Positions 1 to 64,000 of a DNA stretch of 64,000 nucleotides are shown in pieces. Each line of letters begins with the position of its first letter. Within the stretch, counting starts at the first letter, position 1. Where the stretch lies: NCBI GenBank assembly GCA_963666485.2, contig CAXXUO010000008.1, positions 112,132-176,131 on the forward strand, read 5' to 3'. Position numbers and translations under genes: made by a program. This DNA comes from Syntrophorhabdaceae bacterium. GTDB lineage: Bacteria > Desulfobacterota > Syntrophorhabdia > Syntrophorhabdales > Syntrophorhabdaceae. Below the pieces are notes generated by a model. That model ran no database searches. It had not been told where the DNA came from and worked only from the letters and a program-made list of their open reading frames with translations.

Positions 1-1179
1 TCTCTTTCGGGCCTTCCACTCGGCCGAGAAATCCGCCATCTTCTCCCGGATAGACAGCGCACAGTTTATGGAATTCATGAGATATCCCGGGTCCTGTTTC
101 TTCAGGAAATAATACACGACCCCGTCGCCGATCCGTTTGCCGTAAATCCCATGGTATGCCTTGAAAGATTCTTCCAGTATCTTCCACATACTGTTTATCA
201 GCTCGAAATACTCCTCGGGTGGAAGCTCTGCACATATCCGGACCGAATTCTGCAGGTCCGCGACAAGAACGCTGAACGATACAAGGGTGGGCAGGCGCTG
301 CTGGAGCAGGTCACGGACCACGGTCTCGCGGTCTGACAGGAATTCCGCGATGCCCGATTGCGCCTTTTCCGCTTTTTGATAGAGGAAAAACATTCCCTCG
401 CGAAAGAATGTCGTGTACACCACGAATTTTTCCGCGTTGCCATTGGTCCCTTCTATATCGAGGTAATTTCTGTGTACTTTTTCCGGCAACACCCTCGGCG
501 CACGCTCATACACGGACTCGAGATACTGTGTTTCCCTTCCGGACATCCCTGTATACATCTGGCCCAGGTGTTCCTTGTCCATCTTCATACGATAGAAACC
601 CATATGGTATTCGACGACCCCTTCCCAATTCTTCACGAAATGATTGAATTCCCAGCTGAGGAACAGGCGAAAGACGTTCCGGAGCTCGACGTCCCTGATC
701 GAACGGATGGATTTGCCGAAAATTGTCTTCTCCGCGTGCTCGTTCACCCACTCTATCTCAAATTCATAATTGAGAAGGTAGGCGGGCGTCTTGATATCAT
801 CGAGTGTCAGGTTCAAGCTGTCATTCGTCATCTCAATGGGCCTCAGTCCTTTTTCAACGAGAAGTGAATTCGCAAAGCTGCGGCGGTCAGGTCCAAGATA
901 CACGGCCGGTCCGACTTCCTGTGCAATTGCGTCCATGGCCTTACCCTTCTCTTTGAGTTTCTTGATCTCCGTTATTGTGTCTAAGACAGTTTCCGGGAAG
1001 TAGCCGATCTTTTTCGTGCCTTTCAGGTCCTTCGATGCGTTCTTCACCAGCGGCTTCGGGATGATGCCCCTTTTGATGTAATTGTTCAGGGTTGCACGTG
1101 ATATCGCGGATCTCTTGAGAAGTTCCTTGCTGTCAATCCACTTGTGGCCGTTCAGTTCCCCCATGCCAAAAACCCCCAT
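1..1179 (-). CDS. MerR/excisionase-like HTH + PAS-like region + class III adenylate/guanylate cyclase; runs off the left edge (alternative start 1164)
   Basis: Manual translation (absent from the ORF track because no stop lies in the window). N-term WIDSKELLKRSAISRATLNNYIKRGIIPKP; C-term FSVLVADLQNSVRICAELPPEEYFELIN...YGKRIGDGVVYYF with both metal-binding Asp residues. Confidence 0.85.
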   Translation of the reverse strand, partial: MGVFGMGELNGHKWIDSKELLKRSAISRATLNNYIKRGIIPKPLVKNASKDLKGTKKIGYFPETVLDTITEIKKLKEKGKAMDAIAQEVGPAVYLGPDRRSFANSLLVEKGLRPIEMTNDSLNLTLDDIKTPAYLLNYEFEIEWVNEHAEKTIFGKSIRSIRDVELRNVFRLFLSWEFNHFVKNWEGVVEYHMGFYRMKMDKEHLGQMYTGMSGRETQYLESVYERAPRVLPEKVHRNYLDIEGTNGNAEKFVVYTTFFREGMFFLYQKAEKAQSGIAEFLSDRETVVRDLLQQRLPTLVSFSVLVADLQNSVRICAELPPEEYFELINSMWKILEESFKAYHGIYGKRIGDGVVYYFLKKQDPGYLMNSINCALSIREKMADFSAEWKARKR

Positions 1180-1212
1180 TTATCCCCAGCGCTGTCGATA
1201 CAATTTACATAA

Positions 1213-1259
1213 TTATACAGTCTAAATGAATTGTCAAGAAAAAAGTTATACAGTCTAAA
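1213..1259. promoter_or_regulatory. 14-bp direct repeat TTATACAGTCTAAA x2 in the promoter region of the HTH-cyclase gene
   Basis: Exact copies at 1213-1226 and 1246-1259 (33-bp period), interleaved with minus-strand TTGACA (1232-1237) and TATAAT (1212-1217). Confidence 0.6.
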
Positions 1260-1281
1260 ACTACCGTAAGACCCCAGCCGC

Positions 1282-1311
1282 CGTCATCCCGGTGCTTGAC
1301 ACCGGGATCCA
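1282..1311 (+). repeat. REP-like palindrome, left arm of a REPIN-like doublet interrupted by IS110
   Basis: CGTCATCCCGGTGCTTGACACCGGGATCCA has an internal hairpin and is the exact reverse complement of 2583-2612. Confidence 0.9.
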
Positions 1312-1373
1312 GTGTCTTTGTATTTATTTCTTGGATTCGGGTGTGCACTACTTGAAGGTGTCACGATAAATAA

Positions 1374-2549
<1,176 letters not shown>

Positions 2550-2582
2550 AGAAGAAATCAGTTGACATCGAACACAGTTGCT

Positions 2583-2612
2583 TGGATCCCGGTGTCAAGC
2601 ACCGGGATGACG
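2583..2612 (-). repeat. REP-like palindrome, right arm
   Basis: Perfect 30-bp inverted copy of 1282-1311. Confidence 0.9.
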
Positions 2613-2678
2613 AGACTGGTAAAGGTACAGGATAAAGCAGTTTGTCATTACGCCATCAGCCTCACTCCTAACCCCTAC

Positions 2679-2704
2679 AAAAAAGGCAGGCTATGAGCCT
2701 GCCT
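2679..2704 (-). terminator. Intrinsic terminator of etfBA
   Basis: AGGCAGGCT-atg-AGCCTGCCT 9-bp stem followed by a T-run on the minus strand. Confidence 0.8.
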
Positions 2705-2735
2705 CTCTTAGACACTATCAAACTTAATTACGCTT

Positions 2736-3716
2736 TCAGGATTCTTCCCGGACTCTTTTCAATTCTTCTTTCAATGCGGGGAGCACGGTGAAGACGTCGT
2801 CAACGATACCGTAATCCGCGTATTGAAATATGGGGGCGTTCGGGTCTTTATTTATGGCAACGATCACCTTCGAGGTGTCCATGCCCATGATGTGATGCAG
2901 TGCGCCGGAGATCCCGCAGCCGATATACAGTTTCGGGGAAACGGTCTTTCCGCTTTTCCCGATCTGGTCGTCATATTCTCTCCACTTGCTGTCGACAACC
3001 GTCCGGGATGCGCCGACGCGGCCTCCCATAAGATCTCCGATCTCCTCGAGCAGTGAGAAGTGCTCGGCAGCCTTCATTCCCCTGCCGCCGCAAATGATGA
3101 AGTCTGCCTCCTGGAGGTCGACCTTCTTCGATTCCGCCTTCGCAAGAGAAATGACCTTGATGCCGGGGTTTTTCTGAATGCTCGCCTTTTCTTCCACGAT
3201 CTCGCCAGGCGGGCCTGCTTCATTCACGGCGAAAGAGTTTGGCCTGAACGTTGCGATCAGCATCGCGTCGGAACGGGGGGCAACCCACGAGATCACCTTG
3301 CCGCCGTAAAGAGGTTTCTTTAACTTTATCCCATCGCTTGCGAGGTCGAGTCCCACCGCATCTGAGACCATGGCTGTCTGAAAACGTGCTGCGATCCTCG
3401 GGAAAAGGTCCTTGCCCGTCATGGACGACGTGCCGAGAACGATCGCGGGTTCATATTTTTTCAACATCTCCTCGAGAACGGAGCTCGTCAGGTCCCAGCC
3501 GTAATCGGCCAGTGCCCCGTCATCGACAACGATCGTCTTGTCGCAATAACCGCTCACAACCCCGGCCACGTTCTTCACGTCCGATCCTATGACGACCCCC
3601 AGGAGGGAGGACGACAATTTCCCGGCGACCTGCCGGCCTGCGGACAACAATTCCAGCGACGCCTTCCTCGGCATCGCGTCTTTATATTCAACAAATACCA
3701 GAACATCCTTGCTCAT
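2736..3716 (-). CDS. etfA: Electron transfer flavoprotein alpha subunit
   Basis: GGRG, GASR, QIGKSGKTVSPKLYIGCGISGALHH, AINKDPNAPIF motifs. Confidence 0.95.
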   Translation of the reverse strand: MSKDVLVFVEYKDAMPRKASLELLSAGRQVAGKLSSSLLGVVIGSDVKNVAGVVSGYCDKTIVVDDGALADYGWDLTSSVLEEMLKKYEPAIVLGTSSMTGKDLFPRIAARFQTAMVSDAVGLDLASDGIKLKKPLYGGKVISWVAPRSDAMLIATFRPNSFAVNEAGPPGEIVEEKASIQKNPGIKVISLAKAESKKVDLQEADFIICGGRGMKAAEHFSLLEEIGDLMGGRVGASRTVVDSKWREYDDQIGKSGKTVSPKLYIGCGISGALHHIMGMDTSKVIVAINKDPNAPIFQYADYGIVDDVFTVLPALKEELKRVREES

Positions 3717-3731
3717 GGTGAACCCTCCTCC

Positions 3732-4523
3732 TTACAGGACCTTTGCCTCGTCTTTCAGTGCTTTCACGAGGCCCTTCGCCTTCTCCTCGGGGGTTAGCCC
3801 GTCTATGATGTGCACCTCGGGTCTTTTGGCCGGCAATTCGTAGGAAAGCACCTCGACCCGGGACGATCCGTTGTCTATCGGTCCAAAGGGTGTACCGAGC
3901 GAGGCGGGATCGATGACGGCTATTTCTGTTTTCATCGCCTTCATCACCCCCGTGATAAGCGGGACCCTGGGTTCATTAAGGCCCTTCTGCGCGGTAAAGA
4001 GCGCCGGCAGCGTAATTTCCGAGACTTTCCTGCCGCCTTCTATCTCGTTTTCCACCTCGGCCTTCGCCGCATCGAGCATGGTCAGCTTGCTTATCTGGCT
4101 GACGTGGGAAATACCGAGAAATTCGGCCGCCATTGCCCCCACGTTGGCGCTCTCATCGTCCATCGCCTGCCGTCCGCACAGGATCAGGCCGAAGCCTTCA
4201 CTCTTTGCGTAGGACGCCAGGATGCGGGCAATAATAAGCGGGTCATCCGTTTCGAAATTCGAACTGTCGATACGGACGGCCCTGTCGGCACCCATCGCTA
4301 TCGTCGTTCTCAAGGCTTCCGTGGCCCTTGCCGGTGCAAAGGTACATACCGTGATCTGAACATCTTTGAGCGCCTCTTTTATCCGTATCGCCTCTTCAAC
4401 GGCAAATTCGTCGAAGAAATTCACGACATACTTGTTTTCGATCTCAAGGCTTTTCTGATCGGAGCTTATGATTATCCGGGCTTCCGTATCGGCAACCTGT
4501 TTGACAAACACCAGAACATTCAC
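3732..4523 (-). CDS. etfB: Electron transfer flavoprotein beta subunit
   Basis: VFVKQVAD, DEFAVEEA, AMGAD, GRQAMD, NEPR; GTG start at 4523 after GGAGG. Confidence 0.95.
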   Translation of the reverse strand: MNVLVFVKQVADTEARIIISSDQKSLEIENKYVVNFFDEFAVEEAIRIKEALKDVQITVCTFAPARATEALRTTIAMGADRAVRIDSSNFETDDPLIIARILASYAKSEGFGLILCGRQAMDDESANVGAMAAEFLGISHVSQISKLTMLDAAKAEVENEIEGGRKVSEITLPALFTAQKGLNEPRVPLITGVMKAMKTEIAVIDPASLGTPFGPIDNGSSRVEVLSYELPAKRPEVHIIDGLTPEEKAKGLVKALKDEAKVL

Positions 4524-4789
4524 GTCTTCACGCCTCCTTTGGCTCCTGATATGGTCCAATAAACTTAACTAAAAGAAATGACCGGTCTTAAGGCAGGGAA
4601 ACAGCTACTATGGTAAATGTACCAAAACCCTTTTTTTATCCTGAATTTACCTTCAAAATAACCGGGCCGGAATTTTGGATAAATTATTTTACCGTACCCG
4701 TTTTGTCAAGAAAAAATTGATGGCAAACAGGCCTGAAAGGCGATGTCAGTATTTGAATTTATTTAACTTTTGCTGTCTACGTTCTCAGT

Positions 4790-6334
4790 CTACAGATCGA
4801 CAAATGAACGCAGCAGCTTGGCCCTCATCGGGTGCCTCAGTTTCTTCAAGGCCTTTGCCTCGATCTGGCGTATCCGTTCCCGGGTCACCTCAAAGACCTG
4901 CCCCACTTCCTCGAGCGTATGGTCCTGTCTCTCGCCCAATCCGAAACGCATCCGGACGACCCTCTCTTCCCTCGGTGACAGCGTCGAGAGAATATTGTTG
5001 AGATTATTGACCAGGTCATCGTAAATGGCCGAATCCTGGGGGGTCAGGACGTTCTTGTCCTCGATAAAATCAGCGAGATGCGTGTCTTCGTCATCATTGA
5101 TCGGCGTCTCGAGCGAGATAGGCTCTTTTGTGATCCTCAGGACCCGCCGCACCTTTTCCGATGAGAAGCCTATCCTGTCCGCGATCTCGTCAGGGTACGG
5201 TTCCCTTCCTAGTTCCTGCACGAGCCCCCGGGACACCCGGATGATCTTGTTGATCGTTTCGATCATATGCACCGGGATGCGGATGGTCCGGGCCTGGTCC
5301 GCTATCGCCCGCGTGATAGACTGACGGATCCACCAGGTCGCATAGGTGCTGAACTTGTAGCCGCGTTTGTACTCAAACCTGTCCACCGCTTTCATGAGCC
5401 CGATGTTGCCTTCCTGGATAAGGTCGAGAAGCGACAGGCCCCTGTTGATATACCTTTTCGCAATGCTCACGACGAGCCGCAGGTTGGCCTTGACAAGCTC
5501 GTTCTTGGCCCCCGCAAAGTCAAGCTCCGCCGTCTCGATGCGCTTCAAGGACTGCCTGAGAGCCTTGGACGATATTCCGATCTCGTCCTCCAGTCTCGTC
5601 TTTCTGTTCATCAGGGCCGCGAGGTGCCTCTTGTTCCCGGCTTCTTTCAATTTCTTGTACCGGGCTATCTCTGCCTCGATCTTTTCGATGCGCTCCACAT
5701 ACCGCTTCATACGCATGATTATCTTTTCGGTGATCTTTTTGCTCAGGTTGATCTCCGTGATTATCTTCTGCATTTCCTTGCTGTGGCCCTCTTTACGGGC
5801 ATTCTTGATCTTTGAATGTTCATCCTTGAGCTTCTCAAGCAGTGAAATGACCCGGTCTCTCTGGAATTCAAGCTCCGTGTCGCCTTCCTCGTCATCATCC
5901 GCTTCGATCGTGATGTCCTTGACCGCCGCCTTCGATGTCTTGAGGGCCATCAGTGCGTTCAGTAATTCCTTTACCGTTCCGGGAAAAGACAGGAGGACCT
6001 GTTTTATATCCTCCTTCGCTTCTTCCATAAGGCGTGCTATCTCCTTCTCGCCCTCCCGGGTAAGAAGTGCCATGCTGCCCATTTCCTTGATGTAGTGACG
6101 GATCGGATTGATCAGATCGTCGTCGTACACCTCATCAAGGTCCCCCTCCAGAACCTCGTCAGCTTCTACGTTTTCCCCGGTTTCCAGCGTCTCCTGGTGC
6201 TCGATCTCGAAAAGATCGATGTCATCGAGGATATTGCTGGGTTTTTCCCCCCGGGATATGAAAGCGTAGAGCTCCCCATTTTCGAGGTTCTCTTCATAAG
6301 GATAAAATCTCCTTACTTTTTCAGGCATGTCCAC
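4790..6334 (-). CDS. rpoD: RNA polymerase primary sigma factor (sigma70)
   Basis: [58 protein letters not shown]; follows dnaG. Confidence 0.95.
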
Positions 6335-6338
6335 CTCT

Positions 6339-8051
6339 CTATAAAAAATTATTTTTTATATGCGCCAATACCTGCTTCTTTTGTTCCATGAGTTCCGTAA
6401 TTGCCGCGGCGTCCCCCTTCGTCTCCGCTTCGGCAAGCTTCTCGGTGATCTTTTTTGACTTGTCCCTGAAAAACTGACGTTCAATGTGCCTGAAATAATC
6501 CAGGAAGACCTTTTCGGGTTCGTCGGCATCTTCAGGGATACGGTCAAACGCTGCGTCGAGGACAAGCGCCTTCAAGTCCTCTTTATCCAGTACATCAATG
6601 AAATCCCGTACGTTGAGCGTGTTGCCGCGTTCAAACCAGGTCAGCATCTTTGCCATTATTTCCCGGACATCCGCATTTTTTATGTATTCCAATTCCTCCT
6701 TTCCGTGTAAGTGCTGGAGCAGTTCGGGACGGGCAATGCAGGCATTGATGACCTTTTTTTCGATAACGGCCTTTGCCGTATCCGTCTTTTCGGTCCCGCT
6801 AACGGCCCCGTATATCTTTTTGGGAGCAAAATGCTCCTCTTCAACCCCGGTCAATTGGGAAAGACGTTTTATATATAACTGCCGTTTGATCGTGTCCCTG
6901 ATCGCTTCGATATGAGGCATGACCTGTTTTATAAAGACCTGTTTTCCCCGGACGGTGGAAAGTGCCTCTTTGTCCGAATACTGGTCGAAGTAAAAATCGA
7001 GGACCGGTTTCTTGCTCTTCAGGATCTCCTGCAATGCCCCGGCACCTTTTTCCCGGACAAAGCTGTCGGGGTCGTGGCCTTCGGGCAGAACGACCATCAT
7101 ACCGTTCACGTCCATCTCCGCAAAAAGCCCGATGAGCCTCAGTGCACTCTTTATCCCGGCAGGGTCGCCGTCAAGCATGAGCGTGATATTCTCCGTGTAG
7201 TTCCGCAATTTCCCGATCTGCCCCTCGGTCACGGATGTCCCGAGCGTGGAGACCGCGTTCTTTATACCTGCCCGGTAGAGGCCTATCAGGTCGAAATACC
7301 CCTCGACAATGAAGACCTCGTCCGCATCGGCAATATATCTCTTTGTCCGGTCGATGCCGAACAGCGAATTGCGTTTCGAGAATACGGAGGATTCGGGTGA
7401 ATTGACATACTTCGGCAGCCCGTCTTTCTCTAATGTCCTTCCGCCAAAACCGATCACCCTTTTATTGACATCTATGATGGGAATGACGACGCGCCCGCTG
7501 AACATGTCGTAGAATTGATTTTCCTTGACCCTGACGATGCCGGTAGAGAGAAAGACATCAACAGGTACCCCCGTGCTGTTCAGGGCCGCCTTGAGACCGT
7601 CGCGCGACCGGGGACTGTACCCGATCCGGAATTCCTCGATGATATCGCCGGAGATGCCCCTTTTTTCGAGGTATTCCCGTGAGGCGGCACTTGCCCTAAG
7701 ACCCTTCTGATAATACTCACACAGCCGCTCCAGGGCGTCGTAATGGCCCGCTTTTCTCCTGTCGCCTTTCCTTTCCACCTCTATGCCGTATTCGCGGCCG
7801 AGGTGCTCCAAGGCCTCGACAAACGTGAGGTTCTCGTATTTCATGATGAAACTGATCGCGTTGCCGCCTTCCCTGCAGCCAAAGCAATAGAATATCTGCT
7901 TTTCGTGGCTTACCGTGAATGAGGGGGTCTTCTCCCTGTGAAAAGGGCACAGGCCCATGAAATCCTTACCGGCTTTCCTCAATTTTACATATTGTGATAC
8001 GACGTCGACTATGTTGACCTTCTGGAGAAGTTCATCGACCGACGCCTTCAT
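6339..8051 (-). CDS. dnaG: DNA primase
   Basis: CPFH...CFGC zinc finger; [22 protein letters not shown] motifs. Confidence 0.97.
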
Positions 8052-10351
8052 GCGAACTCCACGACTGTAACCCCCGCGTTGCGTTCATCTGCGTGAAACG
8101 CCTTTACGTACGGCGTATCGGAAAGCCTTTCCCTGACTGCCTGCATGAGCCTTCCCGTCCCCACACCGTGGACCACCTTCACGCCGGACACACCCTGAAC
8201 CACTGCCCTGTCGATAAACTGGTCGAGCCTTTTCACGGCCTCCTCGACACGCAGACCGACGATGTTGAGCTCAGGCGCCCCAATGGGTTCCACGGTTATT
8301 TGGGTGTTATCTTTCGATACCCTTTTTGGACCTTCGATCGCCCGGGTGATGAACATCCGTTTCAGCTTCGTTCTTACGTTGCCAACGGCAACTTCGAAAA
8401 CATTACCCTCTTTGTCGATGTCTACGACATATCCTTTGCTTCCGAGAGTCTTCACCAGAACGTAGTCGCCTATTCGGATCTCCTCCCTGGCCTCCTTAGC
8501 TGGTCCCCCAACCTTTTCCCTCAAGGAACGAATTCGTTCCTTACTCTTTGTTATAGACGTTCTTTCTCTTTTTGCAACATCTTTTTTTATAAATTCTATC
8601 TCGATCTCCAGCTGGAGCAGCTTTTCCTGGCACTTCTCTTCCCATTTCCGGGTATATTCGTCCTTCTTTTCGCGGATGAGTTTGAGGCGTTCACGCGCCT
8701 CTTCCTTCAATTTTTTGAGCTCCAGGCGCTCTTTTTGCGCCTTTGCCGTCTCTTTTTCCAGGCTCGTGATCAGGTCGTTGAGTAAAAATTCCTGTTCGTT
8801 GAGATATGTATAGCTTTTTTCGATTATCGCCTGCGGTACGTTGATGTTCTTCGCAACGTTTATCGCGTTGGAATACCCGGCAGTGCCGTAGACGAGCTGG
8901 TACAGGGGCTTCATGTTCTGCGAATCAAAGGATGTGGCCACGTTGAGCGCGAAATCCTTCATGTAGCCGTATGCCTTGATCAGGTTGAGGTGCGTTGTCA
9001 CGACCATCCGGCACCCTTTCTCGACAAAGGCATCCATCACGCCCATTGCAAGGGCGGAAGCCTCCTGCGGCTCCGTATTCCCGCCTATTTCGTCGATGAG
9101 AACGAGCTCGTCTCCGCGCGCGCTGAGATAGAGGTCCTTTATCGCGTACATGTGCGCGGTGAAACTCGAAAGCTCCATCGCGATATCCTGCTCGTCCCCG
9201 ATGAGGGCAAATATGTTGGAAAAGAGGGGTATGACAGGCTTTTCCGTCGCGGGGACGAAAAGGCCCGTCTTCGCCATGAGCGACAAGAGGCCGATCGTTT
9301 TCAGCGCTGCCGTCTTCCCTCCCGCATTCGGGCCGCTGATGATCATGACCTTCTCTTTTTCCTTCATGACGATATCTATCGGTACGGCATCATTCTTTTT
9401 CGACAGAGATATGAAAGGATTGACGGCCTTCTTTATCTCCATCATCCCTTTCGTCGTCACCTCGGGCCTGACGCACTTGAACTCGTGGCAGAAAAGGGCC
9501 ATGGCATGATAGAGATCGAGCTCGCCAAGGAGCTCGATATTCCGCGTGAGCTGGTCCCTGAACCCGCGCGCAAAATCTGTCAGTTCGTGAAGGATCCTCT
9601 TTTCTTCTTCCTTCTCTTCGTTGACGAGAATGTTGATGCTGTTGTTGAGCTCGACGCATTCGACCGGTTCGACAAAAGATGTCTTCAGTGAATGCGAATA
9701 ATCATGGACGATACCCTGGATAGCCTCATTGAAATTGGGCTTCAACGGGATGACGTACCTGTTGTTCCTCAAGGATATATACTCGTCCTGGATGATCGGC
9801 CGCACCGATTCCCGGCCCATTATCCGGTCAAGCTGCTTCTTGATCTTTTCCCTGTTCTGGAAAAGCTCTGACCGTATGCGCGACAGGTCATATGACGCAC
9901 TGTCCTCGAGATATCCCTCGATATTGACGGAACGGGTGATCTTTTTCTGCAGGGCGGAGAGCTTGTCGAGGCCCGCAATGAGGGTCTCGATGTATTCCCT
10001 CTTCTTGAAGGCCCGCGTGAGGAAAGACGCAGTGTCGGAACACGACCTGATAAAACCGGTCAGTGTCAGGAACTCCGAGGATTCGAGGACGGAATCCCTG
10101 ATGCCTATTCTTTGAACGATCGGTGTGACGTCGGGGACGTCGCCAAACGGTATCCTGCCGTCCCACTTGATCACGTCCATGACCGCCTCGATCCTGTCGT
10201 GGCGCGTACGTATCTCGTCGATATCATCGAGCGGGCGGAACGAGAGCAGTTCGTTTCTCGAAAAGGGTGTTTCAGAATATGTGAGGATTACGTCGCGGAG
10301 CTTGAGATAATCGAGGTATGATAAAGTCTTATCGACCATACCGGCTTTCAA
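8048..10351 (-). CDS. mutS2: Endonuclease MutS2 (start may be ATG 10339)
   Basis: SGPNAGGKT, IGDEQ...LSSFTAH, LIDEIG, TTH; C-terminal Smr domain VHGVGTGRL. Confidence 0.93.
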   Translation of the reverse strand: MKAGMVDKTLSYLDYLKLRDVILTYSETPFSRNELLSFRPLDDIDEIRTRHDRIEAVMDVIKWDGRIPFGDVPDVTPIVQRIGIRDSVLESSEFLTLTGFIRSCSDTASFLTRAFKKREYIETLIAGLDKLSALQKKITRSVNIEGYLEDSASYDLSRIRSELFQNREKIKKQLDRIMGRESVRPIIQDEYISLRNNRYVIPLKPNFNEAIQGIVHDYSHSLKTSFVEPVECVELNNSINILVNEEKEEEKRILHELTDFARGFRDQLTRNIELLGELDLYHAMALFCHEFKCVRPEVTTKGMMEIKKAVNPFISLSKKNDAVPIDIVMKEKEKVMIISGPNAGGKTAALKTIGLLSLMAKTGLFVPATEKPVIPLFSNIFALIGDEQDIAMELSSFTAHMYAIKDLYLSARGDELVLIDEIGGNTEPQEASALAMGVMDAFVEKGCRMVVTTHLNLIKAYGYMKDFALNVATSFDSQNMKPLYQLVYGTAGYSNAINVAKNINVPQAIIEKSYTYLNEQEFLLNDLITSLEKETAKAQKERLELKKLKEEARERLKLIREKKDEYTRKWEEKCQEKLLQLEIEIEFIKKDVAKRERTSITKSKERIRSLREKVGGPAKEAREEIRIGDYVLVKTLGSKGYVVDIDKEGNVFEVAVGNVRTKLKRMFITRAIEGPKRVSKDNTQITVEPIGAPELNIVGLRVEEAVKRLDQFIDRAVVQGVSGVKVVHGVGTGRLMQAVRERLSDTPYVKAFHADERNAGVTVVEFA

Positions 10352-10360
10352 CTGTCGTTA

Positions 10361-10806
10361 TCATGATGACAGTCTTTTAAGCACCATTGCACTTAACAAT
10401 TTTCCTTCAATCCTCCCGGGGAACTTGTCCATGAGGAATTTAATGACCTTGCCCATCTCTTTGCGGTCTTTCGCACCGGTAGCGGCTATAGCGTCCTCGA
10501 TCTCTTTCGTGATCTCGTCCTCAGTTAATTGAGAGGGCTGGAACTCCTTCAGGATTTCCAGCTCCTTCTCTTCTTTTTCCGCAAGTTCTAAACGCTGACC
10601 TTTTTGAAGCTTTCGATGGAGTCGTTGTGCTGCTTTATCGATGTCTTGATGAGGGCGAAAAACTCTTCGTCCGTCAGAGGCCTGATCTTCTCTACTTCCT
10701 TGTTCTTGATAGCGGCAAGGAGCATCCTGAAAACGGACACCCGGATGGCGTCCCTTTTCTTCAAAGCCTCTTTCAAACCATTTTCAATTGTGGATCGATA
10801 GTCCAT
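10361..10806 (-). CDS. GatB/YqeY domain protein; one apparent 1-nt deletion in the A-run near 10600
   Basis: RMLLAAIKNKEVEK...SIESFKK continues as GQRLELAEKEKKELEILKEFQPSQL in another frame to TGA at 10361; follows rpsU. Confidence 0.85.
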
Positions 10807-10812
10807 CTATTC

Positions 10813-11022
10813 CTAGTAAAGACCTTTGTCCATGGTTCTCTTGAGTTTTTTCAGAGCTCTCTTCTTGGCAGCGAGAATTTTCTTTTTTCTCTTTACGCTG
10901 GGTTTTTCGTAGTGTTCTCTTTTTTTGATCTCGGAGAGAATCCCGGTTTTTTCACACTGCTTCTTAAACCTTTTGAGGGCGCTCTCGAAGGATTCACCTT
11001 CTCTTATAATAACTGCTGGCAT
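10813..11022 (-). CDS. rpsU: 30S ribosomal protein S21
   Basis: [39 protein letters not shown]. Confidence 0.97.
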
Positions 11023-11167
11023 CCATTCTTCCCTCCCTCCGTAGGTCCGTTAGATTTAAAGCTCCATATTAAAACCGAAAAATCGGCCAAAGTCAACAGG
11101 TTTTAGCGGTTTTAACGTTGGTATTCGTCGATCGACGGATAAGATAAGCTCAAGTTCGTTGTTATTC

Positions 11168-11854
11168 TTAACCCTTCTTCAGAACAGTCCCGTCTTTATA
11201 CGCAAACATCGTATCTTTCTGGTGCTGTGCCACGACGGTCCGGAGGCTGTCTATCCTGTTGCGCCAGCCCTTCAAATATTTCGCATATACCTGCGGTTTC
11301 CCGACGGCCAGCCTGACGTAGCGCTTCTCCCGCATGTCGAGGTAATTATCGATGTCGCCGCCCGATCTCTGCAATATCTTCTGCGCGGCTGCCGGGCTGT
11401 TGACATACGTGTCAAAATGGACGATGCACAGGGGATATGGCAGGGAACCTGCCCCCGACCTGTCCCAGATCTTCCGGTAGATGGCCTCTACCTGGTCCGG
11501 GCGGATGTTCTTGATATTTCCCTGGTATCCGAAGGCCCGGGCGGTCGACTGGAGTATGCCATAGCGCGAGGCTCCTTTTCCTGCGTCCTCCCTGACAAGC
11601 CTGCTCCCTTCTTTCTTGAGGACGAAATCGAGGCATTTCCGAAAAAGTGCATTTTCATCGGGCTTGACCGCCTCGGCCGGCGCAGCCGGTGATGTTGCGG
11701 CACTGAAGGTTGCCGGCCGGTCATTGACGAGCTGGAGGAGGGTCTGCTCGAAACCTGATGCCTGCGGGTTGACGGTAAAATTTTCCGGGTTTCTCCGAAG
11801 GCCCTGTGTGTACCGATACAGTGCAGTTTGGGATATATCGAGATCGGTAGCCAT
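11168..11854 (-). CDS. Putative glycoside hydrolase family 108 (lysozyme-like) protein with low-complexity N-terminus
   Basis: FRKCLDFVLKKEG...D.G.GASRYGI...IYRKIWD...FDTYVNS...YLKGWRNRI pattern. Confidence 0.75.
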   Translation of the reverse strand: MATDLDISQTALYRYTQGLRRNPENFTVNPQASGFEQTLLQLVNDRPATFSAATSPAAPAEAVKPDENALFRKCLDFVLKKEGSRLVREDAGKGASRYGILQSTARAFGYQGNIKNIRPDQVEAIYRKIWDRSGAGSLPYPLCIVHFDTYVNSPAAAQKILQRSGGDIDNYLDMREKRYVRLAVGKPQVYAKYLKGWRNRIDSLRTVVAQHQKDTMFAYKDGTVLKKG

Positions 11855-11867
11855 GATGGGGCTATAT

Positions 11868-11883
11868 TGCAACAGTTATGCCA
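11868..11883 (-). promoter_or_regulatory. Sigma54 (-24/-12) promoter
   Basis: Minus strand reads TGGCAT-AACTG-TTGCA just upstream of the GH108-like gene. Confidence 0.75.
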
Positions 11884-11972
11884 TCTCTTGTTTATAAAGG
11901 TCCTACAAAAGGGAGGGGCAATACGTGTGCCCGAACGGGGCCAAAGCTGTCAGAATACTGACAGGCTTAAGA

Positions 11973-13304
<1,332 letters not shown>

Positions 13305-13342
13305 CTATCGTACAATGGGGGATAAATCAAGAAGATAAAAAA

Positions 13343-13415
13343 AGGCGTAAGGCGTGAGAGCGTAAGGCGTAAGGCGTAAAAGAAACGGCGTACGGCGTAC
13401 GGCGTACGGCTGACG
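13343..13415 (+). repeat. Heptamer tandem repeats (AGGCGTA/CGGCGTA)n
   Basis: About nine degenerate 7-bp units in two blocks. Confidence 0.85.
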
Positions 13416-13515
13416 GGTAAATATCGCGACATCGTGGGCTGGTGTTTGTGCCGCAATAACATGCACTAAAAAAACACCCGGATATAGCGAACGAGGATAT
13501 ACCACGACAACCCGT

Positions 13516-13788
13516 CGTCATTCCCGCCCCACCCCGCGTCATTCCCGCCTCACCCTCCGTCATTCCCCGCGAAAGCGGGAATCCAGTGTCTTTGTCTTTT
13601 AATCTTTAATAGGTTGATAATGTCGGCCTTTTTGTGTACAAGGCTGCCAACGGCTGATCAATAGACACACGATACGTGCATGATTGCGGGTGTTACCCAA
13701 AAGACCAACTGAAAAGACACTGGATTCCCGCTTCGCGGGAATGACGGTCGGTGGTGAGGATTCCCGCTTTCGCCGGAATGGACGGCAG
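13516..13788. repeat. REPIN-like element: inverted GTCATTCCCGCGAAAGCGGGAATCCAG arms plus partial copies
   Basis: Left arm ~13557-13593, right arm ~13713-13747; truncated CGTCATTCCCGCC at 13516 and 13537; degenerate copy ~13758-13788. Confidence 0.85.
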
Positions 13789-13798
13789 AGAGATAGAA

Positions 13799-13822
13799 GC
13801 CTTTAGCCTTTAGCCTTTAGCC
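13799..13822 (+). repeat. Heptamer tandem repeat (GCCTTTA)3
   Basis: Visible directly; overlaps the ruvB stop codon. Confidence 0.7.
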
Positions 13823-14880
13823 GTTCCTCTTCTTTCCCTCAAAGAGACTGTCCATCTTCAAGGCTGGCTTTGTTGACAGGTTGAGGTGATGAAATGCCCT
13901 CTCCGATGCCTTGCGTCCCTGCGAGGTGCGGATGATGAATCCGCTTTTGAGGAGGAACGGTTCAACGACCTCGATGAGGACGTCGGATTCGAGCTGGAGG
14001 GTTGCAGCGAGAGCCTCGATACCGACAGGGCCCCCCTTGTAATTGAGGATTATCGTGGCAAGCAGTTTTCTATCGGTTTCACTTAGGCCGTGATCATCGA
14101 TCCCTTCGAGCCCCAGCGCATCTATGGCGACACTCTTCGTTATCACGCCCTTTGCCCTGACCTCGGCCGTAATCACGGACACGCTTCAAGAGCCGGTTTG
14201 CCACGCGCGGTGTCCCGCGGGCACGTTTTGCCGTCTCGACGGCGCCCTCTTCGTCCTATTGCGACACCGAGTATTGCCGCCGAACGCTTGATGATCTTCA
14301 CGAGGTCCTCGTCTATATAAAAGTCGAGGTCCCTGACAATCCCGAAACGTTCCCTCAACGGCGACGACAAAAGACCGGAGCGCGTCGTCGCACCGATCAG
14401 TGTGAAGTGTTCAAGGCGATAACGGTGCGTCCGGGCGTGAATCCCCTTGTCGAAGATAAAATCGACCGCAAAGTCCTCCATTGCGGGGTAGAGGAATTCT
14501 TCCACGATCTTCGGGATACGGTGGATCTCGTCGATGAAAAAGATGTCCCCCTTTTCGAGATGCGTGAGAAGGCCCATCAGGTCCCCGCCTTTTTCAAGCG
14601 CCGGGCCGGAGGACGTAACGATCCGTGTGCCCATCTCGTTGGCGATGATATGTGCGAGTGTCGTTTTACCGAGGCCCGGGGGGCCGTTAAAGAGAATGTG
14701 CTCGAGCGGCTCACCGCGCTTTAAGGCGGCCTCGATCGCTATCTGGAGCGTTTCGACAATGGTATTCTGGCCGACATATTCGGAAAGCCTGCTCGGGCGC
14801 AGCGTCACAACGGTTTCATCGCCGGCGCCCTCATCCCTCTTATACAATTCAGATATGTCGGAGTTTTCTTCCTGTATCAT
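13817..14880 (-). CDS. ruvB: Holliday junction branch migration helicase; one apparent +1 frameshift near 14255
   Basis: [47 protein letters not shown] reads in the shifted frame; GGPVG and EPFL downstream. Confidence 0.93.
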
Positions 14881-15491
14881 TCTTTCTGTCCTCTATACAC
14901 CTCTTCGAACAACTCTTCGGATGAGGCGATACGGGGGTTCCTTTTCATTGCGTCCTGTATCATCTGCCGCGCTTCGAGAAGCTTATGGCCAAGCTGGGTA
15001 ACAAGGACGTGCTCGACGTCCTTCATGAAGTCCTCCACCACCGGTGCCGCGGCCGCGGTCTCGGGCATGAGGGCGTATTTCGCCACCCTTCCCTTCAATG
15101 TCGCAACGATCTTGTCCGCCTTCCTCTCGCCTATACCTTTAAGCTTCCGGAGCGATTTCGCGTCCTTACCCTCTATGTACCGGGCTATCTCGCGGATCGG
15201 CTGTGTCAGGGCCTTGATCGCGGCCATCGGGCCGATATCCTCGACCATGATAAAGAGCTCGAAGAACTCCCGGTCGAGCTCGTGGCGGAAACCAACAAGG
15301 ACCGGCTTCGGCTGCCTCTCCGTCTGGTGAAAGGAGATATAGAGTTCCAGGTCCTCATCCACCTTCTTTGACCTGCGGATATCCGTCATCACGAATGCCG
15401 GGATGAGCACATCGTACCCTATCCCGCCGACAAGGAGCGTGAGGCGCTCGTCGTAGATGCCTTTTATTTTTCCTGTCAGATAAGCGATCAT
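14877..15491 (-). CDS. ruvA: Holliday junction DNA-binding protein
   Basis: [17 protein letters not shown], two HhH motifs ([11 protein letters not shown]); lies between ruvC and ruvB. Confidence 0.92.
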
Positions 15492-15973
15492 ATCACGGCC
15501 CTGTATTCCCTGCGGTAATATGTGGCAAGCGCGACGGCAAGCGCGTCCGATGCGTGGAACGATGAAACGTTGTTTATCTTCAGTGCACTGACTACCGCGT
15601 CCCTGATCTGTTTCTTTCCGGCGTTGCCGAACCCCACCAGTGCATTCTTGATCTCTTTCGGCGCGATCTCCTGTACCGGCAACCCCCGTTCACGGGCTGT
15701 AACATAAAGCACGCCGAGGACGCTTCCGAGAAGAATGCCCGCCCGGGGATACCGCACCAGCGAAAAGACATCCTCTATCGCAACAAGATCAGGTTTCACC
15801 TGGTCAATTATCGTGTTCATATCGCCATGGATTTGCATGAGCCTGTTCGGGACCGTATCCGTTGTAAATGTTTTTATAGCGCCGCACTTTATCAGGCCGG
15901 GCGTCTTCCCGTCGCATTGCAGCGCCCCGAACCCCGTGCTCGCGAGTCCCGGATCGATGCCGAGGATGATCAT
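15488..15973 (-). CDS. ruvC: Holliday junction resolvase
   Basis: MIILGIDPG, VAIEDVF, DALAVA; true start is ATG 15973. Confidence 0.95.
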   Translation of the reverse strand: MIILGIDPGLASTGFGALQCDGKTPGLIKCGAIKTFTTDTVPNRLMQIHGDMNTIIDQVKPDLVAIEDVFSLVRYPRAGILLGSVLGVLYVTARERGLPVQEIAPKEIKNALVGFGNAGKKQIRDAVVSALKINNVSSFHASDALAVALATYYRREYRAVI

Positions 15974-16027
15974 GAATGCACCATGTGGACAATGATAGCA
16001 AGTGGGGATGGGTTTGTAAATGAAAAG

Positions 16028-16379
16028 ACGGCTAACGGCGTACGGCGTACGGCTAACGGAAAAAATGAAAAGGCAGCCGAAGGAAAAAGTGGGAAATGGA
16101 AAGCCTGGCCAGGGACTAACGGAAAGGAATAAAGATGCATTAGTCAGGAAAATTGCTGACAACTCCGGGTTCAGAAGAGGTGAGCGAAACGGTGGTCATA
16201 GGAGCCTAACGGGCGAACCGGTGGTCAACACAAATGCTGACTAGAGCAACTGCTGACTGTCCTGCATTATCGGAACCTTTACACCTTTACCTTTTCCCTG
16301 CTCTCCTTTCGCCGTTAGCCGTACGCCGTTAGCCGTACGCCGTTAGCCGTACGCCGTATGCCGTATGCCGTACGCCGTT
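16028..16379. repeat. Inverted heptamer arrays (CGGCGTA/CGGCTAA vs TACGCCG/TTAGCCG) flanking a self-complementary core
   Basis: About 4 units at 16028-16059 and about 10 reverse-complement units at 16311-16379. Confidence 0.8.
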
Positions 16380-16383
16380 CCCC

Positions 16384-16412
16384 TTGCCTATCGCCCCTCT
16401 TTTCAGTATACT
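16384..16412 (+). promoter_or_regulatory. Sigma70 promoter of tadA-tRNA-Ser
   Basis: TTGCCT-17bp-TATACT, with 6 nt between the -10 box and ATG 16419. Confidence 0.7.
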
Positions 16413-16857
16413 TGTTGGATGTTTGACGAAGAGTCCATGGAGTTATGCCTTGCCGAGGCGCGGGCGGCGTGGGCGGAGGATGAGGTGCCGGTGGGCGCCG
16501 TGATCACCGATGAAAAAGGTACGATCGTGGCGCAGGCGCACAACATGACGCGCTCGCTCAATAACCCGTCTGCACATGCCGAGATGCTCGCGATCGAACG
16601 GGCGGCCAAAGTTCTGGGCAATTACCGCCTGACAGGATGCACGCTCTTCGTCACGATGGAGCCATGCCTGATGTGTGCGGGAGCGATCATAGAGGCACGG
16701 CTCAAGAGGCTCGTATTCGGGTGCCATGATGAAAAACGCGGTGCGTTCGGTTCCGTCATTGACGCGAACCTTTTGCCGCTCAACCATAAAGTCGCTATAA
16801 CCGGCGGGGTCCTCAAAGAGGATTGCGCCAAACTCCTGAAAGATTTTTTCTCACTGC

Positions 16858-16951
<94 letters not shown>

Positions 16952-17040
16952 TACATCCGGCATTATCACGACAATAATTCCACACTTCCCTCCCCTCGTT
17001 ACTTTGTGGTAATAATTTCGTATCGGATAATAGCAAAACC

Positions 17041-17514
17041 ATGAACAAAAAACGTCTTATATTGCTGGGTGTCGTTGCCGTTATTATTGCTGCCGCCATC
17101 GGTGTCGGTCTCGGAAAATACCTCGGCAGATCATCGGTGGGACCAACCAGGGCCACACCGCAGGATATCGAAAAAGAATTGATCCAGGGGCTTGAAAACG
17201 GGGCTAAACAAATAAAGACGCCGATGATGGTCGACGAAGATACGAGGTTGGAAAAAGTCACGGTTGGACCGGGCCCGCGCGTTACCTATCATTACACCAT
17301 CGTCAAGCATCCATCCCAAAAGATCGATCCCTCGATACTGCGCCGGAACCTGTATCCTGAAATAAGAAATAAAGTGTGCACCGGCGAAAAAATGCAAGTC
17401 TCCCTGCAGTATGGTGCGGCCTATACGTACTCTTATTCAGGAAATGACGGCGTTCATGTGGGAAGCGTTGACATTGATCGGGATGTCTGCGGTTTGCCAA
17501 AAATATCGCCCTGA
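17041..17514 (+). CDS. Hypothetical membrane-anchored periplasmic protein
   Basis: N-terminal hydrophobic helix; PMMVDEDTRLEKV...YHY small-domain pattern; two Cys. Confidence 0.75.
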   Translation: MNKKRLILLGVVAVIIAAAIGVGLGKYLGRSSVGPTRATPQDIEKELIQGLENGAKQIKTPMMVDEDTRLEKVTVGPGPRVTYHYTIVKHPSQKIDPSILRRNLYPEIRNKVCTGEKMQVSLQYGAAYTYSYSGNDGVHVGSVDIDRDVCGLPKISP

Positions 17515-17542
17515 TTTGCATCAGTCCCCCTATGATCACACG

Positions 17543-17583
17543 TTGACGAATACATAAAATAGGTGTATAATTATGTGTATTCG
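17543..17583 (+). promoter_or_regulatory. Sigma70 promoter and operator of the TA operon
   Basis: TTGACG-17bp-TATAAT (17543-17571); inverted repeat CGAATACA (17547-17554) / TGTATTCG (17576-17583). Confidence 0.8.
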
Positions 17584-17592
17584 AGGTGACAT

Positions 17593-17817
17593 ATGCAAAC
17601 ACGACACAATATAACCCTGGATAAAGACATCTCGCGGGAACTGGAAACAATAGCCGGCGAACTCGGGGAGAAGAAGAGCTCGATCATTGAGAAGGCGTTA
17701 ACGGCTTATTTCGATTTTCTGGACCTTGAGCTGGTCAAGAAGCGGATGAAGGACCTTGAGGAAGGCAGAGACGAAGTAATTGACGCGGATGACGTGTGGA
17801 AAGAACTTGGGATCTAA
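17593..17817 (+). CDS. Ribbon-helix-helix antitoxin (RelB-like)
   Basis: RHNITLD beta strand plus two helices; acidic tail ending DDVWKELGI; overlaps the toxin gene. Confidence 0.85.
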
Positions 17818-18082
17818 GGCCAGATATGCCCTGAGATTCACGAGGAGCGCCTCCCGGGACCTCGGAAGGATCGACCTTCCTTTCCAAAAGATAATCAAAG
17901 AGAAGTTGCTCATTCTGGCCAGCAGCCCGGCGGCGCTTGCCAACAACATCACCAGGCTCACAAATACCGAATACTACAGGCTCCGGGTCGGCAGCTATCG
18001 TGTCATTTTTGAGAAAAGAGAAAAGGAGCTCGTGATCCTTGTGGTCCGGATCGGGCACCGCAGTGAAGTTTATAACCGATAG
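17807..18082 (+). CDS. RelE/ParE-family toxin (probable TTG start)
   Basis: [12 protein letters not shown]...[11 protein letters not shown] signature. Confidence 0.9.
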
Positions 18083-18267
18083 CGGTACCAGCAACGTTTC
18101 ACGGACCTAAATAAATATCTCCCAATCTGCACACAGGAATGAAACGTTCAGGCTCTCATAACTAAAACATTAAGAATATCTAACAACTTACGATAACTAC
18201 AATTATGGGGGAAGGCCTGCGGGGTACATGGCGGCAGTTCTCTTCATCTTATGGGAAAGGAGAAATT

Positions 18268-20553
18268 ATGCAGTTTGACGTTATCCTCGATTTTCCCGAC
18301 GGACATATTGAAGAAGCAATATTGGCCCGGCCCTTCAATCCCGAAGACAGGGCCGCACATGTTCTGTCCGGCGACGGGGACGGGACAAAGGTGATCCCGC
18401 TTTCCGAACTGTGCTGCGTCCTGATGCAGAAAAATGGTTTTTCGGTACCGGGAGCTGAACATTCGCTCGAAGTCATCACAGTCACGTCCGACAAGCATTA
18501 TCACGTGGCAATCCCGAACGGGCAGCAGGTCAAAGCCGGGTTTTACGGCGTAGCGAATGAGACGGACAGCCCTTACAACCTCATCTTCTTTACCTACTCC
18601 GGGGTAAGCTCCCGGGAAGATCTTGCCCCCATCGGGAAAATGCTCGAAGAGAATAACTTCGTTACATCTTTTGAAATAGAAAAGGTACTGGAAGAACAAA
18701 AGGCCCTCAGGCAGAAGAAGCTGGGGGCGATCATTGCGGAAGAGCAAGGCGTTCCGCAGAGGAATATTGAGAATGCGATAGATACCGCCTACCGGGAAGG
18801 CAGGATCTCCGAGAGCATGAAGATCGGGGACATTCTTGTAGAAGCCGGTCTCGTAACGAAAGATCAAGTGGAGACCGCCTTCGCCAGCCAGGTGAAAGGC
18901 AGGAAAAAGAGGATTGGCGATCTCCTGGTCGAAAAAGGCCTTATAACAGAGGAGCAGCTTGTAAGGACCCTGGCCGTCAAGTTCCACATCCCCTTTGTCG
19001 ATCTTGAAAAGATCACCCCTTCACAGCCGGCGCTCGATCTGCTGCCGGCAGACATGGTCCATAAGCTGAGGATATTTCCCGTCGAAGATAACGGCGAGAG
19101 GATAACGATCGCGACGTCGGAACCGACCGACCTCACGGTCTATGACACCCTGCGCTTCTACTTCCACGGAAAAAGATACGTGGACCTTGTCGTTGCCGTG
19201 CCCCGGCAGATATCGGCGGCGATCCTGAAACATTACCAGAAGGACGCATACGTTATTGAGGATATCATCAGCGATATGACCGAGACGGTCCTTTACGATG
19301 ACAGCCCGGCAAAAGAGGCAGGCACCATCTCGGATTCCGACTCCCAGGTCGTAGCGCTTGTAAACAGGATACTGATCGACGGTCACGGCAAAGACGCGTC
19401 CGATATACATTTCGAGCCCGGAGGCCGGGGCCAGCCCGTCGAAGTGCGCTATCGGATCGACGGAACATGCCGGCTGGTCCATAAGATCCCCCGCTCACAC
19501 AAGAATGCCATAATCTCCCGGATAAAGATCATGGCCAACCTGGACTTCTCCGAGAAGCGCAAGCCCCAGAGCGGGAAAATAGTTTTATGGAACGCCGGAC
19601 GACAGATCGAGTACCGGGTCGAGACCACCCCGACAATTGGAGGGAACGAGGATGCCGTGCTGAGGATCCTGCCGCATTCAGACCCCCTGCCCCTTTCCAG
19701 GATGGATTTCTCCGCATCAAATCTCGAGATCATGAAGGGAATGCTTTCCCAGCCGTACGGCCTTATTCTGTGCGTGGGGCCGACGGGCTCGGGTAAGACG
19801 ACCATGCTTCACGGCGCTTTGAAACATCTCAATAAGCCCGAGGTGAAGATCTGGACGATCGAGGACCCCGTTGAGATCACACAAAAAGGCCTTCGACAGG
19901 TGCAAGCCGCCCCGAAGATCGGCTTGACCTTCAGCGAAGCCCTGCGATCATTCCTCAGGTCCGATCCCGATATTATCATGGTCGGTGAAATGCGCGACCC
20001 CGAAACGGCAAAGACGGCCATCGACGCCTCCCTGACGGGCCATCTCGTGTTGAGCACCCTTCATACGAACAGCGCCCCTGAAACGCTGGTCCGTCTCGTT
20101 CAAATGGGACTCGACCCTGTAAATTTTGCCGATTCCATTCTTGGAGTGCTTGCACAACGTCTTGCCCGGCGCGTTTGTAACAAATGTGGTACGTCATATC
20201 ACCCGGACAGGTCAGAATACGACAGGCTGGTAGACTTATGCGGAAAGGCCGGTTTCGAACAACACATCAATGTCCCGTACTCACCGGCCCTGAGCTTCAG
20301 AAAGGCCGTCGGCTGCGAAGCCTGCAGCGGGACAGGCTACAAGGGACGCATCGCCGTTCATGAATTGCTCGAAGGAACCACGCAGATCAAGGACCTCATA
20401 CGAAGGAACGCGGGCCTCGATGAGCTGAAAGCCCTGGCCATAAAACAGGGAATGACCACCCTTTTAATTGACGGCGTCCAAAAGGTCATCAACGGGTCTA
20501 CTGACCTGCCTGAGATCATGCGGGTATGCCGTTACGAAAGGACCGGGAACTAG
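18268..20553 (+). CDS. PilB/GspE-family secretion ATPase with repeated MshEN-like N-terminal motifs
   Basis: ASDIHFEP, GPTGSGKTT, TIEDPVE, LRSDPD..MVGEMRD, HLVLSTLHTN, CxxC pairs; repeated (K/R)(I/L)G.ILV..G motifs. Confidence 0.92.
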   Translation: MQFDVILDFPDGHIEEAILARPFNPEDRAAHVLSGDGDGTKVIPLSELCCVLMQKNGFSVPGAEHSLEVITVTSDKHYHVAIPNGQQVKAGFYGVANETDSPYNLIFFTYSGVSSREDLAPIGKMLEENNFVTSFEIEKVLEEQKALRQKKLGAIIAEEQGVPQRNIENAIDTAYREGRISESMKIGDILVEAGLVTKDQVETAFASQVKGRKKRIGDLLVEKGLITEEQLVRTLAVKFHIPFVDLEKITPSQPALDLLPADMVHKLRIFPVEDNGERITIATSEPTDLTVYDTLRFYFHGKRYVDLVVAVPRQISAAILKHYQKDAYVIEDIISDMTETVLYDDSPAKEAGTISDSDSQVVALVNRILIDGHGKDASDIHFEPGGRGQPVEVRYRIDGTCRLVHKIPRSHKNAIISRIKIMANLDFSEKRKPQSGKIVLWNAGRQIEYRVETTPTIGGNEDAVLRILPHSDPLPLSRMDFSASNLEIMKGMLSQPYGLILCVGPTGSGKTTMLHGALKHLNKPEVKIWTIEDPVEITQKGLRQVQAAPKIGLTFSEALRSFLRSDPDIIMVGEMRDPETAKTAIDASLTGHLVLSTLHTNSAPETLVRLVQMGLDPVNFADSILGVLAQRLARRVCNKCGTSYHPDRSEYDRLVDLCGKAGFEQHINVPYSPALSFRKAVGCEACSGTGYKGRIAVHELLEGTTQIKDLIRRNAGLDELKALAIKQGMTTLLIDGVQKVINGSTDLPEIMRVCRYERTGN

Positions 20554-20799
20554 TACCCCTATTCTGAAGGCCTCCCGGCAGGCACGAGGCCTTTTCCCTT
20601 TAACCTCTTGTATTTTATGTAATCCGTAAAAGCAATGCTAAACAGTACCGGTGTTCCGTGGAATGCCATCGGTATAACATCCCGAAACAACTGACTATTA
20701 CCGGCAAAGATGTCAACCTGTACCCCGGGCTGACAACGATGTCGCAGGAAACATGCCGACTGCCCGAAAGTGGTGTATACTTTCTTTGTGGAGGTTAAC

Positions 20800-21012
20800 A
20801 TGAGACCACTTAAGAACTCGTCGACAACCAAACTGGACCCGCGGGGCATGAAAGCGCGGAAGGACTGGATGGAACACTTCGCAAAGGCTTCGAATCAATA
20901 CCTGGAGCCGGGCATGGTAAAACGTTCTTTAAAGTCGTGGCAAAGCGTGTCAAGGAGCGGTCTGCGTCCCCCGAAACTCACGCCCAGGCACACGGGAGGA
21001 CAACGGGGCTAG
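20800..21012 (+). CDS. Small basic hypothetical protein (70 aa)
   Basis: GGAGG SD before ATG 20800; TATACT box upstream; no recognised family. Confidence 0.6.
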   Translation: MRPLKNSSTTKLDPRGMKARKDWMEHFAKASNQYLEPGMVKRSLKSWQSVSRSGLRPPKLTPRHTGGQRG

Positions 21013-21089
21013 ATCTCTCGAATGAGAAAGAACTGTCTATTTTAGGGCCGCAAAGGCAATGTGCCGGTGCGAGACAATGCCCGATAATT

Positions 21090-23072
21090 TTAAATATTGA
21101 CCCTGATCGGCAGAATAACCGTCGGGATGCCTTCCCATTGAAGCCGTCTCTGGAGTGCATTGGCCGTCTCATTGTGGAGGACCCTCTGGAACGGGTTCTC
21201 CTTCTTGAAGATCAGCTTGCCCGTGAACACGGTCGATCGCGGGAATTCTTTCACCGTCTTTTCGACAAGTTCCGTGACGGAATCGATCACATCCGTCGCT
21301 ACCTCCGTCCGGTAATCGGCAGGGAACCCGTGGGCCCTGGTGACCTTGATATATTTCTCGAGGTCCTTCTTTACCGATGCCTGCAGGGCCTTGATCTCGG
21401 CAAGCCCCTTGAAAGACCCCGAATCCACCTCGGCCACGGAGATGAAAATGAAGTTCTTATAGATGCCCGGGAAATGCTGAACGATGGAAAGCAGTGTGTG
21501 GAGCCCAAACCCGTTGAAACTGCTGACGAGCAGTATCGCGGTCATGTCTTTGGGATTCACCGGGTCGTTGTTGAAGGCCCCGACAGCCGGGATATCGGAC
21601 AGGATGTTTTCCAGGTGCCGTACGCTGTCCCGGACCTTTGCGTAATGCCTGCGGATGAGATAGCACAGCGCCATAACCGCAGATGTAATGACTATCGTGA
21701 CCCAACCCCCTTCGCCGAACTTCTCGAATACTGTCACACACAGGATGGTGAGGCAGAGGATAAGCCCGATCACGTGGATAACGAGATGCTGCCTCCACCG
21801 GGCATCCTTCTCCTTGTTCTTCAGGAAGAACCGGATCATGCCGAATTGTGACAGCGAGAACGTCACGAAAACATTGATCGAGTACATAACCACGAGGGCA
21901 GTGATCGAACCTTTCGTGTATATGAGAAGGGCGATGGCCGCTGCACCCATCAGGATGACGCCGTTCTGCATGGTAAGCCGCTCGGAGAGGGACGCGAATT
22001 TGCGGGGGAACCACGAATCGATCGCCATGTTCGACATAACCCGGGGACCGTCGATGAAACCTGTCTGCGCCCCCACGATCAGGAGTGCCCCTTCCGACAG
22101 TATTGTGACGAGGGCGATCACCCCGCCCAAGGGCCAGCCCGAGAAAACCGCCCCGGCCAGTATGGCGTTGAGCGTCTGTCCTTCTGCCGGCCTGATCCTG
22201 AAAAGAAGGTAACAGACAAGGAGCCCGCCGGCCGTGATGGCAAGCGACGACGCCATGTATACCATGGTCCGTTTACCGGTGTGCACCCGTGGCTCCCGCA
22301 TGATCTGCATCCCGTTCGAGACTGCCTCGATCCCCGTGTATGTTCCGGCACCCATGGAGAACGCCCGCAGGAAGATGGCGAGGACCCCGATGAACCCTAT
22401 AGTCCTGAGGTCGGAACCAAGGCTGGTGTTGATGTCGTGCAAAACCGGTTTTACCTGCCCGACGTGAGTGAATATCCCGTAACCGATGAGAAGGGCATGC
22501 GTTGCAACGAATATTATGAAGATAGGGGCGAGAAAAACGACAGATTCCTTGACGCCCCTCAAGTTCAGGACGACAAGCACGACGATCAGGAACGCTACGA
22601 AGGCCAGCTTGTACTTCTGGAACGAAAGAGGGAGGAAACTGAACAACGCGTCGCCGCATGACACGAGCGAGACCGCGATGGTGAGCATGTAGTCGACGAG
22701 AAGAGCGCACCCCGAAACGACACCGGCCGACTTGCTGATCGTGTGCGTGGAAACGATATACCCGCCGCCCCCGTGGGGGAAATGCTCGATGATCCTCGAA
22801 TACGCGTAGGAAATGATGATGACCGTGAAGGCCGTCGCCACCGCCAGGAATACTGCCAGGTACGTGTGCTGGCCGAGCGTCCGGAACGCTTCCTCCGGGC
22901 CGTAGGATGAAGATGAAAGACCGTCCGCGCCGAGACCGATCCATGCGAGGATCGGTATCAGGGAAAGTTTATGGAATATAGAGGGTTCCTTGATGTCCCG
23001 CGGGGAGCCTATGATCGTGCGCTTTGTCTTTTCGAGTATGCTCTCTGGTCTTTCGGGGAAATCTTCCTGCAT
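21090..23072 (-). CDS. APC-superfamily permease, KimA/YdaO-like K+ transporter
   Basis: ADGLSSSSYGPEE, GGGGY, LLVDYML, NLRGVKES, TGIEAVSNG; C-terminal LHNETA cytosolic domain; kdp context. Confidence 0.85.
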   Translation of the reverse strand: MQEDFPERPESILEKTKRTIIGSPRDIKEPSIFHKLSLIPILAWIGLGADGLSSSSYGPEEAFRTLGQHTYLAVFLAVATAFTVIIISYAYSRIIEHFPHGGGGYIVSTHTISKSAGVVSGCALLVDYMLTIAVSLVSCGDALFSFLPLSFQKYKLAFVAFLIVVLVVLNLRGVKESVVFLAPIFIIFVATHALLIGYGIFTHVGQVKPVLHDINTSLGSDLRTIGFIGVLAIFLRAFSMGAGTYTGIEAVSNGMQIMREPRVHTGKRTMVYMASSLAITAGGLLVCYLLFRIRPAEGQTLNAILAGAVFSGWPLGGVIALVTILSEGALLIVGAQTGFIDGPRVMSNMAIDSWFPRKFASLSERLTMQNGVILMGAAAIALLIYTKGSITALVVMYSINVFVTFSLSQFGMIRFFLKNKEKDARWRQHLVIHVIGLILCLTILCVTVFEKFGEGGWVTIVITSAVMALCYLIRRHYAKVRDSVRHLENILSDIPAVGAFNNDPVNPKDMTAILLVSSFNGFGLHTLLSIVQHFPGIYKNFIFISVAEVDSGSFKGLAEIKALQASVKKDLEKYIKVTRAHGFPADYRTEVATDVIDSVTELVEKTVKEFPRSTVFTGKLIFKKENPFQRVLHNETANALQRRLQWEGIPTVILPIRVNI

Positions 23073-23076
23073 GGGT

Positions 23077-23550
23077 TCAAGCTCCTACCACAAGCACCGA
23101 GCTATGGGACCCTTTCCTCACTTTTGCCGTAATGCTCCGAAATAGAGTGAATAGAGAATACCCTTCCCTGCGCCTGGACATGATAATGAGGTCCGGCCCG
23201 CTTTCCGCTTCGGCGTTCAGGATCGCTTCGTGGACCTTTCCTTTCTTTACGCTCTGTACTATCTCGACATCCCGCGCCCCGGGGATGCGGGCAACCTGCT
23301 CCTGCATCATTCTCCGTTCGCTCGTCCCGTCACCGAACCGCAGGACATGGAGAAGTTCGATCGACGCGTTCTGCTGTTTCGCCAGATCGATCGCCAACTG
23401 CAGCGCAGCATCCGAGTATTCCGAGAAATTCGTCGGCACCAGTATCCTGTTTATACCCTTTCCATTGGTACCGGCAAAGGGCGACACTGCCTCCAGACCG
23501 AAACGGGCTGTAACACTGTCGAAGCCGTTCACTGTCATCCCGGAGCTCAT
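23077..23550 (-). CDS. Universal stress protein (USP)
   Basis: RILVPTNFSEYSDAAL...LLHV...DLIIM...SITAKV...SVLVV. Confidence 0.85.
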   Translation of the reverse strand: MSSGMTVNGFDSVTARFGLEAVSPFAGTNGKGINRILVPTNFSEYSDAALQLAIDLAKQQNASIELLHVLRFGDGTSERRMMQEQVARIPGARDVEIVQSVKKGKVHEAILNAEAESGPDLIIMSRRREGYSLFTLFRSITAKVRKGSHSSVLVVGA

Positions 23551-23569
23551 AATCTTTTGCCTCACTATG

Positions 23570-23634
23570 AATGTAGGCTTTCGGGCATAAATTGGGCGTT
23601 AAAAGATCCATAGATCATATAAAAAAAATGTAAA
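23570..23634 (-). promoter_or_regulatory. Putative KdpE-dependent promoter of usp-kimA
   Basis: Minus strand TTTACA-N5-TTTATA, N13, TTTTAA-N7-TTTATG, N10, TACATT; same layout as 33300-33365. Confidence 0.7.
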
Positions 23635-23680
23635 GATGCTTTGTGATAATGGAAAGGCTTTGTCCGGGCAGCGGCAGGCC

Positions 23681-25351
23681 CTACGTGGTTTCCCGGTGCG
23701 GCCCGCTCCACAGGGCCAGGGCATCATGTATGTCGTCCGCTGTAAAAGCGCCGTCCATTGCCTTGAGAAATGTCCGGTCCTGAAAAACGCGGCTTACCTC
23801 CGCGAGGATCTCTATCTGGACCTCCGGCCTTGCAGCGGGGGTGAGCGAAAGCACTATATAGCCTGCAGGCCGGCTGTCTTCCCCGGTGACCCCTCCACGG
23901 ACGACCCCCAGGGCTGCGCCCGGCGCACGAAGGTTTTCGAGCCGTGCGTGGGGAATGGCGAGGCCTTCATTGAGGAAGGTAGACCCTTCCGACTCGCGCG
24001 CCATTATCGCCTGCAACGCAGACGCCTCACTGCAGCCCGGAAGGTCCCTGCATGCCATGTGGACAAGTACCCGGATGGCTTCAACTTTTGAGACAGGGTC
24101 ATCCCAGAACACGACGTTGCGTCCGATCAGATCGTTTATCGCCACCTTGCGCGCCCTGGGCCCGGCCGCCTCTGTCGGCGCCTCTTCCCCAACTATTTCA
24201 ACCGGTGTCCTCATCGCGGGAACGGACGCTGTATCCACCACCACGACTGCCACATTATTCGCTTTGTCGATCAGGCGATGTACCAGGCTCTTTCCGCCCG
24301 CTACCCGCCTCCAGAGAGACCGTCTTGCGGGGGAACCCACCACAATATGCCCGACACGGTACTCCTTTGCAAAACGGAGTATGGTGTCGGCCACATCTTC
24401 ACCTTTATATGTGAAGACCGTCGCCCCCAACTGCTTCGCGATGGTGAGGGTGTTTGAGATAAGACGCTGGGTCAACGGGTCGACCGCGGTTGCCGCCTCT
24501 TCCGACGTTTGCACGTATACCGCGTACCAGTTCCTGTTAAGCCGCCCGGCAAGGCGGGAGCCGTACCTGAGGAGCATTTCGCTGTTGGGCCCCCGCGAGC
24601 TCAGGCACACCATCACCTGGTCGGGGGTGGGTGCGATCTCTTCATCCAGGGCCTCCCGCCGCCTCAGGTCGATCTGTGACGCCAGTTCCCTCAAGGTCAT
24701 CTCCCGGAGCTGTTCCAGGTTCGACAGGGTGAAAAAATTTGAAAGAGCCGTTTTGACACGCTCTTCAGGATAGATCTTCCCGTCTTCGAGACGCTGACGG
24801 AGGTCCTCCTCCGAAACGTCGACGTTGATGATCTCGTCGGCCCCGGCCAGGATATTGTCCGGCAGACGCTCGCGCACGGCGACCCCAAGACCCCGCTCCA
24901 CCGTGTTGTAAAGGCTTTCGAGGTGCTGGATGTTGACCGTGGTGATCACGTGGATGCCGGCGGCGAGAATGTCGTCTACATCCTGGTAGCGCTTGGGGTT
25001 CGAGGTCCCCGGAACGTTGGTATGGGCAAGCTCGTCGACAAGGGCGACCTCCGGCTTGCGGGCAATGAGCGCATTAAGATCCATCTCCCCGACAACAATG
25101 CCGTGGTATTCATACTCAAGCCTCGGAACGACCTCGAGCCCTTCCATGAGGCGCGCCGTATCCGGCCGCCCGTGCGTCTCGACGAGCCCGATGACCACGT
25201 CGATCCCTTCCTCTTTGAGCCTGTGGCCCTCGAGGAGCATCTGGTAGGTCTTGCCCACGCCGGCGGCATACCCGAGATAGACCTTGAGCCTGCCGCGCCG
25301 CGACCGCTGGATCAACCTTAGGAAATCGTCCGCCCTGTCAGCCCGTTCCAT
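23681..25351 (-). CDS. Kinase-less KdpD N-terminal protein: KdpD domain + USP + PTS EIIA-type domain
   Basis: GRLKVYLGYAAGVGKTY, VDELAHTN, NIQHLESL; USP VMVCLSS; EIIA ARESEGSTFLNEGLAIPHAR; no TM segments or kinase core. Confidence 0.9.
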   Translation of the reverse strand: MERADRADDFLRLIQRSRRGRLKVYLGYAAGVGKTYQMLLEGHRLKEEGIDVVIGLVETHGRPDTARLMEGLEVVPRLEYEYHGIVVGEMDLNALIARKPEVALVDELAHTNVPGTSNPKRYQDVDDILAAGIHVITTVNIQHLESLYNTVERGLGVAVRERLPDNILAGADEIINVDVSEEDLRQRLEDGKIYPEERVKTALSNFFTLSNLEQLREMTLRELASQIDLRRREALDEEIAPTPDQVMVCLSSRGPNSEMLLRYGSRLAGRLNRNWYAVYVQTSEEAATAVDPLTQRLISNTLTIAKQLGATVFTYKGEDVADTILRFAKEYRVGHIVVGSPARRSLWRRVAGGKSLVHRLIDKANNVAVVVVDTASVPAMRTPVEIVGEEAPTEAAGPRARKVAINDLIGRNVVFWDDPVSKVEAIRVLVHMACRDLPGCSEASALQAIMARESEGSTFLNEGLAIPHARLENLRAPGAALGVVRGGVTGEDSRPAGYIVLSLTPAARPEVQIEILAEVSRVFQDRTFLKAMDGAFTADDIHDALALWSGPHRETT

Positions 25352-25354
25352 GTT

Positions 25355-25936
25355 CTAGATCCTCCCGTCCAGGGCACAATTCAGGGTAAGGACGTTGACG
25401 CGGGGTTCCCCGAATATCCCGAAGGTCCGTTCCTCGGTGTGTTGCCCGATCTTCTGAAGGACGGCCCTTTCAGTCATGCCCCGTTCGCGCGCGACCCTTT
25501 TCGCCTGGATGAGCGCATTTTTAAGGCTGATATGGGGATCGAGCCCGCTTGCCGATGCCGTGACGGCGTCCGCCGGAATGGGAACATCCGGCGCAAGGCC
25601 GTTCTCCTTCCGGTATTCGTCAACGCGCGCCTTCACTGTCTCGCTCAAGGTCCGCGACAGGGGGCCGAGATTGCTTCCCCCCGATGCCTGCGCATCGTAA
25701 CCTTTTCCCGCTGCTGACGGGCGCGGGTGAAAGTACTGCGGGCCCGCGAAACCCTGCGCCAGCAGCGTCGATCCGATCACCCTGCCCTCCGCCGTCAGGA
25801 GCGAACCGTTCGCTTTCCCGTTGAAGAACATCTGCCCGACGGCCCACGTGATCAGTGGGTATACCCCGCACAGCAGGATGCCCAGCACAAGAATGCCGAT
25901 GAGGCTGATCCTGATCTCCCGGAACAATGTGTTCAT
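25355..25936 (-). CDS. kdpC: K+-transporting ATPase subunit C
   Basis: ANGSL, YFHPRPSA, SGGSNLGP, DAVTASASGLDPHIS. Confidence 0.96.
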   Translation of the reverse strand: MNTLFREIRISLIGILVLGILLCGVYPLITWAVGQMFFNGKANGSLLTAEGRVIGSTLLAQGFAGPQYFHPRPSAAGKGYDAQASGGSNLGPLSRTLSETVKARVDEYRKENGLAPDVPIPADAVTASASGLDPHISLKNALIQAKRVARERGMTERAVLQKIGQHTEERTFGIFGEPRVNVLTLNCALDGRI

Positions 25937-25952
25937 GACGCTTCTCTCCCGA

Positions 25953-27971
25953 TCATATCAGGCCGATGGCCGTAATGATCATATCTATCGCCTTGATCCC
26001 GATGAACGGGACGACAAGGCCGCCTGCACCGTAGATGAGAAGATTTCTCTTCAGGAGCGCTGACGCTCCGAGCGGCCGGAATGTGACCCCTTTCAGGGCG
26101 AGGGGGATGAGGAACACTATGATAAGTGCATTGAAGATCACCGCGCTTAAGATCGCACTCTGCGGCGAAGAGAGCATCATAATGTTGAGCGGAGCGATAA
26201 CGGGGAAAATGCCGACCAGCATGGCGGGGATGATCGCAAAATACTTTGCTACATCGTTCGCTATGGAAAATGTCGTGAGCGCCCCGCGCGTGATGAGCAT
26301 CTGCTTGCCTATCTCCACGACCTCGATCAGCTTCGTGGGGTTCGAGTCAAGATCGACCATGTTCCCTGCTTCCTTTGCCGCCTGGGTCCCCGTGTTCATC
26401 GCGACACCGACGTCCGCCTGTGCAAGGCCGGGGGCGTCGTTCGTCCCGTCACCGGTCATGGCGACGAGGTGGCCGGCCGCCTGCTCGGTGCGGATAAGGC
26501 GCAATTTATCCTCCGGCCTCGCCTCCGCCACAAACTCGTCGACGCCGGCCTCTTTCGCTATTGCAGCGGCCGTGAGCCGGTTGTCCCCGGTTATCATCAC
26601 GGTCTTTATGCCCATTGCCCGAAACCGCTCGAACCGGTCTTTCAACCCGCCCTTCACGATATCCTTGAGCTCGATCGTACCGAGCACCCGTTCATTGTCC
26701 GCTACGACGAGAGGGGTGCCCCCCGAATCCGCTATTTCATCGATGGCCGCATTGACCTCATCGGGGAAGCTGCCGCCGACAAATGTCCGAACCGCCTCGG
26801 AGGCGCCCTTTCGTATCCGCCTGCTATCGAGGTCTATGCCGCTCATACGGGTCTGCGCGGTGAACGGTATGAAATCGGCGTGCGGCATCTCGCCGATGTT
26901 CCGCCCCCTCAAGCCGTACTGCTTGGCGAGGACGACGATGCTCCGCCCTTCCGGGGTCTCGTCGGCAAGCGAGCTGAGTTGGGCTCCGTCTGCCAGTGCC
27001 TCGGGACTCACCCCGGGTGCCGGGATAAACCTCGTTGCCTGCCTGTCCCCGAGCGTGATCGTTCCCGTCTTGTCGAGAAGCAGGACATCGACATCGCCCG
27101 CCGCTTCGACCGCGCGGCCGCTCATTGCAAGAACGTTCTTCTGCACCATGCGGTCTATCCCCGCTATGCCGATAGCGCTCAACAGTCCGCCGATCGTCGT
27201 GGGAATGAGGCACACGAGCAGGGCGACAAGCACCGTAATGGGAAAGGACACGCCGGAATACATGCCAAAGAACCTAAGCGAAATGATAACGACGAGGAAG
27301 ATGACGGTAAGCGCGGACAGAAGCAGGGTCAGGGCGATCTCGTTCGGGGTCTTCTGCCTTTTTGCCCCTTCCACGAGCCCGATCATGCGGTCAAGAAAAC
27401 TCTGCCCCTTTTCCGCCGTCACCCGGACAACGATGCGGTCCGACAGGACCCGCGTGCCGCCCGTCACCGCACTGCGGTCTCCGCCCGCCTCCCGGATGAC
27501 CGGCGCTGATTCCCCCGTGATCGCCGATTCGTCGACCGTCGCAGCCCCTTCGATGATCTCTCCGTCCGCTGGTATGACCTCGCCGGCCGAGACCACGAAC
27601 AGTTCCCCCTTTTCGAGCCGGTCGGCGGGTACCTGCGTGACCGAACCGTCCCTCAGGCGGTTTGCGATGCTCTGCGTGCGCGTCCTGCGCAGGGCCATCG
27701 CCTGTGCCTTCCCCCGCCCCTCCGCCATCGCCTCCGCGAAGTTTGCGAAGAACACCGTGAACCACAGCCAGACCGTTATCTGGAGATCAAAAAAGAGGGA
27801 TGCGCTCCCGGAGCGGTAGAAGAGCATGATTGTTGTGATCGCCGCCGCCGTTTCGGTAACGAAAATGACCGGGTTTTTCATGAGGGACACGGGGTTCAGC
27901 TTCTTAAAAGAAGCAACGACGGCACCCGCTATGATGTCGCGATCGAAAAGGGAATGTCGCTTCGCAGCCAT
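25953..27971 (-). CDS. kdpB: K+-transporting P-type ATPase subunit B
   Basis: [26 protein letters not shown]. Confidence 0.97.
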
Positions 27972-27983
27972 TCTCGTCCTCGC

Positions 27984-29756
27984 CTAGTACAATGCACGGG
28001 AGGCATTCATGAGAAAATGCTCCACTATGGGGCCGAGTGCCAGGGCGGGAAGAAATGTGAGGGCCCCCACGATCAGGACCGTTCCGGCAACCAGTGCGAC
28101 AAATATGGGGCCGTAGGCCGGAAAACTGCCGGAGCTTGCGGGCACCGGCCTCTTTGCTGCCAGGCTCCCCGACAGTGCCATGACAGGGACTATCACCAGG
28201 AACCGGCCGAAAAGCATTGCTATGCCCAGCATAACGTTGTACCAGGGGGTGTTGCCGCCGAGGCCCGCGAACGCGCTCCCGTTGTTGCCCACGGCGGACG
28301 AAAAGGCATAGAGTATCTCGGTCAGGCCATGCGGCCCGGCATTGCCGAGCGCCCCCGTTCCCCATTTCGTCACCGCGCCGAATGCGGCAAATCCAAGGAT
28401 GGAGAAGATGGATACAAGAACGGCAAGCGCGCACATCTTCACATCATACGCCTCGATCTTCTTGCCGCAGTATTCCGGGGTCCTCCCCACCATGAGGCCG
28501 GCCAGAAAGATCGCGAGAATGACAAAGACGAGCATGCCGTAAAGGCCCGACCCCACGCCCCCGAAGACGACCTCGCCGAGTTGTATATTGACGAGGGTGA
28601 TCAGCCCGCCGAGGGGTGTGAACGAATCATGCATCGCGTTCACCGCCCCGCATGACGCATCCGTTGTGACCGTCGCAAAAAGCGACGAACCAAAGACGCC
28701 GAAGCGCACTTCTTTGCCCTCCATATTCCCCGGGGCGGCAGCCACACCGATATCGTGCATGCGCGGATTGCCGGCGACCTCCGCGAACCAGCATACACAG
28801 ATCGCGGCGAGGAACAGCACGAGCATCGTCATGAAGATGGCCCAGCCGTGTTTACGGTTCTTTATCGTGAGCCCAAGGTAATAGGTAAGGCCGGCGGGGA
28901 TCAGGAATATAGAGAAGATCTGCAGAAAATTGCTGAGCGGCGTCGGGTTCTCATACGGGTGGGCCGCATTGGCATTCGTAAAGCCGCCGCCGTTCGTCCC
29001 CAGCATTTTTATCGCAGCCTGTGACGCCATCGGTCCCTGCACGATCGTTTGGCCCGTCACCATTTCCGTTTTAGCCGGGCCGGCACCATCCGGTGCCTGA
29101 ACTGTGACAATTGCAGGTTCGACGAGTTGTGCCGACGCGTAGGGCCTGAAATTCTGGACCACCCCCTGCGACACCAGAAACACGGCGAACACGAGGGACA
29201 ATGGCAGGAGGAGATACAGGTTGACCCTGACCATGTCGACCCAGAAATTCCCGACGGTCCCCGACCTCTCGCGGGCAATTCCCCGCACAAGCGCCGCAGA
29301 CACCGCTATGCCGCACGCTGCCGAGATAAAATTGTGGAACGTCAGGGCGACCATCTGGGAAAAATAGGACATCGTCGACTCACCCGGGTAGTTCTGCCAG
29401 TTGGTGTTCGTCGTAAAGCTCGCCGCCGTGTTGAAGGAGAGATCGGGATTGACGGGACCCAATCCCTGCGGGTTCAGGGGGAGAAGGTGCTGGAGGCGCA
29501 GGATGAAGTAGCTGAAGAGCATGGACGCGCAACTGAACACGAGGAGAGAGAAGAGGTAGCTCCTCCAGGTCTGCTCCTGCCGCCCCGCGAGACCGAACAG
29601 ACGGTAGAACAGCCGCTCGAGAGGGGAGATGAGCGGGTCAAGGAACGTCTGTGCATCAGGGTCGAGCACCCGCGAAAGATAGATGCCCATCGGCTTCGCC
29701 GCCGCGATAATAAGGCCCGTAAAAATTGCGAGCTGCAACCATCCGTACATATCCAT
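27984..29756 (-). CDS. kdpA: K+-transporting ATPase subunit A
   Basis: TNTNWQNY, LGTNGGGF, SCGAVN, NNGSAF filter motifs. Confidence 0.97.
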   Translation of the reverse strand: MDMYGWLQLAIFTGLIIAAAKPMGIYLSRVLDPDAQTFLDPLISPLERLFYRLFGLAGRQEQTWRSYLFSLLVFSCASMLFSYFILRLQHLLPLNPQGLGPVNPDLSFNTAASFTTNTNWQNYPGESTMSYFSQMVALTFHNFISAACGIAVSAALVRGIARERSGTVGNFWVDMVRVNLYLLLPLSLVFAVFLVSQGVVQNFRPYASAQLVEPAIVTVQAPDGAGPAKTEMVTGQTIVQGPMASQAAIKMLGTNGGGFTNANAAHPYENPTPLSNFLQIFSIFLIPAGLTYYLGLTIKNRKHGWAIFMTMLVLFLAAICVCWFAEVAGNPRMHDIGVAAAPGNMEGKEVRFGVFGSSLFATVTTDASCGAVNAMHDSFTPLGGLITLVNIQLGEVVFGGVGSGLYGMLVFVILAIFLAGLMVGRTPEYCGKKIEAYDVKMCALAVLVSIFSILGFAAFGAVTKWGTGALGNAGPHGLTEILYAFSSAVGNNGSAFAGLGGNTPWYNVMLGIAMLFGRFLVIVPVMALSGSLAAKRPVPASSGSFPAYGPIFVALVAGTVLIVGALTFLPALALGPIVEHFLMNASRALY

Positions 29757-29765
29757 GGCTATCTC

Positions 29766-29846
29766 CTAGAACTTCTCCGGCCTGATGACCGATATCATCA
29801 GGTATATGATGAGAAGGATGCCCACGATGAGGACAACGATATCCAT
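29766..29846 (-). CDS. kdpF: K+-transporting ATPase subunit F (26 aa)
   Basis: MDIVVLIVGILLIIYLMISVIRPEKF; YL.....RPEKF signature; GGAGG SD. Confidence 0.92.
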   Translation of the reverse strand: MDIVVLIVGILLIIYLMISVIRPEKF

Positions 29847-29847
29847 T

Positions 29848-29931
29848 TCATATCCTCCCGCAGGCCGCACCGAAAAGATGACAGGCGGCAAAAAACAAGA
29901 CGGCAACCGCAACAAACATAACATCGCTCAT
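29848..29931 (-). CDS. Small hydrophobic peptide upstream of kdpF (27 aa)
   Basis: MSDVMFVAVAVLFFAACHLFGAACGRI; ATGA overlap with the upstream kinase stop; ends 1 nt before kdpF. Confidence 0.75.
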   Translation of the reverse strand: MSDVMFVAVAVLFFAACHLFGAACGRI

Positions 29932-31769
29932 GATGCATCCTCCGTGTGCCCGATATCTGCTGCGGGCAGGAAGAACGTGAATGTCGCACCTTCACCCTCC
30001 CTGCTCGTGACGGTGATCTCGCCATTATGTGCGTTGATGATCTCTTTGACGATCGAAAGGCCGAGGCCGGCACCACGGTGTGGATCATCCCCGGGGAGTT
30101 CCACGAACCTTTCAAAGATAATGCCCGTATATTCACGCGGAATGCCCTTTCCCGTATCTGCAACGGAAAAAGCGACGCGGGCATCCGCTCTTTTGGCCGA
30201 AACCGTGACGCTGCCGCCGGGCGGCGTATATCTCAACGCGTTTGAAAGCAGGTTTGAGAACACGTGCCCTATCTGCATTGCATCGGCGCTCACATCGGGG
30301 AGCTCAGGTTCAATATCGGCTGAAAGCATGATGCCCTTCTCCTGGCTCAAGCGGCGAAAGGGCTCGATGCCGTTCAATACCAGGGTCGCGGGGGACACGG
30401 TCCGGATGTTCATCTTCACTTTGCCCGACTCTATCCTGCTGATATCGAGAAGGTCATCGATAATAGTGCGGAGCCTTTCGCTTTCTTCCCGTGCGGCTAC
30501 CAGCAATTCACCCTGTTTCGCGGTCAAGAGTCCCGGTTTCTCGGTCAGCAGGAGGTGGATGGCCATCTCCACGGCCGTAAGCGGTGTTTTCAGTTGATGT
30601 GATACGGTGGAAATGACGCTGCGCTTCATTTCGTCGTGCTGCCGGAGCAGGGTGACGTCCTCGAGAAGGAGCACCACCCCCGTCATTCGTTCCTTCTCCT
30701 CGAATATCGGTATGCCCCGCGGGCGGAAATATCGCTCCGCGCCGCCCACGAACTTTTGCATGACGTCCCTGTCGCCCGGCTCCACTTTTCGTCCCTTTTT
30801 CATGACCTCCCGATAGGTGCCTTCGACACGGCGATCGGGAAGCATGCCTATCGGGGTGTTGGGTTTGAGACCGAATATGTCCTTTGCCGGGCCGGTTGCA
30901 ACCTCCACCATGCCGTCGAGGCCTATCACGGCGACAGCATCCGAAAGGCTGTTAAAAGCGGCCTGCGTGGCCTTCTGGTACCTGTACGCCTTCGTCCTGT
31001 CGCTCCGCCGGAACTCGCGCACGGCGGCCGCCATCCGGTTGAACGCTTCGGAGAGCGCCCCTATTTCGTCACGGGACGTGACGGGCACGACAAGCTCGAG
31101 GTTCCCCTTCCTTATCTCGTCCGCCGAGCGCGTGAGACGGGAGATGGGCTGCACGATCCATTTACCGGCAAAGACCATGAAACCGAGGCCGATAACGATC
31201 CCGGCAATGACGAGAACATACATATGCCGGCGGGATGTTGCGGCGAGCCTTTTTGCCCGTTCATCGGAATCCACTATGTTCTTCTGATTCATCAGGAGGA
31301 TCGCATTGGCGATGTTTTTCATCTCGTAGAATTTTGGCAGCAACTTATTGAAATAGATTTTGTGCCTGCCGCCGAACGATGCGTCCCGCTTCCGGAGAAA
31401 TTCCTCGAGGAGCGACCTGTACTGCCCAAACGTGTCACGAAGCCGCCAGGCCAGGTCCTTTTCACCCGGCAATGTGATATTGTCGAGCTCGACCTGGAGG
31501 GCCTGTGCAAACCGCGGCACATTGGCTTCGATAAGGTCCCTGCCCTTTTCTTTCTCACCGAGCAGGACGAACAGGATCCCGCTGTCTATGCGCTCGGCCG
31601 ATTCTTTCATATCTTCGCACGCGATAACGCTCCGGTAGTTTTCCCTGAGAATGACATCGATCGACCCCCCCAACTGGGACAGGCGGATGATGCTCTGAGT
31701 ACCGACAATAAGGATGATGACGAGAAGGCCCCCGAAGCCGAAGAAGAGTTTATGCCTGAGCTGAAACAT
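29928..31769 (-). CDS. Sensor histidine kinase (periplasmic four-helix bundle, HAMP, PAS, HisKA, HATPase)
   Basis: Two TMs, DEIGALSEAFNRM, SHQLKTPLT, NLLSNA, DTGKGI, GAGLGL. Confidence 0.93.
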   Translation of the reverse strand: MFQLRHKLFFGFGGLLVIILIVGTQSIIRLSQLGGSIDVILRENYRSVIACEDMKESAERIDSGILFVLLGEKEKGRDLIEANVPRFAQALQVELDNITLPGEKDLAWRLRDTFGQYRSLLEEFLRKRDASFGGRHKIYFNKLLPKFYEMKNIANAILLMNQKNIVDSDERAKRLAATSRRHMYVLVIAGIVIGLGFMVFAGKWIVQPISRLTRSADEIRKGNLELVVPVTSRDEIGALSEAFNRMAAAVREFRRSDRTKAYRYQKATQAAFNSLSDAVAVIGLDGMVEVATGPAKDIFGLKPNTPIGMLPDRRVEGTYREVMKKGRKVEPGDRDVMQKFVGGAERYFRPRGIPIFEEKERMTGVVLLLEDVTLLRQHDEMKRSVISTVSHQLKTPLTAVEMAIHLLLTEKPGLLTAKQGELLVAAREESERLRTIIDDLLDISRIESGKVKMNIRTVSPATLVLNGIEPFRRLSQEKGIMLSADIEPELPDVSADAMQIGHVFSNLLSNALRYTPPGGSVTVSAKRADARVAFSVADTGKGIPREYTGIIFERFVELPGDDPHRGAGLGLSIVKEIINAHNGEITVTSREGEGATFTFFLPAADIGHTEDAS

Positions 31770-31798
31770 ACAATGTCCCTGCATTATTCATATTCATC

Positions 31799-31815
31799 AG
31801 CATACGGCGTGCCAA
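31799..31815 (-). promoter_or_regulatory. Sigma54 promoter of the kinase-kdpFABC operon
   Basis: Minus strand TTGGCAC-GCCGT-ATGCT. Confidence 0.8.
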
Positions 31816-31878
31816 GGGGAGGCTTCGTCTAACCTACCGGGATCATTGTGTATTAAGAAACAAGAATGGTCAGGGGCC

Positions 31879-31923
31879 TTGCGCTTCGCAAAGACGGGCC
31901 GGAACGGGCATTGCATGGTGCAA
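31879..31923. promoter_or_regulatory. Paired enhancer palindromes TTGC-N5-GCAA
   Basis: TTGCGcttCGCAA (31879-31891) and TTGCAtggTGCAA (31911-31923), 32 bp apart, upstream of the sigma54 site. Confidence 0.7.
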
Positions 31924-31934
31924 GGTTGCGGGGA

Positions 31935-33278
31935 TCACATGTTGTATTGTTTACGCCGCCGCCACAATGTCGCCTGGTCAATGCCAAGGACCTCGGCGGC
32001 CTCCTGCAGCGACCGCGAGTTCGCCAGGACGCGCCGGATATGCTCCTCCTCGATCCGGGCAAGCGACATCGGATCGCCCGCCTTCGGGACCGACAGCGCC
32101 GGTTTTATCTTCTCCGGCAGATACTCGATCCCTATCCGGTCGCTTTTGCAAAGGATAACCGCCCGCTCTATTGCATTCCTGAGCTCCCGGACATTCCCCG
32201 GCCACTCGTACTGCAGCAGGAAGTTCCAGGCCTCATCGGTAAAACCCAAAAAGCGTCGGTGGCTGTTTGAACTGAAAAAGGCAAGGAGGCGCTCGGCCAG
32301 CAGCCTGATGTCCGCCGGCCGCGCACGCAGGGGCGGTACCTCGACCTGAATGACGTTGAGGCGGTACAGCAGCTCTTCCCGGAAAAGCCCTTTCTTTACG
32401 GCCCCTTCCAGGTCTATATTCGTTGCAGCGAGGATACGCACATTGGCCCTGTGGGTTGCAGAATCACCGACCATCTCGTATTCCCGGTCCTGGAGAAAGC
32501 GCAGCAGTTTCGGCTGGAGCGTCACGGGCAGGTCGCCGATCTCGTCGAGAAGAAGCGTACCGCCTTCGCAGGCGGCGATCTTCCCGCGATTGTCCTTGAC
32601 CGCCCCCGTGAAAGCGCCCCTGACATGCCCGAACAGTTCACTGTCGAGAAGTTCCGGGGAAAGCGACGGGCAGGACACAACGCCGAACGGCATAGTGCGC
32701 CGCGGGCTCAACTGATGGATATACCTCGCCAGTTCCGTCTTTCCGGTGCCGCTTTCCCCGGTAAAGAGCACCGTAGCGCCGGAGGGGGCGACCTGCCGGG
32801 CGAGGTACACGACCCGCTGCATCCCGGGATCCTCCGTAGAGAAATCGACCTCGGGATGCGACCTGCCAAGGTCGAGGGCAAGGGCCTCGATCCTCTCCTC
32901 CAGGGACCTTATCTCCATTACCTTGCTGAGCGCGATCCCGATCTGAGCCGGGGTGAAAGGTTTCGGCACATAGTCCGTGGCGCCGCGACGCATTGCCTCG
33001 ACCGCGGTCTCGATGGATGCGTAGGCCGTTATCACGATGATCTTGAGCCACGGGGAATCCTTCAACAACGCCGGTATCAGGTCGAGCCCGTTCGTTATCC
33101 CGAGCCTCAGGTCGACGAAGGCAAGGTCGAACGCCTGTTCGCGTGCCTTCCGTGAAGCATCTTCGGCATTGCTGACCGCGGTGACCTGGCAGCCTTCCGA
33201 TTCAAGGTACGACCCAAGGACCTTCCTGATATTTACTTCGTCATCGACGACGAGAATACGAAATGAGCTGACGTCCAA
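31935..33278 (-). CDS. NtrC-family sigma54-dependent response regulator
   Basis: REC domain, GESGTGKT, GAFTGA, LLDEIG, WPGNVREL, Fis-type HTH. Confidence 0.95.
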   Translation of the reverse strand: MDVSSFRILVVDDEVNIRKVLGSYLESEGCQVTAVSNAEDASRKAREQAFDLAFVDLRLGITNGLDLIPALLKDSPWLKIIVITAYASIETAVEAMRRGATDYVPKPFTPAQIGIALSKVMEIRSLEERIEALALDLGRSHPEVDFSTEDPGMQRVVYLARQVAPSGATVLFTGESGTGKTELARYIHQLSPRRTMPFGVVSCPSLSPELLDSELFGHVRGAFTGAVKDNRGKIAACEGGTLLLDEIGDLPVTLQPKLLRFLQDREYEMVGDSATHRANVRILAATNIDLEGAVKKGLFREELLYRLNVIQVEVPPLRARPADIRLLAERLLAFFSSNSHRRFLGFTDEAWNFLLQYEWPGNVRELRNAIERAVILCKSDRIGIEYLPEKIKPALSVPKAGDPMSLARIEEEHIRRVLANSRSLQEAAEVLGIDQATLWRRRKQYNM

Positions 33279-33299
33279 GAAAAATCACTCCTCTTAGAA

Positions 33300-33365
33300 A
33301 ATATAAGTCGCCCGATATAAATAGAGTATTAAAAGTTGCGCGGGAAGCTGTAAAGAATATATAAA
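33300..33365 (-). promoter_or_regulatory. Putative KdpE-dependent promoter of the sigma54 activator gene
   Basis: Minus strand TTTATA-N5-TTTACA, N14, TTTTAA-N7-TTTATA, N10, TATATT. Confidence 0.7.
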
Positions 33366-33388
33366 AAAGCCGCGTGACCGGGCCCGTG

Positions 33389-34081
33389 TCAGTCCGCGGC
33401 AACAAGCCGGTACCCGACCCCCGGCTCGGTGATGATGTACGCGGGCTGCGACGGATCTTCCTCGATCTTGCGCCGCAGCTGCCCTATGTAGACACGCAGG
33501 TACTGGGAGTGCTCCTGGTAGTTGGACCCCCAGATCTCGAGAAGCAGCTGCCGGTGGGTAACCACCCTGCCCGCCTTCTGGGCGAGGTATTTCAGGACCT
33601 CGTATTCGGTCGGGGTCAGTTTTACTTCCTCTCCCCGGACCGTCACGCTCCTGCGGGCAAGGTCAAGGGAAAGCTCCCCGAAGCTGAGGACAGGCTCATC
33701 CCCCGAACGGGCTATGCGGCGCAGGGCGGCCCGTAAACGGGCGAGCAATTCGGCCATGCTGAAGGGCTTGGTGACATAATCGTCGGCCCCGGCGTCCAGG
33801 GCCTTGATCTTGTCGTCCTCGTGCTCCCGAACGGACAGGACAATGACGGGCACCTGCGTCCATTCGCGCAGCCGCCCGATGACCTCGATCCCGTCCATAT
33901 CGGGCAGCCCCAGGTCCAGGATGACAACGTCAGGGTGGAATATCGACGTCTGGCTCAGGCCTTCGTGGCCGGAAGCCGCCTCGGCGATGTCATACCCGTA
34001 GCCTTCCAAAGCGGCCTTTAACATTCTCCGTATCTGCTTTTCATCGTCCACAACAAGGATCCGTGCTCCGTCCGCCGACAT
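33389..34081 (-). CDS. kdpE: OmpR-family response regulator KdpE
   Basis: LDLGLPDMDG, VVTHRQLLLEIWG, YLRVYIGQLRRKIE, TEPGVGYR. Confidence 0.93.
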   Translation of the reverse strand: MSADGARILVVDDEKQIRRMLKAALEGYGYDIAEAASGHEGLSQTSIFHPDVVILDLGLPDMDGIEVIGRLREWTQVPVIVLSVREHEDDKIKALDAGADDYVTKPFSMAELLARLRAALRRIARSGDEPVLSFGELSLDLARRSVTVRGEEVKLTPTEYEVLKYLAQKAGRVVTHRQLLLEIWGSNYQEHSQYLRVYIGQLRRKIEEDPSQPAYIITEPGVGYRLVAAD

Positions 34082-34093
34082 TATCGTTCCTTT

Positions 34094-35665
34094 TTAAGAA
34101 TTTTCCTTTTCCGGCAAATCCCCGGCAACGGCCAGGGAAAAGCTGAAGCTGTTGCCATGCTCCGGTGAGGGGTCTATCCATATGCGGCCTCCGTGGGCCT
34201 CTATGATGCCCTTGCAGATGAACAGGCCGAGCCCCGTACCGCTGACATGCTGCGATGATCTTTGCCGGTAGAATTTATCGAAGATATGTTCCTGCTCGCC
34301 TCCCGGGATGGAAGGCCCCGCGTTTGACACGGTCACAACCAGGTCCTTTTCGCGAACGGCGACCGAGATCGAGACGGGAACGTCCGGCGGGGAATACTTT
34401 GCGGCATTTTCAAGGAGATTTATCAGGACCTGCTCTATGAGGATAAAATCGGCCATGACGGATGGAACGTCCGGCGGTATGTCAACTTTGACCGGGTGGC
34501 CCGTCAACGTGTCCCGCATCTCCCTGAGCACCACGCCGATAATGTCCTGGATATCACACGGTCTCATGTTCAGTTTCAGGGTGCCGCTTTCCAGGCGCAC
34601 CATGTCGAGAAGGTTCTCCACAAAACGGTTCATGCGGCGGGCCTCTTCCCGTATCGTGCCGAGGAGCACCTCCCGCGTGGCGGGGGTATATATGTCCTTT
34701 TCCTCGATAAGGCTGGTCACGGCCCCCATGATCGACGCGAGCGGCGTCCTGAAATCATGGGAGATGGAGTTAAGAAGGGTCCTGTGCAGCTTTTCGGACT
34801 CCGCCAACCATTTGGCCTGCTCGGCCTCTTTTGCGAGCTCGAGCCGGACTATTATCACAGCGGCGAGGTTGCTCAAGGTCTCGATGAGCTGGGTCTGTTC
34901 CGGGGAAAGGGACAACGCCTCATTCCCGGGCCTTATGCCAAGAACGGCCAGCGTTCTTTCTTCAGCCTTCACGGGAAAGAAGAACAGCGACTTCTCACCC
35001 TCGAAGATCCCGAGACCTCTGCCGGCAGGGCGGCCCTGCTCGAACACCTGGCGGGCGACCGCATATTCCTTCTTGTCGAGGAATGTGTCGGCCGCTTCGG
35101 AGGCCACCTGCTCCATGGTATTGGTGTCCCGGTTATGCACGAGGACTATCGCCTTCCCGTCAACGATCCCGGCAACCTTATCGACAAATGTTTTCAGGAC
35201 CTGGTCAAGCTCGGTCGTCGCGGCTATCTCGCGGCTGAGGTCGTATAATGCGAGCGTTCTTTCTTCGCGTTCCGTGGCTTTACGCGTCTCGTCCCTCAGT
35301 TTGGTTGCCAGCGTGCTCGTAACGATTGCCACGAGGAGAAAGATAACGAGGATGAAGACATGCTGGATGTTGGCAACCTCGAAGGTGAATATTGGCGGCA
35401 CAAAGAAAAAATTAAACGCAAGAACGCCGAGGAATGACCCGAGGAACGCCGGGCCGCGTCCCCAGCGGACGGCGCTTATCAGGACGGGCAGGAGATAAAT
35501 AAGGGCAAGGTTGGTGAGATCGAGCCGGGGCGTTAATATCTCTCCCAGGAGAGTGACTGCGAGGATCGACAGCACGGCCCAGGCATAATTCCTGGCCGGA
35601 CTGCCGAGGAAAATGCGTTCCCGCCCGCGTCCCTGCCTGTATGGATCGTTCGTGCCTATATTCAT
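34094..35665 (-). CDS. kdpD: KdpD-type kinase, C-terminal half only (4 TM, GAF, HisKA, HATPase)
   Basis: AFNFFFVPPIFTF TM motif; LLNSISHDFRTPL; lacks the N-terminal KdpD and USP domains. Confidence 0.88.
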   Translation of the reverse strand: MNIGTNDPYRQGRGRERIFLGSPARNYAWAVLSILAVTLLGEILTPRLDLTNLALIYLLPVLISAVRWGRGPAFLGSFLGVLAFNFFFVPPIFTFEVANIQHVFILVIFLLVAIVTSTLATKLRDETRKATEREERTLALYDLSREIAATTELDQVLKTFVDKVAGIVDGKAIVLVHNRDTNTMEQVASEAADTFLDKKEYAVARQVFEQGRPAGRGLGIFEGEKSLFFFPVKAEERTLAVLGIRPGNEALSLSPEQTQLIETLSNLAAVIIVRLELAKEAEQAKWLAESEKLHRTLLNSISHDFRTPLASIMGAVTSLIEEKDIYTPATREVLLGTIREEARRMNRFVENLLDMVRLESGTLKLNMRPCDIQDIIGVVLREMRDTLTGHPVKVDIPPDVPSVMADFILIEQVLINLLENAAKYSPPDVPVSISVAVREKDLVVTVSNAGPSIPGGEQEHIFDKFYRQRSSQHVSGTGLGLFICKGIIEAHGGRIWIDPSPEHGNSFSFSLAVAGDLPEKENS

Positions 35666-35740
35666 TTCCCTCGTGGCTTTACCGACATTATACTACAAAA
35701 GCGGCCGGATAGATCGAAACACAAAGGGGAGCACGGAACG

Positions 35741-36133
35741 TTATTCGTAATCGCTCGGATTGAGGGCGAGTTTCAAGCCTTCCGCGCCTTTTAGAAGGAC
35801 AATGGAACTGTGCGCTCCTTTTACGGTCACATCCACCCGGATATGCTTATCGAAGCTCTTTTCCGAGGCGTAGCGCGTGTTCGTCCACGCCACGTATCCG
35901 AAGCCTTTCGATGCGATATCTTTTTTCGCATCATCCTTGAACGCTTCTTTCGCCTTGTCGTCGGCGAGTTGGGTCATTTTGACGAGAAGATCGACCTTCC
36001 CGTCCTTGTAGGCCGCGGAATATTTCTGCACAAAATCCTGCGCCGTATTTGCCGACGGGTCCCCGGATGAACCGCAGGACAAGGCAAAGAACATGCACAG
36101 CACGCCAATGATGATCGAACCGGTCACTCTCAC
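35741..36133 (-). CDS. Hypothetical lipoprotein
   Basis: Hydrophobic signal ending ALSC. Confidence 0.7.
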   Translation of the reverse strand: MRVTGSIIIGVLCMFFALSCGSSGDPSANTAQDFVQKYSAAYKDGKVDLLVKMTQLADDKAKEAFKDDAKKDIASKGFGYVAWTNTRYASEKSFDKHIRVDVTVKGAHSSIVLLKGAEGLKLALNPSDYE

Positions 36134-36244
36134 TGAAACCTCCCGAAAAGTTGAATTCTTGCCTGGCTACAAGGCATTCTACCCGATGGAGCAAAAAATA
36201 CTCAATTGATAATTCCCAAGAGATACGATATGTATTCATCATAT

Positions 36245-36706
36245 ATGAAAAAGATAGCGGCCATCGGCATCCTTATCCTGTTTATCGGCACCGGTATCGC
36301 CTGTCATAAGGAAGACGAGAAGGAAAAGATAAAGAAGGTCATCACGGGGGTCCAGGCGGCCGTCGAAGAAAAGAACATCAGGGGCGTAACAGGCTATATC
36401 GCGAAAAACTACAGCGATCCGCAGGGAAACAATTTCGAAACCCTCCGGGGAATGCTGCTCGGCTATTTCTTCCGGTATCCGAAGATTTCAGGGTATATCA
36501 CCCACCTTGACATATCAGTGAACGGCGCATCCGCAAAAGCCACCCTCAAGGCCATCCTGACAAGCAGCCAGAAAACGGGCTCGGTGACCGACGTTGTCCC
36601 CGAACAGCTCGGAGTGTACCGGTTTGACGTCGAGTTCAACAAAGGGTCCGGCGACTGGAAGATAACGTCTGCCCGGTGGTCCCAGGTCAATCTGCAAGAT
36701 CAATAA
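36245..36706 (+). CDS. Hypothetical lipoprotein, NTF2-like fold suspected
   Basis: MKKIAA...GIAC lipobox; C-terminal GDWKITSA. Confidence 0.7.
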   Translation: MKKIAAIGILILFIGTGIACHKEDEKEKIKKVITGVQAAVEEKNIRGVTGYIAKNYSDPQGNNFETLRGMLLGYFFRYPKISGYITHLDISVNGASAKATLKAILTSSQKTGSVTDVVPEQLGVYRFDVEFNKGSGDWKITSARWSQVNLQDQ

Positions 36707-36727
36707 TTAAATAGAATATCGTTAGTT

Positions 36728-36754
36728 TAAGTTATCCGACGACACGGCCGATAT
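36728..36754 (+). promoter_or_regulatory. Sigma28 (FliA)-type promoter of cheD
   Basis: TAAG-N15-GCCGATAT. Confidence 0.75.
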
Positions 36755-36813
36755 ACTGTCAGGACCTCCCGGCACGCGTGTTTCTTTGGTGCCCGGGGAC
36801 CCGGGGACCCGCC

Positions 36814-37431
36814 ATGAATGTCAGGACCATTGGCTCAAAGACGACCGTAACCATTATGCCCGGTGAGTATTACGTATCGAGGAAAGATGATATCGTGATC
36901 GGTACCATACTCGGTTCCTGCGTGTCGGCCTGCCTCTATGACCCTGTCAGCCGCATCGTAGGAATGAACCATTTTCTGCTGAGCGGCAGGCAAAACAACC
37001 CCGTGGACGGAGTATGGCAGTCCGAAGCGGGACGATACGGTGTCCATTCGATGGAGATCATTGTAAACGGCATGTTAAAGCTCGGTGCCAACAGGGGGAC
37101 TTTGCGCGCCAAGGCCTTCGGCGGGGCATCGGTCCTTCCGGTGACAAACCGGGCGAGCGCCTTCGCGAGTGTCGGCGAAATGAATGCGCGATTTGTCCTG
37201 CAATTCCTAAGGACTGAGGGTATACGGCTTATTTCTTCGGACCTCGGCGGCTGTGAAGGACGGGCGATACGCTTTCACTCCGATGATTTTTCAGTCTACC
37301 AGAGAAAGATAAAGCGGGTGGTCATGCCCGACCTTGCGACGCGCGAAGAACAATACTGGCGCAGGGAGGCCGAAAAACGCTACACCGAGCCGGAGATCTG
37401 GAATGTCAGAAAAGTAAGGAGTGAGGAGTGA
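36814..37431 (+). CDS. cheD: Chemoreceptor glutamine deamidase
   Basis: PGEYYV, TILGSCVSAC, GMNHFLL, AKAFGGA, DLGG. Confidence 0.93.
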   Translation: MNVRTIGSKTTVTIMPGEYYVSRKDDIVIGTILGSCVSACLYDPVSRIVGMNHFLLSGRQNNPVDGVWQSEAGRYGVHSMEIIVNGMLKLGANRGTLRAKAFGGASVLPVTNRASAFASVGEMNARFVLQFLRTEGIRLISSDLGGCEGRAIRFHSDDFSVYQRKIKRVVMPDLATREEQYWRREAEKRYTEPEIWNVRKVRSEE

Positions 37432-37531
37432 GGAAAAAGCGGTTCCACGTTCCACGTTCAAAAAAAATACATCCCGGGATCGGGTGTTTACCCGGCTATA
37501 ACCCCTTAACATTCCTTACTCTTTACTACTA
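37412..37531. repeat. Short inverted heptamer arrays (AGTRAGG vs CYTTACT) with internal (TTCCACG)2
   Basis: Visible directly downstream of cheD. Confidence 0.55.
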
Positions 37532-37568
37532 TTTTCTCTATGTCTGAGCAAAAACTATCCCAAAAATA

Positions 37569-37595
37569 TTAAGTAAAACCTAATCATACCGATAA
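37569..37595 (+). promoter_or_regulatory. Sigma28-like promoter of the STAS-cheA operon
   Basis: TTAAG-N14-ACCGATAA. Confidence 0.55.
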
Positions 37596-37665
37596 TATTT
37601 CCAGAGCGAACGATAAGAATTTAATTCTTTCGTGAAAAATAGAGCGATGGAAGGGGTTCATTATC

Positions 37666-38010
37666 ATGGAAGGTACAGCAATACGTAACGCGGACGGAAT
37701 TACCCTGAAAGTTTCCGGCAGGGCCACGATCGCGGATGCAGACGATCTCTTGCAATTATTGATGAAAGAGTCCCCGCCGGGGAGCAGCGTCACGATCGAT
37801 CTTGCCGGTGTCACGGAATGTGATCTTTCCCTGTTCCAGCTCTTGTGCGCAGCACACAAGCGGTCGATAAGGACGTCGGGGTCCATGAACCTGCTTCATT
37901 GCCCGGACGCGGTGTACGAGACCCTCGTTTCCGCCGGGATTCTGCGTATCCACGGCTGTACCGGCAATGACAACGACACGTGCCCCTGGCACGAAGCAAG
38001 AAAAGGATGA
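37666..38010 (+). CDS. STAS domain protein
   Basis: IDLAGVTECDLSLFQLLCAAHK; overlaps the cheA start. Confidence 0.85.
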   Translation: MEGTAIRNADGITLKVSGRATIADADDLLQLLMKESPPGSSVTIDLAGVTECDLSLFQLLCAAHKRSIRTSGSMNLLHCPDAVYETLVSAGILRIHGCTGNDNDTCPWHEARKG

Positions 38011-40127
38011 CTTTATCCATGACCGAAGACATGCATGTTCAGGCGTTTATCGAAGAGGCGTTTGAGCTCCTGGCAACCCTTGAGGAATCTCTCCTTGAAC
38101 TTGAGGAGGACCCCGGCAATACGGAACTGATCGGGCGGGTGTTCCGTTCACTGCACACGATCAAAGGCTCCGGCTCCATGTTCGGGTTCGACACAATGGC
38201 GGGTTTCACGCACACCATAGAGACAACGTTTGATAAGGTGCGCGAAGGAGAGCTCGGGGTAACCCCGGAACTTGTGAGCCTGACGCTCAGGGCGAAAGAC
38301 CTGATACGCGCTATGATCGAATCCCCCGGAGAATCATCGTTGCCATCGGACGCACAGGCCATACTCGATGCGATCGGGGCGATAGCGCAGCGCCCCAACG
38401 GCAGCATAAACCCGGAAGCCGGGCTGTGCGCAACCGGGAGAGGGCCCGAGGGACCATCGGTCACGGATACTGAATGTACATACCGCATCCGCTTTCGGCC
38501 GTCCCGCGGGATATTTCTCACCGGCACCAACCCCCTGCTGCTTATCGATGAACTGCGCACTCTTGGTGAATTCGACGTTTTCGCACACCTCGACGAGATA
38601 CCGGAGATCGATGTCATCGAGCCCGAATCCTGCTACGTCTCCTGGGACATCATTCTCACCACGGACAGGGGAATAAATGCGATAAAAGATGTCTTCATAT
38701 TTCTCGACGATGAATCCATCGTCGATATTGCCGTGGTCGACGACAGAGATGCCCCCGACGCCGATACCGGGTATAAAAGGCTCGGCGAGATCCTGGTCGA
38801 GAGGAAAGATATCGGGGACGCCGACCTCAGGCAGGTCCTTGCCGAAAAGAAAAAGATCGGCGAAATGCTGGTCGACCGGGGCCTGGTGTCACGTGAAAAG
38901 GTCGAATCCGCACTCATCGAGCAGGAACAGGTGGCAAAGACGCGGAAGGCCTCAAGGCTCGAGCAGGAGACGGCATCAAGCATACGCGTGGCGGCGGAAA
39001 AGCTGGACACGCTCGTCAATCTTGTCGGCGAACTGGTCACCGTGCAGGCGCGCCTGACCCAGCTCGCGTCCCTTATTGACGCCCCCGACCTCGTATCTAT
39101 AGCCGAGGAGATCGAATCGCTTACGGGCGACCTTCGGGACAATACGCTGAAGATCAGGATGCTTCCCATAGGGACAACGTTCGGCAGGTTCAAGCGGCTT
39201 GTCCGTGACCTGTCGCGGGACCTCGGCCGGGAGGTCGAAATGACCACGGAAGGGGCCGAGACAGAGCTCGACAAGACCGTTATCGAACGTTTGAACGACC
39301 CGCTCGTCCATCTCATCAGGAACTCCATCGACCACGGTATCGAACCCCCCGACGTCCGCCAGGGGCTCGGGAAACCGGCAACCGGCATGCTTCACGTAAC
39401 AGCCCGTCATTCGGGGGCGCATGTCCTTATCGAGATCACCGACGACGGGGCCGGCATCGACAAGGACGTCGTCCGCCGGAAGGCCGTGGAGAAGGGGATC
39501 ATCAGCCCGGATTCCGACCTGAGCGACAAGGAAATATTGTCCCTTATCTTCGCTCCCGGTTTTTCAACCTCCGCTGCGGTGACCAGCGTATCCGGCCGCG
39601 GGGTCGGTATGGACGTCGTGAAAAGGACCATCGACAGCCTGCGGGGATCAGTCGAGGTGAGCAGCGAAAAAGGTGAAGGCACGACGGTAACATTGAAACT
39701 GCCTCTCACCCTTGCGATCATCGAGGGCCTTCTTGTCGAAATAGGCGATCAGCATTTTATACTTCCCCTGCCGCTGGTCCATGAATGCGTGGAGCTCACG
39801 CGCCTCGACGTGGAGAGATCAGGCGGAAAGGACATTGCGAACATACGGGGAGACATCGTCCCCTACATCCGGCTCCGTGACACCTTCGGCATACGCGGCC
39901 GGCGGCCCGATATCGAACAGATCGTCGTAACCGAGATAGACAGGGAAAGGATAGGTTTTGTCGTTGACCACGTGATCGGTGAACATCAGACCGTCATCAA
40001 GTCCCTGGGGAAGATTTACAGGAACGTCCATGGCATTTCGGGGGCCACCATCCTGGGAGACGGAACGGTCGCACTCATTATGGATATTGCGAGGCTCGCA
40101 GACATAAGCTACGCCAAGGCGAGCTAA
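38007..40127 (+). CDS. cheA: Chemotaxis histidine kinase
   Basis: FRSLHTIKGSG (Hpt), PLVHLIRNSIDHGIE, SGRGVGMDVV, LPLTLAII. Confidence 0.97.
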   Translation: MTLSMTEDMHVQAFIEEAFELLATLEESLLELEEDPGNTELIGRVFRSLHTIKGSGSMFGFDTMAGFTHTIETTFDKVREGELGVTPELVSLTLRAKDLIRAMIESPGESSLPSDAQAILDAIGAIAQRPNGSINPEAGLCATGRGPEGPSVTDTECTYRIRFRPSRGIFLTGTNPLLLIDELRTLGEFDVFAHLDEIPEIDVIEPESCYVSWDIILTTDRGINAIKDVFIFLDDESIVDIAVVDDRDAPDADTGYKRLGEILVERKDIGDADLRQVLAEKKKIGEMLVDRGLVSREKVESALIEQEQVAKTRKASRLEQETASSIRVAAEKLDTLVNLVGELVTVQARLTQLASLIDAPDLVSIAEEIESLTGDLRDNTLKIRMLPIGTTFGRFKRLVRDLSRDLGREVEMTTEGAETELDKTVIERLNDPLVHLIRNSIDHGIEPPDVRQGLGKPATGMLHVTARHSGAHVLIEITDDGAGIDKDVVRRKAVEKGIISPDSDLSDKEILSLIFAPGFSTSAAVTSVSGRGVGMDVVKRTIDSLRGSVEVSSEKGEGTTVTLKLPLTLAIIEGLLVEIGDQHFILPLPLVHECVELTRLDVERSGGKDIANIRGDIVPYIRLRDTFGIRGRRPDIEQIVVTEIDRERIGFVVDHVIGEHQTVIKSLGKIYRNVHGISGATILGDGTVALIMDIARLADISYAKAS

Positions 40128-40223
40128 GAAATCAAAGCAGTGAAGTAGGCTGTGTTCAGGTCGTGCCTACCATCATGCGAGAACGCTGCAAGAGAGGCCC
40201 TGGAAGGGCCGGGGAGGCTTAAA

Positions 40224-41930
40224 ATGAAACGGTTCGGCAACTGGTCAATTTCCACCAAGGTCATCAGCATATCACTTCTCACAATCATTATTATCACGTC
40301 AGGCATGGTCTTCTACTACATACCGCTGATGAAAGACAAGCTCATGGGAGAGAAAAAGGCGTCTTTACAGCATCTCATCGACTCGGCGTATTCACTTGTG
40401 ACTTTTTATGAGTCCCGGGTGAAGGCAGGGGAGATCAAGATCGAGGACGCGAAGAAACTGGCAGTTGCCAGCATAAAAGCAATACGGTATTCCGGGAATG
40501 AGTATTATTTCCTCATGGACGCCTCCGGCAAGATAATCATGCACCCGATCAATCCGCAGCTGGATGGAAAAGAAATGCTGAACGAAAAGGACCCCGAGGG
40601 CAGGTACTTTTTTCGCGAGATGACTCAAATAGCCAAAGAAAAGGGTGAAGGCTTCGTTTCCTACATGTGGCCGAAAGCCGGAAATACGAAGCCCGTCCCC
40701 AAGATAACGTATGTGAAATACAACAGGGACTGGAACATGATAGTCGGGACCGGGATCTACGTGGACGATGTGCACGCGGAGACCGCAAAGCTCCAGTGGC
40801 AGATCATCATAGCGACCGTTCTCTGCGCGGTCCTGATCATGGGCATCGCCTTCTGGGTCTCGCGCAGGATCAAGCTCGCCCTGAACGAGGCTGTCAATGT
40901 CGCCAACAATCTCGCGGCGGGCAACCTGGCGGTCGACGTCGTGGCGCGCAGTGAGGACGAGACGGGCAAACTGCTCGGAGCAATGAAGAACATGGTCGGT
41001 AAATTAAAGGAAGTGGTAGAGGGTGTGTCGACGGCCTCGGACAACGTGGCGGCGGCAAGCCAGCAGATGAGCTCGGGTGCCCAGCAGGTTTCCGAAGGTG
41101 CCACCGTTCAGGCGGCATCGGCCGAAGAGGTCTCCTCTTCCATGGAACAAATGACGTCGAACATCAAACAGAACGCAGACAATGCGCAGCAGACGGAGAA
41201 GATAGCGCTCAAGGCCGCAGCAGACGCACGGGAAGGCGGCCAGGCAGTGACAGAGACTGTATCCGCGATGAAGGACATCGCGACAAAGATATCGATCATC
41301 GAAGAAATAGCGCGCCAGACGAACCTTCTCGCACTCAATGCCGCGATAGAGGCGGCGCGCGCGGGTGAACACGGTAAAGGGTTCGCCGTCGTGGCGACAG
41401 AAGTGCGCAAGCTCGCCGAGAGAAGCCAGACCGCGGCCGCGGAGATCAGTATGCTTTCGACAACGAGCGTCGAGGTCGCCGAAAAAGCCGGTTCCATGCT
41501 GACAAGGATCGTACCGGACATCCAGAAGACGGCTGAACTGGTCCAGGAGATAAGCGCGGCCAGCAACGAGCAGAACGCCGGGGCGGAACAGATCAACAAG
41601 GCCATCCAGCAGCTCGACCATGTCATCCAGGAAAATGCCTCCGCGACCGAGGAGATGGCGTCGACCGCTGAGGAGCTTTCCTCACAGGCCGGGCATCTCC
41701 AGGACATTATCGGTTTCTTCAGGACAGGCCACGATGATCATGACCGCAAAATGCAAAAGAAACAGGCGGCACCCGCCGCGCCCGGGAATGGGAAAAAACC
41801 GCTCAGGATCGCGTCGCATAACAACGGTTCATCGAACGGGAGGAAGGCGGCGGACAACGGACATGCCGGTATCAACCTCGATATGGCAGCGGAGAATGAC
41901 CGGCTCGACTCCGAGTTCGAAAGGTTCTAG
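40224..41930 (+). CDS. Methyl-accepting chemotaxis protein with Cache sensor
   Basis: [10 protein letters not shown]...MHP...YMWPK...[30 protein letters not shown]-terminal pentapeptide EFERF. Confidence 0.95.
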
Positions 41931-42024
41931 GACCGAACGGATAATAACCCCCTGTTGACTGCGGGGGCCTGTGCAGGCCTCCGCAGAGATAGCGTGAATG
42001 GTTCATATAAGGAGGACTTGAAAG

Positions 42025-42528
42025 ATGAGCGTGAACACGAGACAGTACCTGACATTTCAGCTCGGCGAGGAGATCTTCGCGATCGACGTCGTCAACGTCC
42101 GCGAGATACTGGAGTTCAACACGGTGACAAAGGTGCCGCAGACCCCCGATTACATGCGCGGCGTCATAAACTTGCGGGGAAGCGTCGTCCCCGTCCTCGA
42201 CATGCGCCTCAAATTCGGTATGTCCGTGACGGAAAAGACCATCAATACGTGCATTGTCGTCGTCGAGGTGGCCATGGAGGACGAGAACGTTATCATAGGC
42301 GCCCTTGTCGACTCCGTCCAGGAGGTCTTCGAACTTGACCCGGCCTCGATAGAGCCGGCACCCCGCATCGGGATACAACTCCGCAACGGCTTCATAAAGG
42401 GAATGGGCAAGAAGGATGACCGCTTTGTCATAATACTCGACATAGAGCGCGTATTCTCCCAGGAGGAACTGTCAGGCGCCGTCGAGATGTCCGACAGGCA
42501 GCCCGCCGACAGGGCCGCGAACGAGTGA
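42025..42528 (+). CDS. cheW: Chemotaxis adaptor
   Basis: QYLTFQLG, GVINLRGSVVPVLD, GALVDSVQEV. Confidence 0.95.
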   Translation: MSVNTRQYLTFQLGEEIFAIDVVNVREILEFNTVTKVPQTPDYMRGVINLRGSVVPVLDMRLKFGMSVTEKTINTCIVVVEVAMEDENVIIGALVDSVQEVFELDPASIEPAPRIGIQLRNGFIKGMGKKDDRFVIILDIERVFSQEELSGAVEMSDRQPADRAANE

Positions 42529-42711
42529 TGAAGGCCCTGAAACTTTCTCTTGATAGATTCGGCCGTTTCACGTGCCGGTGACCGGGATCGTGAAGGGCCA
42601 TGGGGACTGCCCATAGATGCTGAGAAGATAACAGGAAATATCGAGCCGGCGGATACCGCCTTCGGCTTGCGCCGGCCCGGACATTGGTGAATACCGTAAG
42701 GAGGAATTGCT

Positions 42712-44403
42712 ATGTTTTTGAGAAAAATGAAGATAGGGCTCAGACTCGGTGCCGGTTTCGGCTGCATCCTGCTGCTGCTCATCGTGCTGGCCGTTGTAGG
42801 CCTCTACAATTTCTCGAACATTAATCTCCAGTTCGAGAGGGTGGTGAACGTAAACAACGCCAAGATAGCCTTTGCCAATGAGGCACGGGGGGCGATCGAT
42901 ACCATAACGTTCCTGATATCGGAGATGGCAGTTACCCATGACCGCGACGCCGGGACCCAGGCAAAGAAAAAAATAGACGAGGCCCGGGCAACCTACAAGA
43001 AGGCCATGGAGGAACTCGAGAAACTCGAACAGCGCGAAGAAGGGAAAGCGATCATCACCAGGTTCAAGGCTGCCCTAGCAGAGGGCGCAGCGAACAACAA
43101 CAAGGTCATCGAACTGGGATTGGCAGGGAAGACGGCAGAGGCAACCCTCCTGTACGAGAAACATTCCATACCTGTCCGCAACAAGGTTGTGTCGGTCAAC
43201 AAGGAATTGATCAAGTACGTGGAAGATTTTAACCGCCTTCGCTATGATGAGGCCCACAAGGGCATGGCAATGGCGCGCATGATCTTCATGGTCATCGGGA
43301 TCGTGGCGGTCGTCGTGGGAGTTGTCCTGTCGTTCCTTCTCACGAAGGGCATTACAAAACCCCTGTCCGAGGCGCTGGGCATTTCGAACAGGCTTGCCAG
43401 GGGAGACCTGACGATGGATATCGTGGTAAGAAGCAGTGACGAAACAGGCCAGTTGCTCCACTCGATGAAGGAGATGGTGGCGAAGCTCCGCCAGATCGTT
43501 CTCGACGTGCAGTCAGCCACCGATAATGTAGCTTCGGGAAGCGAACAGATGAGTTCGTCATCACAGCAGTTGTCGCAGGGCGCCACCGAGCAGGCCGCTT
43601 CCGCCGAGGAGATCTCCTCCTCCACCGAAGAGATGGTGGCCAATATCAGCCAGAATGCCGATAACGCCCAGCGGACCGAAAAGATCGCCCTCAAAGCGGC
43701 CCAGGATGCGAAAGATGGCGGAAAGGCGGTGGAAGAGACGGTCGCCGCGATGAAGGACATAGCGACAAAGATATCGATAATCGAGGAGATCGCCCGCCAG
43801 ACGAACCTCCTTGCCCTCAACGCCGCCATAGAGGCAGCCAGGGCCGGTGAACACGGCAAGGGTTTTGCCGTTGTTGCAACGGAGGTGCGAAAACTTGCCG
43901 AAAGAAGTCAGATCGCTGCGGGGGAGATAAGCACGCTTTCGACGGCCAGTGTCGAAGTGGCGGAGAAGGCGGGTACGATGCTCACCAGGATCGTTCCTGA
44001 TATCCAGAATACCGCGGAACTTGTCAGCGAGATCAACGCGGCCTCCAACGAACAGAACAACGGTGCCGGGGAGATCAACAAGGCCATTCAGCAGCTCGAC
44101 CGGGTGATCCAGCAGAATGCCTCGGCAACGGAGCAAATGGCCTCGACATCCGAGGAACTTGCGAGCCAGGCAGCTCAACTGAGGGATACAATGGCATTCT
44201 TCCACATAGAAAACGGCGCAGCCAACGTGGCCCGGGTTTCCGGGGGAACCACATCCGGCAGGGGAAAAACATCCCGTCTTCGGGAAGACGCCGCCGGAGC
44301 CCGCGCCATTCCACAAAACGGCAACGGGTCGAAGCCGGCAGGGTTTGCCCTGGACCTCGGGAACGGGCACGACAATTTCGATGATGAGTTTGAAAGATTG
44401 TAG
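42712..44403 (+). CDS. Methyl-accepting chemotaxis protein with four-helix-bundle sensor
   Basis: [11 protein letters not shown], two TMs, HAMP, conserved signalling hairpin, terminal EFERL. Confidence 0.95.
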
Positions 44404-44504
44404 GAAAACGCATGACGCGCCCGGCAGACCGGGCAAGAGAGGGGCCGCCATTTCGCCGGAGAGGACCTTCTAAAGAGTTTTTCACGGTTCTGCGTCCTTT
44501 TCCC

Positions 44505-44559
44505 CTTTCACGCGCCGCGCTTGCAATGACACAAGAAATAGAGGCGCGCCGCGTGAAAG
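44505..44559. terminator. Hairpin between convergent genes
   Basis: CTTTCACGCG...CGCGTGAAAG perfect 10-bp stem, extendable; no clean U-tract. Confidence 0.4.
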
Positions 44560-44576
44560 TTCAGGACGGGAGGATG

Positions 44577-45266
44577 CTAAATTATGTCGGACCTTTCCAC
44601 GTGGCGGTACTCCCCGGGCTTTAAATCCTGAATGTTCAATTTACCTATTCTCACCCGGATGAGCTTCAATACGGGGTGACCGAGGGCATCGCCCATCTTT
44701 CTGATCATCCGGTTCTTCCCTTCATTCACCACGATCGCGTACCAGACATTGGCGGACGATCTTTTTGCGAGACGAACAGTCTCGGCTTTGTAGACGGATC
44801 CCTCGATAGTGATCCCTCTTTTCATCCTGCCTACCGTGTCCCTGTCCAGGATGCCCTTGAATTTGACCAGGTATTCTTTCGTGATATTGTGGCTGGGATG
44901 CATGACCTCGTTGGCAAGGTCGCCATCGTTCGTAAAGATCATCAATCCTTCCGAATGATAATCGAGCCGGCCGACCGGGTAGAGCCTGAGATCATGCTTG
45001 ATCAGGTTCCGGGCCAGCTTGCGGCCCTTCGGGTCCTTGAGGTCCGATATGTAGCCGTCGGGCTTATTGAGGGCGATATAGACCTTTATCGTCTGTGCGC
45101 TTAAGGCCGACCCGTCGCACGTGACGATATCTTTAGGTCCGACCTGTTGAGACAGAGACGACGCAGGAATATTGTTTATCTTTATCCTGCCCTCGTGGAT
45201 CAGTGACTCGGCTTGCCTGCGGGGGAATTGTCCTGTGCGCGATAAGAACCTGACGAGGCTTTCCAT
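44577..45266 (-). CDS. RsuA/RluB-family rRNA pseudouridine synthase
   Basis: S4 domain, LNKP.GY, PVGRLD..SEGL, EGKNR.IR. Confidence 0.92.
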   Translation of the reverse strand: MESLVRFLSRTGQFPRRQAESLIHEGRIKINNIPASSLSQQVGPKDIVTCDGSALSAQTIKVYIALNKPDGYISDLKDPKGRKLARNLIKHDLRLYPVGRLDYHSEGLMIFTNDGDLANEVMHPSHNITKEYLVKFKGILDRDTVGRMKRGITIEGSVYKAETVRLAKRSSANVWYAIVVNEGKNRMIRKMGDALGHPVLKLIRVRIGKLNIQDLKPGEYRHVERSDII

Positions 45267-45293
45267 CTCATAGTATACAGTATTGACGGAACT

Positions 45294-46625
45294 CTAGTCT
45301 TTAAAAACCTCTATCGGGGTCGTTGTCTCCCTCTTCAGAACGGGCTTCACGATCGTGGATGTCCGGCTTGATTTGCGGTAGACGTTGAAAACAAGGTTGT
45401 CCCGCTTCGGCAACGGATTGGCCGTGACCTCTATGACGATATCGTCCGGGTTCTCCACGGATATTATCATTGTCTTCTTCACTACGTTCGAATCGGGCAA
45501 AGTCATGAGAAAGGCGTCGTTCATGAACAGGCCCTTGCTGTATGACGCCGTGATGGTGTGCTCTCCTGTCGTCAGGGGGACGCTGAATTCAGTGAACTTA
45601 TCGAATTTGACAGGGTTCCCGTCGATAACGACCGTGAAATTGACCGGTACCACGATGTTGAATTCGGACCTTTTCAGCGTGGATTCCAGGATCGGGTTGC
45701 CGCGGGTCTCATCGGCGAGTATCGTATTCCTCTCATCCCGGCTCTGGGCCTTGTACTGCACAGGTTTGAACACTATGTCGCATTTGACGATCTGCTCTTT
45801 CTTCTTCGGCTGGTAAGGCACGACAACCTTTGCCGTCATGGCGGTATAAGGCTGGGCAGGCACGACCGTATCGACAACAATGTCTTCGTACGTCTTGTCG
45901 ACCTTGTAGTAAGATATCTGGATCTTGTCGCCCACTATCTTGTAGGTCCCCGACACGATCACATCGATGTTGTCTTTCTTGAGATAGTCTTCTATAGTTT
46001 TCGTGTATTCGTCATATTCCCCCGGAAGATATGCGGCCAGGGCAGGGCTAATCAGCCTGCTTGCCGGCTGCAGTCGCGGCTTCTGGGACCCTATCTTGAT
46101 GAACTCTTTCCGTATCTTCTGGGAAAACTCCGTGACATTGTTCTTCTCGTCAAACATCTCCCACCCGTAGATCTTGATCTTTTTTTCAGGCGGGTACGGC
46201 TCGACGATCTTCGATATCAGGGTAAAAATGCCCGGGTAAAGAAGAGCGTCATCATATACAAGCTTCGGAAGGGTAACAATGTCTTTCCCTATTTCACGGC
46301 GCATCTCGATGACCTGGCATACGCTTCTCGTTTCATATATCTCGACCACGGCACATCTGCCGATAGGGTCCGATCGCATTGTATCGAGCTTGGAGTATAT
46401 CGTGAAGATATCACCTTTGATAACGCCCATTCTGCTGCCGAGGTTGGTGAAGGCCTTATCGCCTAAAAGCATTTTGAACTTGCCTTCGAGGCTTTCCGTG
46501 ATCCTGCCGGCAACGATATTGTCCGGGACCTTTTCGGCGGCAGCGCTATCCTGGTCCGCGGCCAGGCAGGTATACCCCGGCACGAGCACCGATATGAATA
46601 GTATAAATGCGAGTATGGCTTTCAT
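45294..46625 (-). CDS. Exported hypothetical protein directly downstream of pilQ
   Basis: Signal peptide; NLGSRMGVIKGDIFTIY beta motif resembling FlgT C-terminal domains (tentative). Confidence 0.75.
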   Translation of the reverse strand: MKAILAFILFISVLVPGYTCLAADQDSAAAEKVPDNIVAGRITESLEGKFKMLLGDKAFTNLGSRMGVIKGDIFTIYSKLDTMRSDPIGRCAVVEIYETRSVCQVIEMRREIGKDIVTLPKLVYDDALLYPGIFTLISKIVEPYPPEKKIKIYGWEMFDEKNNVTEFSQKIRKEFIKIGSQKPRLQPASRLISPALAAYLPGEYDEYTKTIEDYLKKDNIDVIVSGTYKIVGDKIQISYYKVDKTYEDIVVDTVVPAQPYTAMTAKVVVPYQPKKKEQIVKCDIVFKPVQYKAQSRDERNTILADETRGNPILESTLKRSEFNIVVPVNFTVVIDGNPVKFDKFTEFSVPLTTGEHTITASYSKGLFMNDAFLMTLPDSNVVKKTMIISVENPDDIVIEVTANPLPKRDNLVFNVYRKSSRTSTIVKPVLKRETTTPIEVFKD

Positions 46626-48083
46626 TTATCCCTCTGTGTTATAGAGATTCTTTACAACCCTTGGCGTAATGAAGATAAGAAGTTCGGTCCGCTTATCCAG
46701 GGTTGTCTGTTTTTTGAACAGCCAGCCAAGCAGCGGTATGTTCTTGAGTCCCGGGATCCCGTTCTCGGATGAACCCTCTTCACGTTCATATATGCCGCCG
46801 ATCACCGCCGTTTCACCGTCTCTCACGTAGAGCAGCGTCGACGCCTGTTTCTTATCGATCGTCGGCACGCCTTCCGATGTGTTGACAAAGTCTGCCTGGT
46901 CCTTCTTTGCCAGGATCTCCAGCCGGATAAATCCATCCTTGGTAAGAGAGGGTGTCACTTCAAGGCCCAGTACAGCCTCTGCGAACTGTGTCTGGGTGCC
47001 GGAGTTGGAATAGGTCTTATACGGGATAGATTTTCCCTGTTGTATAATGGCCTTTTTATTGTCCGATGTGATGACCTTCGGATTCGACAGTATCCTGCCC
47101 TGTCCTTCATCTTCGAGGGCCGACAGCTGGACGTCGAGCTGAAAGGAGTCCGTGGCGCTGCCGATATAAAAACCGAGTATACCGCCCGCACCTCCCCCCG
47201 CGACAGCCGCAGGCAGGTTGATATTATACGGTATCGCGCTTCCGCCGCCGTTCCTGAAACCGAGCAGGTCGACGGTCGAATTGACCGTGGTCCCCGTGTC
47301 CGAAACGCTTGTCGCATACCGCCCGCCGGTTATCAGGACCTCTTTGTTCCCGAGGGCCCCCGAGGTCTGGCTCGAATTTATACCCCACTGGATACCCAGC
47401 TGCCGGGAAAAATTCGTATTGGCCTGCACTATCTTGCAGTCGATCTGTATCTGGTTCGGTTTCCTGTCATGCTCCCTTACGATCCGGACCATGTTTGCGA
47501 CGTTCTCTCGGGTATCTTTGATGATGAGCGCATTGTTCCACTGGACCTGGGTGATCGTCCCGTACTCCGACAGGAAGCCTTTCGGCGGCTGGCCCGCCAC
47601 GACCTGCGTCGTCAGGAGGCCGCCCCTGAGCATCCTTTCCATGTCCGCCGGGTTAACATAGTTCAGGTAGACAGTTTCCGTAACGAACTCCTCACCCAGT
47701 TTCTGCCGCTCTATGCGGTCCTTGCGGAACGTGTCCCGCTCGACCATTTTTCTCTTGGTCTCGTCTTCGTACTCTTTCGCCGTTACGATACGAATGACGC
47801 TATCCGCCTCTATCTTCCTCAACCCCGCCGTCTCGACGATGAGATCGAGCGCGTCATCCCAGTAGACATTGTCGAGCTTCATCGTGATCTTGCCTTTGAC
47901 CGCGTCCGAGATAACGATGTTCTTCGACGATACCTCGGCGAGGATACGGACCACGTTCCTCACGTCAGCATCCATAAAATCAAAAGACACTCGTGACGAA
48001 TCTTTTTTCCCGGATTGGCCAAAGCATATTAAGGGTATGACCAAAAGTATCAGAAAAAGTAGTACCGCCATTTTTCTCGTCAT
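46626..48083 (-). CDS. pilQ: Type IV pilus secretin, short form
   Basis: VSFDFMDADVRNV, QIQIDCKIVQA, LSNPKVIT, IPLLGWLFK, ELLIFITPRVV. Confidence 0.93.
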   Translation of the reverse strand: MTRKMAVLLFLILLVIPLICFGQSGKKDSSRVSFDFMDADVRNVVRILAEVSSKNIVISDAVKGKITMKLDNVYWDDALDLIVETAGLRKIEADSVIRIVTAKEYEDETKRKMVERDTFRKDRIERQKLGEEFVTETVYLNYVNPADMERMLRGGLLTTQVVAGQPPKGFLSEYGTITQVQWNNALIIKDTRENVANMVRIVREHDRKPNQIQIDCKIVQANTNFSRQLGIQWGINSSQTSGALGNKEVLITGGRYATSVSDTGTTVNSTVDLLGFRNGGGSAIPYNINLPAAVAGGGAGGILGFYIGSATDSFQLDVQLSALEDEGQGRILSNPKVITSDNKKAIIQQGKSIPYKTYSNSGTQTQFAEAVLGLEVTPSLTKDGFIRLEILAKKDQADFVNTSEGVPTIDKKQASTLLYVRDGETAVIGGIYEREEGSSENGIPGLKNIPLLGWLFKKQTTLDKRTELLIFITPRVVKNLYNTEG

Positions 48084-48094
48084 ATTTCACCCTT

Positions 48095-48814
48095 TTAATT
48101 TTTCGCGGGGATATTGACCGCAATTTTCTTTATTTCCCCTTTTGCCTTGTATCCCAGCATAACGCCGGTGGCTGAAACATCCATTACCCACAAGTTCTTA
48201 TTTAAGAAATCACCCTTGCGGAAAAAAACGCCTTTTCCCTGTAAATCTTCCATCATGGCGATCATGCCCGTACCGCTCTTGATCACACCGACGAGGCGAA
48301 GCTCTTCGAGCTCATAATCGAGCTTTTCAGCCTTTGCCGGCTTCGCGGCTTTTTTCGATTTATTCCCCGAGGCAGGTTGAACGCTTGCCCCCCGGGATGA
48401 TTTGGCCTTGAGAAGGAGAACGGGTTCGAACGGGTTCCTGGCCTCTTCCGGGTTGAAGGTGAAGTCCTCAACATTATATTTTGGAACCGTTTCCTTCACC
48501 GGTTTCGCTGCCTTCGCGCCGGCGGGCTTTGCGGGCACCGACCCCGGGGCGGTGGCAGGTTTCGCCGCTTCGGCGGACTTCGCCGATTTATCTTCGGGTT
48601 TTGCTGCATCCTGGCCGGGTTTGGCGGCAGGTGCGGACACCTTTGCCGGCGTATCACCCGGTTTCGCCGCCGGGGATGGTACTTTCGCCGGGGCGGCCTG
48701 GCCGGGTTTGGCGGCAGGTGCAGGCGCCTGGGCTGTCTGGGCATAGAGGTACCCCGACAATCCAATCAACAGACACACAAAAATTATGATCAGACTACTT
48801 CTTCGCCGGTTCAT
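48095..48814 (-). CDS. pilP: PilP-like protein with Pro/Ala/Lys-rich linker
   Basis: RNPFEP, YELEELRLVGVI; lies between pilO and pilQ. Confidence 0.85.
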   Translation of the reverse strand: MNRRRSSLIIIFVCLLIGLSGYLYAQTAQAPAPAAKPGQAAPAKVPSPAAKPGDTPAKVSAPAAKPGQDAAKPEDKSAKSAEAAKPATAPGSVPAKPAGAKAAKPVKETVPKYNVEDFTFNPEEARNPFEPVLLLKAKSSRGASVQPASGNKSKKAAKPAKAEKLDYELEELRLVGVIKSGTGMIAMMEDLQGKGVFFRKGDFLNKNLWVMDVSATGVMLGYKAKGEIKKIAVNIPAKN

Positions 48815-49451
48815 TTGCCTTTGGCGCTCCTTTTGGCGGTGCTCCTGCTCCGGCCTGTTTGGCGGCACCTTCCTTCTGATACATGTAGGCGCTCGCATCG
48901 CAGGACCCTTCGATCACGACATTGTTCGGGGGCCCCTTTGCCTCGAATGCGAAATCGGTAATGCTTATGATACGTTCCTGTTTCCTCACCCCATCGAGAA
49001 ACGAGGCGAGGTTCTTAAAATTACCCTGAAGTTTCATTTCAAAAGGCAATTCCGAATAAAAATCTTTCGACTTGATCATCTTCGGTTCAAACTGCCTGAC
49101 TTTCAGCCGGGACTCCTCGCTGACCATCGTCACGTTCCTGAGGAGGTTGGGGATGTCCTTCGATTCGGGAAGCTGCCGGAGCATCTCCTGCATGGCCTCC
49201 TGCACTTTGGCATATTCCTGGCGATGTTTCGCAATGTCCCGTTTTATGGCTTTGAGCTTGTCCAGTTCGGCCCTCAGGTCGCTTGCCTCCTTGGCAACTT
49301 TGGCCTTTGTTTCGAGCTGGGGCATCATCACGAAATAATAGAGGAGCCCCACAACGACCAGGACGAGCACCACCATGACGATGAGCACGTACTTCTGCGG
49401 TATCTTCTCTATCTTTTTTCCGAGGTTTTTCGGTTCGAATCCGAGATTCAT
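48795..49451 (-). CDS. pilO: Type IV pilus assembly protein
   Basis: QLPESKDIPNLL, FYSELPFEM, ERII. Confidence 0.92.
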   Translation of the reverse strand: MNLGFEPKNLGKKIEKIPQKYVLIVMVVLVLVVVGLLYYFVMMPQLETKAKVAKEASDLRAELDKLKAIKRDIAKHRQEYAKVQEAMQEMLRQLPESKDIPNLLRNVTMVSEESRLKVRQFEPKMIKSKDFYSELPFEMKLQGNFKNLASFLDGVRKQERIISITDFAFEAKGPPNNVVIEGSCDASAYMYQKEGAAKQAGAGAPPKGAPKANEPAKK

Positions 49452-49984
49452 AGCGACATAGTCCCCTGGATGATAAATTTCTTCACCACGAGCCCCTCTT
49501 CGGTGACATCCTGGATGCTCTTAAGTTCAACATTTTTCATGTAGGGCAGTTTCGAGATGCTTTCCATGAACTCCGAAATGGATTCATTGACCATGGACCT
49601 GCCATCGATCTCGAATTTGTCGCCTTTCTTCTTGAACGACTTGAGCCAGACGCCTTCCTTCATTGTTGTCGACAGGTCGTACAGAGACCGCGCAGCCAGT
49701 GCCCGGCCGGCCTTGAGCTGGTTGACCACTTTTATCCTGCGCTCTATCTCCGCCTTCGCCTTCTGCATCTGCTGGTATTCCTGGTAGATGGGCTGAAGGG
49801 CCGCTATCTCCGTCTTCGCGGACTGAATATTGCGCTCATAATCGCCAATTTCCCGCTGGTTGTACACGTAGGCCGCCCAGAAGAATATGTTCCCTATAAT
49901 GAGGAGCAGGACAAAAGTGACGATATGCGTCTTAAGGGCGCTTGCCTTGGATTTCTTGTAGGGTAGAAGGTTTATTTTTATCAT
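49448..49984 (-). CDS. pilN: Type IV pilus assembly protein
   Basis: MIKINLLP motif, TM, coiled coil. Confidence 0.93.
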   Translation of the reverse strand: MIKINLLPYKKSKASALKTHIVTFVLLLIIGNIFFWAAYVYNQREIGDYERNIQSAKTEIAALQPIYQEYQQMQKAKAEIERRIKVVNQLKAGRALAARSLYDLSTTMKEGVWLKSFKKKGDKFEIDGRSMVNESISEFMESISKLPYMKNVELKSIQDVTEEGLVVKKFIIQGTMSL

Positions 49985-49993
49985 GTCATACCA

Positions 49994-51685
49994 TCACAGC
50001 TCGAGCACCCTCGTAGACAGGTACATGGGCACTACCATGACTTCCTTGAACTCGTCGTACATTGCCGGATTACCATCCTGTATCAGCATGAACGGATTGA
50101 TCACCTCTACGGGTATGCCCGTCTCGTCAACGATCTTCTCTTTAATGCCCGGCAGAAGCGATGACCCGCCGGTAACGAATATCCTGCCGATGTTCTCTTT
50201 CGGCTTGGTTGCAAGATAGAAACGGACGGTCTTGTTGATCTCCGACGAGATATTGAATATGAAATCTTCGAACAGGTACATTACGTCCGCATCCGCCGTT
50301 ATCTTCTTTTCCTCGGCTTCCTTGAACTTTACCTTGATCGATTTCTGGATCTGGCTTGTCAGGTATTTGCCGCCCATGAGGATCTCGCGGGTGAACTCGA
50401 TATTCTCGCCGTTCAGGATCGCGATGTTCGTCACGGATGCACCGATGTCGACGATGAGCACCGAATATTCCTTCGGGGCGTACAGCTGTTCGACAACGTT
50501 CGATATGCCGAACATGTCGACATCGAGAATGTAGAGGCTCAATCCCGCCATATTGAACGTCGCGATATACGCGTCGACGATCTCCCTCTTGACCGCCACG
50601 ATCTTGACATTCATCATCGTCGACCTTTCCGGGTCGGGACCTATGATCGAGTAGGTGTAATAAATGTCCTTCATCGGGAAAGGAATGGCGTTCTCCACCT
50701 CGGAGCCTATGCTATTCTCCAGGGCGTCCTCATCCATCTGCGGCATGCTGATCTTCTTCGAGATGACCGAATAACTGGAGAGGGCGCAGGCGGCGTTCTT
50801 CGACTTGATATTATTTTCCTGGAATAGTGTCTTGATCTCCTGCGCGAGAAATTCAATATCCACAATGTGACCATCGCTGATGAGTTCCTGCTCGTACGTC
50901 TTCTTGACGATGTTCCGTATGGAAAAGAACCCCTTCATGTTGCCGAGGCTGCAGATCTTGATGGAGCTCGTACCGATATCGATCCCGACAAGTTCATCGA
51001 TCTGCTTGACAATGAAACTGCTGAACATTCCCGACTGCTTTATCGAATCGAACATGCCTCGTTTTGCCTTGACCTTCTTTTTTGTCTTGGGATCATCATT
51101 TCCTGCAGGCTGCACAGGCGCAGCTTCCAGGGTTTCCGGCAGGGGGTCTGCGGGTGCGGCGGGCGATGCTTCGCTCATATTCGCACCGGTAGCGGCTGCG
51201 TTCGCGCCGAAGGCCTGGGACGCATATGCCAGTGCCGGGTCGACAGGTCCGGGGGTCGTTTCCACGAATGTATCGCCGGCCGGCTCAGCCGGAAAAGGCT
51301 CCGGTTGGGCGGCATACGAGGACCGTCGGGCAGGCGTTGACGAATCGAACGCAAGGACGAAGACAGGGACCCCGAAAAGCAGGGTCAGGATACCCCACAC
51401 CCAGTAGTTCTTCCCGAGGCGCTCCGCAATGCTCCCCCACACGTTGATTATCGAATAGATATTGATCGGGAATATCATCATTCCCAGCACATTCCAGGCG
51501 GACACGTTGCCGCACCTGCACATGAGCACCGCATTATATATAGGAACGAGATAATGCCAGAATGGCTCGCCCAGGGAGAACTTCTGCCCGATCCTGTAGA
51601 TCACGTAGGTCATGACAAGATAGACCACAACAAACACGATTAAGAACATTGGCCCAAAAGCTTCAGTTGGATTCGCCATAACCAC
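49994..51685 (-). CDS. pilM: PilM with a fused N-terminal multi-TM domain and Pro/Ala-rich linker
   Basis: Actin-like motifs VGIDIGTSSIK, IVDIGASVT, VTGGSS, INPF in the C-terminal ~340 aa; hydrophobic N-terminal ~115 aa. Confidence 0.85.
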   Translation of the reverse strand: MVMANPTEAFGPMFLIVFVVVYLVMTYVIYRIGQKFSLGEPFWHYLVPIYNAVLMCRCGNVSAWNVLGMMIFPINIYSIINVWGSIAERLGKNYWVWGILTLLFGVPVFVLAFDSSTPARRSSYAAQPEPFPAEPAGDTFVETTPGPVDPALAYASQAFGANAAATGANMSEASPAAPADPLPETLEAAPVQPAGNDDPKTKKKVKAKRGMFDSIKQSGMFSSFIVKQIDELVGIDIGTSSIKICSLGNMKGFFSIRNIVKKTYEQELISDGHIVDIEFLAQEIKTLFQENNIKSKNAACALSSYSVISKKISMPQMDEDALENSIGSEVENAIPFPMKDIYYTYSIIGPDPERSTMMNVKIVAVKREIVDAYIATFNMAGLSLYILDVDMFGISNVVEQLYAPKEYSVLIVDIGASVTNIAILNGENIEFTREILMGGKYLTSQIQKSIKVKFKEAEEKKITADADVMYLFEDFIFNISSEINKTVRFYLATKPKENIGRIFVTGGSSLLPGIKEKIVDETGIPVEVINPFMLIQDGNPAMYDEFKEVMVVPMYLSTRVLEL

Positions 51686-51843
51686 CCTGTGTTAAAGTTA
51701 CAGGCCCTCGAGATTCCGGGCCGCCCAGCATGCCACATTACTTTGTTTTACCCGGCACCGCACAAGGGCCGGCCCTTCCCCGGGCAAAACGGCCGCGCTA
51801 TAGAATGAGTATTGACGGGAGTGCGCGGCTTATCGGTTCTATC

Positions 51844-51883
51844 ATGTTGACAAGCTAACAAAAGGTCATTTTTTTGTCAACAT
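51844..51883 (-). promoter_or_regulatory. Probable pilMNOPQ promoter within a 10-bp inverted repeat
   Basis: ATGTTGACAA-N20-TTGTCAACAT; minus strand TTGACA-17bp-TAGCTT. Confidence 0.55.
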
Positions 51884-52057
51884 AATTTTTTAATGTTAGG
51901 TGTGATATTAAACACAGTTCCTTGAAGTATTGCGTGTAACACGTTGATATAACAATGTAAATTGTTATAAACAAAAATATTAAAATTTTATAATTATTTG
52001 TAATAATCAATAAAATCAAAGGATCATCTTTCGGATTGGAGAAACTCCTTGAATGAT

Positions 52058-52864
52058 CTATTTCTGTTCTTCGGGAGGTTTTTGTTCTTCGACAGGTTTG
52101 GGGATATCCACTTTGACCGTATTCGTGGCAATCCCTGATTTTCCGTCACTTATCTTGACCTTGAAGGTTTTCTCCCCGTAATCGTTCTGGCCTACCTGCC
52201 ACGTGATGCGGCCGGTCTGGGAGTTTATGGTCATACCCTGGGGCGCGTCCTCGAGTGCATACGTGAGGGTGTCACCATCCGGATCGGACCCCGTGACCTG
52301 GTAGACGAAGGTTTTGCCGTCAAAGCTTACCTGTTTCGACTCCGTCACTTCGGGGGGCATGTTGTTGACGAGGAAATCCAGGAACCGGGCCTGGCCGGGC
52401 TTGTCGCCCTCGACGGGCGTCACCTTGACCCCGACCCTGTCCGCGCGCTTGAAACCGGTGAAACGGTCAGTTCCGTCGCCGACGGGCTGACCGTTCAACG
52501 TCCAGTCGAACTTGTACAGAACCTCACGGCCGTCGGTGCCGGTCGCCTTTTCGATGACAACTTTGATCGTCGCCTTGCCGTCGACCGTTTCCAGCTGCAA
52601 CCTTGCCCTCGCCACGGCCATCTGGACGCTGCCCTCTGCCCCGTCCGCCGCCGGGTTCTCAGCCGTGCCCTGCTGCTGTCCCGCTGCAGGGCCGGCGGCC
52701 GGGCCGGAAGGATTTTGAAAAAAGTAATACGTCATAATACCAACGACAAGAACGAGGATAACAATAACGGCAATGATGACAGGCCTGGTGCTCATCGGCC
52801 TGACCGGCTTGATCGGTTTCCGCACTGGCCGCACTGGTTTCTTTAACGGTGCTTTAGTAGGCAT
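52058..52864 (-). CDS. Membrane-anchored Ig/cadherin-like domain protein
   Basis: TM; DPDGDTLTYAL..APQGMTINSQTGRITW pattern. Confidence 0.8.
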   Translation of the reverse strand: MPTKAPLKKPVRPVRKPIKPVRPMSTRPVIIAVIVILVLVVGIMTYYFFQNPSGPAAGPAAGQQQGTAENPAADGAEGSVQMAVARARLQLETVDGKATIKVVIEKATGTDGREVLYKFDWTLNGQPVGDGTDRFTGFKRADRVGVKVTPVEGDKPGQARFLDFLVNNMPPEVTESKQVSFDGKTFVYQVTGSDPDGDTLTYALEDAPQGMTINSQTGRITWQVGQNDYGEKTFKVKISDGKSGIATNTVKVDIPKPVEEQKPPEEQK

Positions 52865-53504
52865 ACAGGACTTCTATATTGACGCGCTCAGCGGTGCTTC
52901 CCTGCTGCCGCGCATCGGTTACGATGGTATACAGGAACGGGAAATGCTGGATCCGGATGAGTGACGAGGCATCGTCCACGACGCCGCTGCCGAGGTCCAG
53001 AACAACGCCCGTCTTATCCGAATTGCCGGAAACAGTATCGATTATCTTCATGCTGACCACATACGGTTTCACCTGGTCCGATTTACCCTTCAGGTTGAAA
53101 ACTATGTCGGGGTTCGTTATCGGGTCCGATCCCGAATCACATGTCCCGCCGGGCCAGCCTGACGTTGTCGTCGTGAGCTTTGTCATAAAACAGGTATCTT
53201 TTCCGGCATCAACCGCTACAACAGGAAGAACGGCGGCCGGCTTAACGAGTGAACCGACCGCGGACGACAGGGTGGTCCCGCCCAGGACACGGGGCAAAAG
53301 GTCTTTCGTCAGTACGTCGACTGCGCCAAGGGACGCTTCTTTCGAGGTCTGGTATTTCCTCTGCAGACCGGAAACCTCTGTCCCCGTGAGAGAAAAATAC
53401 ATCACAGCCGCAAATATACCGGCCGCGACGGAAACCACGATAAGGGCCATTACAAGCGCCACGCCTTTTTCTCTTCCGCCTTTTTTCAAATCATGCCGAT
53501 GCAT
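52854..53504 (-). CDS. pilX: PilX-like minor pilin
   Basis: G|VALVMALIV prepilin site lacking Glu5. Confidence 0.8.
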   Translation of the reverse strand: MHRHDLKKGGREKGVALVMALIVVSVAAGIFAAVMYFSLTGTEVSGLQRKYQTSKEASLGAVDVLTKDLLPRVLGGTTLSSAVGSLVKPAAVLPVVAVDAGKDTCFMTKLTTTTSGWPGGTCDSGSDPITNPDIVFNLKGKSDQVKPYVVSMKIIDTVSGNSDKTGVVLDLGSGVVDDASSLIRIQHFPFLYTIVTDARQQGSTAERVNIEVLYAY

Positions 53505-53525
53505 CGTTGCATCTCCTGTATGTGA

Positions 53526-54635
53526 TCAATAGAAACTCTTCGGCTTGATGACGAGTTTGTACCTGATCCAGCGGTACGATTTCCAGGCGGTAGCCGTCGA
53601 TGTATCCAGCGCGCTCAGGTCAATGGTCGTTCCCAGGGAGGCCGAAGGGCCGAGCGTGACCGACGGCGTCGCGAACTCACTCGTATACCCGCTGTCTTTC
53701 AATCCCTCATGGGCCAGTATATAGATGTGGACCTCTTTAACCTGGGTCTTGATCGTATATGCGTCAAGCCCGGATATATTGTTTGTGAGCAGGTCCGGAA
53801 TGCCGTCCAGGTTCGTATCCAGGTTGAACACGACCTGCATGTTTGCCACGCAATCGATGAGGGGATAGGGGCTGCTCGCGTCACCTATGACATTCTTGAA
53901 AAGCGTGCCTGTGCCCGGCGCGCAATTCGGGTTGGCGGTTGCCGGGGTCCCGACATAGTAATCCGCGCGCGCGAAAGGCATGGTCGGCGCCGTCGTGCCC
54001 AACCCGAACGCAAGAAAACGTTCGCCGGCAGCTACATCCGGCTGGTAGGCCGTGGGCAGATCGGCTGTCGGGCCCGGATATTTGATGGCATAAACCCCGC
54101 CCGAAACAATGAGCGTTGAATTACCCCCGGTAATGACACGCGGTTTGATAATGATCATGTAATCGTTCGTCGTCATATCGAGGTTGATATCGTTCCAGTA
54201 ATGTGCCTTGGTCGTCGTAATATTTGTCCACTTGCCCGCGGCGGTCTGCATTCCCACGGCCGGGGACCGTATGACGAGATAGTCGGAATTTGCAATGTAC
54301 CCGGCCACGGATATATTATTCGAATGCTGTATCGCTTTCGGCACGTTCGGGGTGCTATTGAACGACAGGGCAGGATCGCTCGAAGCCTCGGTATACACGC
54401 TGAGACTGCCCTTGAACTCGTCGGCCAGTCCGAAGCCGGCGTTCGTTACGTCGTTCCTGAGCATCTCGAGGCCTAAAGACGCCTCGAACTGGTTCGTCGT
54501 AATAACGGCCTGTTTCTTCTGGCTCACCACCATGTGCTGAAGCAGTTGGCTCGAAAGCGCCATTACTATCCCCAGGATCGCAACCGCGATGAGCACTTCG
54601 AGCAGGCTGAATCCTTTATCTTTTTTCCTAGTCAT
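53526..54635 (-). CDS. pilW: PilW-like minor pilin
   Basis: G|FSLLEVLIA; DVTNAGF; cluster order. Confidence 0.82.
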   Translation of the reverse strand: MTRKKDKGFSLLEVLIAVAILGIVMALSSQLLQHMVVSQKKQAVITTNQFEASLGLEMLRNDVTNAGFGLADEFKGSLSVYTEASSDPALSFNSTPNVPKAIQHSNNISVAGYIANSDYLVIRSPAVGMQTAAGKWTNITTTKAHYWNDINLDMTTNDYMIIIKPRVITGGNSTLIVSGGVYAIKYPGPTADLPTAYQPDVAAGERFLAFGLGTTAPTMPFARADYYVGTPATANPNCAPGTGTLFKNVIGDASSPYPLIDCVANMQVVFNLDTNLDGIPDLLTNNISGLDAYTIKTQVKEVHIYILAHEGLKDSGYTSEFATPSVTLGPSASLGTTIDLSALDTSTATAWKSYRWIRYKLVIKPKSFY

Positions 54636-54644
54636 GCCTTCACC

Positions 54645-55046
54645 CTAAGCGTCCGTGCTTATAATGGACGCGGCATCATGCCGGTGCGTTATGTTCTTGA
54701 AGACCCACACGACGGCCACCTGGACAGCCACGCTATTCGCCGATATCGAGGTAGGGGTCCACGTTACCGTATACGTTATCGTAAAATTCCTGATGCCGCG
54801 CGCCTGCGTACCGGGAATGACGGCCGTGCCGGACTGTACCTGGGAAAACTGGGAGTTCCTCAAAGTCTCAAGGGTCGCTTCCCCGATGCGCATGGCCTCC
54901 TGGCGCATCTGGTTCTCCATGTTGATCCTGATGTAATTCGTCAACCCGTCGAGCAGCGCCATAAGGCCGATCGACATTATGAGCATGGCGACAAGAAGCT
55001 CGATAAGGGTGAACCCTTTTTTATTGCTGCATACAATCCGCTTCAC
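54645..55046 (-). CDS. pilV: PilV-like minor pilin
   Basis: [18 protein letters not shown]. Confidence 0.82.
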   Translation of the reverse strand: MKRIVCSNKKGFTLIELLVAMLIMSIGLMALLDGLTNYIRINMENQMRQEAMRIGEATLETLRNSQFSQVQSGTAVIPGTQARGIRNFTITYTVTWTPTSISANSVAVQVAVVWVFKNITHRHDAASIISTDA

Positions 55047-55566
55047 TGCAGCCCCCGTTCAGTTTAATCTTTCCCATGCGAATCCGCGTCGGGGAAACGA
55101 TAACACAGTTCGTGATATTCCCCGTCTCTGTTTTTCCTGCCCTCAGCAGGCAGATCGCGCCCGTCGTCGTTGCGTATCCCCTCGCATCAAAGGTCGGGAC
55201 GAGCCCTACCGGATTAAGTGTGACGGGTTCCTTCACGTCGGTCGTATTGGACCAGGTGAACGGCGCCTCTTTCCTCGCCAGCCGCTGTATATCCGTAGGA
55301 GGGGTGCTCGGCAACTGGTCGCCGTTCGTGTCTTCGAGCACCATGTACGAACCGTCTGTTGCGAACTGCATGAAGTGCATCCTGTTCGTGTTCATGGCCA
55401 TCGTCCGCATGTTCGCCAGGTCTGCATAGATGCGTCTCGTCTGGTTCTGGATCCTGTTCATCCGGACAAATTCGCTCATGCTCGGTATTGCTAGAGCGGC
55501 GAGCAGCGCGATGATCGCCATGACAATAAGAAGCTCGAGAACTGTGAAACCCGGATTTGTTTTCAT
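55021..55566 (-). CDS. FimT/FimU-like minor pilin
   Basis: G|FTVLELLIV, AIPS, TFDARG. Confidence 0.82.
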   Translation of the reverse strand: MKTNPGFTVLELLIVMAIIALLAALAIPSMSEFVRMNRIQNQTRRIYADLANMRTMAMNTNRMHFMQFATDGSYMVLEDTNGDQLPSTPPTDIQRLARKEAPFTWSNTTDVKEPVTLNPVGLVPTFDARGYATTTGAICLLRAGKTETGNITNCVIVSPTRIRMGKIKLNGGCSEADCMQQ

Positions 55567-58500
55567 CGTTCCTTCATGTGCAGTATTTTTCTCAACGGCT
55601 TCGGAGGGCCGAGGAGCGAAAAACCACCACCCGCTATGCCCTGCCCGATCGCCATCGCCCGGCCGGCGGCCAGGTTAAGCGCAGATCCGCCTGCAGTCGT
55701 CTTCAGGATCGGTGTGGCTATCTGGCCTGTCGATAACTGGGTTATTACCATCCCCGCGAGGGCCGCGAGCGACGGGGGCCCGCCGGTATTGTACCCGACC
55801 GCCCAGAGATATGTGTAGCCTCCGATCGCACAGACGTCACTCGACGGCGAGCTTGTCAGGAAATAGACAACCCCGTTGTACGACGCAACCGGCTGCGACA
55901 GCACCCGGTGCGCCTTGTAACCCGTTTCGGGCGCCGGGAAGGTTATATACCATCCGAGGGATGAGCTTGGCAGGGCAGAAGCCGAACCCGCCGTAAGGTC
56001 ACCCGCCACGACGGTCGTGGTGCACGATGGCGTCAATGTGTTCGTCCCGCCATTGTAGCACGGGTCCTCGATACCGTAGAATGATTGCTGGCTGTCCGGG
56101 TCGTCGAGAAGGGCCCCGTCATTCAGCCGGTAAAAATAACGCCCCGTCCCGAAATATATCCAGAGCTTCCCGTTCCTGCGGTCCTGGAGTTTACTTAAAG
56201 CGGCGGTCACGGGGCCCGTGTTGTCTATCAACTTGCTCACCGACCAGTTGTTCGGGTTTATGTCACCCTTGGTCAAGACACGGAGAACGCCCCCCTTTGT
56301 CCAGGTAGATGAATCCAGCTTCGTGTATCCCATGTAAAGAGCATCATCGGTGTAATTGCTCAGCGATGCGGGGCTGCCCCTGTCGACATCGATGACCGCG
56401 CTGGAAAGGGACCCGCCAAAAGCATTCGCAATGCCGGTATCGATGGTCGTATACGAAGACTTTGAGCCAGTATAAAGGTCCAGAACAAAGAGCTTGAGGG
56501 TCTGGTCCGAGGAGCCCATGAACTGGTGGTACGTCGTATTGATCGGTCCGGTCGGCCCGCTGCCGAACACGGCGAACCATTTCCCGTTCTTCGTGCCGTC
56601 ACCTATCCTGACAATTGAAGGCCCTGTCGTCGAATAACCGAGGGCGGGATTCGAGAATTCCCAGAGGAAGACCGGGTTGACCGGATCGGTAATATCGAAT
56701 GCAAAGTAGGATGAATAACCGACATCGCTTATCGGCGTCTTGACGCAGTTGGTGCATGACGTGCCGCTGTTTCTGCACGCCCCGCCTATCCCCATGCCGC
56801 CGATGAGTATCGTCTTCCAGGTATACCTCGATTTCGTACCGTTGGGATCATTGCCCGACGCTCCGATGCTCGCATCGAATATGTACACCGGCTGATTGAC
56901 ATAAAATATGTGGCAGTAACTCGAGCTCGTGAGGTACTTCAGGTAGGGGAGCGCCCCTTTCGGTATGAATGCCCATCGCTCCGTGCCGAGCGGAACGTCC
57001 GTCGTCTGCAGGTACCCCGCCGTATTGAGAGGAAGGTTGTCGAAACTGAGCTTGCCGAGTTCGAACGCGTGGAGCATGCCGTCATTGGCGCCGACAAAAA
57101 CCATGCCCCGTGCCTTATAGGACCCCACTGAATTCCCCGATGCGTCCACGTCGTTGACATACTGGTAGTACGTCCGGTCGTTATACCCCTCTGACGGGTA
57201 CAGGTGATAAGAATTCAAGGGAAAGGAGCTCTTCAGTTTAGGAGTTGACTGGACTATATCGCCCAGCTTCCAAACGTGGGTACCTTCTGTGCCGTTATAG
57301 GTCGTGGTGACGGTCCTGTTGCGGTAACCCGCTATGTCATAACCATGCACGTAATTAACGATATTTTGAGCTGTCGTGGGGTCACCCGCTGCCTGGAGGT
57401 ACGTCTGCAGGGTTCCGTTCGATGCGGCATTTGCCGCGCTGAACGTCAGCACATTCGATCCGTCAAGCGTCGTATAAATGTTCCTCGGTGACGATGCGAG
57501 GTCCCGCTGCCAGAGGATGATCCCGGCTTCCCATAGATTTTTTGTTTCATCAAGGTCGACGGGGGACGGGTAATCCTCGGAGCCTTTCTGGGCGGAAGAG
57601 TTCGGTGCGTAACGCCGTACGACCGTTTTCCCGAGTCCTGCGTCAAACTCGTACTCGATGATGTCATCCGAGTATATGTCGAGATAATTGTTCCGTACCG
57701 TGTCTTCCCGTATTGTACTGTTGCCTATCTGGGGGTCTATATAATACCAGAGGTTTTGTATCTCCCCCGTCCAGTCTATCTCGGCGTCCGTGAACATTCT
57801 CTTCGGGAAGAAGAACGCCTGGAGGATGTTCGCCCCGCTTCCTTCCGCCGATGCGAGGACCGATGCGGCGGTGCCGGATGATGCCCGGCGGAGCATGTCG
57901 AGAAGCGCCGCCTCGAGCTTTGTTTTCAACTCGTTGCCTTCGCTCGCCTCGAAATAATTGTAGGGATAGTTGACCTTGTCCTTGTCCCATTCGACGCAGC
58001 CGCTGTCCCAGCGCGTCGGATAGTCGCACTGGGTGAGGGGGAAATTGATATTGAGACTGGTCACAGTCGGCATGGCTGTATACGGATAGGGGAACTTGTC
58101 CGTCGCCGAGTAATCGAAGCCGCCGAACATGGCCGTCGCCTTCATCGAGTTCCTTGCCGTGGCCTCGTTTCCGAAGGCATAGAGTGCGTACACCGTTACA
58201 TTCTGGGTACCGGTAAGGTCCGTTCGCAGGTCTGAAGTCCTCAACGCCTGCGCCGGGATTATGGGGTCAATGCCGAGGCCGGTCGTATCCCATGCACCAT
58301 CGGAAACGAGGAGGACAAATGCCTTGCGGCAGGGGATGGCCGTGGTGTCATCGTAGAACGGGTCTTTCTTCGACCCTCTCTGGACATACGCGTTATTGCT
58401 GTAATAGGGGCTCGAGGTGTGTTCCTCGACCTGTTTGATAAGGTCCCAGGACTTCCACAGCGCCTCGCCGGTCGGCGTCCCGCCATAGGGTTTCTCGTTA

Positions 58501-59360
58501 TTCATCGCATTCATCAGGTTGATTGAATCGTTAAACGTGATCGCCTTGTCAGCGAGGACGCGGCCGAGCCTGTTATACGTGCCCGAACCCGAGGAATAGA
58601 CCATGAGCTGAAAATAGGCCTTGCCGTAAAAATCCTGGATGATGCCTGTGACGTTGGCCATGTTGGGGTCGACGACATATATCCCCTGGGCCGCGGCGCC
58701 TTCCACGGGACAGGCCGCCCCGCCGGCCACCAGCCTCGTTATAGTCAGGGCACGGTTCGCCGTTCCCGAAGCGGCCGTCACCGTGTATTTACAGTTATGG
58801 AACGAATCGTTGATGACGTACTGGGAACCCTCGCTTTCGAAAAAGCCCTGCTGCGTATTCTGGCGCCCGCCGTCGAGCGCCTTGCGCGCAACGTCGATCC
58901 GGGTCATTGTCAGCCAGTTAAGGAAGTTGCCCGAGATACACAGGGGCCCCGTGCCGATCCTGTTCGTGGCATCTGTCCCGCACGTGGTGCTCGGGCTATA
59001 CTTGTTCGATCCCTGCACGTAGTACATGTCCGAATCGAAATAGCCGTAGTAATCGATGGTCTTGTCGTATTTCCTGTCGGCATTGTGGGTTGCATCCAAC
59101 GTTGTCGTACCGCAATCCGCAACGTCCTTATTCGTATAAGAACCTTGCGCATTCCAGTTGTTGGGCGCATAGGCCGGGAACTGCATACTTCCGGAAAAGT
59201 CCATGAGGAGGAGAATGTAAGGCTTGACGGCATTGCTGGCATACAAGGGATACACGCAATAGTCGTTGTTGGTCGGGGTGGCCGCCGCCCCGTGCACGAG
59301 GCCGGCGTATCCCGATCCCAGGACCAGGAGCAAAATGAGGAAAAGGCAGGTCTTTCTCAT
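55563..59360 (-). CDS. pilY1: PilY1/PilC tip adhesin with vWA and beta-propeller domains
   Basis: DFSGSM MIDAS, GGTPTGEAL, LGDIVQSTP, VGANDGMLHAF, YFGTGRY. Confidence 0.93.
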   Translation of the reverse strand: MRKTCLFLILLLVLGSGYAGLVHGAAATPTNNDYCVYPLYASNAVKPYILLLMDFSGSMQFPAYAPNNWNAQGSYTNKDVADCGTTTLDATHNADRKYDKTIDYYGYFDSDMYYVQGSNKYSPSTTCGTDATNRIGTGPLCISGNFLNWLTMTRIDVARKALDGGRQNTQQGFFESEGSQYVINDSFHNCKYTVTAASGTANRALTITRLVAGGAACPVEGAAAQGIYVVDPNMANVTGIIQDFYGKAYFQLMVYSSGSGTYNRLGRVLADKAITFNDSINLMNAMNNEKPYGGTPTGEALWKSWDLIKQVEEHTSSPYYSNNAYVQRGSKKDPFYDDTTAIPCRKAFVLLVSDGAWDTTGLGIDPIIPAQALRTSDLRTDLTGTQNVTVYALYAFGNEATARNSMKATAMFGGFDYSATDKFPYPYTAMPTVTSLNINFPLTQCDYPTRWDSGCVEWDKDKVNYPYNYFEASEGNELKTKLEAALLDMLRRASSGTAASVLASAEGSGANILQAFFFPKRMFTDAEIDWTGEIQNLWYYIDPQIGNSTIREDTVRNNYLDIYSDDIIEYEFDAGLGKTVVRRYAPNSSAQKGSEDYPSPVDLDETKNLWEAGIILWQRDLASSPRNIYTTLDGSNVLTFSAANAASNGTLQTYLQAAGDPTTAQNIVNYVHGYDIAGYRNRTVTTTYNGTEGTHVWKLGDIVQSTPKLKSSFPLNSYHLYPSEGYNDRTYYQYVNDVDASGNSVGSYKARGMVFVGANDGMLHAFELGKLSFDNLPLNTAGYLQTTDVPLGTERWAFIPKGALPYLKYLTSSSYCHIFYVNQPVYIFDASIGASGNDPNGTKSRYTWKTILIGGMGIGGACRNSGTSCTNCVKTPISDVGYSSYFAFDITDPVNPVFLWEFSNPALGYSTTGPSIVRIGDGTKNGKWFAVFGSGPTGPINTTYHQFMGSSDQTLKLFVLDLYTGSKSSYTTIDTGIANAFGGSLSSAVIDVDRGSPASLSNYTDDALYMGYTKLDSSTWTKGGVLRVLTKGDINPNNWSVSKLIDNTGPVTAALSKLQDRRNGKLWIYFGTGRYFYRLNDGALLDDPDSQQSFYGIEDPCYNGGTNTLTPSCTTTVVAGDLTAGSASALPSSSLGWYITFPAPETGYKAHRVLSQPVASYNGVVYFLTSSPSSDVCAIGGYTYLWAVGYNTGGPPSLAALAGMVITQLSTGQIATPILKTTAGGSALNLAAGRAMAIGQGIAGGGFSLLGPPKPLRKILHMKER

Positions 59361-59372
59361 ATATCGTCTCTC

Positions 59373-60157
59373 CTATCGATGCAGGAAGATCTCATTGAAC
59401 GCATGGATGACCCCCGAGCCAAGGAACAGGTACAGGACAGCGCACAATGACAGAAAAGGCCCGAACGGTATGGCGTACCGGGTGCCCTCCTCCTTTCCTT
59501 TCATAAGCATGAGCGGGATCCCCACGAGCGTCCCGACGACCGATCCGCCGATGAGCGAGAAAAGGACGCCCTTGAACCCGCTGAACGATCCGATCATTGC
59601 GAGGAGCTTGATGTCCCCCCCTCCCATGCCTTCCCTTTTCGTGATCAACTGGTACCCCCCAGGCGATGACGAACAGCACACCGCCCCCGAGGAGCACCCC
59701 GTAAACGGCCTCCATGACCTGGAAGCCGGGCCTCACAAACGATATTACTAATCCCGCGACCATCCCCCCGATGCTCAGGATATCCGGGATGATCTGGAAA
59801 TCATAGTCAATGAAAGAAATTACAATGAGGATCGCCGTAAAAAATATCTGGATAAAAAAATTCGGAGGACAATCCCCACCTGCGGTAGATAAACATAAAG
59901 ATGACTGCGGTTATCAATTCGACCACAAAATAGCGGAACGATATCGGTGCCTTGCAGTCCCTGCATTTCCCCTTGAGGACCAGGTAGCTGACAAGGGGAA
60001 TATTGTCGTAGAACCTGATGGGCTTTTCACACCGTGGACATCCCGACGGGGGATATATTATGGATTTCTTGCGGGGGATCCTGTAGATGCAGACGTTAAG
60101 AAAGCTGCCGACAACTGCACCGAATATAAAAACCACTATGAGATGCGTTATATGCAT
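59373..60157 (-). CDS. pilD: Prepilin peptidase; two apparent homopolymer frameshifts (~59855, ~59658)
   Basis: GSFLNVCIYRIP, CxxC pairs, GMGGGDIKL, IPFGPFL across three frames. Confidence 0.9.
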
Positions 60158-60169
60158 AGTATCCCGGGC

Positions 60170-60535
60170 TCACTTGATATTCGCCAATACCCCGTTCTGG
60201 TCTATCGTCCAGGTAGTGTCGAATATCTTGTCGTTATCGAGGTCCGCCCTCGCCTCGGCAACGAAGCGGTCAACGCCCGCATCGCGTATCCGGAAATAAT
60301 ATTTCCTGGACCTTTCCTTCCAGTTCGCCAGTTTTGTTTCATCGGACGTGTACGTGCCATATTTGGCCTTATATGCCTCTTCTGCTTCCTTTATGCATAC
60401 CATCTGGACCTTCATGGTCTTCTCCGCCTGCTTCTTGGCCCGTATGGCCCCGAGAGGGAGAGCGATGAGGACGATGACGATCACGATGACGACGCCCGTC
60501 AGAAGTTCAATTATTGTAAAACCCTTGTTATCCAT
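60170..60535 (-). CDS. PilE-like minor pilin
   Basis: G|FTIIELL; YKAKYGTY; DLDND...WTIDQNG. Confidence 0.8.
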   Translation of the reverse strand: MDNKGFTIIELLTGVVIVIVIVLIALPLGAIRAKKQAEKTMKVQMVCIKEAEEAYKAKYGTYTSDETKLANWKERSRKYYFRIRDAGVDRFVAEARADLDNDKIFDTTWTIDQNGVLANIK

Positions 60536-60548
60536 ATCTTCCTGTTAA

Positions 60549-60573
60549 GAGGGGGCCTTCATCAGGCCCCCTC
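60549..60573 (-). terminator. Hairpin downstream of the major pilin (leaky terminator or mRNA stabiliser)
   Basis: GAGGGGGCCT-tcatc-AGGCCCCCTC 10-bp stem; weak U-tract. Confidence 0.65.
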
Positions 60574-60588
60574 CGGTCGCTTGCGCTG

Positions 60589-61038
60589 TTAGTTCTTCGG
60601 TACGAACTTTGCCGGAAGCCCACCGCCGCCTGACCAGGTCCAGGTCTTGAGGTCGGTGTCGCTTGTGAGAACGAGTGTCTTGCCGTCAACATCCGTGCTG
60701 CCGATGTTCGTGATGGTCGCCGTGATCGTGACGGCGCCGCCGGTCGATCCGGCCACCGTCATATCATTGATCCTGGTCGGCATGGTTACACCCAGGGTCG
60801 ATGTAACGGCTGCCGCGTTGGCTGCCACGCAGGCCAGGGCGCCCGTGGATGACTCTGAAGCCAGGGCCGCACATGCGGTTTTAACCGCTCCGATGGTGTT
60901 CGTTACTTCTGTGAGACGGGCCTTTCTCGTGTAGTCCATGTAGGCCGGCAGAGCGATGGCAGCGAGGATACCGATGATGGCGATAACGATCAAAAGCTCG
61001 ATCAAGGTAAAACCTTTACTGTTGTGAAGCTTTGACAT
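60589..61038 (-). CDS. pilA: Type IVa major pilin, copy 1 (149 aa)
   Basis: [35 protein letters not shown]. Confidence 0.93.
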
Positions 61039-61238
61039 ACTGCACCTCCTGGAATAAATTAAGATAGTATTACTTCAACCGCTATTGTAGCACAATTATA
61101 ATACTTGTAAATGATATTCGTCACACTTTACAATTATCGTAAAATCCCTCAAAAACTTTACAATTCCGCATGGGCTTTGTCAAATTTTGACGAAGAACAT
61201 GAATGCTTCAAACTCATGCCCGCACACTCACGCTCTTT

Positions 61239-61689
61239 TTAGTTTTTCGGGATGAACTTGGCCGGCAGCCCGGCCCCGCCTGACCAGGTCCATGTCCTGA
61301 GATCCGTGTCGCTCGTCAGGATGAGTGTCTTTCCGTCGACATCGGAACTGCCGATGTTCGTGATGGTCGCGGTGATCGTAACGGTGCCGCCGGTCGACCC
61401 CGCCACGGTCAGGTCGCCAACCCCTGGATGGTATGTTGATGCCGAGCGTTGCCGTGGCTGCGGCGCCGCTTGCCGACGTACAGGCAGCCGCACCGGTTGC
61501 CGACTCCGATGCCAGCGACACGCACGCGGTCTTGACCGCCCCCATGGTATTCGTCACCTCGGTAAGCCGGGCCTTTCGCGTGTAATCCATGTAGGCCGGC
61601 AGGGCGATTGCCGCGAGTATGCCGATGATAGCGATGACGATCAGAAGCTCGATCAGGGTAAAGCCTTTCGAATCATTCAATCCAGCCAT
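61239..61689 (-). CDS. pilA: Type IVa pilin, copy 2; one extra base in the run at 61421-61424
   Basis: Removing one nt gives 149 aa colinear with copy 1, ending LPAKFIPKN. Confidence 0.88.
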
Positions 61690-61863
61690 GCTGCACCCCC
61701 TGCACGTATTAGGTATATAGTATGAAATTTTAATTGCAGACAATTATATACTTTGTAAAAAATATCTGCAATTTTTCGCCAGATCATCAAATAACTTTAC
61801 AAAATGACAAAAAATTTATCATATTGTGACAGATCACATGAAAATAACGGCATGCACTGTAGT

Positions 61864-63805
61864 ATGATAACCAGGTTAATGGCACCCGTGAGAGAACACG
61901 AACAGAATGTGAAAATATGCCTCTGCCTGGCATGCATCCTCGTTCTGACATCGATAGCCTATTATCCTGCCATATACGGGGGATTTGTTTGGGACGACGG
62001 CAGTTATATCCAGAGGAACCATCTCGTAAAGGATATCTCCCTCAAGACGCTCAAGGTCACGTTCAGCCAGTTCAGCGTCAGTAATTACCATCCGGTCACG
62101 ATCCTGTCGTACGCCTGGGAATACCTTTTTTTCGGGCTCAACCCCCTTCCCTATCATGTCGTCAATATCGTGCTGCACCTCGTGAACTGTATCTTCGTCT
62201 TTTTTTTCCTTTTTTCGCTTACCCGGAGCATCCCCGCCGCGTTCATCACGGGGCTTCTCTTCGGGATACACCCGCTCCACGTGGAATCCGTCGCCTGGAT
62301 ATCGGGACGAAAAGACCTCCTCTACACGCTGTTCTTTATGGGAGGCCTCTTAAGCTACCTGGCATACATACGGCAGCGGCAGGTCCGGTTCTATATCTAT
62401 GCGTTCGCCCTGTGCATCATGTCGCTTATGTCAAAGTCCATGGCGATGAGCTTCCCCGTCGTTCTTATCCCTCGTTGATTATTACGAGGGGAGGCGGGAC
62501 GTCAAACGGATGATCGGGGGAAAAGGTGCCGTTCTTTGCCCTTTCTTTTGTTTTCGGTGTCCTTGCCCTTATGTCCCAGCAGAGCGCAATGCAGGTGAAG
62601 ACGGCATATTCATTCCTGCGCGGGGCCTTTATCGCTTCACACGGCCTTCTCTTCTATGTCGTCAAGATGTTCGTCCCCCTCGATCTCTTGCCGCTTTACC
62701 ATTACCCGTACGGATACAGCGGGTTCCTGCCCTCGAATATATCCTCGCCCCTTCCGCGATTGTGCTCATCGCCGTGATCGTCTACCTGTCCACCCGGTAT
62801 AACGAAGGTGGTGCTCTGGGGACCGCTTTTTACCTCGCGACCGTTTTCCCGGCGATACAGCTTATCCCGGTCGGCCATGCCCGGGCGGCGGACCGGTATA
62901 CATATGTTCCCCTCATCGGCATCTTTTTCATCGTCGGCATGTTCCTGGCGTGGTTGTGGAAGAAAATACCTGCGAAGAACGGCGCGTTGAAAGCGATCTC
63001 GCTTGGCCTCGGCGGGCTTGCGGTCATTTCCCTCGTGTGGCTGACCGTCGCCCAGACCGGTGTCTGGAAGAGCAACAAAACTCTCTGGAATACATTATCA
63101 AGAAAAATCCGTACAGCTATATTGCGTACAATAACCTCGGCGGCGAATACCACCGGATAGATGCGGAAAAAGCCCTCCATTACTATAAGATGGCAGCGGA
63201 GATAAAACCTGACTACTTTGATCCCCTCATCAATATGTGCAACATATACCAGCTCAAGGGTGAAAAGGTGACGGCGGTATCGTACTGCCTCAAGGGGCTT
63301 GAGAATGACCCGCTTTATATCGCGGTCGCGAACGCGTGTGCGCAGCTCGGCGATATTTTCAAGGATGTCAACCCGCTCCTTGCGCTCGAAATGTACGAGG
63401 ATGCCGCCTATGCGAACCCGGACTCCGACATCGGCTATACGCGCTTGTGCAATTTTTTACCTGTCACGGCAGGAGTACGAGCCCGCTCTCGCCATGTGTT
63501 CCCGTGCGGTGCGCCTGAACCCTGACAATGCCCTCACCTACGAAGCGCTCGGCAATATCTTCATGAGGACGAGAGACTACGACAGGGCGCTGGTAAACTA
63601 TGCAAAGGCCGTTTCTATCAATCCCCGCCTGGCGCCCGTGCAGCACGACCTTGCCCTCATTTACTATTTTTCGAAACAGTACGACCTGGCGGTGAGGCAT
63701 TACAAGGCCGCAATTGACCTGGGGATCACGCCTAATCCCGAGTTCCGCAAGGAGATCGAAGGCTACATGCACAATACCGGCCGGCCGGCAGTCAACGCGA
63801 AATGA
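61864..63805 (+). CDS. TMTC-like GT-C glycosyltransferase with C-terminal TPRs; several apparent frameshifts, start uncertain
   Basis: GFVWDD, YHPVT, HPLHVESVAWISGRKDLL, ADRYTYVP, then TPRs (AYNNLG, YEALGNIF) across fragments. Confidence 0.8.
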
Positions 63806-64000
63806 ACGGGCAATGTCCTTCCTGCGGCGAGAGGGGTTGTGACGTCCTCTTTCCGCACCGGACTTCGATACCGGCACAAGAGAGTTTCAGGTAGTACGGT
63901 GCCGCTCGTGCGGGCTTGCATGGACCTCGCCCCGCCCGTCCGATGAAGAATTGGGGAGATATTATTCCATCCCTTATTACGGCAGCGGACAGGCGAAATT

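Follow-up and report, generated by a model that had tools for sequence, protein, structure and literature searches.

In the 64,000-nucleotide stretch of Syntrophorhabdaceae DNA that was analysed (contig CAXXUO010000008.1, positions 112,132 to 176,131; hereafter the window), a sigma-54-dependent kdp operon lies between two copies of a KdpE-type promoter, and for that reason one regulator, KdpE, probably now commands the other, the sigma-54 activator. Judged from genome comparison, the wiring is a recent merger within one four-genome clade. The KdpE and sigma-54 tiers are both known separately; what is new is their nesting, in which a DVU3334/AlgB-like module is flanked by two copies of the KdpE promoter that belong to a kdpDE-usp-kimA locus, and such nesting was not found in the searches made. 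That the merger of the two potassium modules yielded a feed-forward loop led by KdpE instead of a strict AND gate, with one regulator seen in the course of taking over from another, is in our judgement an even call.

All genes of the locus are encoded on the minus strand, in the order in which they are given here together with the regulatory elements:

34094..35665, minus strand: KdpD C-terminal half, DUF4118-GAF-HisKA-HATPase (Pfam; H-box with Asp after His)
33389..34081, minus strand: kdpE response regulator (best NCBIfam match KdpE)
33300..33365, minus strand: KdpE-type promoter element 1, before the activator (motif scan)
31935..33278, minus strand: sigma-54 enhancer-binding response regulator, REC-AAA+ GAFTGA-HTH, DVU3334/AlgB-like (Pfam, motif)
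31879..31923, no strand assigned: paired enhancer palindromes TTGCR-N3-YGCAA, 32 bp apart (motif scan, relatives)
31799..31814, minus strand: predicted sigma-54 -24/-12 promoter (motif scan, relatives)
29928..31769, minus strand: HK2, second sensor, TM-4HB-TM-HAMP-PAS-HisKA-HATPase (Pfam; H-box His-Gln-x-x-Thr)
29846..29929, minus strand: 27-aa hydrophobic membrane ORF before kdpF (ORF)
29766..29846, minus strand: kdpF (PF09604)
27984..29756, minus strand: kdpA (TIGR00680)
25953..27971, minus strand: kdpB, with TGES and DKTGT motifs (TIGR01497)
25355..25936, minus strand: kdpC (TIGR00681)
23681..25351, minus strand: soluble KdpD-N/Usp/PTS-EIIA protein, probable atypical serine kinase for KdpB (Pfam, motifs)
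23570..23634, minus strand: KdpE-type promoter element 2, before usp-kimA (motif scan)
23077..23565, minus strand: universal stress protein, usp (PF00582)
21090..23072, minus strand: KimA-like K+ transporter (PDB match to B. subtilis KimA)

As originally predicted, kdpFABC has no promoter space of its own, the HK2 stop overlapping the start of the 27-aa ORF; the latter had no match in a Pfam search, and a similar ORF occurs in all six sigma-54-type loci examined. The HK2 start, formerly placed at 31784, is probably at 31769, since relatives align from there. The region 29600-34200 is covered without any difference by contigs from four runs on a single sample that may be the source DNA; the locus is therefore not an assembly artefact, and a chimera was rejected.

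KdpE has E. coli KdpE (4kny) as its best PDB match and keeps the equivalents of R193, R200 and T215, with an NCBIfam score of 273 that falls below the curated cut-off of 325. The exact box TTTAYA-N5-TTTAYA occurs five times in the 3.77-Mb genome, and two of these occurrences (33349-33365 and 23618-23634) are each followed by a second half-site pair (33316-33332 and 23586-23602) and a -10-like hexamer (33300-33305 and 23570-23575). A matrix of two half-sites alone was discarded as not discriminating (the two sites rank 9 and 13 of the top 15). With a four-half-site matrix built from 13 relatives that lie outside the genus, element 2 ranks first genome-wide at 37.2 bits and element 1 second at 32.7 bits (next 23.7), and the strict four-half-site pattern has exactly two matches, with none in the backward control. 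Moreover, footprinting recovered the element in 30 of 38 KdpE-bearing relatives (17 of 25 held out) versus 0 of 14 control genomes, and in 0 of 90 listed activator loci without kdpE, which bears out the prediction that conserved KdpE-type boxes precede the activator gene and usp-kimA. Among relatives the element follows kdpDE whichever gene comes next (labels denote relatives' genomes, G000 being the one that holds the window): kdpA in G026, G029, G031, G046, G049, G052, G057 and G059, usp-kimA in G036 and G037, kimA in G025, the activator in G011, and HK2 in G014 and G002. A KdpE box directly before kdpFABC, present in many relatives, was not found in the window, nor was one found in the 690 bp upstream of kup; the alternative site named earlier, inside the kinase gene upstream of kdpF, likewise found no match, the best four-half-site score within HK2 or the kdp genes being 3.6 bits. 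The resemblance to E. coli KdpD/KdpE-kdpFABC (PMC3264566) comprises the recognition residues and the half-sites, whereas here KdpD is in two parts, the promoter element comprises four half-sites, and the elements precede the activator gene and usp-kimA instead of kdpF.

In the sigma-54 tier, the palindromes at 31911-31923 and 31879-31891, together with the -24/-12 box, form the sole such triple in the genome, and rpoN was found; the predicted placing of the HK2-kdpFABC operon behind a sigma-54 promoter and an enhancer pair holds up in relatives, which also carry the same activator-linked kdp block. The claim that this wiring had not been described does not extend to the sigma-54 tier, because in D. 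vulgaris Hildenborough the GAFTGA sigma-54 response regulator DVU3334 controls kdpFABC (PMC3333781). The DVU3334-DVU3339.1 system (PMC3333781; PMC4641369), likened here by gene content and motif geometry, shares with the window a GAFTGA REC-AAA+-HTH regulator linked to kdpFABC, a separate KdpD-N/Usp protein and a separate histidine kinase, an enhancer of the same 5-3-5 palindromic geometry, and a sigma-54 box some 45 bp ahead of the first gene; the motif also precedes the kinase gene in Syntrophobacter. However, the DVU3334 regulator lies inside the operon it controls, whereas the activator of the window lies upstream, behind a KdpE-type promoter and beside the kdpDE pair. Many close activator homologs bear the automatic JGI name AlgB. 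The domain order of HK2 is one that we take to be KinB-like, although the Pfam search gave no match to the KinB sensor domain, only 4HB_MCP_1 under the cut-off, and the target of Pseudomonas AlgB/KinB is alginate while here it is kdp.

The original prediction had mentioned neither the split KdpD nor the KdpD-N/Usp/EIIA gene. No full-length one-chain KdpD was found: the chain is divided between 34094-35665, which matches the KdpD model (895 positions) from 403 to 883 and lacks the N-terminal KdpD/Usp domains, and 23681-25351. Split KdpD is a described variant, and by analogy with the split or short KdpD studied as an atypical serine kinase (Silberberg 2024, PMC11018627), the KdpD-N/Usp/EIIA product is probably a KdpB-inhibiting serine kinase. 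As in that system, a KdpD/Usp chain stands at the end of the kdp operon with the kinase chain elsewhere, Walker A (G-X5-GKT), Walker B (DE) and the KdpB TGES target are kept, and a diadenylate cyclase is present in the genome; the window differs in a fused PTS-EIIA, a Tyr at the W39 equivalent of the Trp/Arg adenine-binding pair, and two different membrane kinases in the locus. The KimA-like protein has B. subtilis KimA (6s3k, E 2e-61) as its sole PDB match and keeps all eight K+-site residues (equivalents of D36, Y43, D117, T121, S125, T230, E233 and Y377), the C-terminal domain aligning poorly. In B. subtilis a c-di-AMP riboswitch governs kimA, whereas usp-kimA of the window stands behind a KdpE-type promoter.

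The merged locus occurs in 4 of 69 family genomes, which form a single gyrA clade (100/100). Its kdpE and kimA group with kdpDE-usp-kimA loci, and its kdpB (from a quick tree) and HK2 group with sigma-54 modules, while G036 has both modules on separate contigs and no element before its activator. Intact nesting is confined to G000 and G011, the activator of the latter being split across two contigs. In G014 and G002 the activator, the enhancers and the sigma-54 box are missing and the KdpE element stands directly before HK2-kdpFABC; no activator ortholog was found elsewhere in these genomes (best 39-41%). Their deletion end-points differ, and G002, a genome 78% complete with many frameshifts, keeps a well-preserved 24-codon activator remnant. 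The case for two independent losses was dropped: the HK2 tree separates the two genomes, but joining them is not rejected (p-AU 0.13). No further merged locus was found among 160 listed activator loci from genomes and metagenomes, a list without the 74-91% activator homologs, and a plasmid search returned just 39-40% paralogs.

In the feed-forward reading, the sigma-54 module (activator, HK2, kdpFABC and KdpD-N/Usp/EIIA) would have come inside a kdpDE-usp-kimA locus, leaving a KdpE promoter copy on each side. At low K+, by extension from E. coli, the membrane KdpD half would phosphorylate KdpE, and KdpE~P would fire both promoters, one giving Usp and KimA, the other the activator and probably reading on into HK2-kdpFABC. 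Once phosphorylated, the activator would boost pump expression from the sigma-54 promoter, and KdpD-N, made last, would stop the pump through phosphorylation of KdpB. A simple pattern search revealed no intrinsic terminator in the 166 bp that separate the activator from HK2, and therefore KdpE-started RNA may read through to kdpFABC; Rho, or bound activator or sigma-54 polymerase acting as a roadblock, may still stop such RNA. The simple sigma-70 promoter and terminator scan was at chance level (7 vs 6.5 and 15 vs 14.6), and a hairpin with U-run 3' of kdpE was discarded (z -1.16, not kept in G011). The middle tier would be dispensable with KdpE upstream, because sister species deleted it.

The gate as first proposed was stricter: KdpE makes only the activator and KimA, and kdpFABC needs a second signal through HK2, with positive feedback. 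Its promoters and enhancers are conserved, and the lack of KdpE elements in HK2 and the kdp genes, together with the intact sigma-54 tier of G000 and G011 and the presence of rpoN, speaks for it; yet loss of the tier in two of the four genomes argues against an obligatory second signal, as do the 166 bp in which no terminator was found. The proposed order of events, with the cheap secondary transporter induced first, is not supported as it stands. HK2 itself, a HAMP-PAS-HisKA kinase with a weak, below-cut-off four-helix-bundle (4HB_MCP_1) match, keeps its phospho-His, the Thr/Asn at +4 and its ATP-binding domain, but the residue after the phospho-His is not acidic: it is Gln in the window and eight relatives (in 64 further homologs parsed, Gln in 15 and Glu in 49). 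In CrdS this Glu-to-Gln change removed the kinase activity and left the phosphatase activity in place (PMC3510030, the source of the acidic-residue rule; exceptions are noted in 10.64898/2026.02.27.708494), and hence the loop may be negative instead of positive. On the other side, no kdp-linked kinase other than a His-Gln HK2 was found in G021, G023, G024 and G055, so that HK2 may still phosphorylate the activator; the notion that KdpD must do so loses force, because there are genomes with His-Gln modules in which neither a KdpD kinase nor KdpE was found. Taken together, we regard the strict gate as rather unlikely.

That the sigma-54 tier is a disappearing relic, with KdpE read-through already doing all the work, is distinctly unlikely. 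The losses with their different end-points and the remnant in G002 fit this, and G014, with the element directly before HK2-kdpFABC, displays a viable design; however, the activator is under purifying selection (omega 0.11 over dS 0.43 against G011), both enhancers and the -24/-12 box are kept in G000 and G011, and the synonymous divergence of the inner block between these two (0.45) is half that of the flanks (0.91; gyrA 0.88), as if the block had been exchanged and kept. Very unlikely, finally, is mere neighbourhood, in which element 1 would be a leftover, the activator constitutive (for example by kdpDE read-through) and the regulons parallel as in G036. The central spacer of element 1, 16 nt in the window against 15 nt in 35 of 35 best-register sites of relatives, may weaken it, and neither G036 nor other sigma-54 modules have an element before the activator; yet element 1 remains the second best of the genome, its G011 counterpart has the regular 15-nt spacer (33.5 bits), and in G014 and G002 kdpFABC has no other promoter-like element left.

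Beyond the feed-forward loop, the genomes may tentatively, and against our leaning, be read as showing an OmpR-family regulator that takes over a sigma-54 regulon step by step, in the series separate (G036), nested (G000, G011), remnant (G002) and clean deletion (G014). HK2 would then have stayed intact at every stage because serving as kinase of the activator is not its main role; on the same doubtful footing, the His-Gln HK2 would be a phosphatase or a sensor coupled to the pump, its four-helix module working with KdpFABC or KdpD-N. Such a role fits the HK2 omega of 0.10 between the activator-less genomes, and a kinase-less homolog of the four-helix module that in 11 of 16 loci has K+ transport or kdp-regulator genes as neighbours (single-sequence fold of low confidence, pLDDT 58). 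A predicted complex of the HK2 cytoplasmic part with KdpD-N/Usp scored 0.28 against a mark of 0.32, with controls not folded, and was set aside; no natural KdpD-N/HAMP-kinase fusion was found in a weak search of the best 120 of 311 long homologs.

The weight of these findings is limited by a narrow distribution of four genomes, two of them intact. Within it, the locus gives a natural series in which one regulator family replaces another in control of a transporter operon, and the intermediate forms are open to cloning and comparison. KimA and a sigma-54 activator are added to the predicted KdpE regulon, a KdpE promoter of four half-sites is defined for this order, and attention is drawn to a family of kdp-linked sensors whose members may lack a kinase role.

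The potassium locus of the source genome, G000, opens with a kinase half of KdpD, followed on the same minus strand by kdpE, an activator gene, a second sensor kinase gene (HK2), a 27-aa ORF, kdpFABC, a KdpD-N/Usp/EIIA gene, usp, and a KimA homolog.

34094-35665, minus strand, kinase half of KdpD, N-terminal domains absent
33300-33365, element 1, KdpE-type promoter before the activator
31935-33278, minus strand, activator, a GAFTGA sigma-54 response regulator
29928-31769, minus strand, HK2, a TM-4HB-HAMP-PAS-HisKA kinase
29846-29929, minus strand, 27-aa hydrophobic ORF
23681-25351, minus strand, KdpD-N/Usp/EIIA protein, soluble
23570-23634, element 2, KdpE-type promoter before usp-kimA

In four runs of a single sample that may be the source DNA, contigs cover 29600-34200 unbroken and with 0 differences. 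RpoN, diadenylate cyclase, and kup are all present in G000; TrkH was not found there. The 27-aa ORF, a second small hydrophobic ORF before kdpF, has no Pfam match and occurs in 6/6 sigma-54-type loci examined. Elsewhere in the window, a RelE/ParE-like small ORF (17780-18082, by eye; region 17735-18094) immediately precedes a PilB/GspE-like ATPase gene (18205-20553), and CheD-like, STAS-like, and CheA-like ORFs (36778-40127, plus strand, by eye) open a chemotaxis cluster upstream of kdpD. G000 also encodes a 639-aa protein (G000:C2:203000-205600, minus strand) that combines a KdpD-like DUF4118 membrane region (42% identical) with another kind of kinase end.

The original prediction regarded this wiring as unfamiliar, which holds for the nesting of the sigma-54 module (activator, HK2, kdpFABC, and the KdpD-N protein) between KdpE elements, the new part of the system, and not for the sigma-54 tier itself, which is of a known kind. 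In D. vulgaris, DVU3334 regulates the kdp operon and a separate KdpD-N/Usp protein and kinase occur (Rajeev et al., PMC3333781), and DVU3334 is listed as a GAFTGA regulator of potassium uptake (Kazakov et al., PMC4641369). The window enhancer shares the 5-3-5 geometry of the DVU3334 system. The motifs of the original prediction are present where it had placed them, and the sigma-54 promoter with enhancer before HK2 is conserved: of 40 loci looked at (window counted), 19 showed a -24/-12 box together with one or more enhancers, the misses including three activator-less loci and other gene orders. The activator, whose AlgB label is an automatic JGI name, is 65% identical to its homolog in Syntrophorhabdus aromaticivorans, of which the module resembles that of the window, a likeness that would place the source in the family Syntrophorhabdaceae; HK2 may resemble KinB in its domain order. 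In Desulfobacteraceae, Verrucomicrobiota, and others, numerous activator-HK2 pairs (L004, L007, L009, and further loci) lack a kdp gene in the stretch of DNA fetched.

Of 61 genomes searched, 28 (G000 counted) carry a KdpE homolog, and the window KdpE retains the residues known to be needed for DNA binding in E. coli (PMC3264566). Alignment of 19 sites from relatives yielded a longer element, consisting of TTTAYR-N5-TTTAYR, 15 nt, a second half-site pair, approximately 10 nt, and a -10-like hexamer; because these sites were chosen by the first pair alone, the second pair and the hexamer provide independent support. With a matrix trained on 13 genomes outside the genus, the boxes proposed before usp-kimA and the activator proved to be the top two sites of the 3.77-Mb genome (37.2 and 32.7 bits, against 23.7 for the next). 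A KdpE site inside the kinase gene had been named as contrary evidence; the scan of HK2 and the kdp genes returned no element (best 3.6 bits). In footprinting, 30 of 38 KdpE-bearing relatives showed a site in the DNA fetched from them, as did 17 of the 25 that had been held out and 0 of 14 control genomes; for several of the misses the flanks covered only 1.5 kb. Among the matches listed, it was found upstream of 0 of 90 activator loci that lack kdpE and have HK2 or a kdp gene as neighbour (best 8.8). Matches to a strict pattern turned up in 9 of 401 phylum genomes; in the five outside the family, two sites precede kdpA or kdpD and three have no kdp gene nearby. The gene following kdpDE and the element varies among relatives, being kdpA, usp-kimA, kimA, or a kinase-less sensor gene.

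Among 69 family genomes searched, a sigma-54 block between two element copies inside a kdpDE-usp-kimA locus was found only in G000, G011, G014, and G002, which form one gyrA clade (support 100/100; tree of 19 rows). G021, G023, G024, G055, and others have the sigma-54 module by itself, and G036 carries both modules on separate contigs, its activator without an upstream element. In quick or FastTree trees, kdpB and HK2 of the merged loci group with stand-alone sigma-54 modules and kimA groups with G035, G036, and G037, as does kdpE. We infer from these sequences a single merger, with the KdpE promoter duplicated alongside. In the literature accessible without subscription, no description was found of a sigma-54 activator or kimA under KdpE control; KimA residue numbers and riboswitch control of KimA are given in 10.1101/2023.07.05.547876.

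By analogy with E. coli, low K+ would generate KdpE~P, which would fire both elements; from element 1, KdpE would provide basal pump expression and supply the activator as amplifier. A search of the 166 bp that separate activator and HK2 detected no intrinsic terminator, and in G014 the element is joined directly to HK2, a design showing that element 1 could serve HK2-kdpFABC. These two observations favour a KdpE-led feed-forward loop, to which we assign about an even chance. The original prediction was confirmed as an observation and only partly supported as an interpretation: its strict cascade, in which KdpDE acts through the activator on kdpFABC with a second signal via a self-reinforcing HK2, accords with the conserved promoter before HK2 and is rather doubtful given the G014 layout.

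The middle tier is gone in half of the four-genome clade. Both copies of the locus in G002 (assembly 78% complete, with many frameshifts) keep a short activator remnant and lack the enhancers and -24/-12 box, and no activator ortholog was found elsewhere in G014 or G002 (best 39-41%). The two deletions end at different points, and the remnant in G002 shows little decay, a pattern suggestive of losses that were recent and either separate or stepwise; in the HK2 tree a shared loss is not rejected (p-AU 0.13). In G000/G011 (the G011 activator being divided between two contigs), purifying selection acts on the activator (omega 0.11), and the sigma-54 tier is unlikely to be a mere relic. That the two systems are simply neighbours is more improbable still. 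The 16-nt spacer of element 1, versus 15 nt in 35/35 best-register sites of relatives, counts against that element, which nevertheless ranks among the top two of the genome. Between G000 and G011, dS is 0.45 (0.41-0.48) in the block inside the elements (23681-33278) versus 0.91 (0.82-1.02) in the flanks and 0.88 in gyrA; this halving would fit an exchange of the block at a later time. In G002, the two copies of the collapsed locus (C6 and C22) differ by dS 0.38 in kdpE versus 0.08 in the N-terminal part of HK2.

The H-box of HK2 reads His-Gln-x-x-Thr, and BceS-type kinases are active despite His-Gln. The Gln is a trait of an HK2 subgroup (15 of 64 further homologs parsed; Glu in 49). In CrdS, a Glu-to-Gln change abolishes kinase activity and phosphatase activity is retained (PMC3510030), and the acidic-residue rule is not without exceptions (10.64898/2026.02.27.708494). 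Since His-Gln HK2 also occurs in genomes with no KdpD kinase found, HK2 may still be active, and its autoregulatory loop may be positive or negative. HK2 is intact in G014 and G002 (omega 0.10 between them) though its partner is lost, which would fit either a second role or a loss of recent date. A 255-aa TM-4HB-TM protein homologous to the HK2 sensor module (E 8e-17) but lacking a kinase part (L117:6122-6886, minus strand; loci L385-L400) occurs in 16 of 96 order genomes and is absent from G000; in 11 of its 16 loci a kdp, kimA, or module gene lies no more than 1.5 kb away, and in 4 it directly follows a KdpE element.

Walker A/B are retained in the KdpD-N protein and TGES in KdpB; by analogy with PMC11018627, KdpD-N is probably a serine kinase that turns the pump off when K+ is high. 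This brake is a component missing from the original prediction. E. coli KdpD is stimulated by EIIA-Ntr (PMC5458449); in the window an EIIA domain is fused to KdpD-N. In KdpE-type relatives (L116:7641-9680, plus strand; loci L227-L243, L245), the KdpD-N protein, at approximately 680 aa, has a transmembrane and GAF-like part of its own and no kinase, and is accompanied by a separate kinase half.

The novelty of the locus is the combination of two known systems, and its chief interest is the natural series of regulator replacement.
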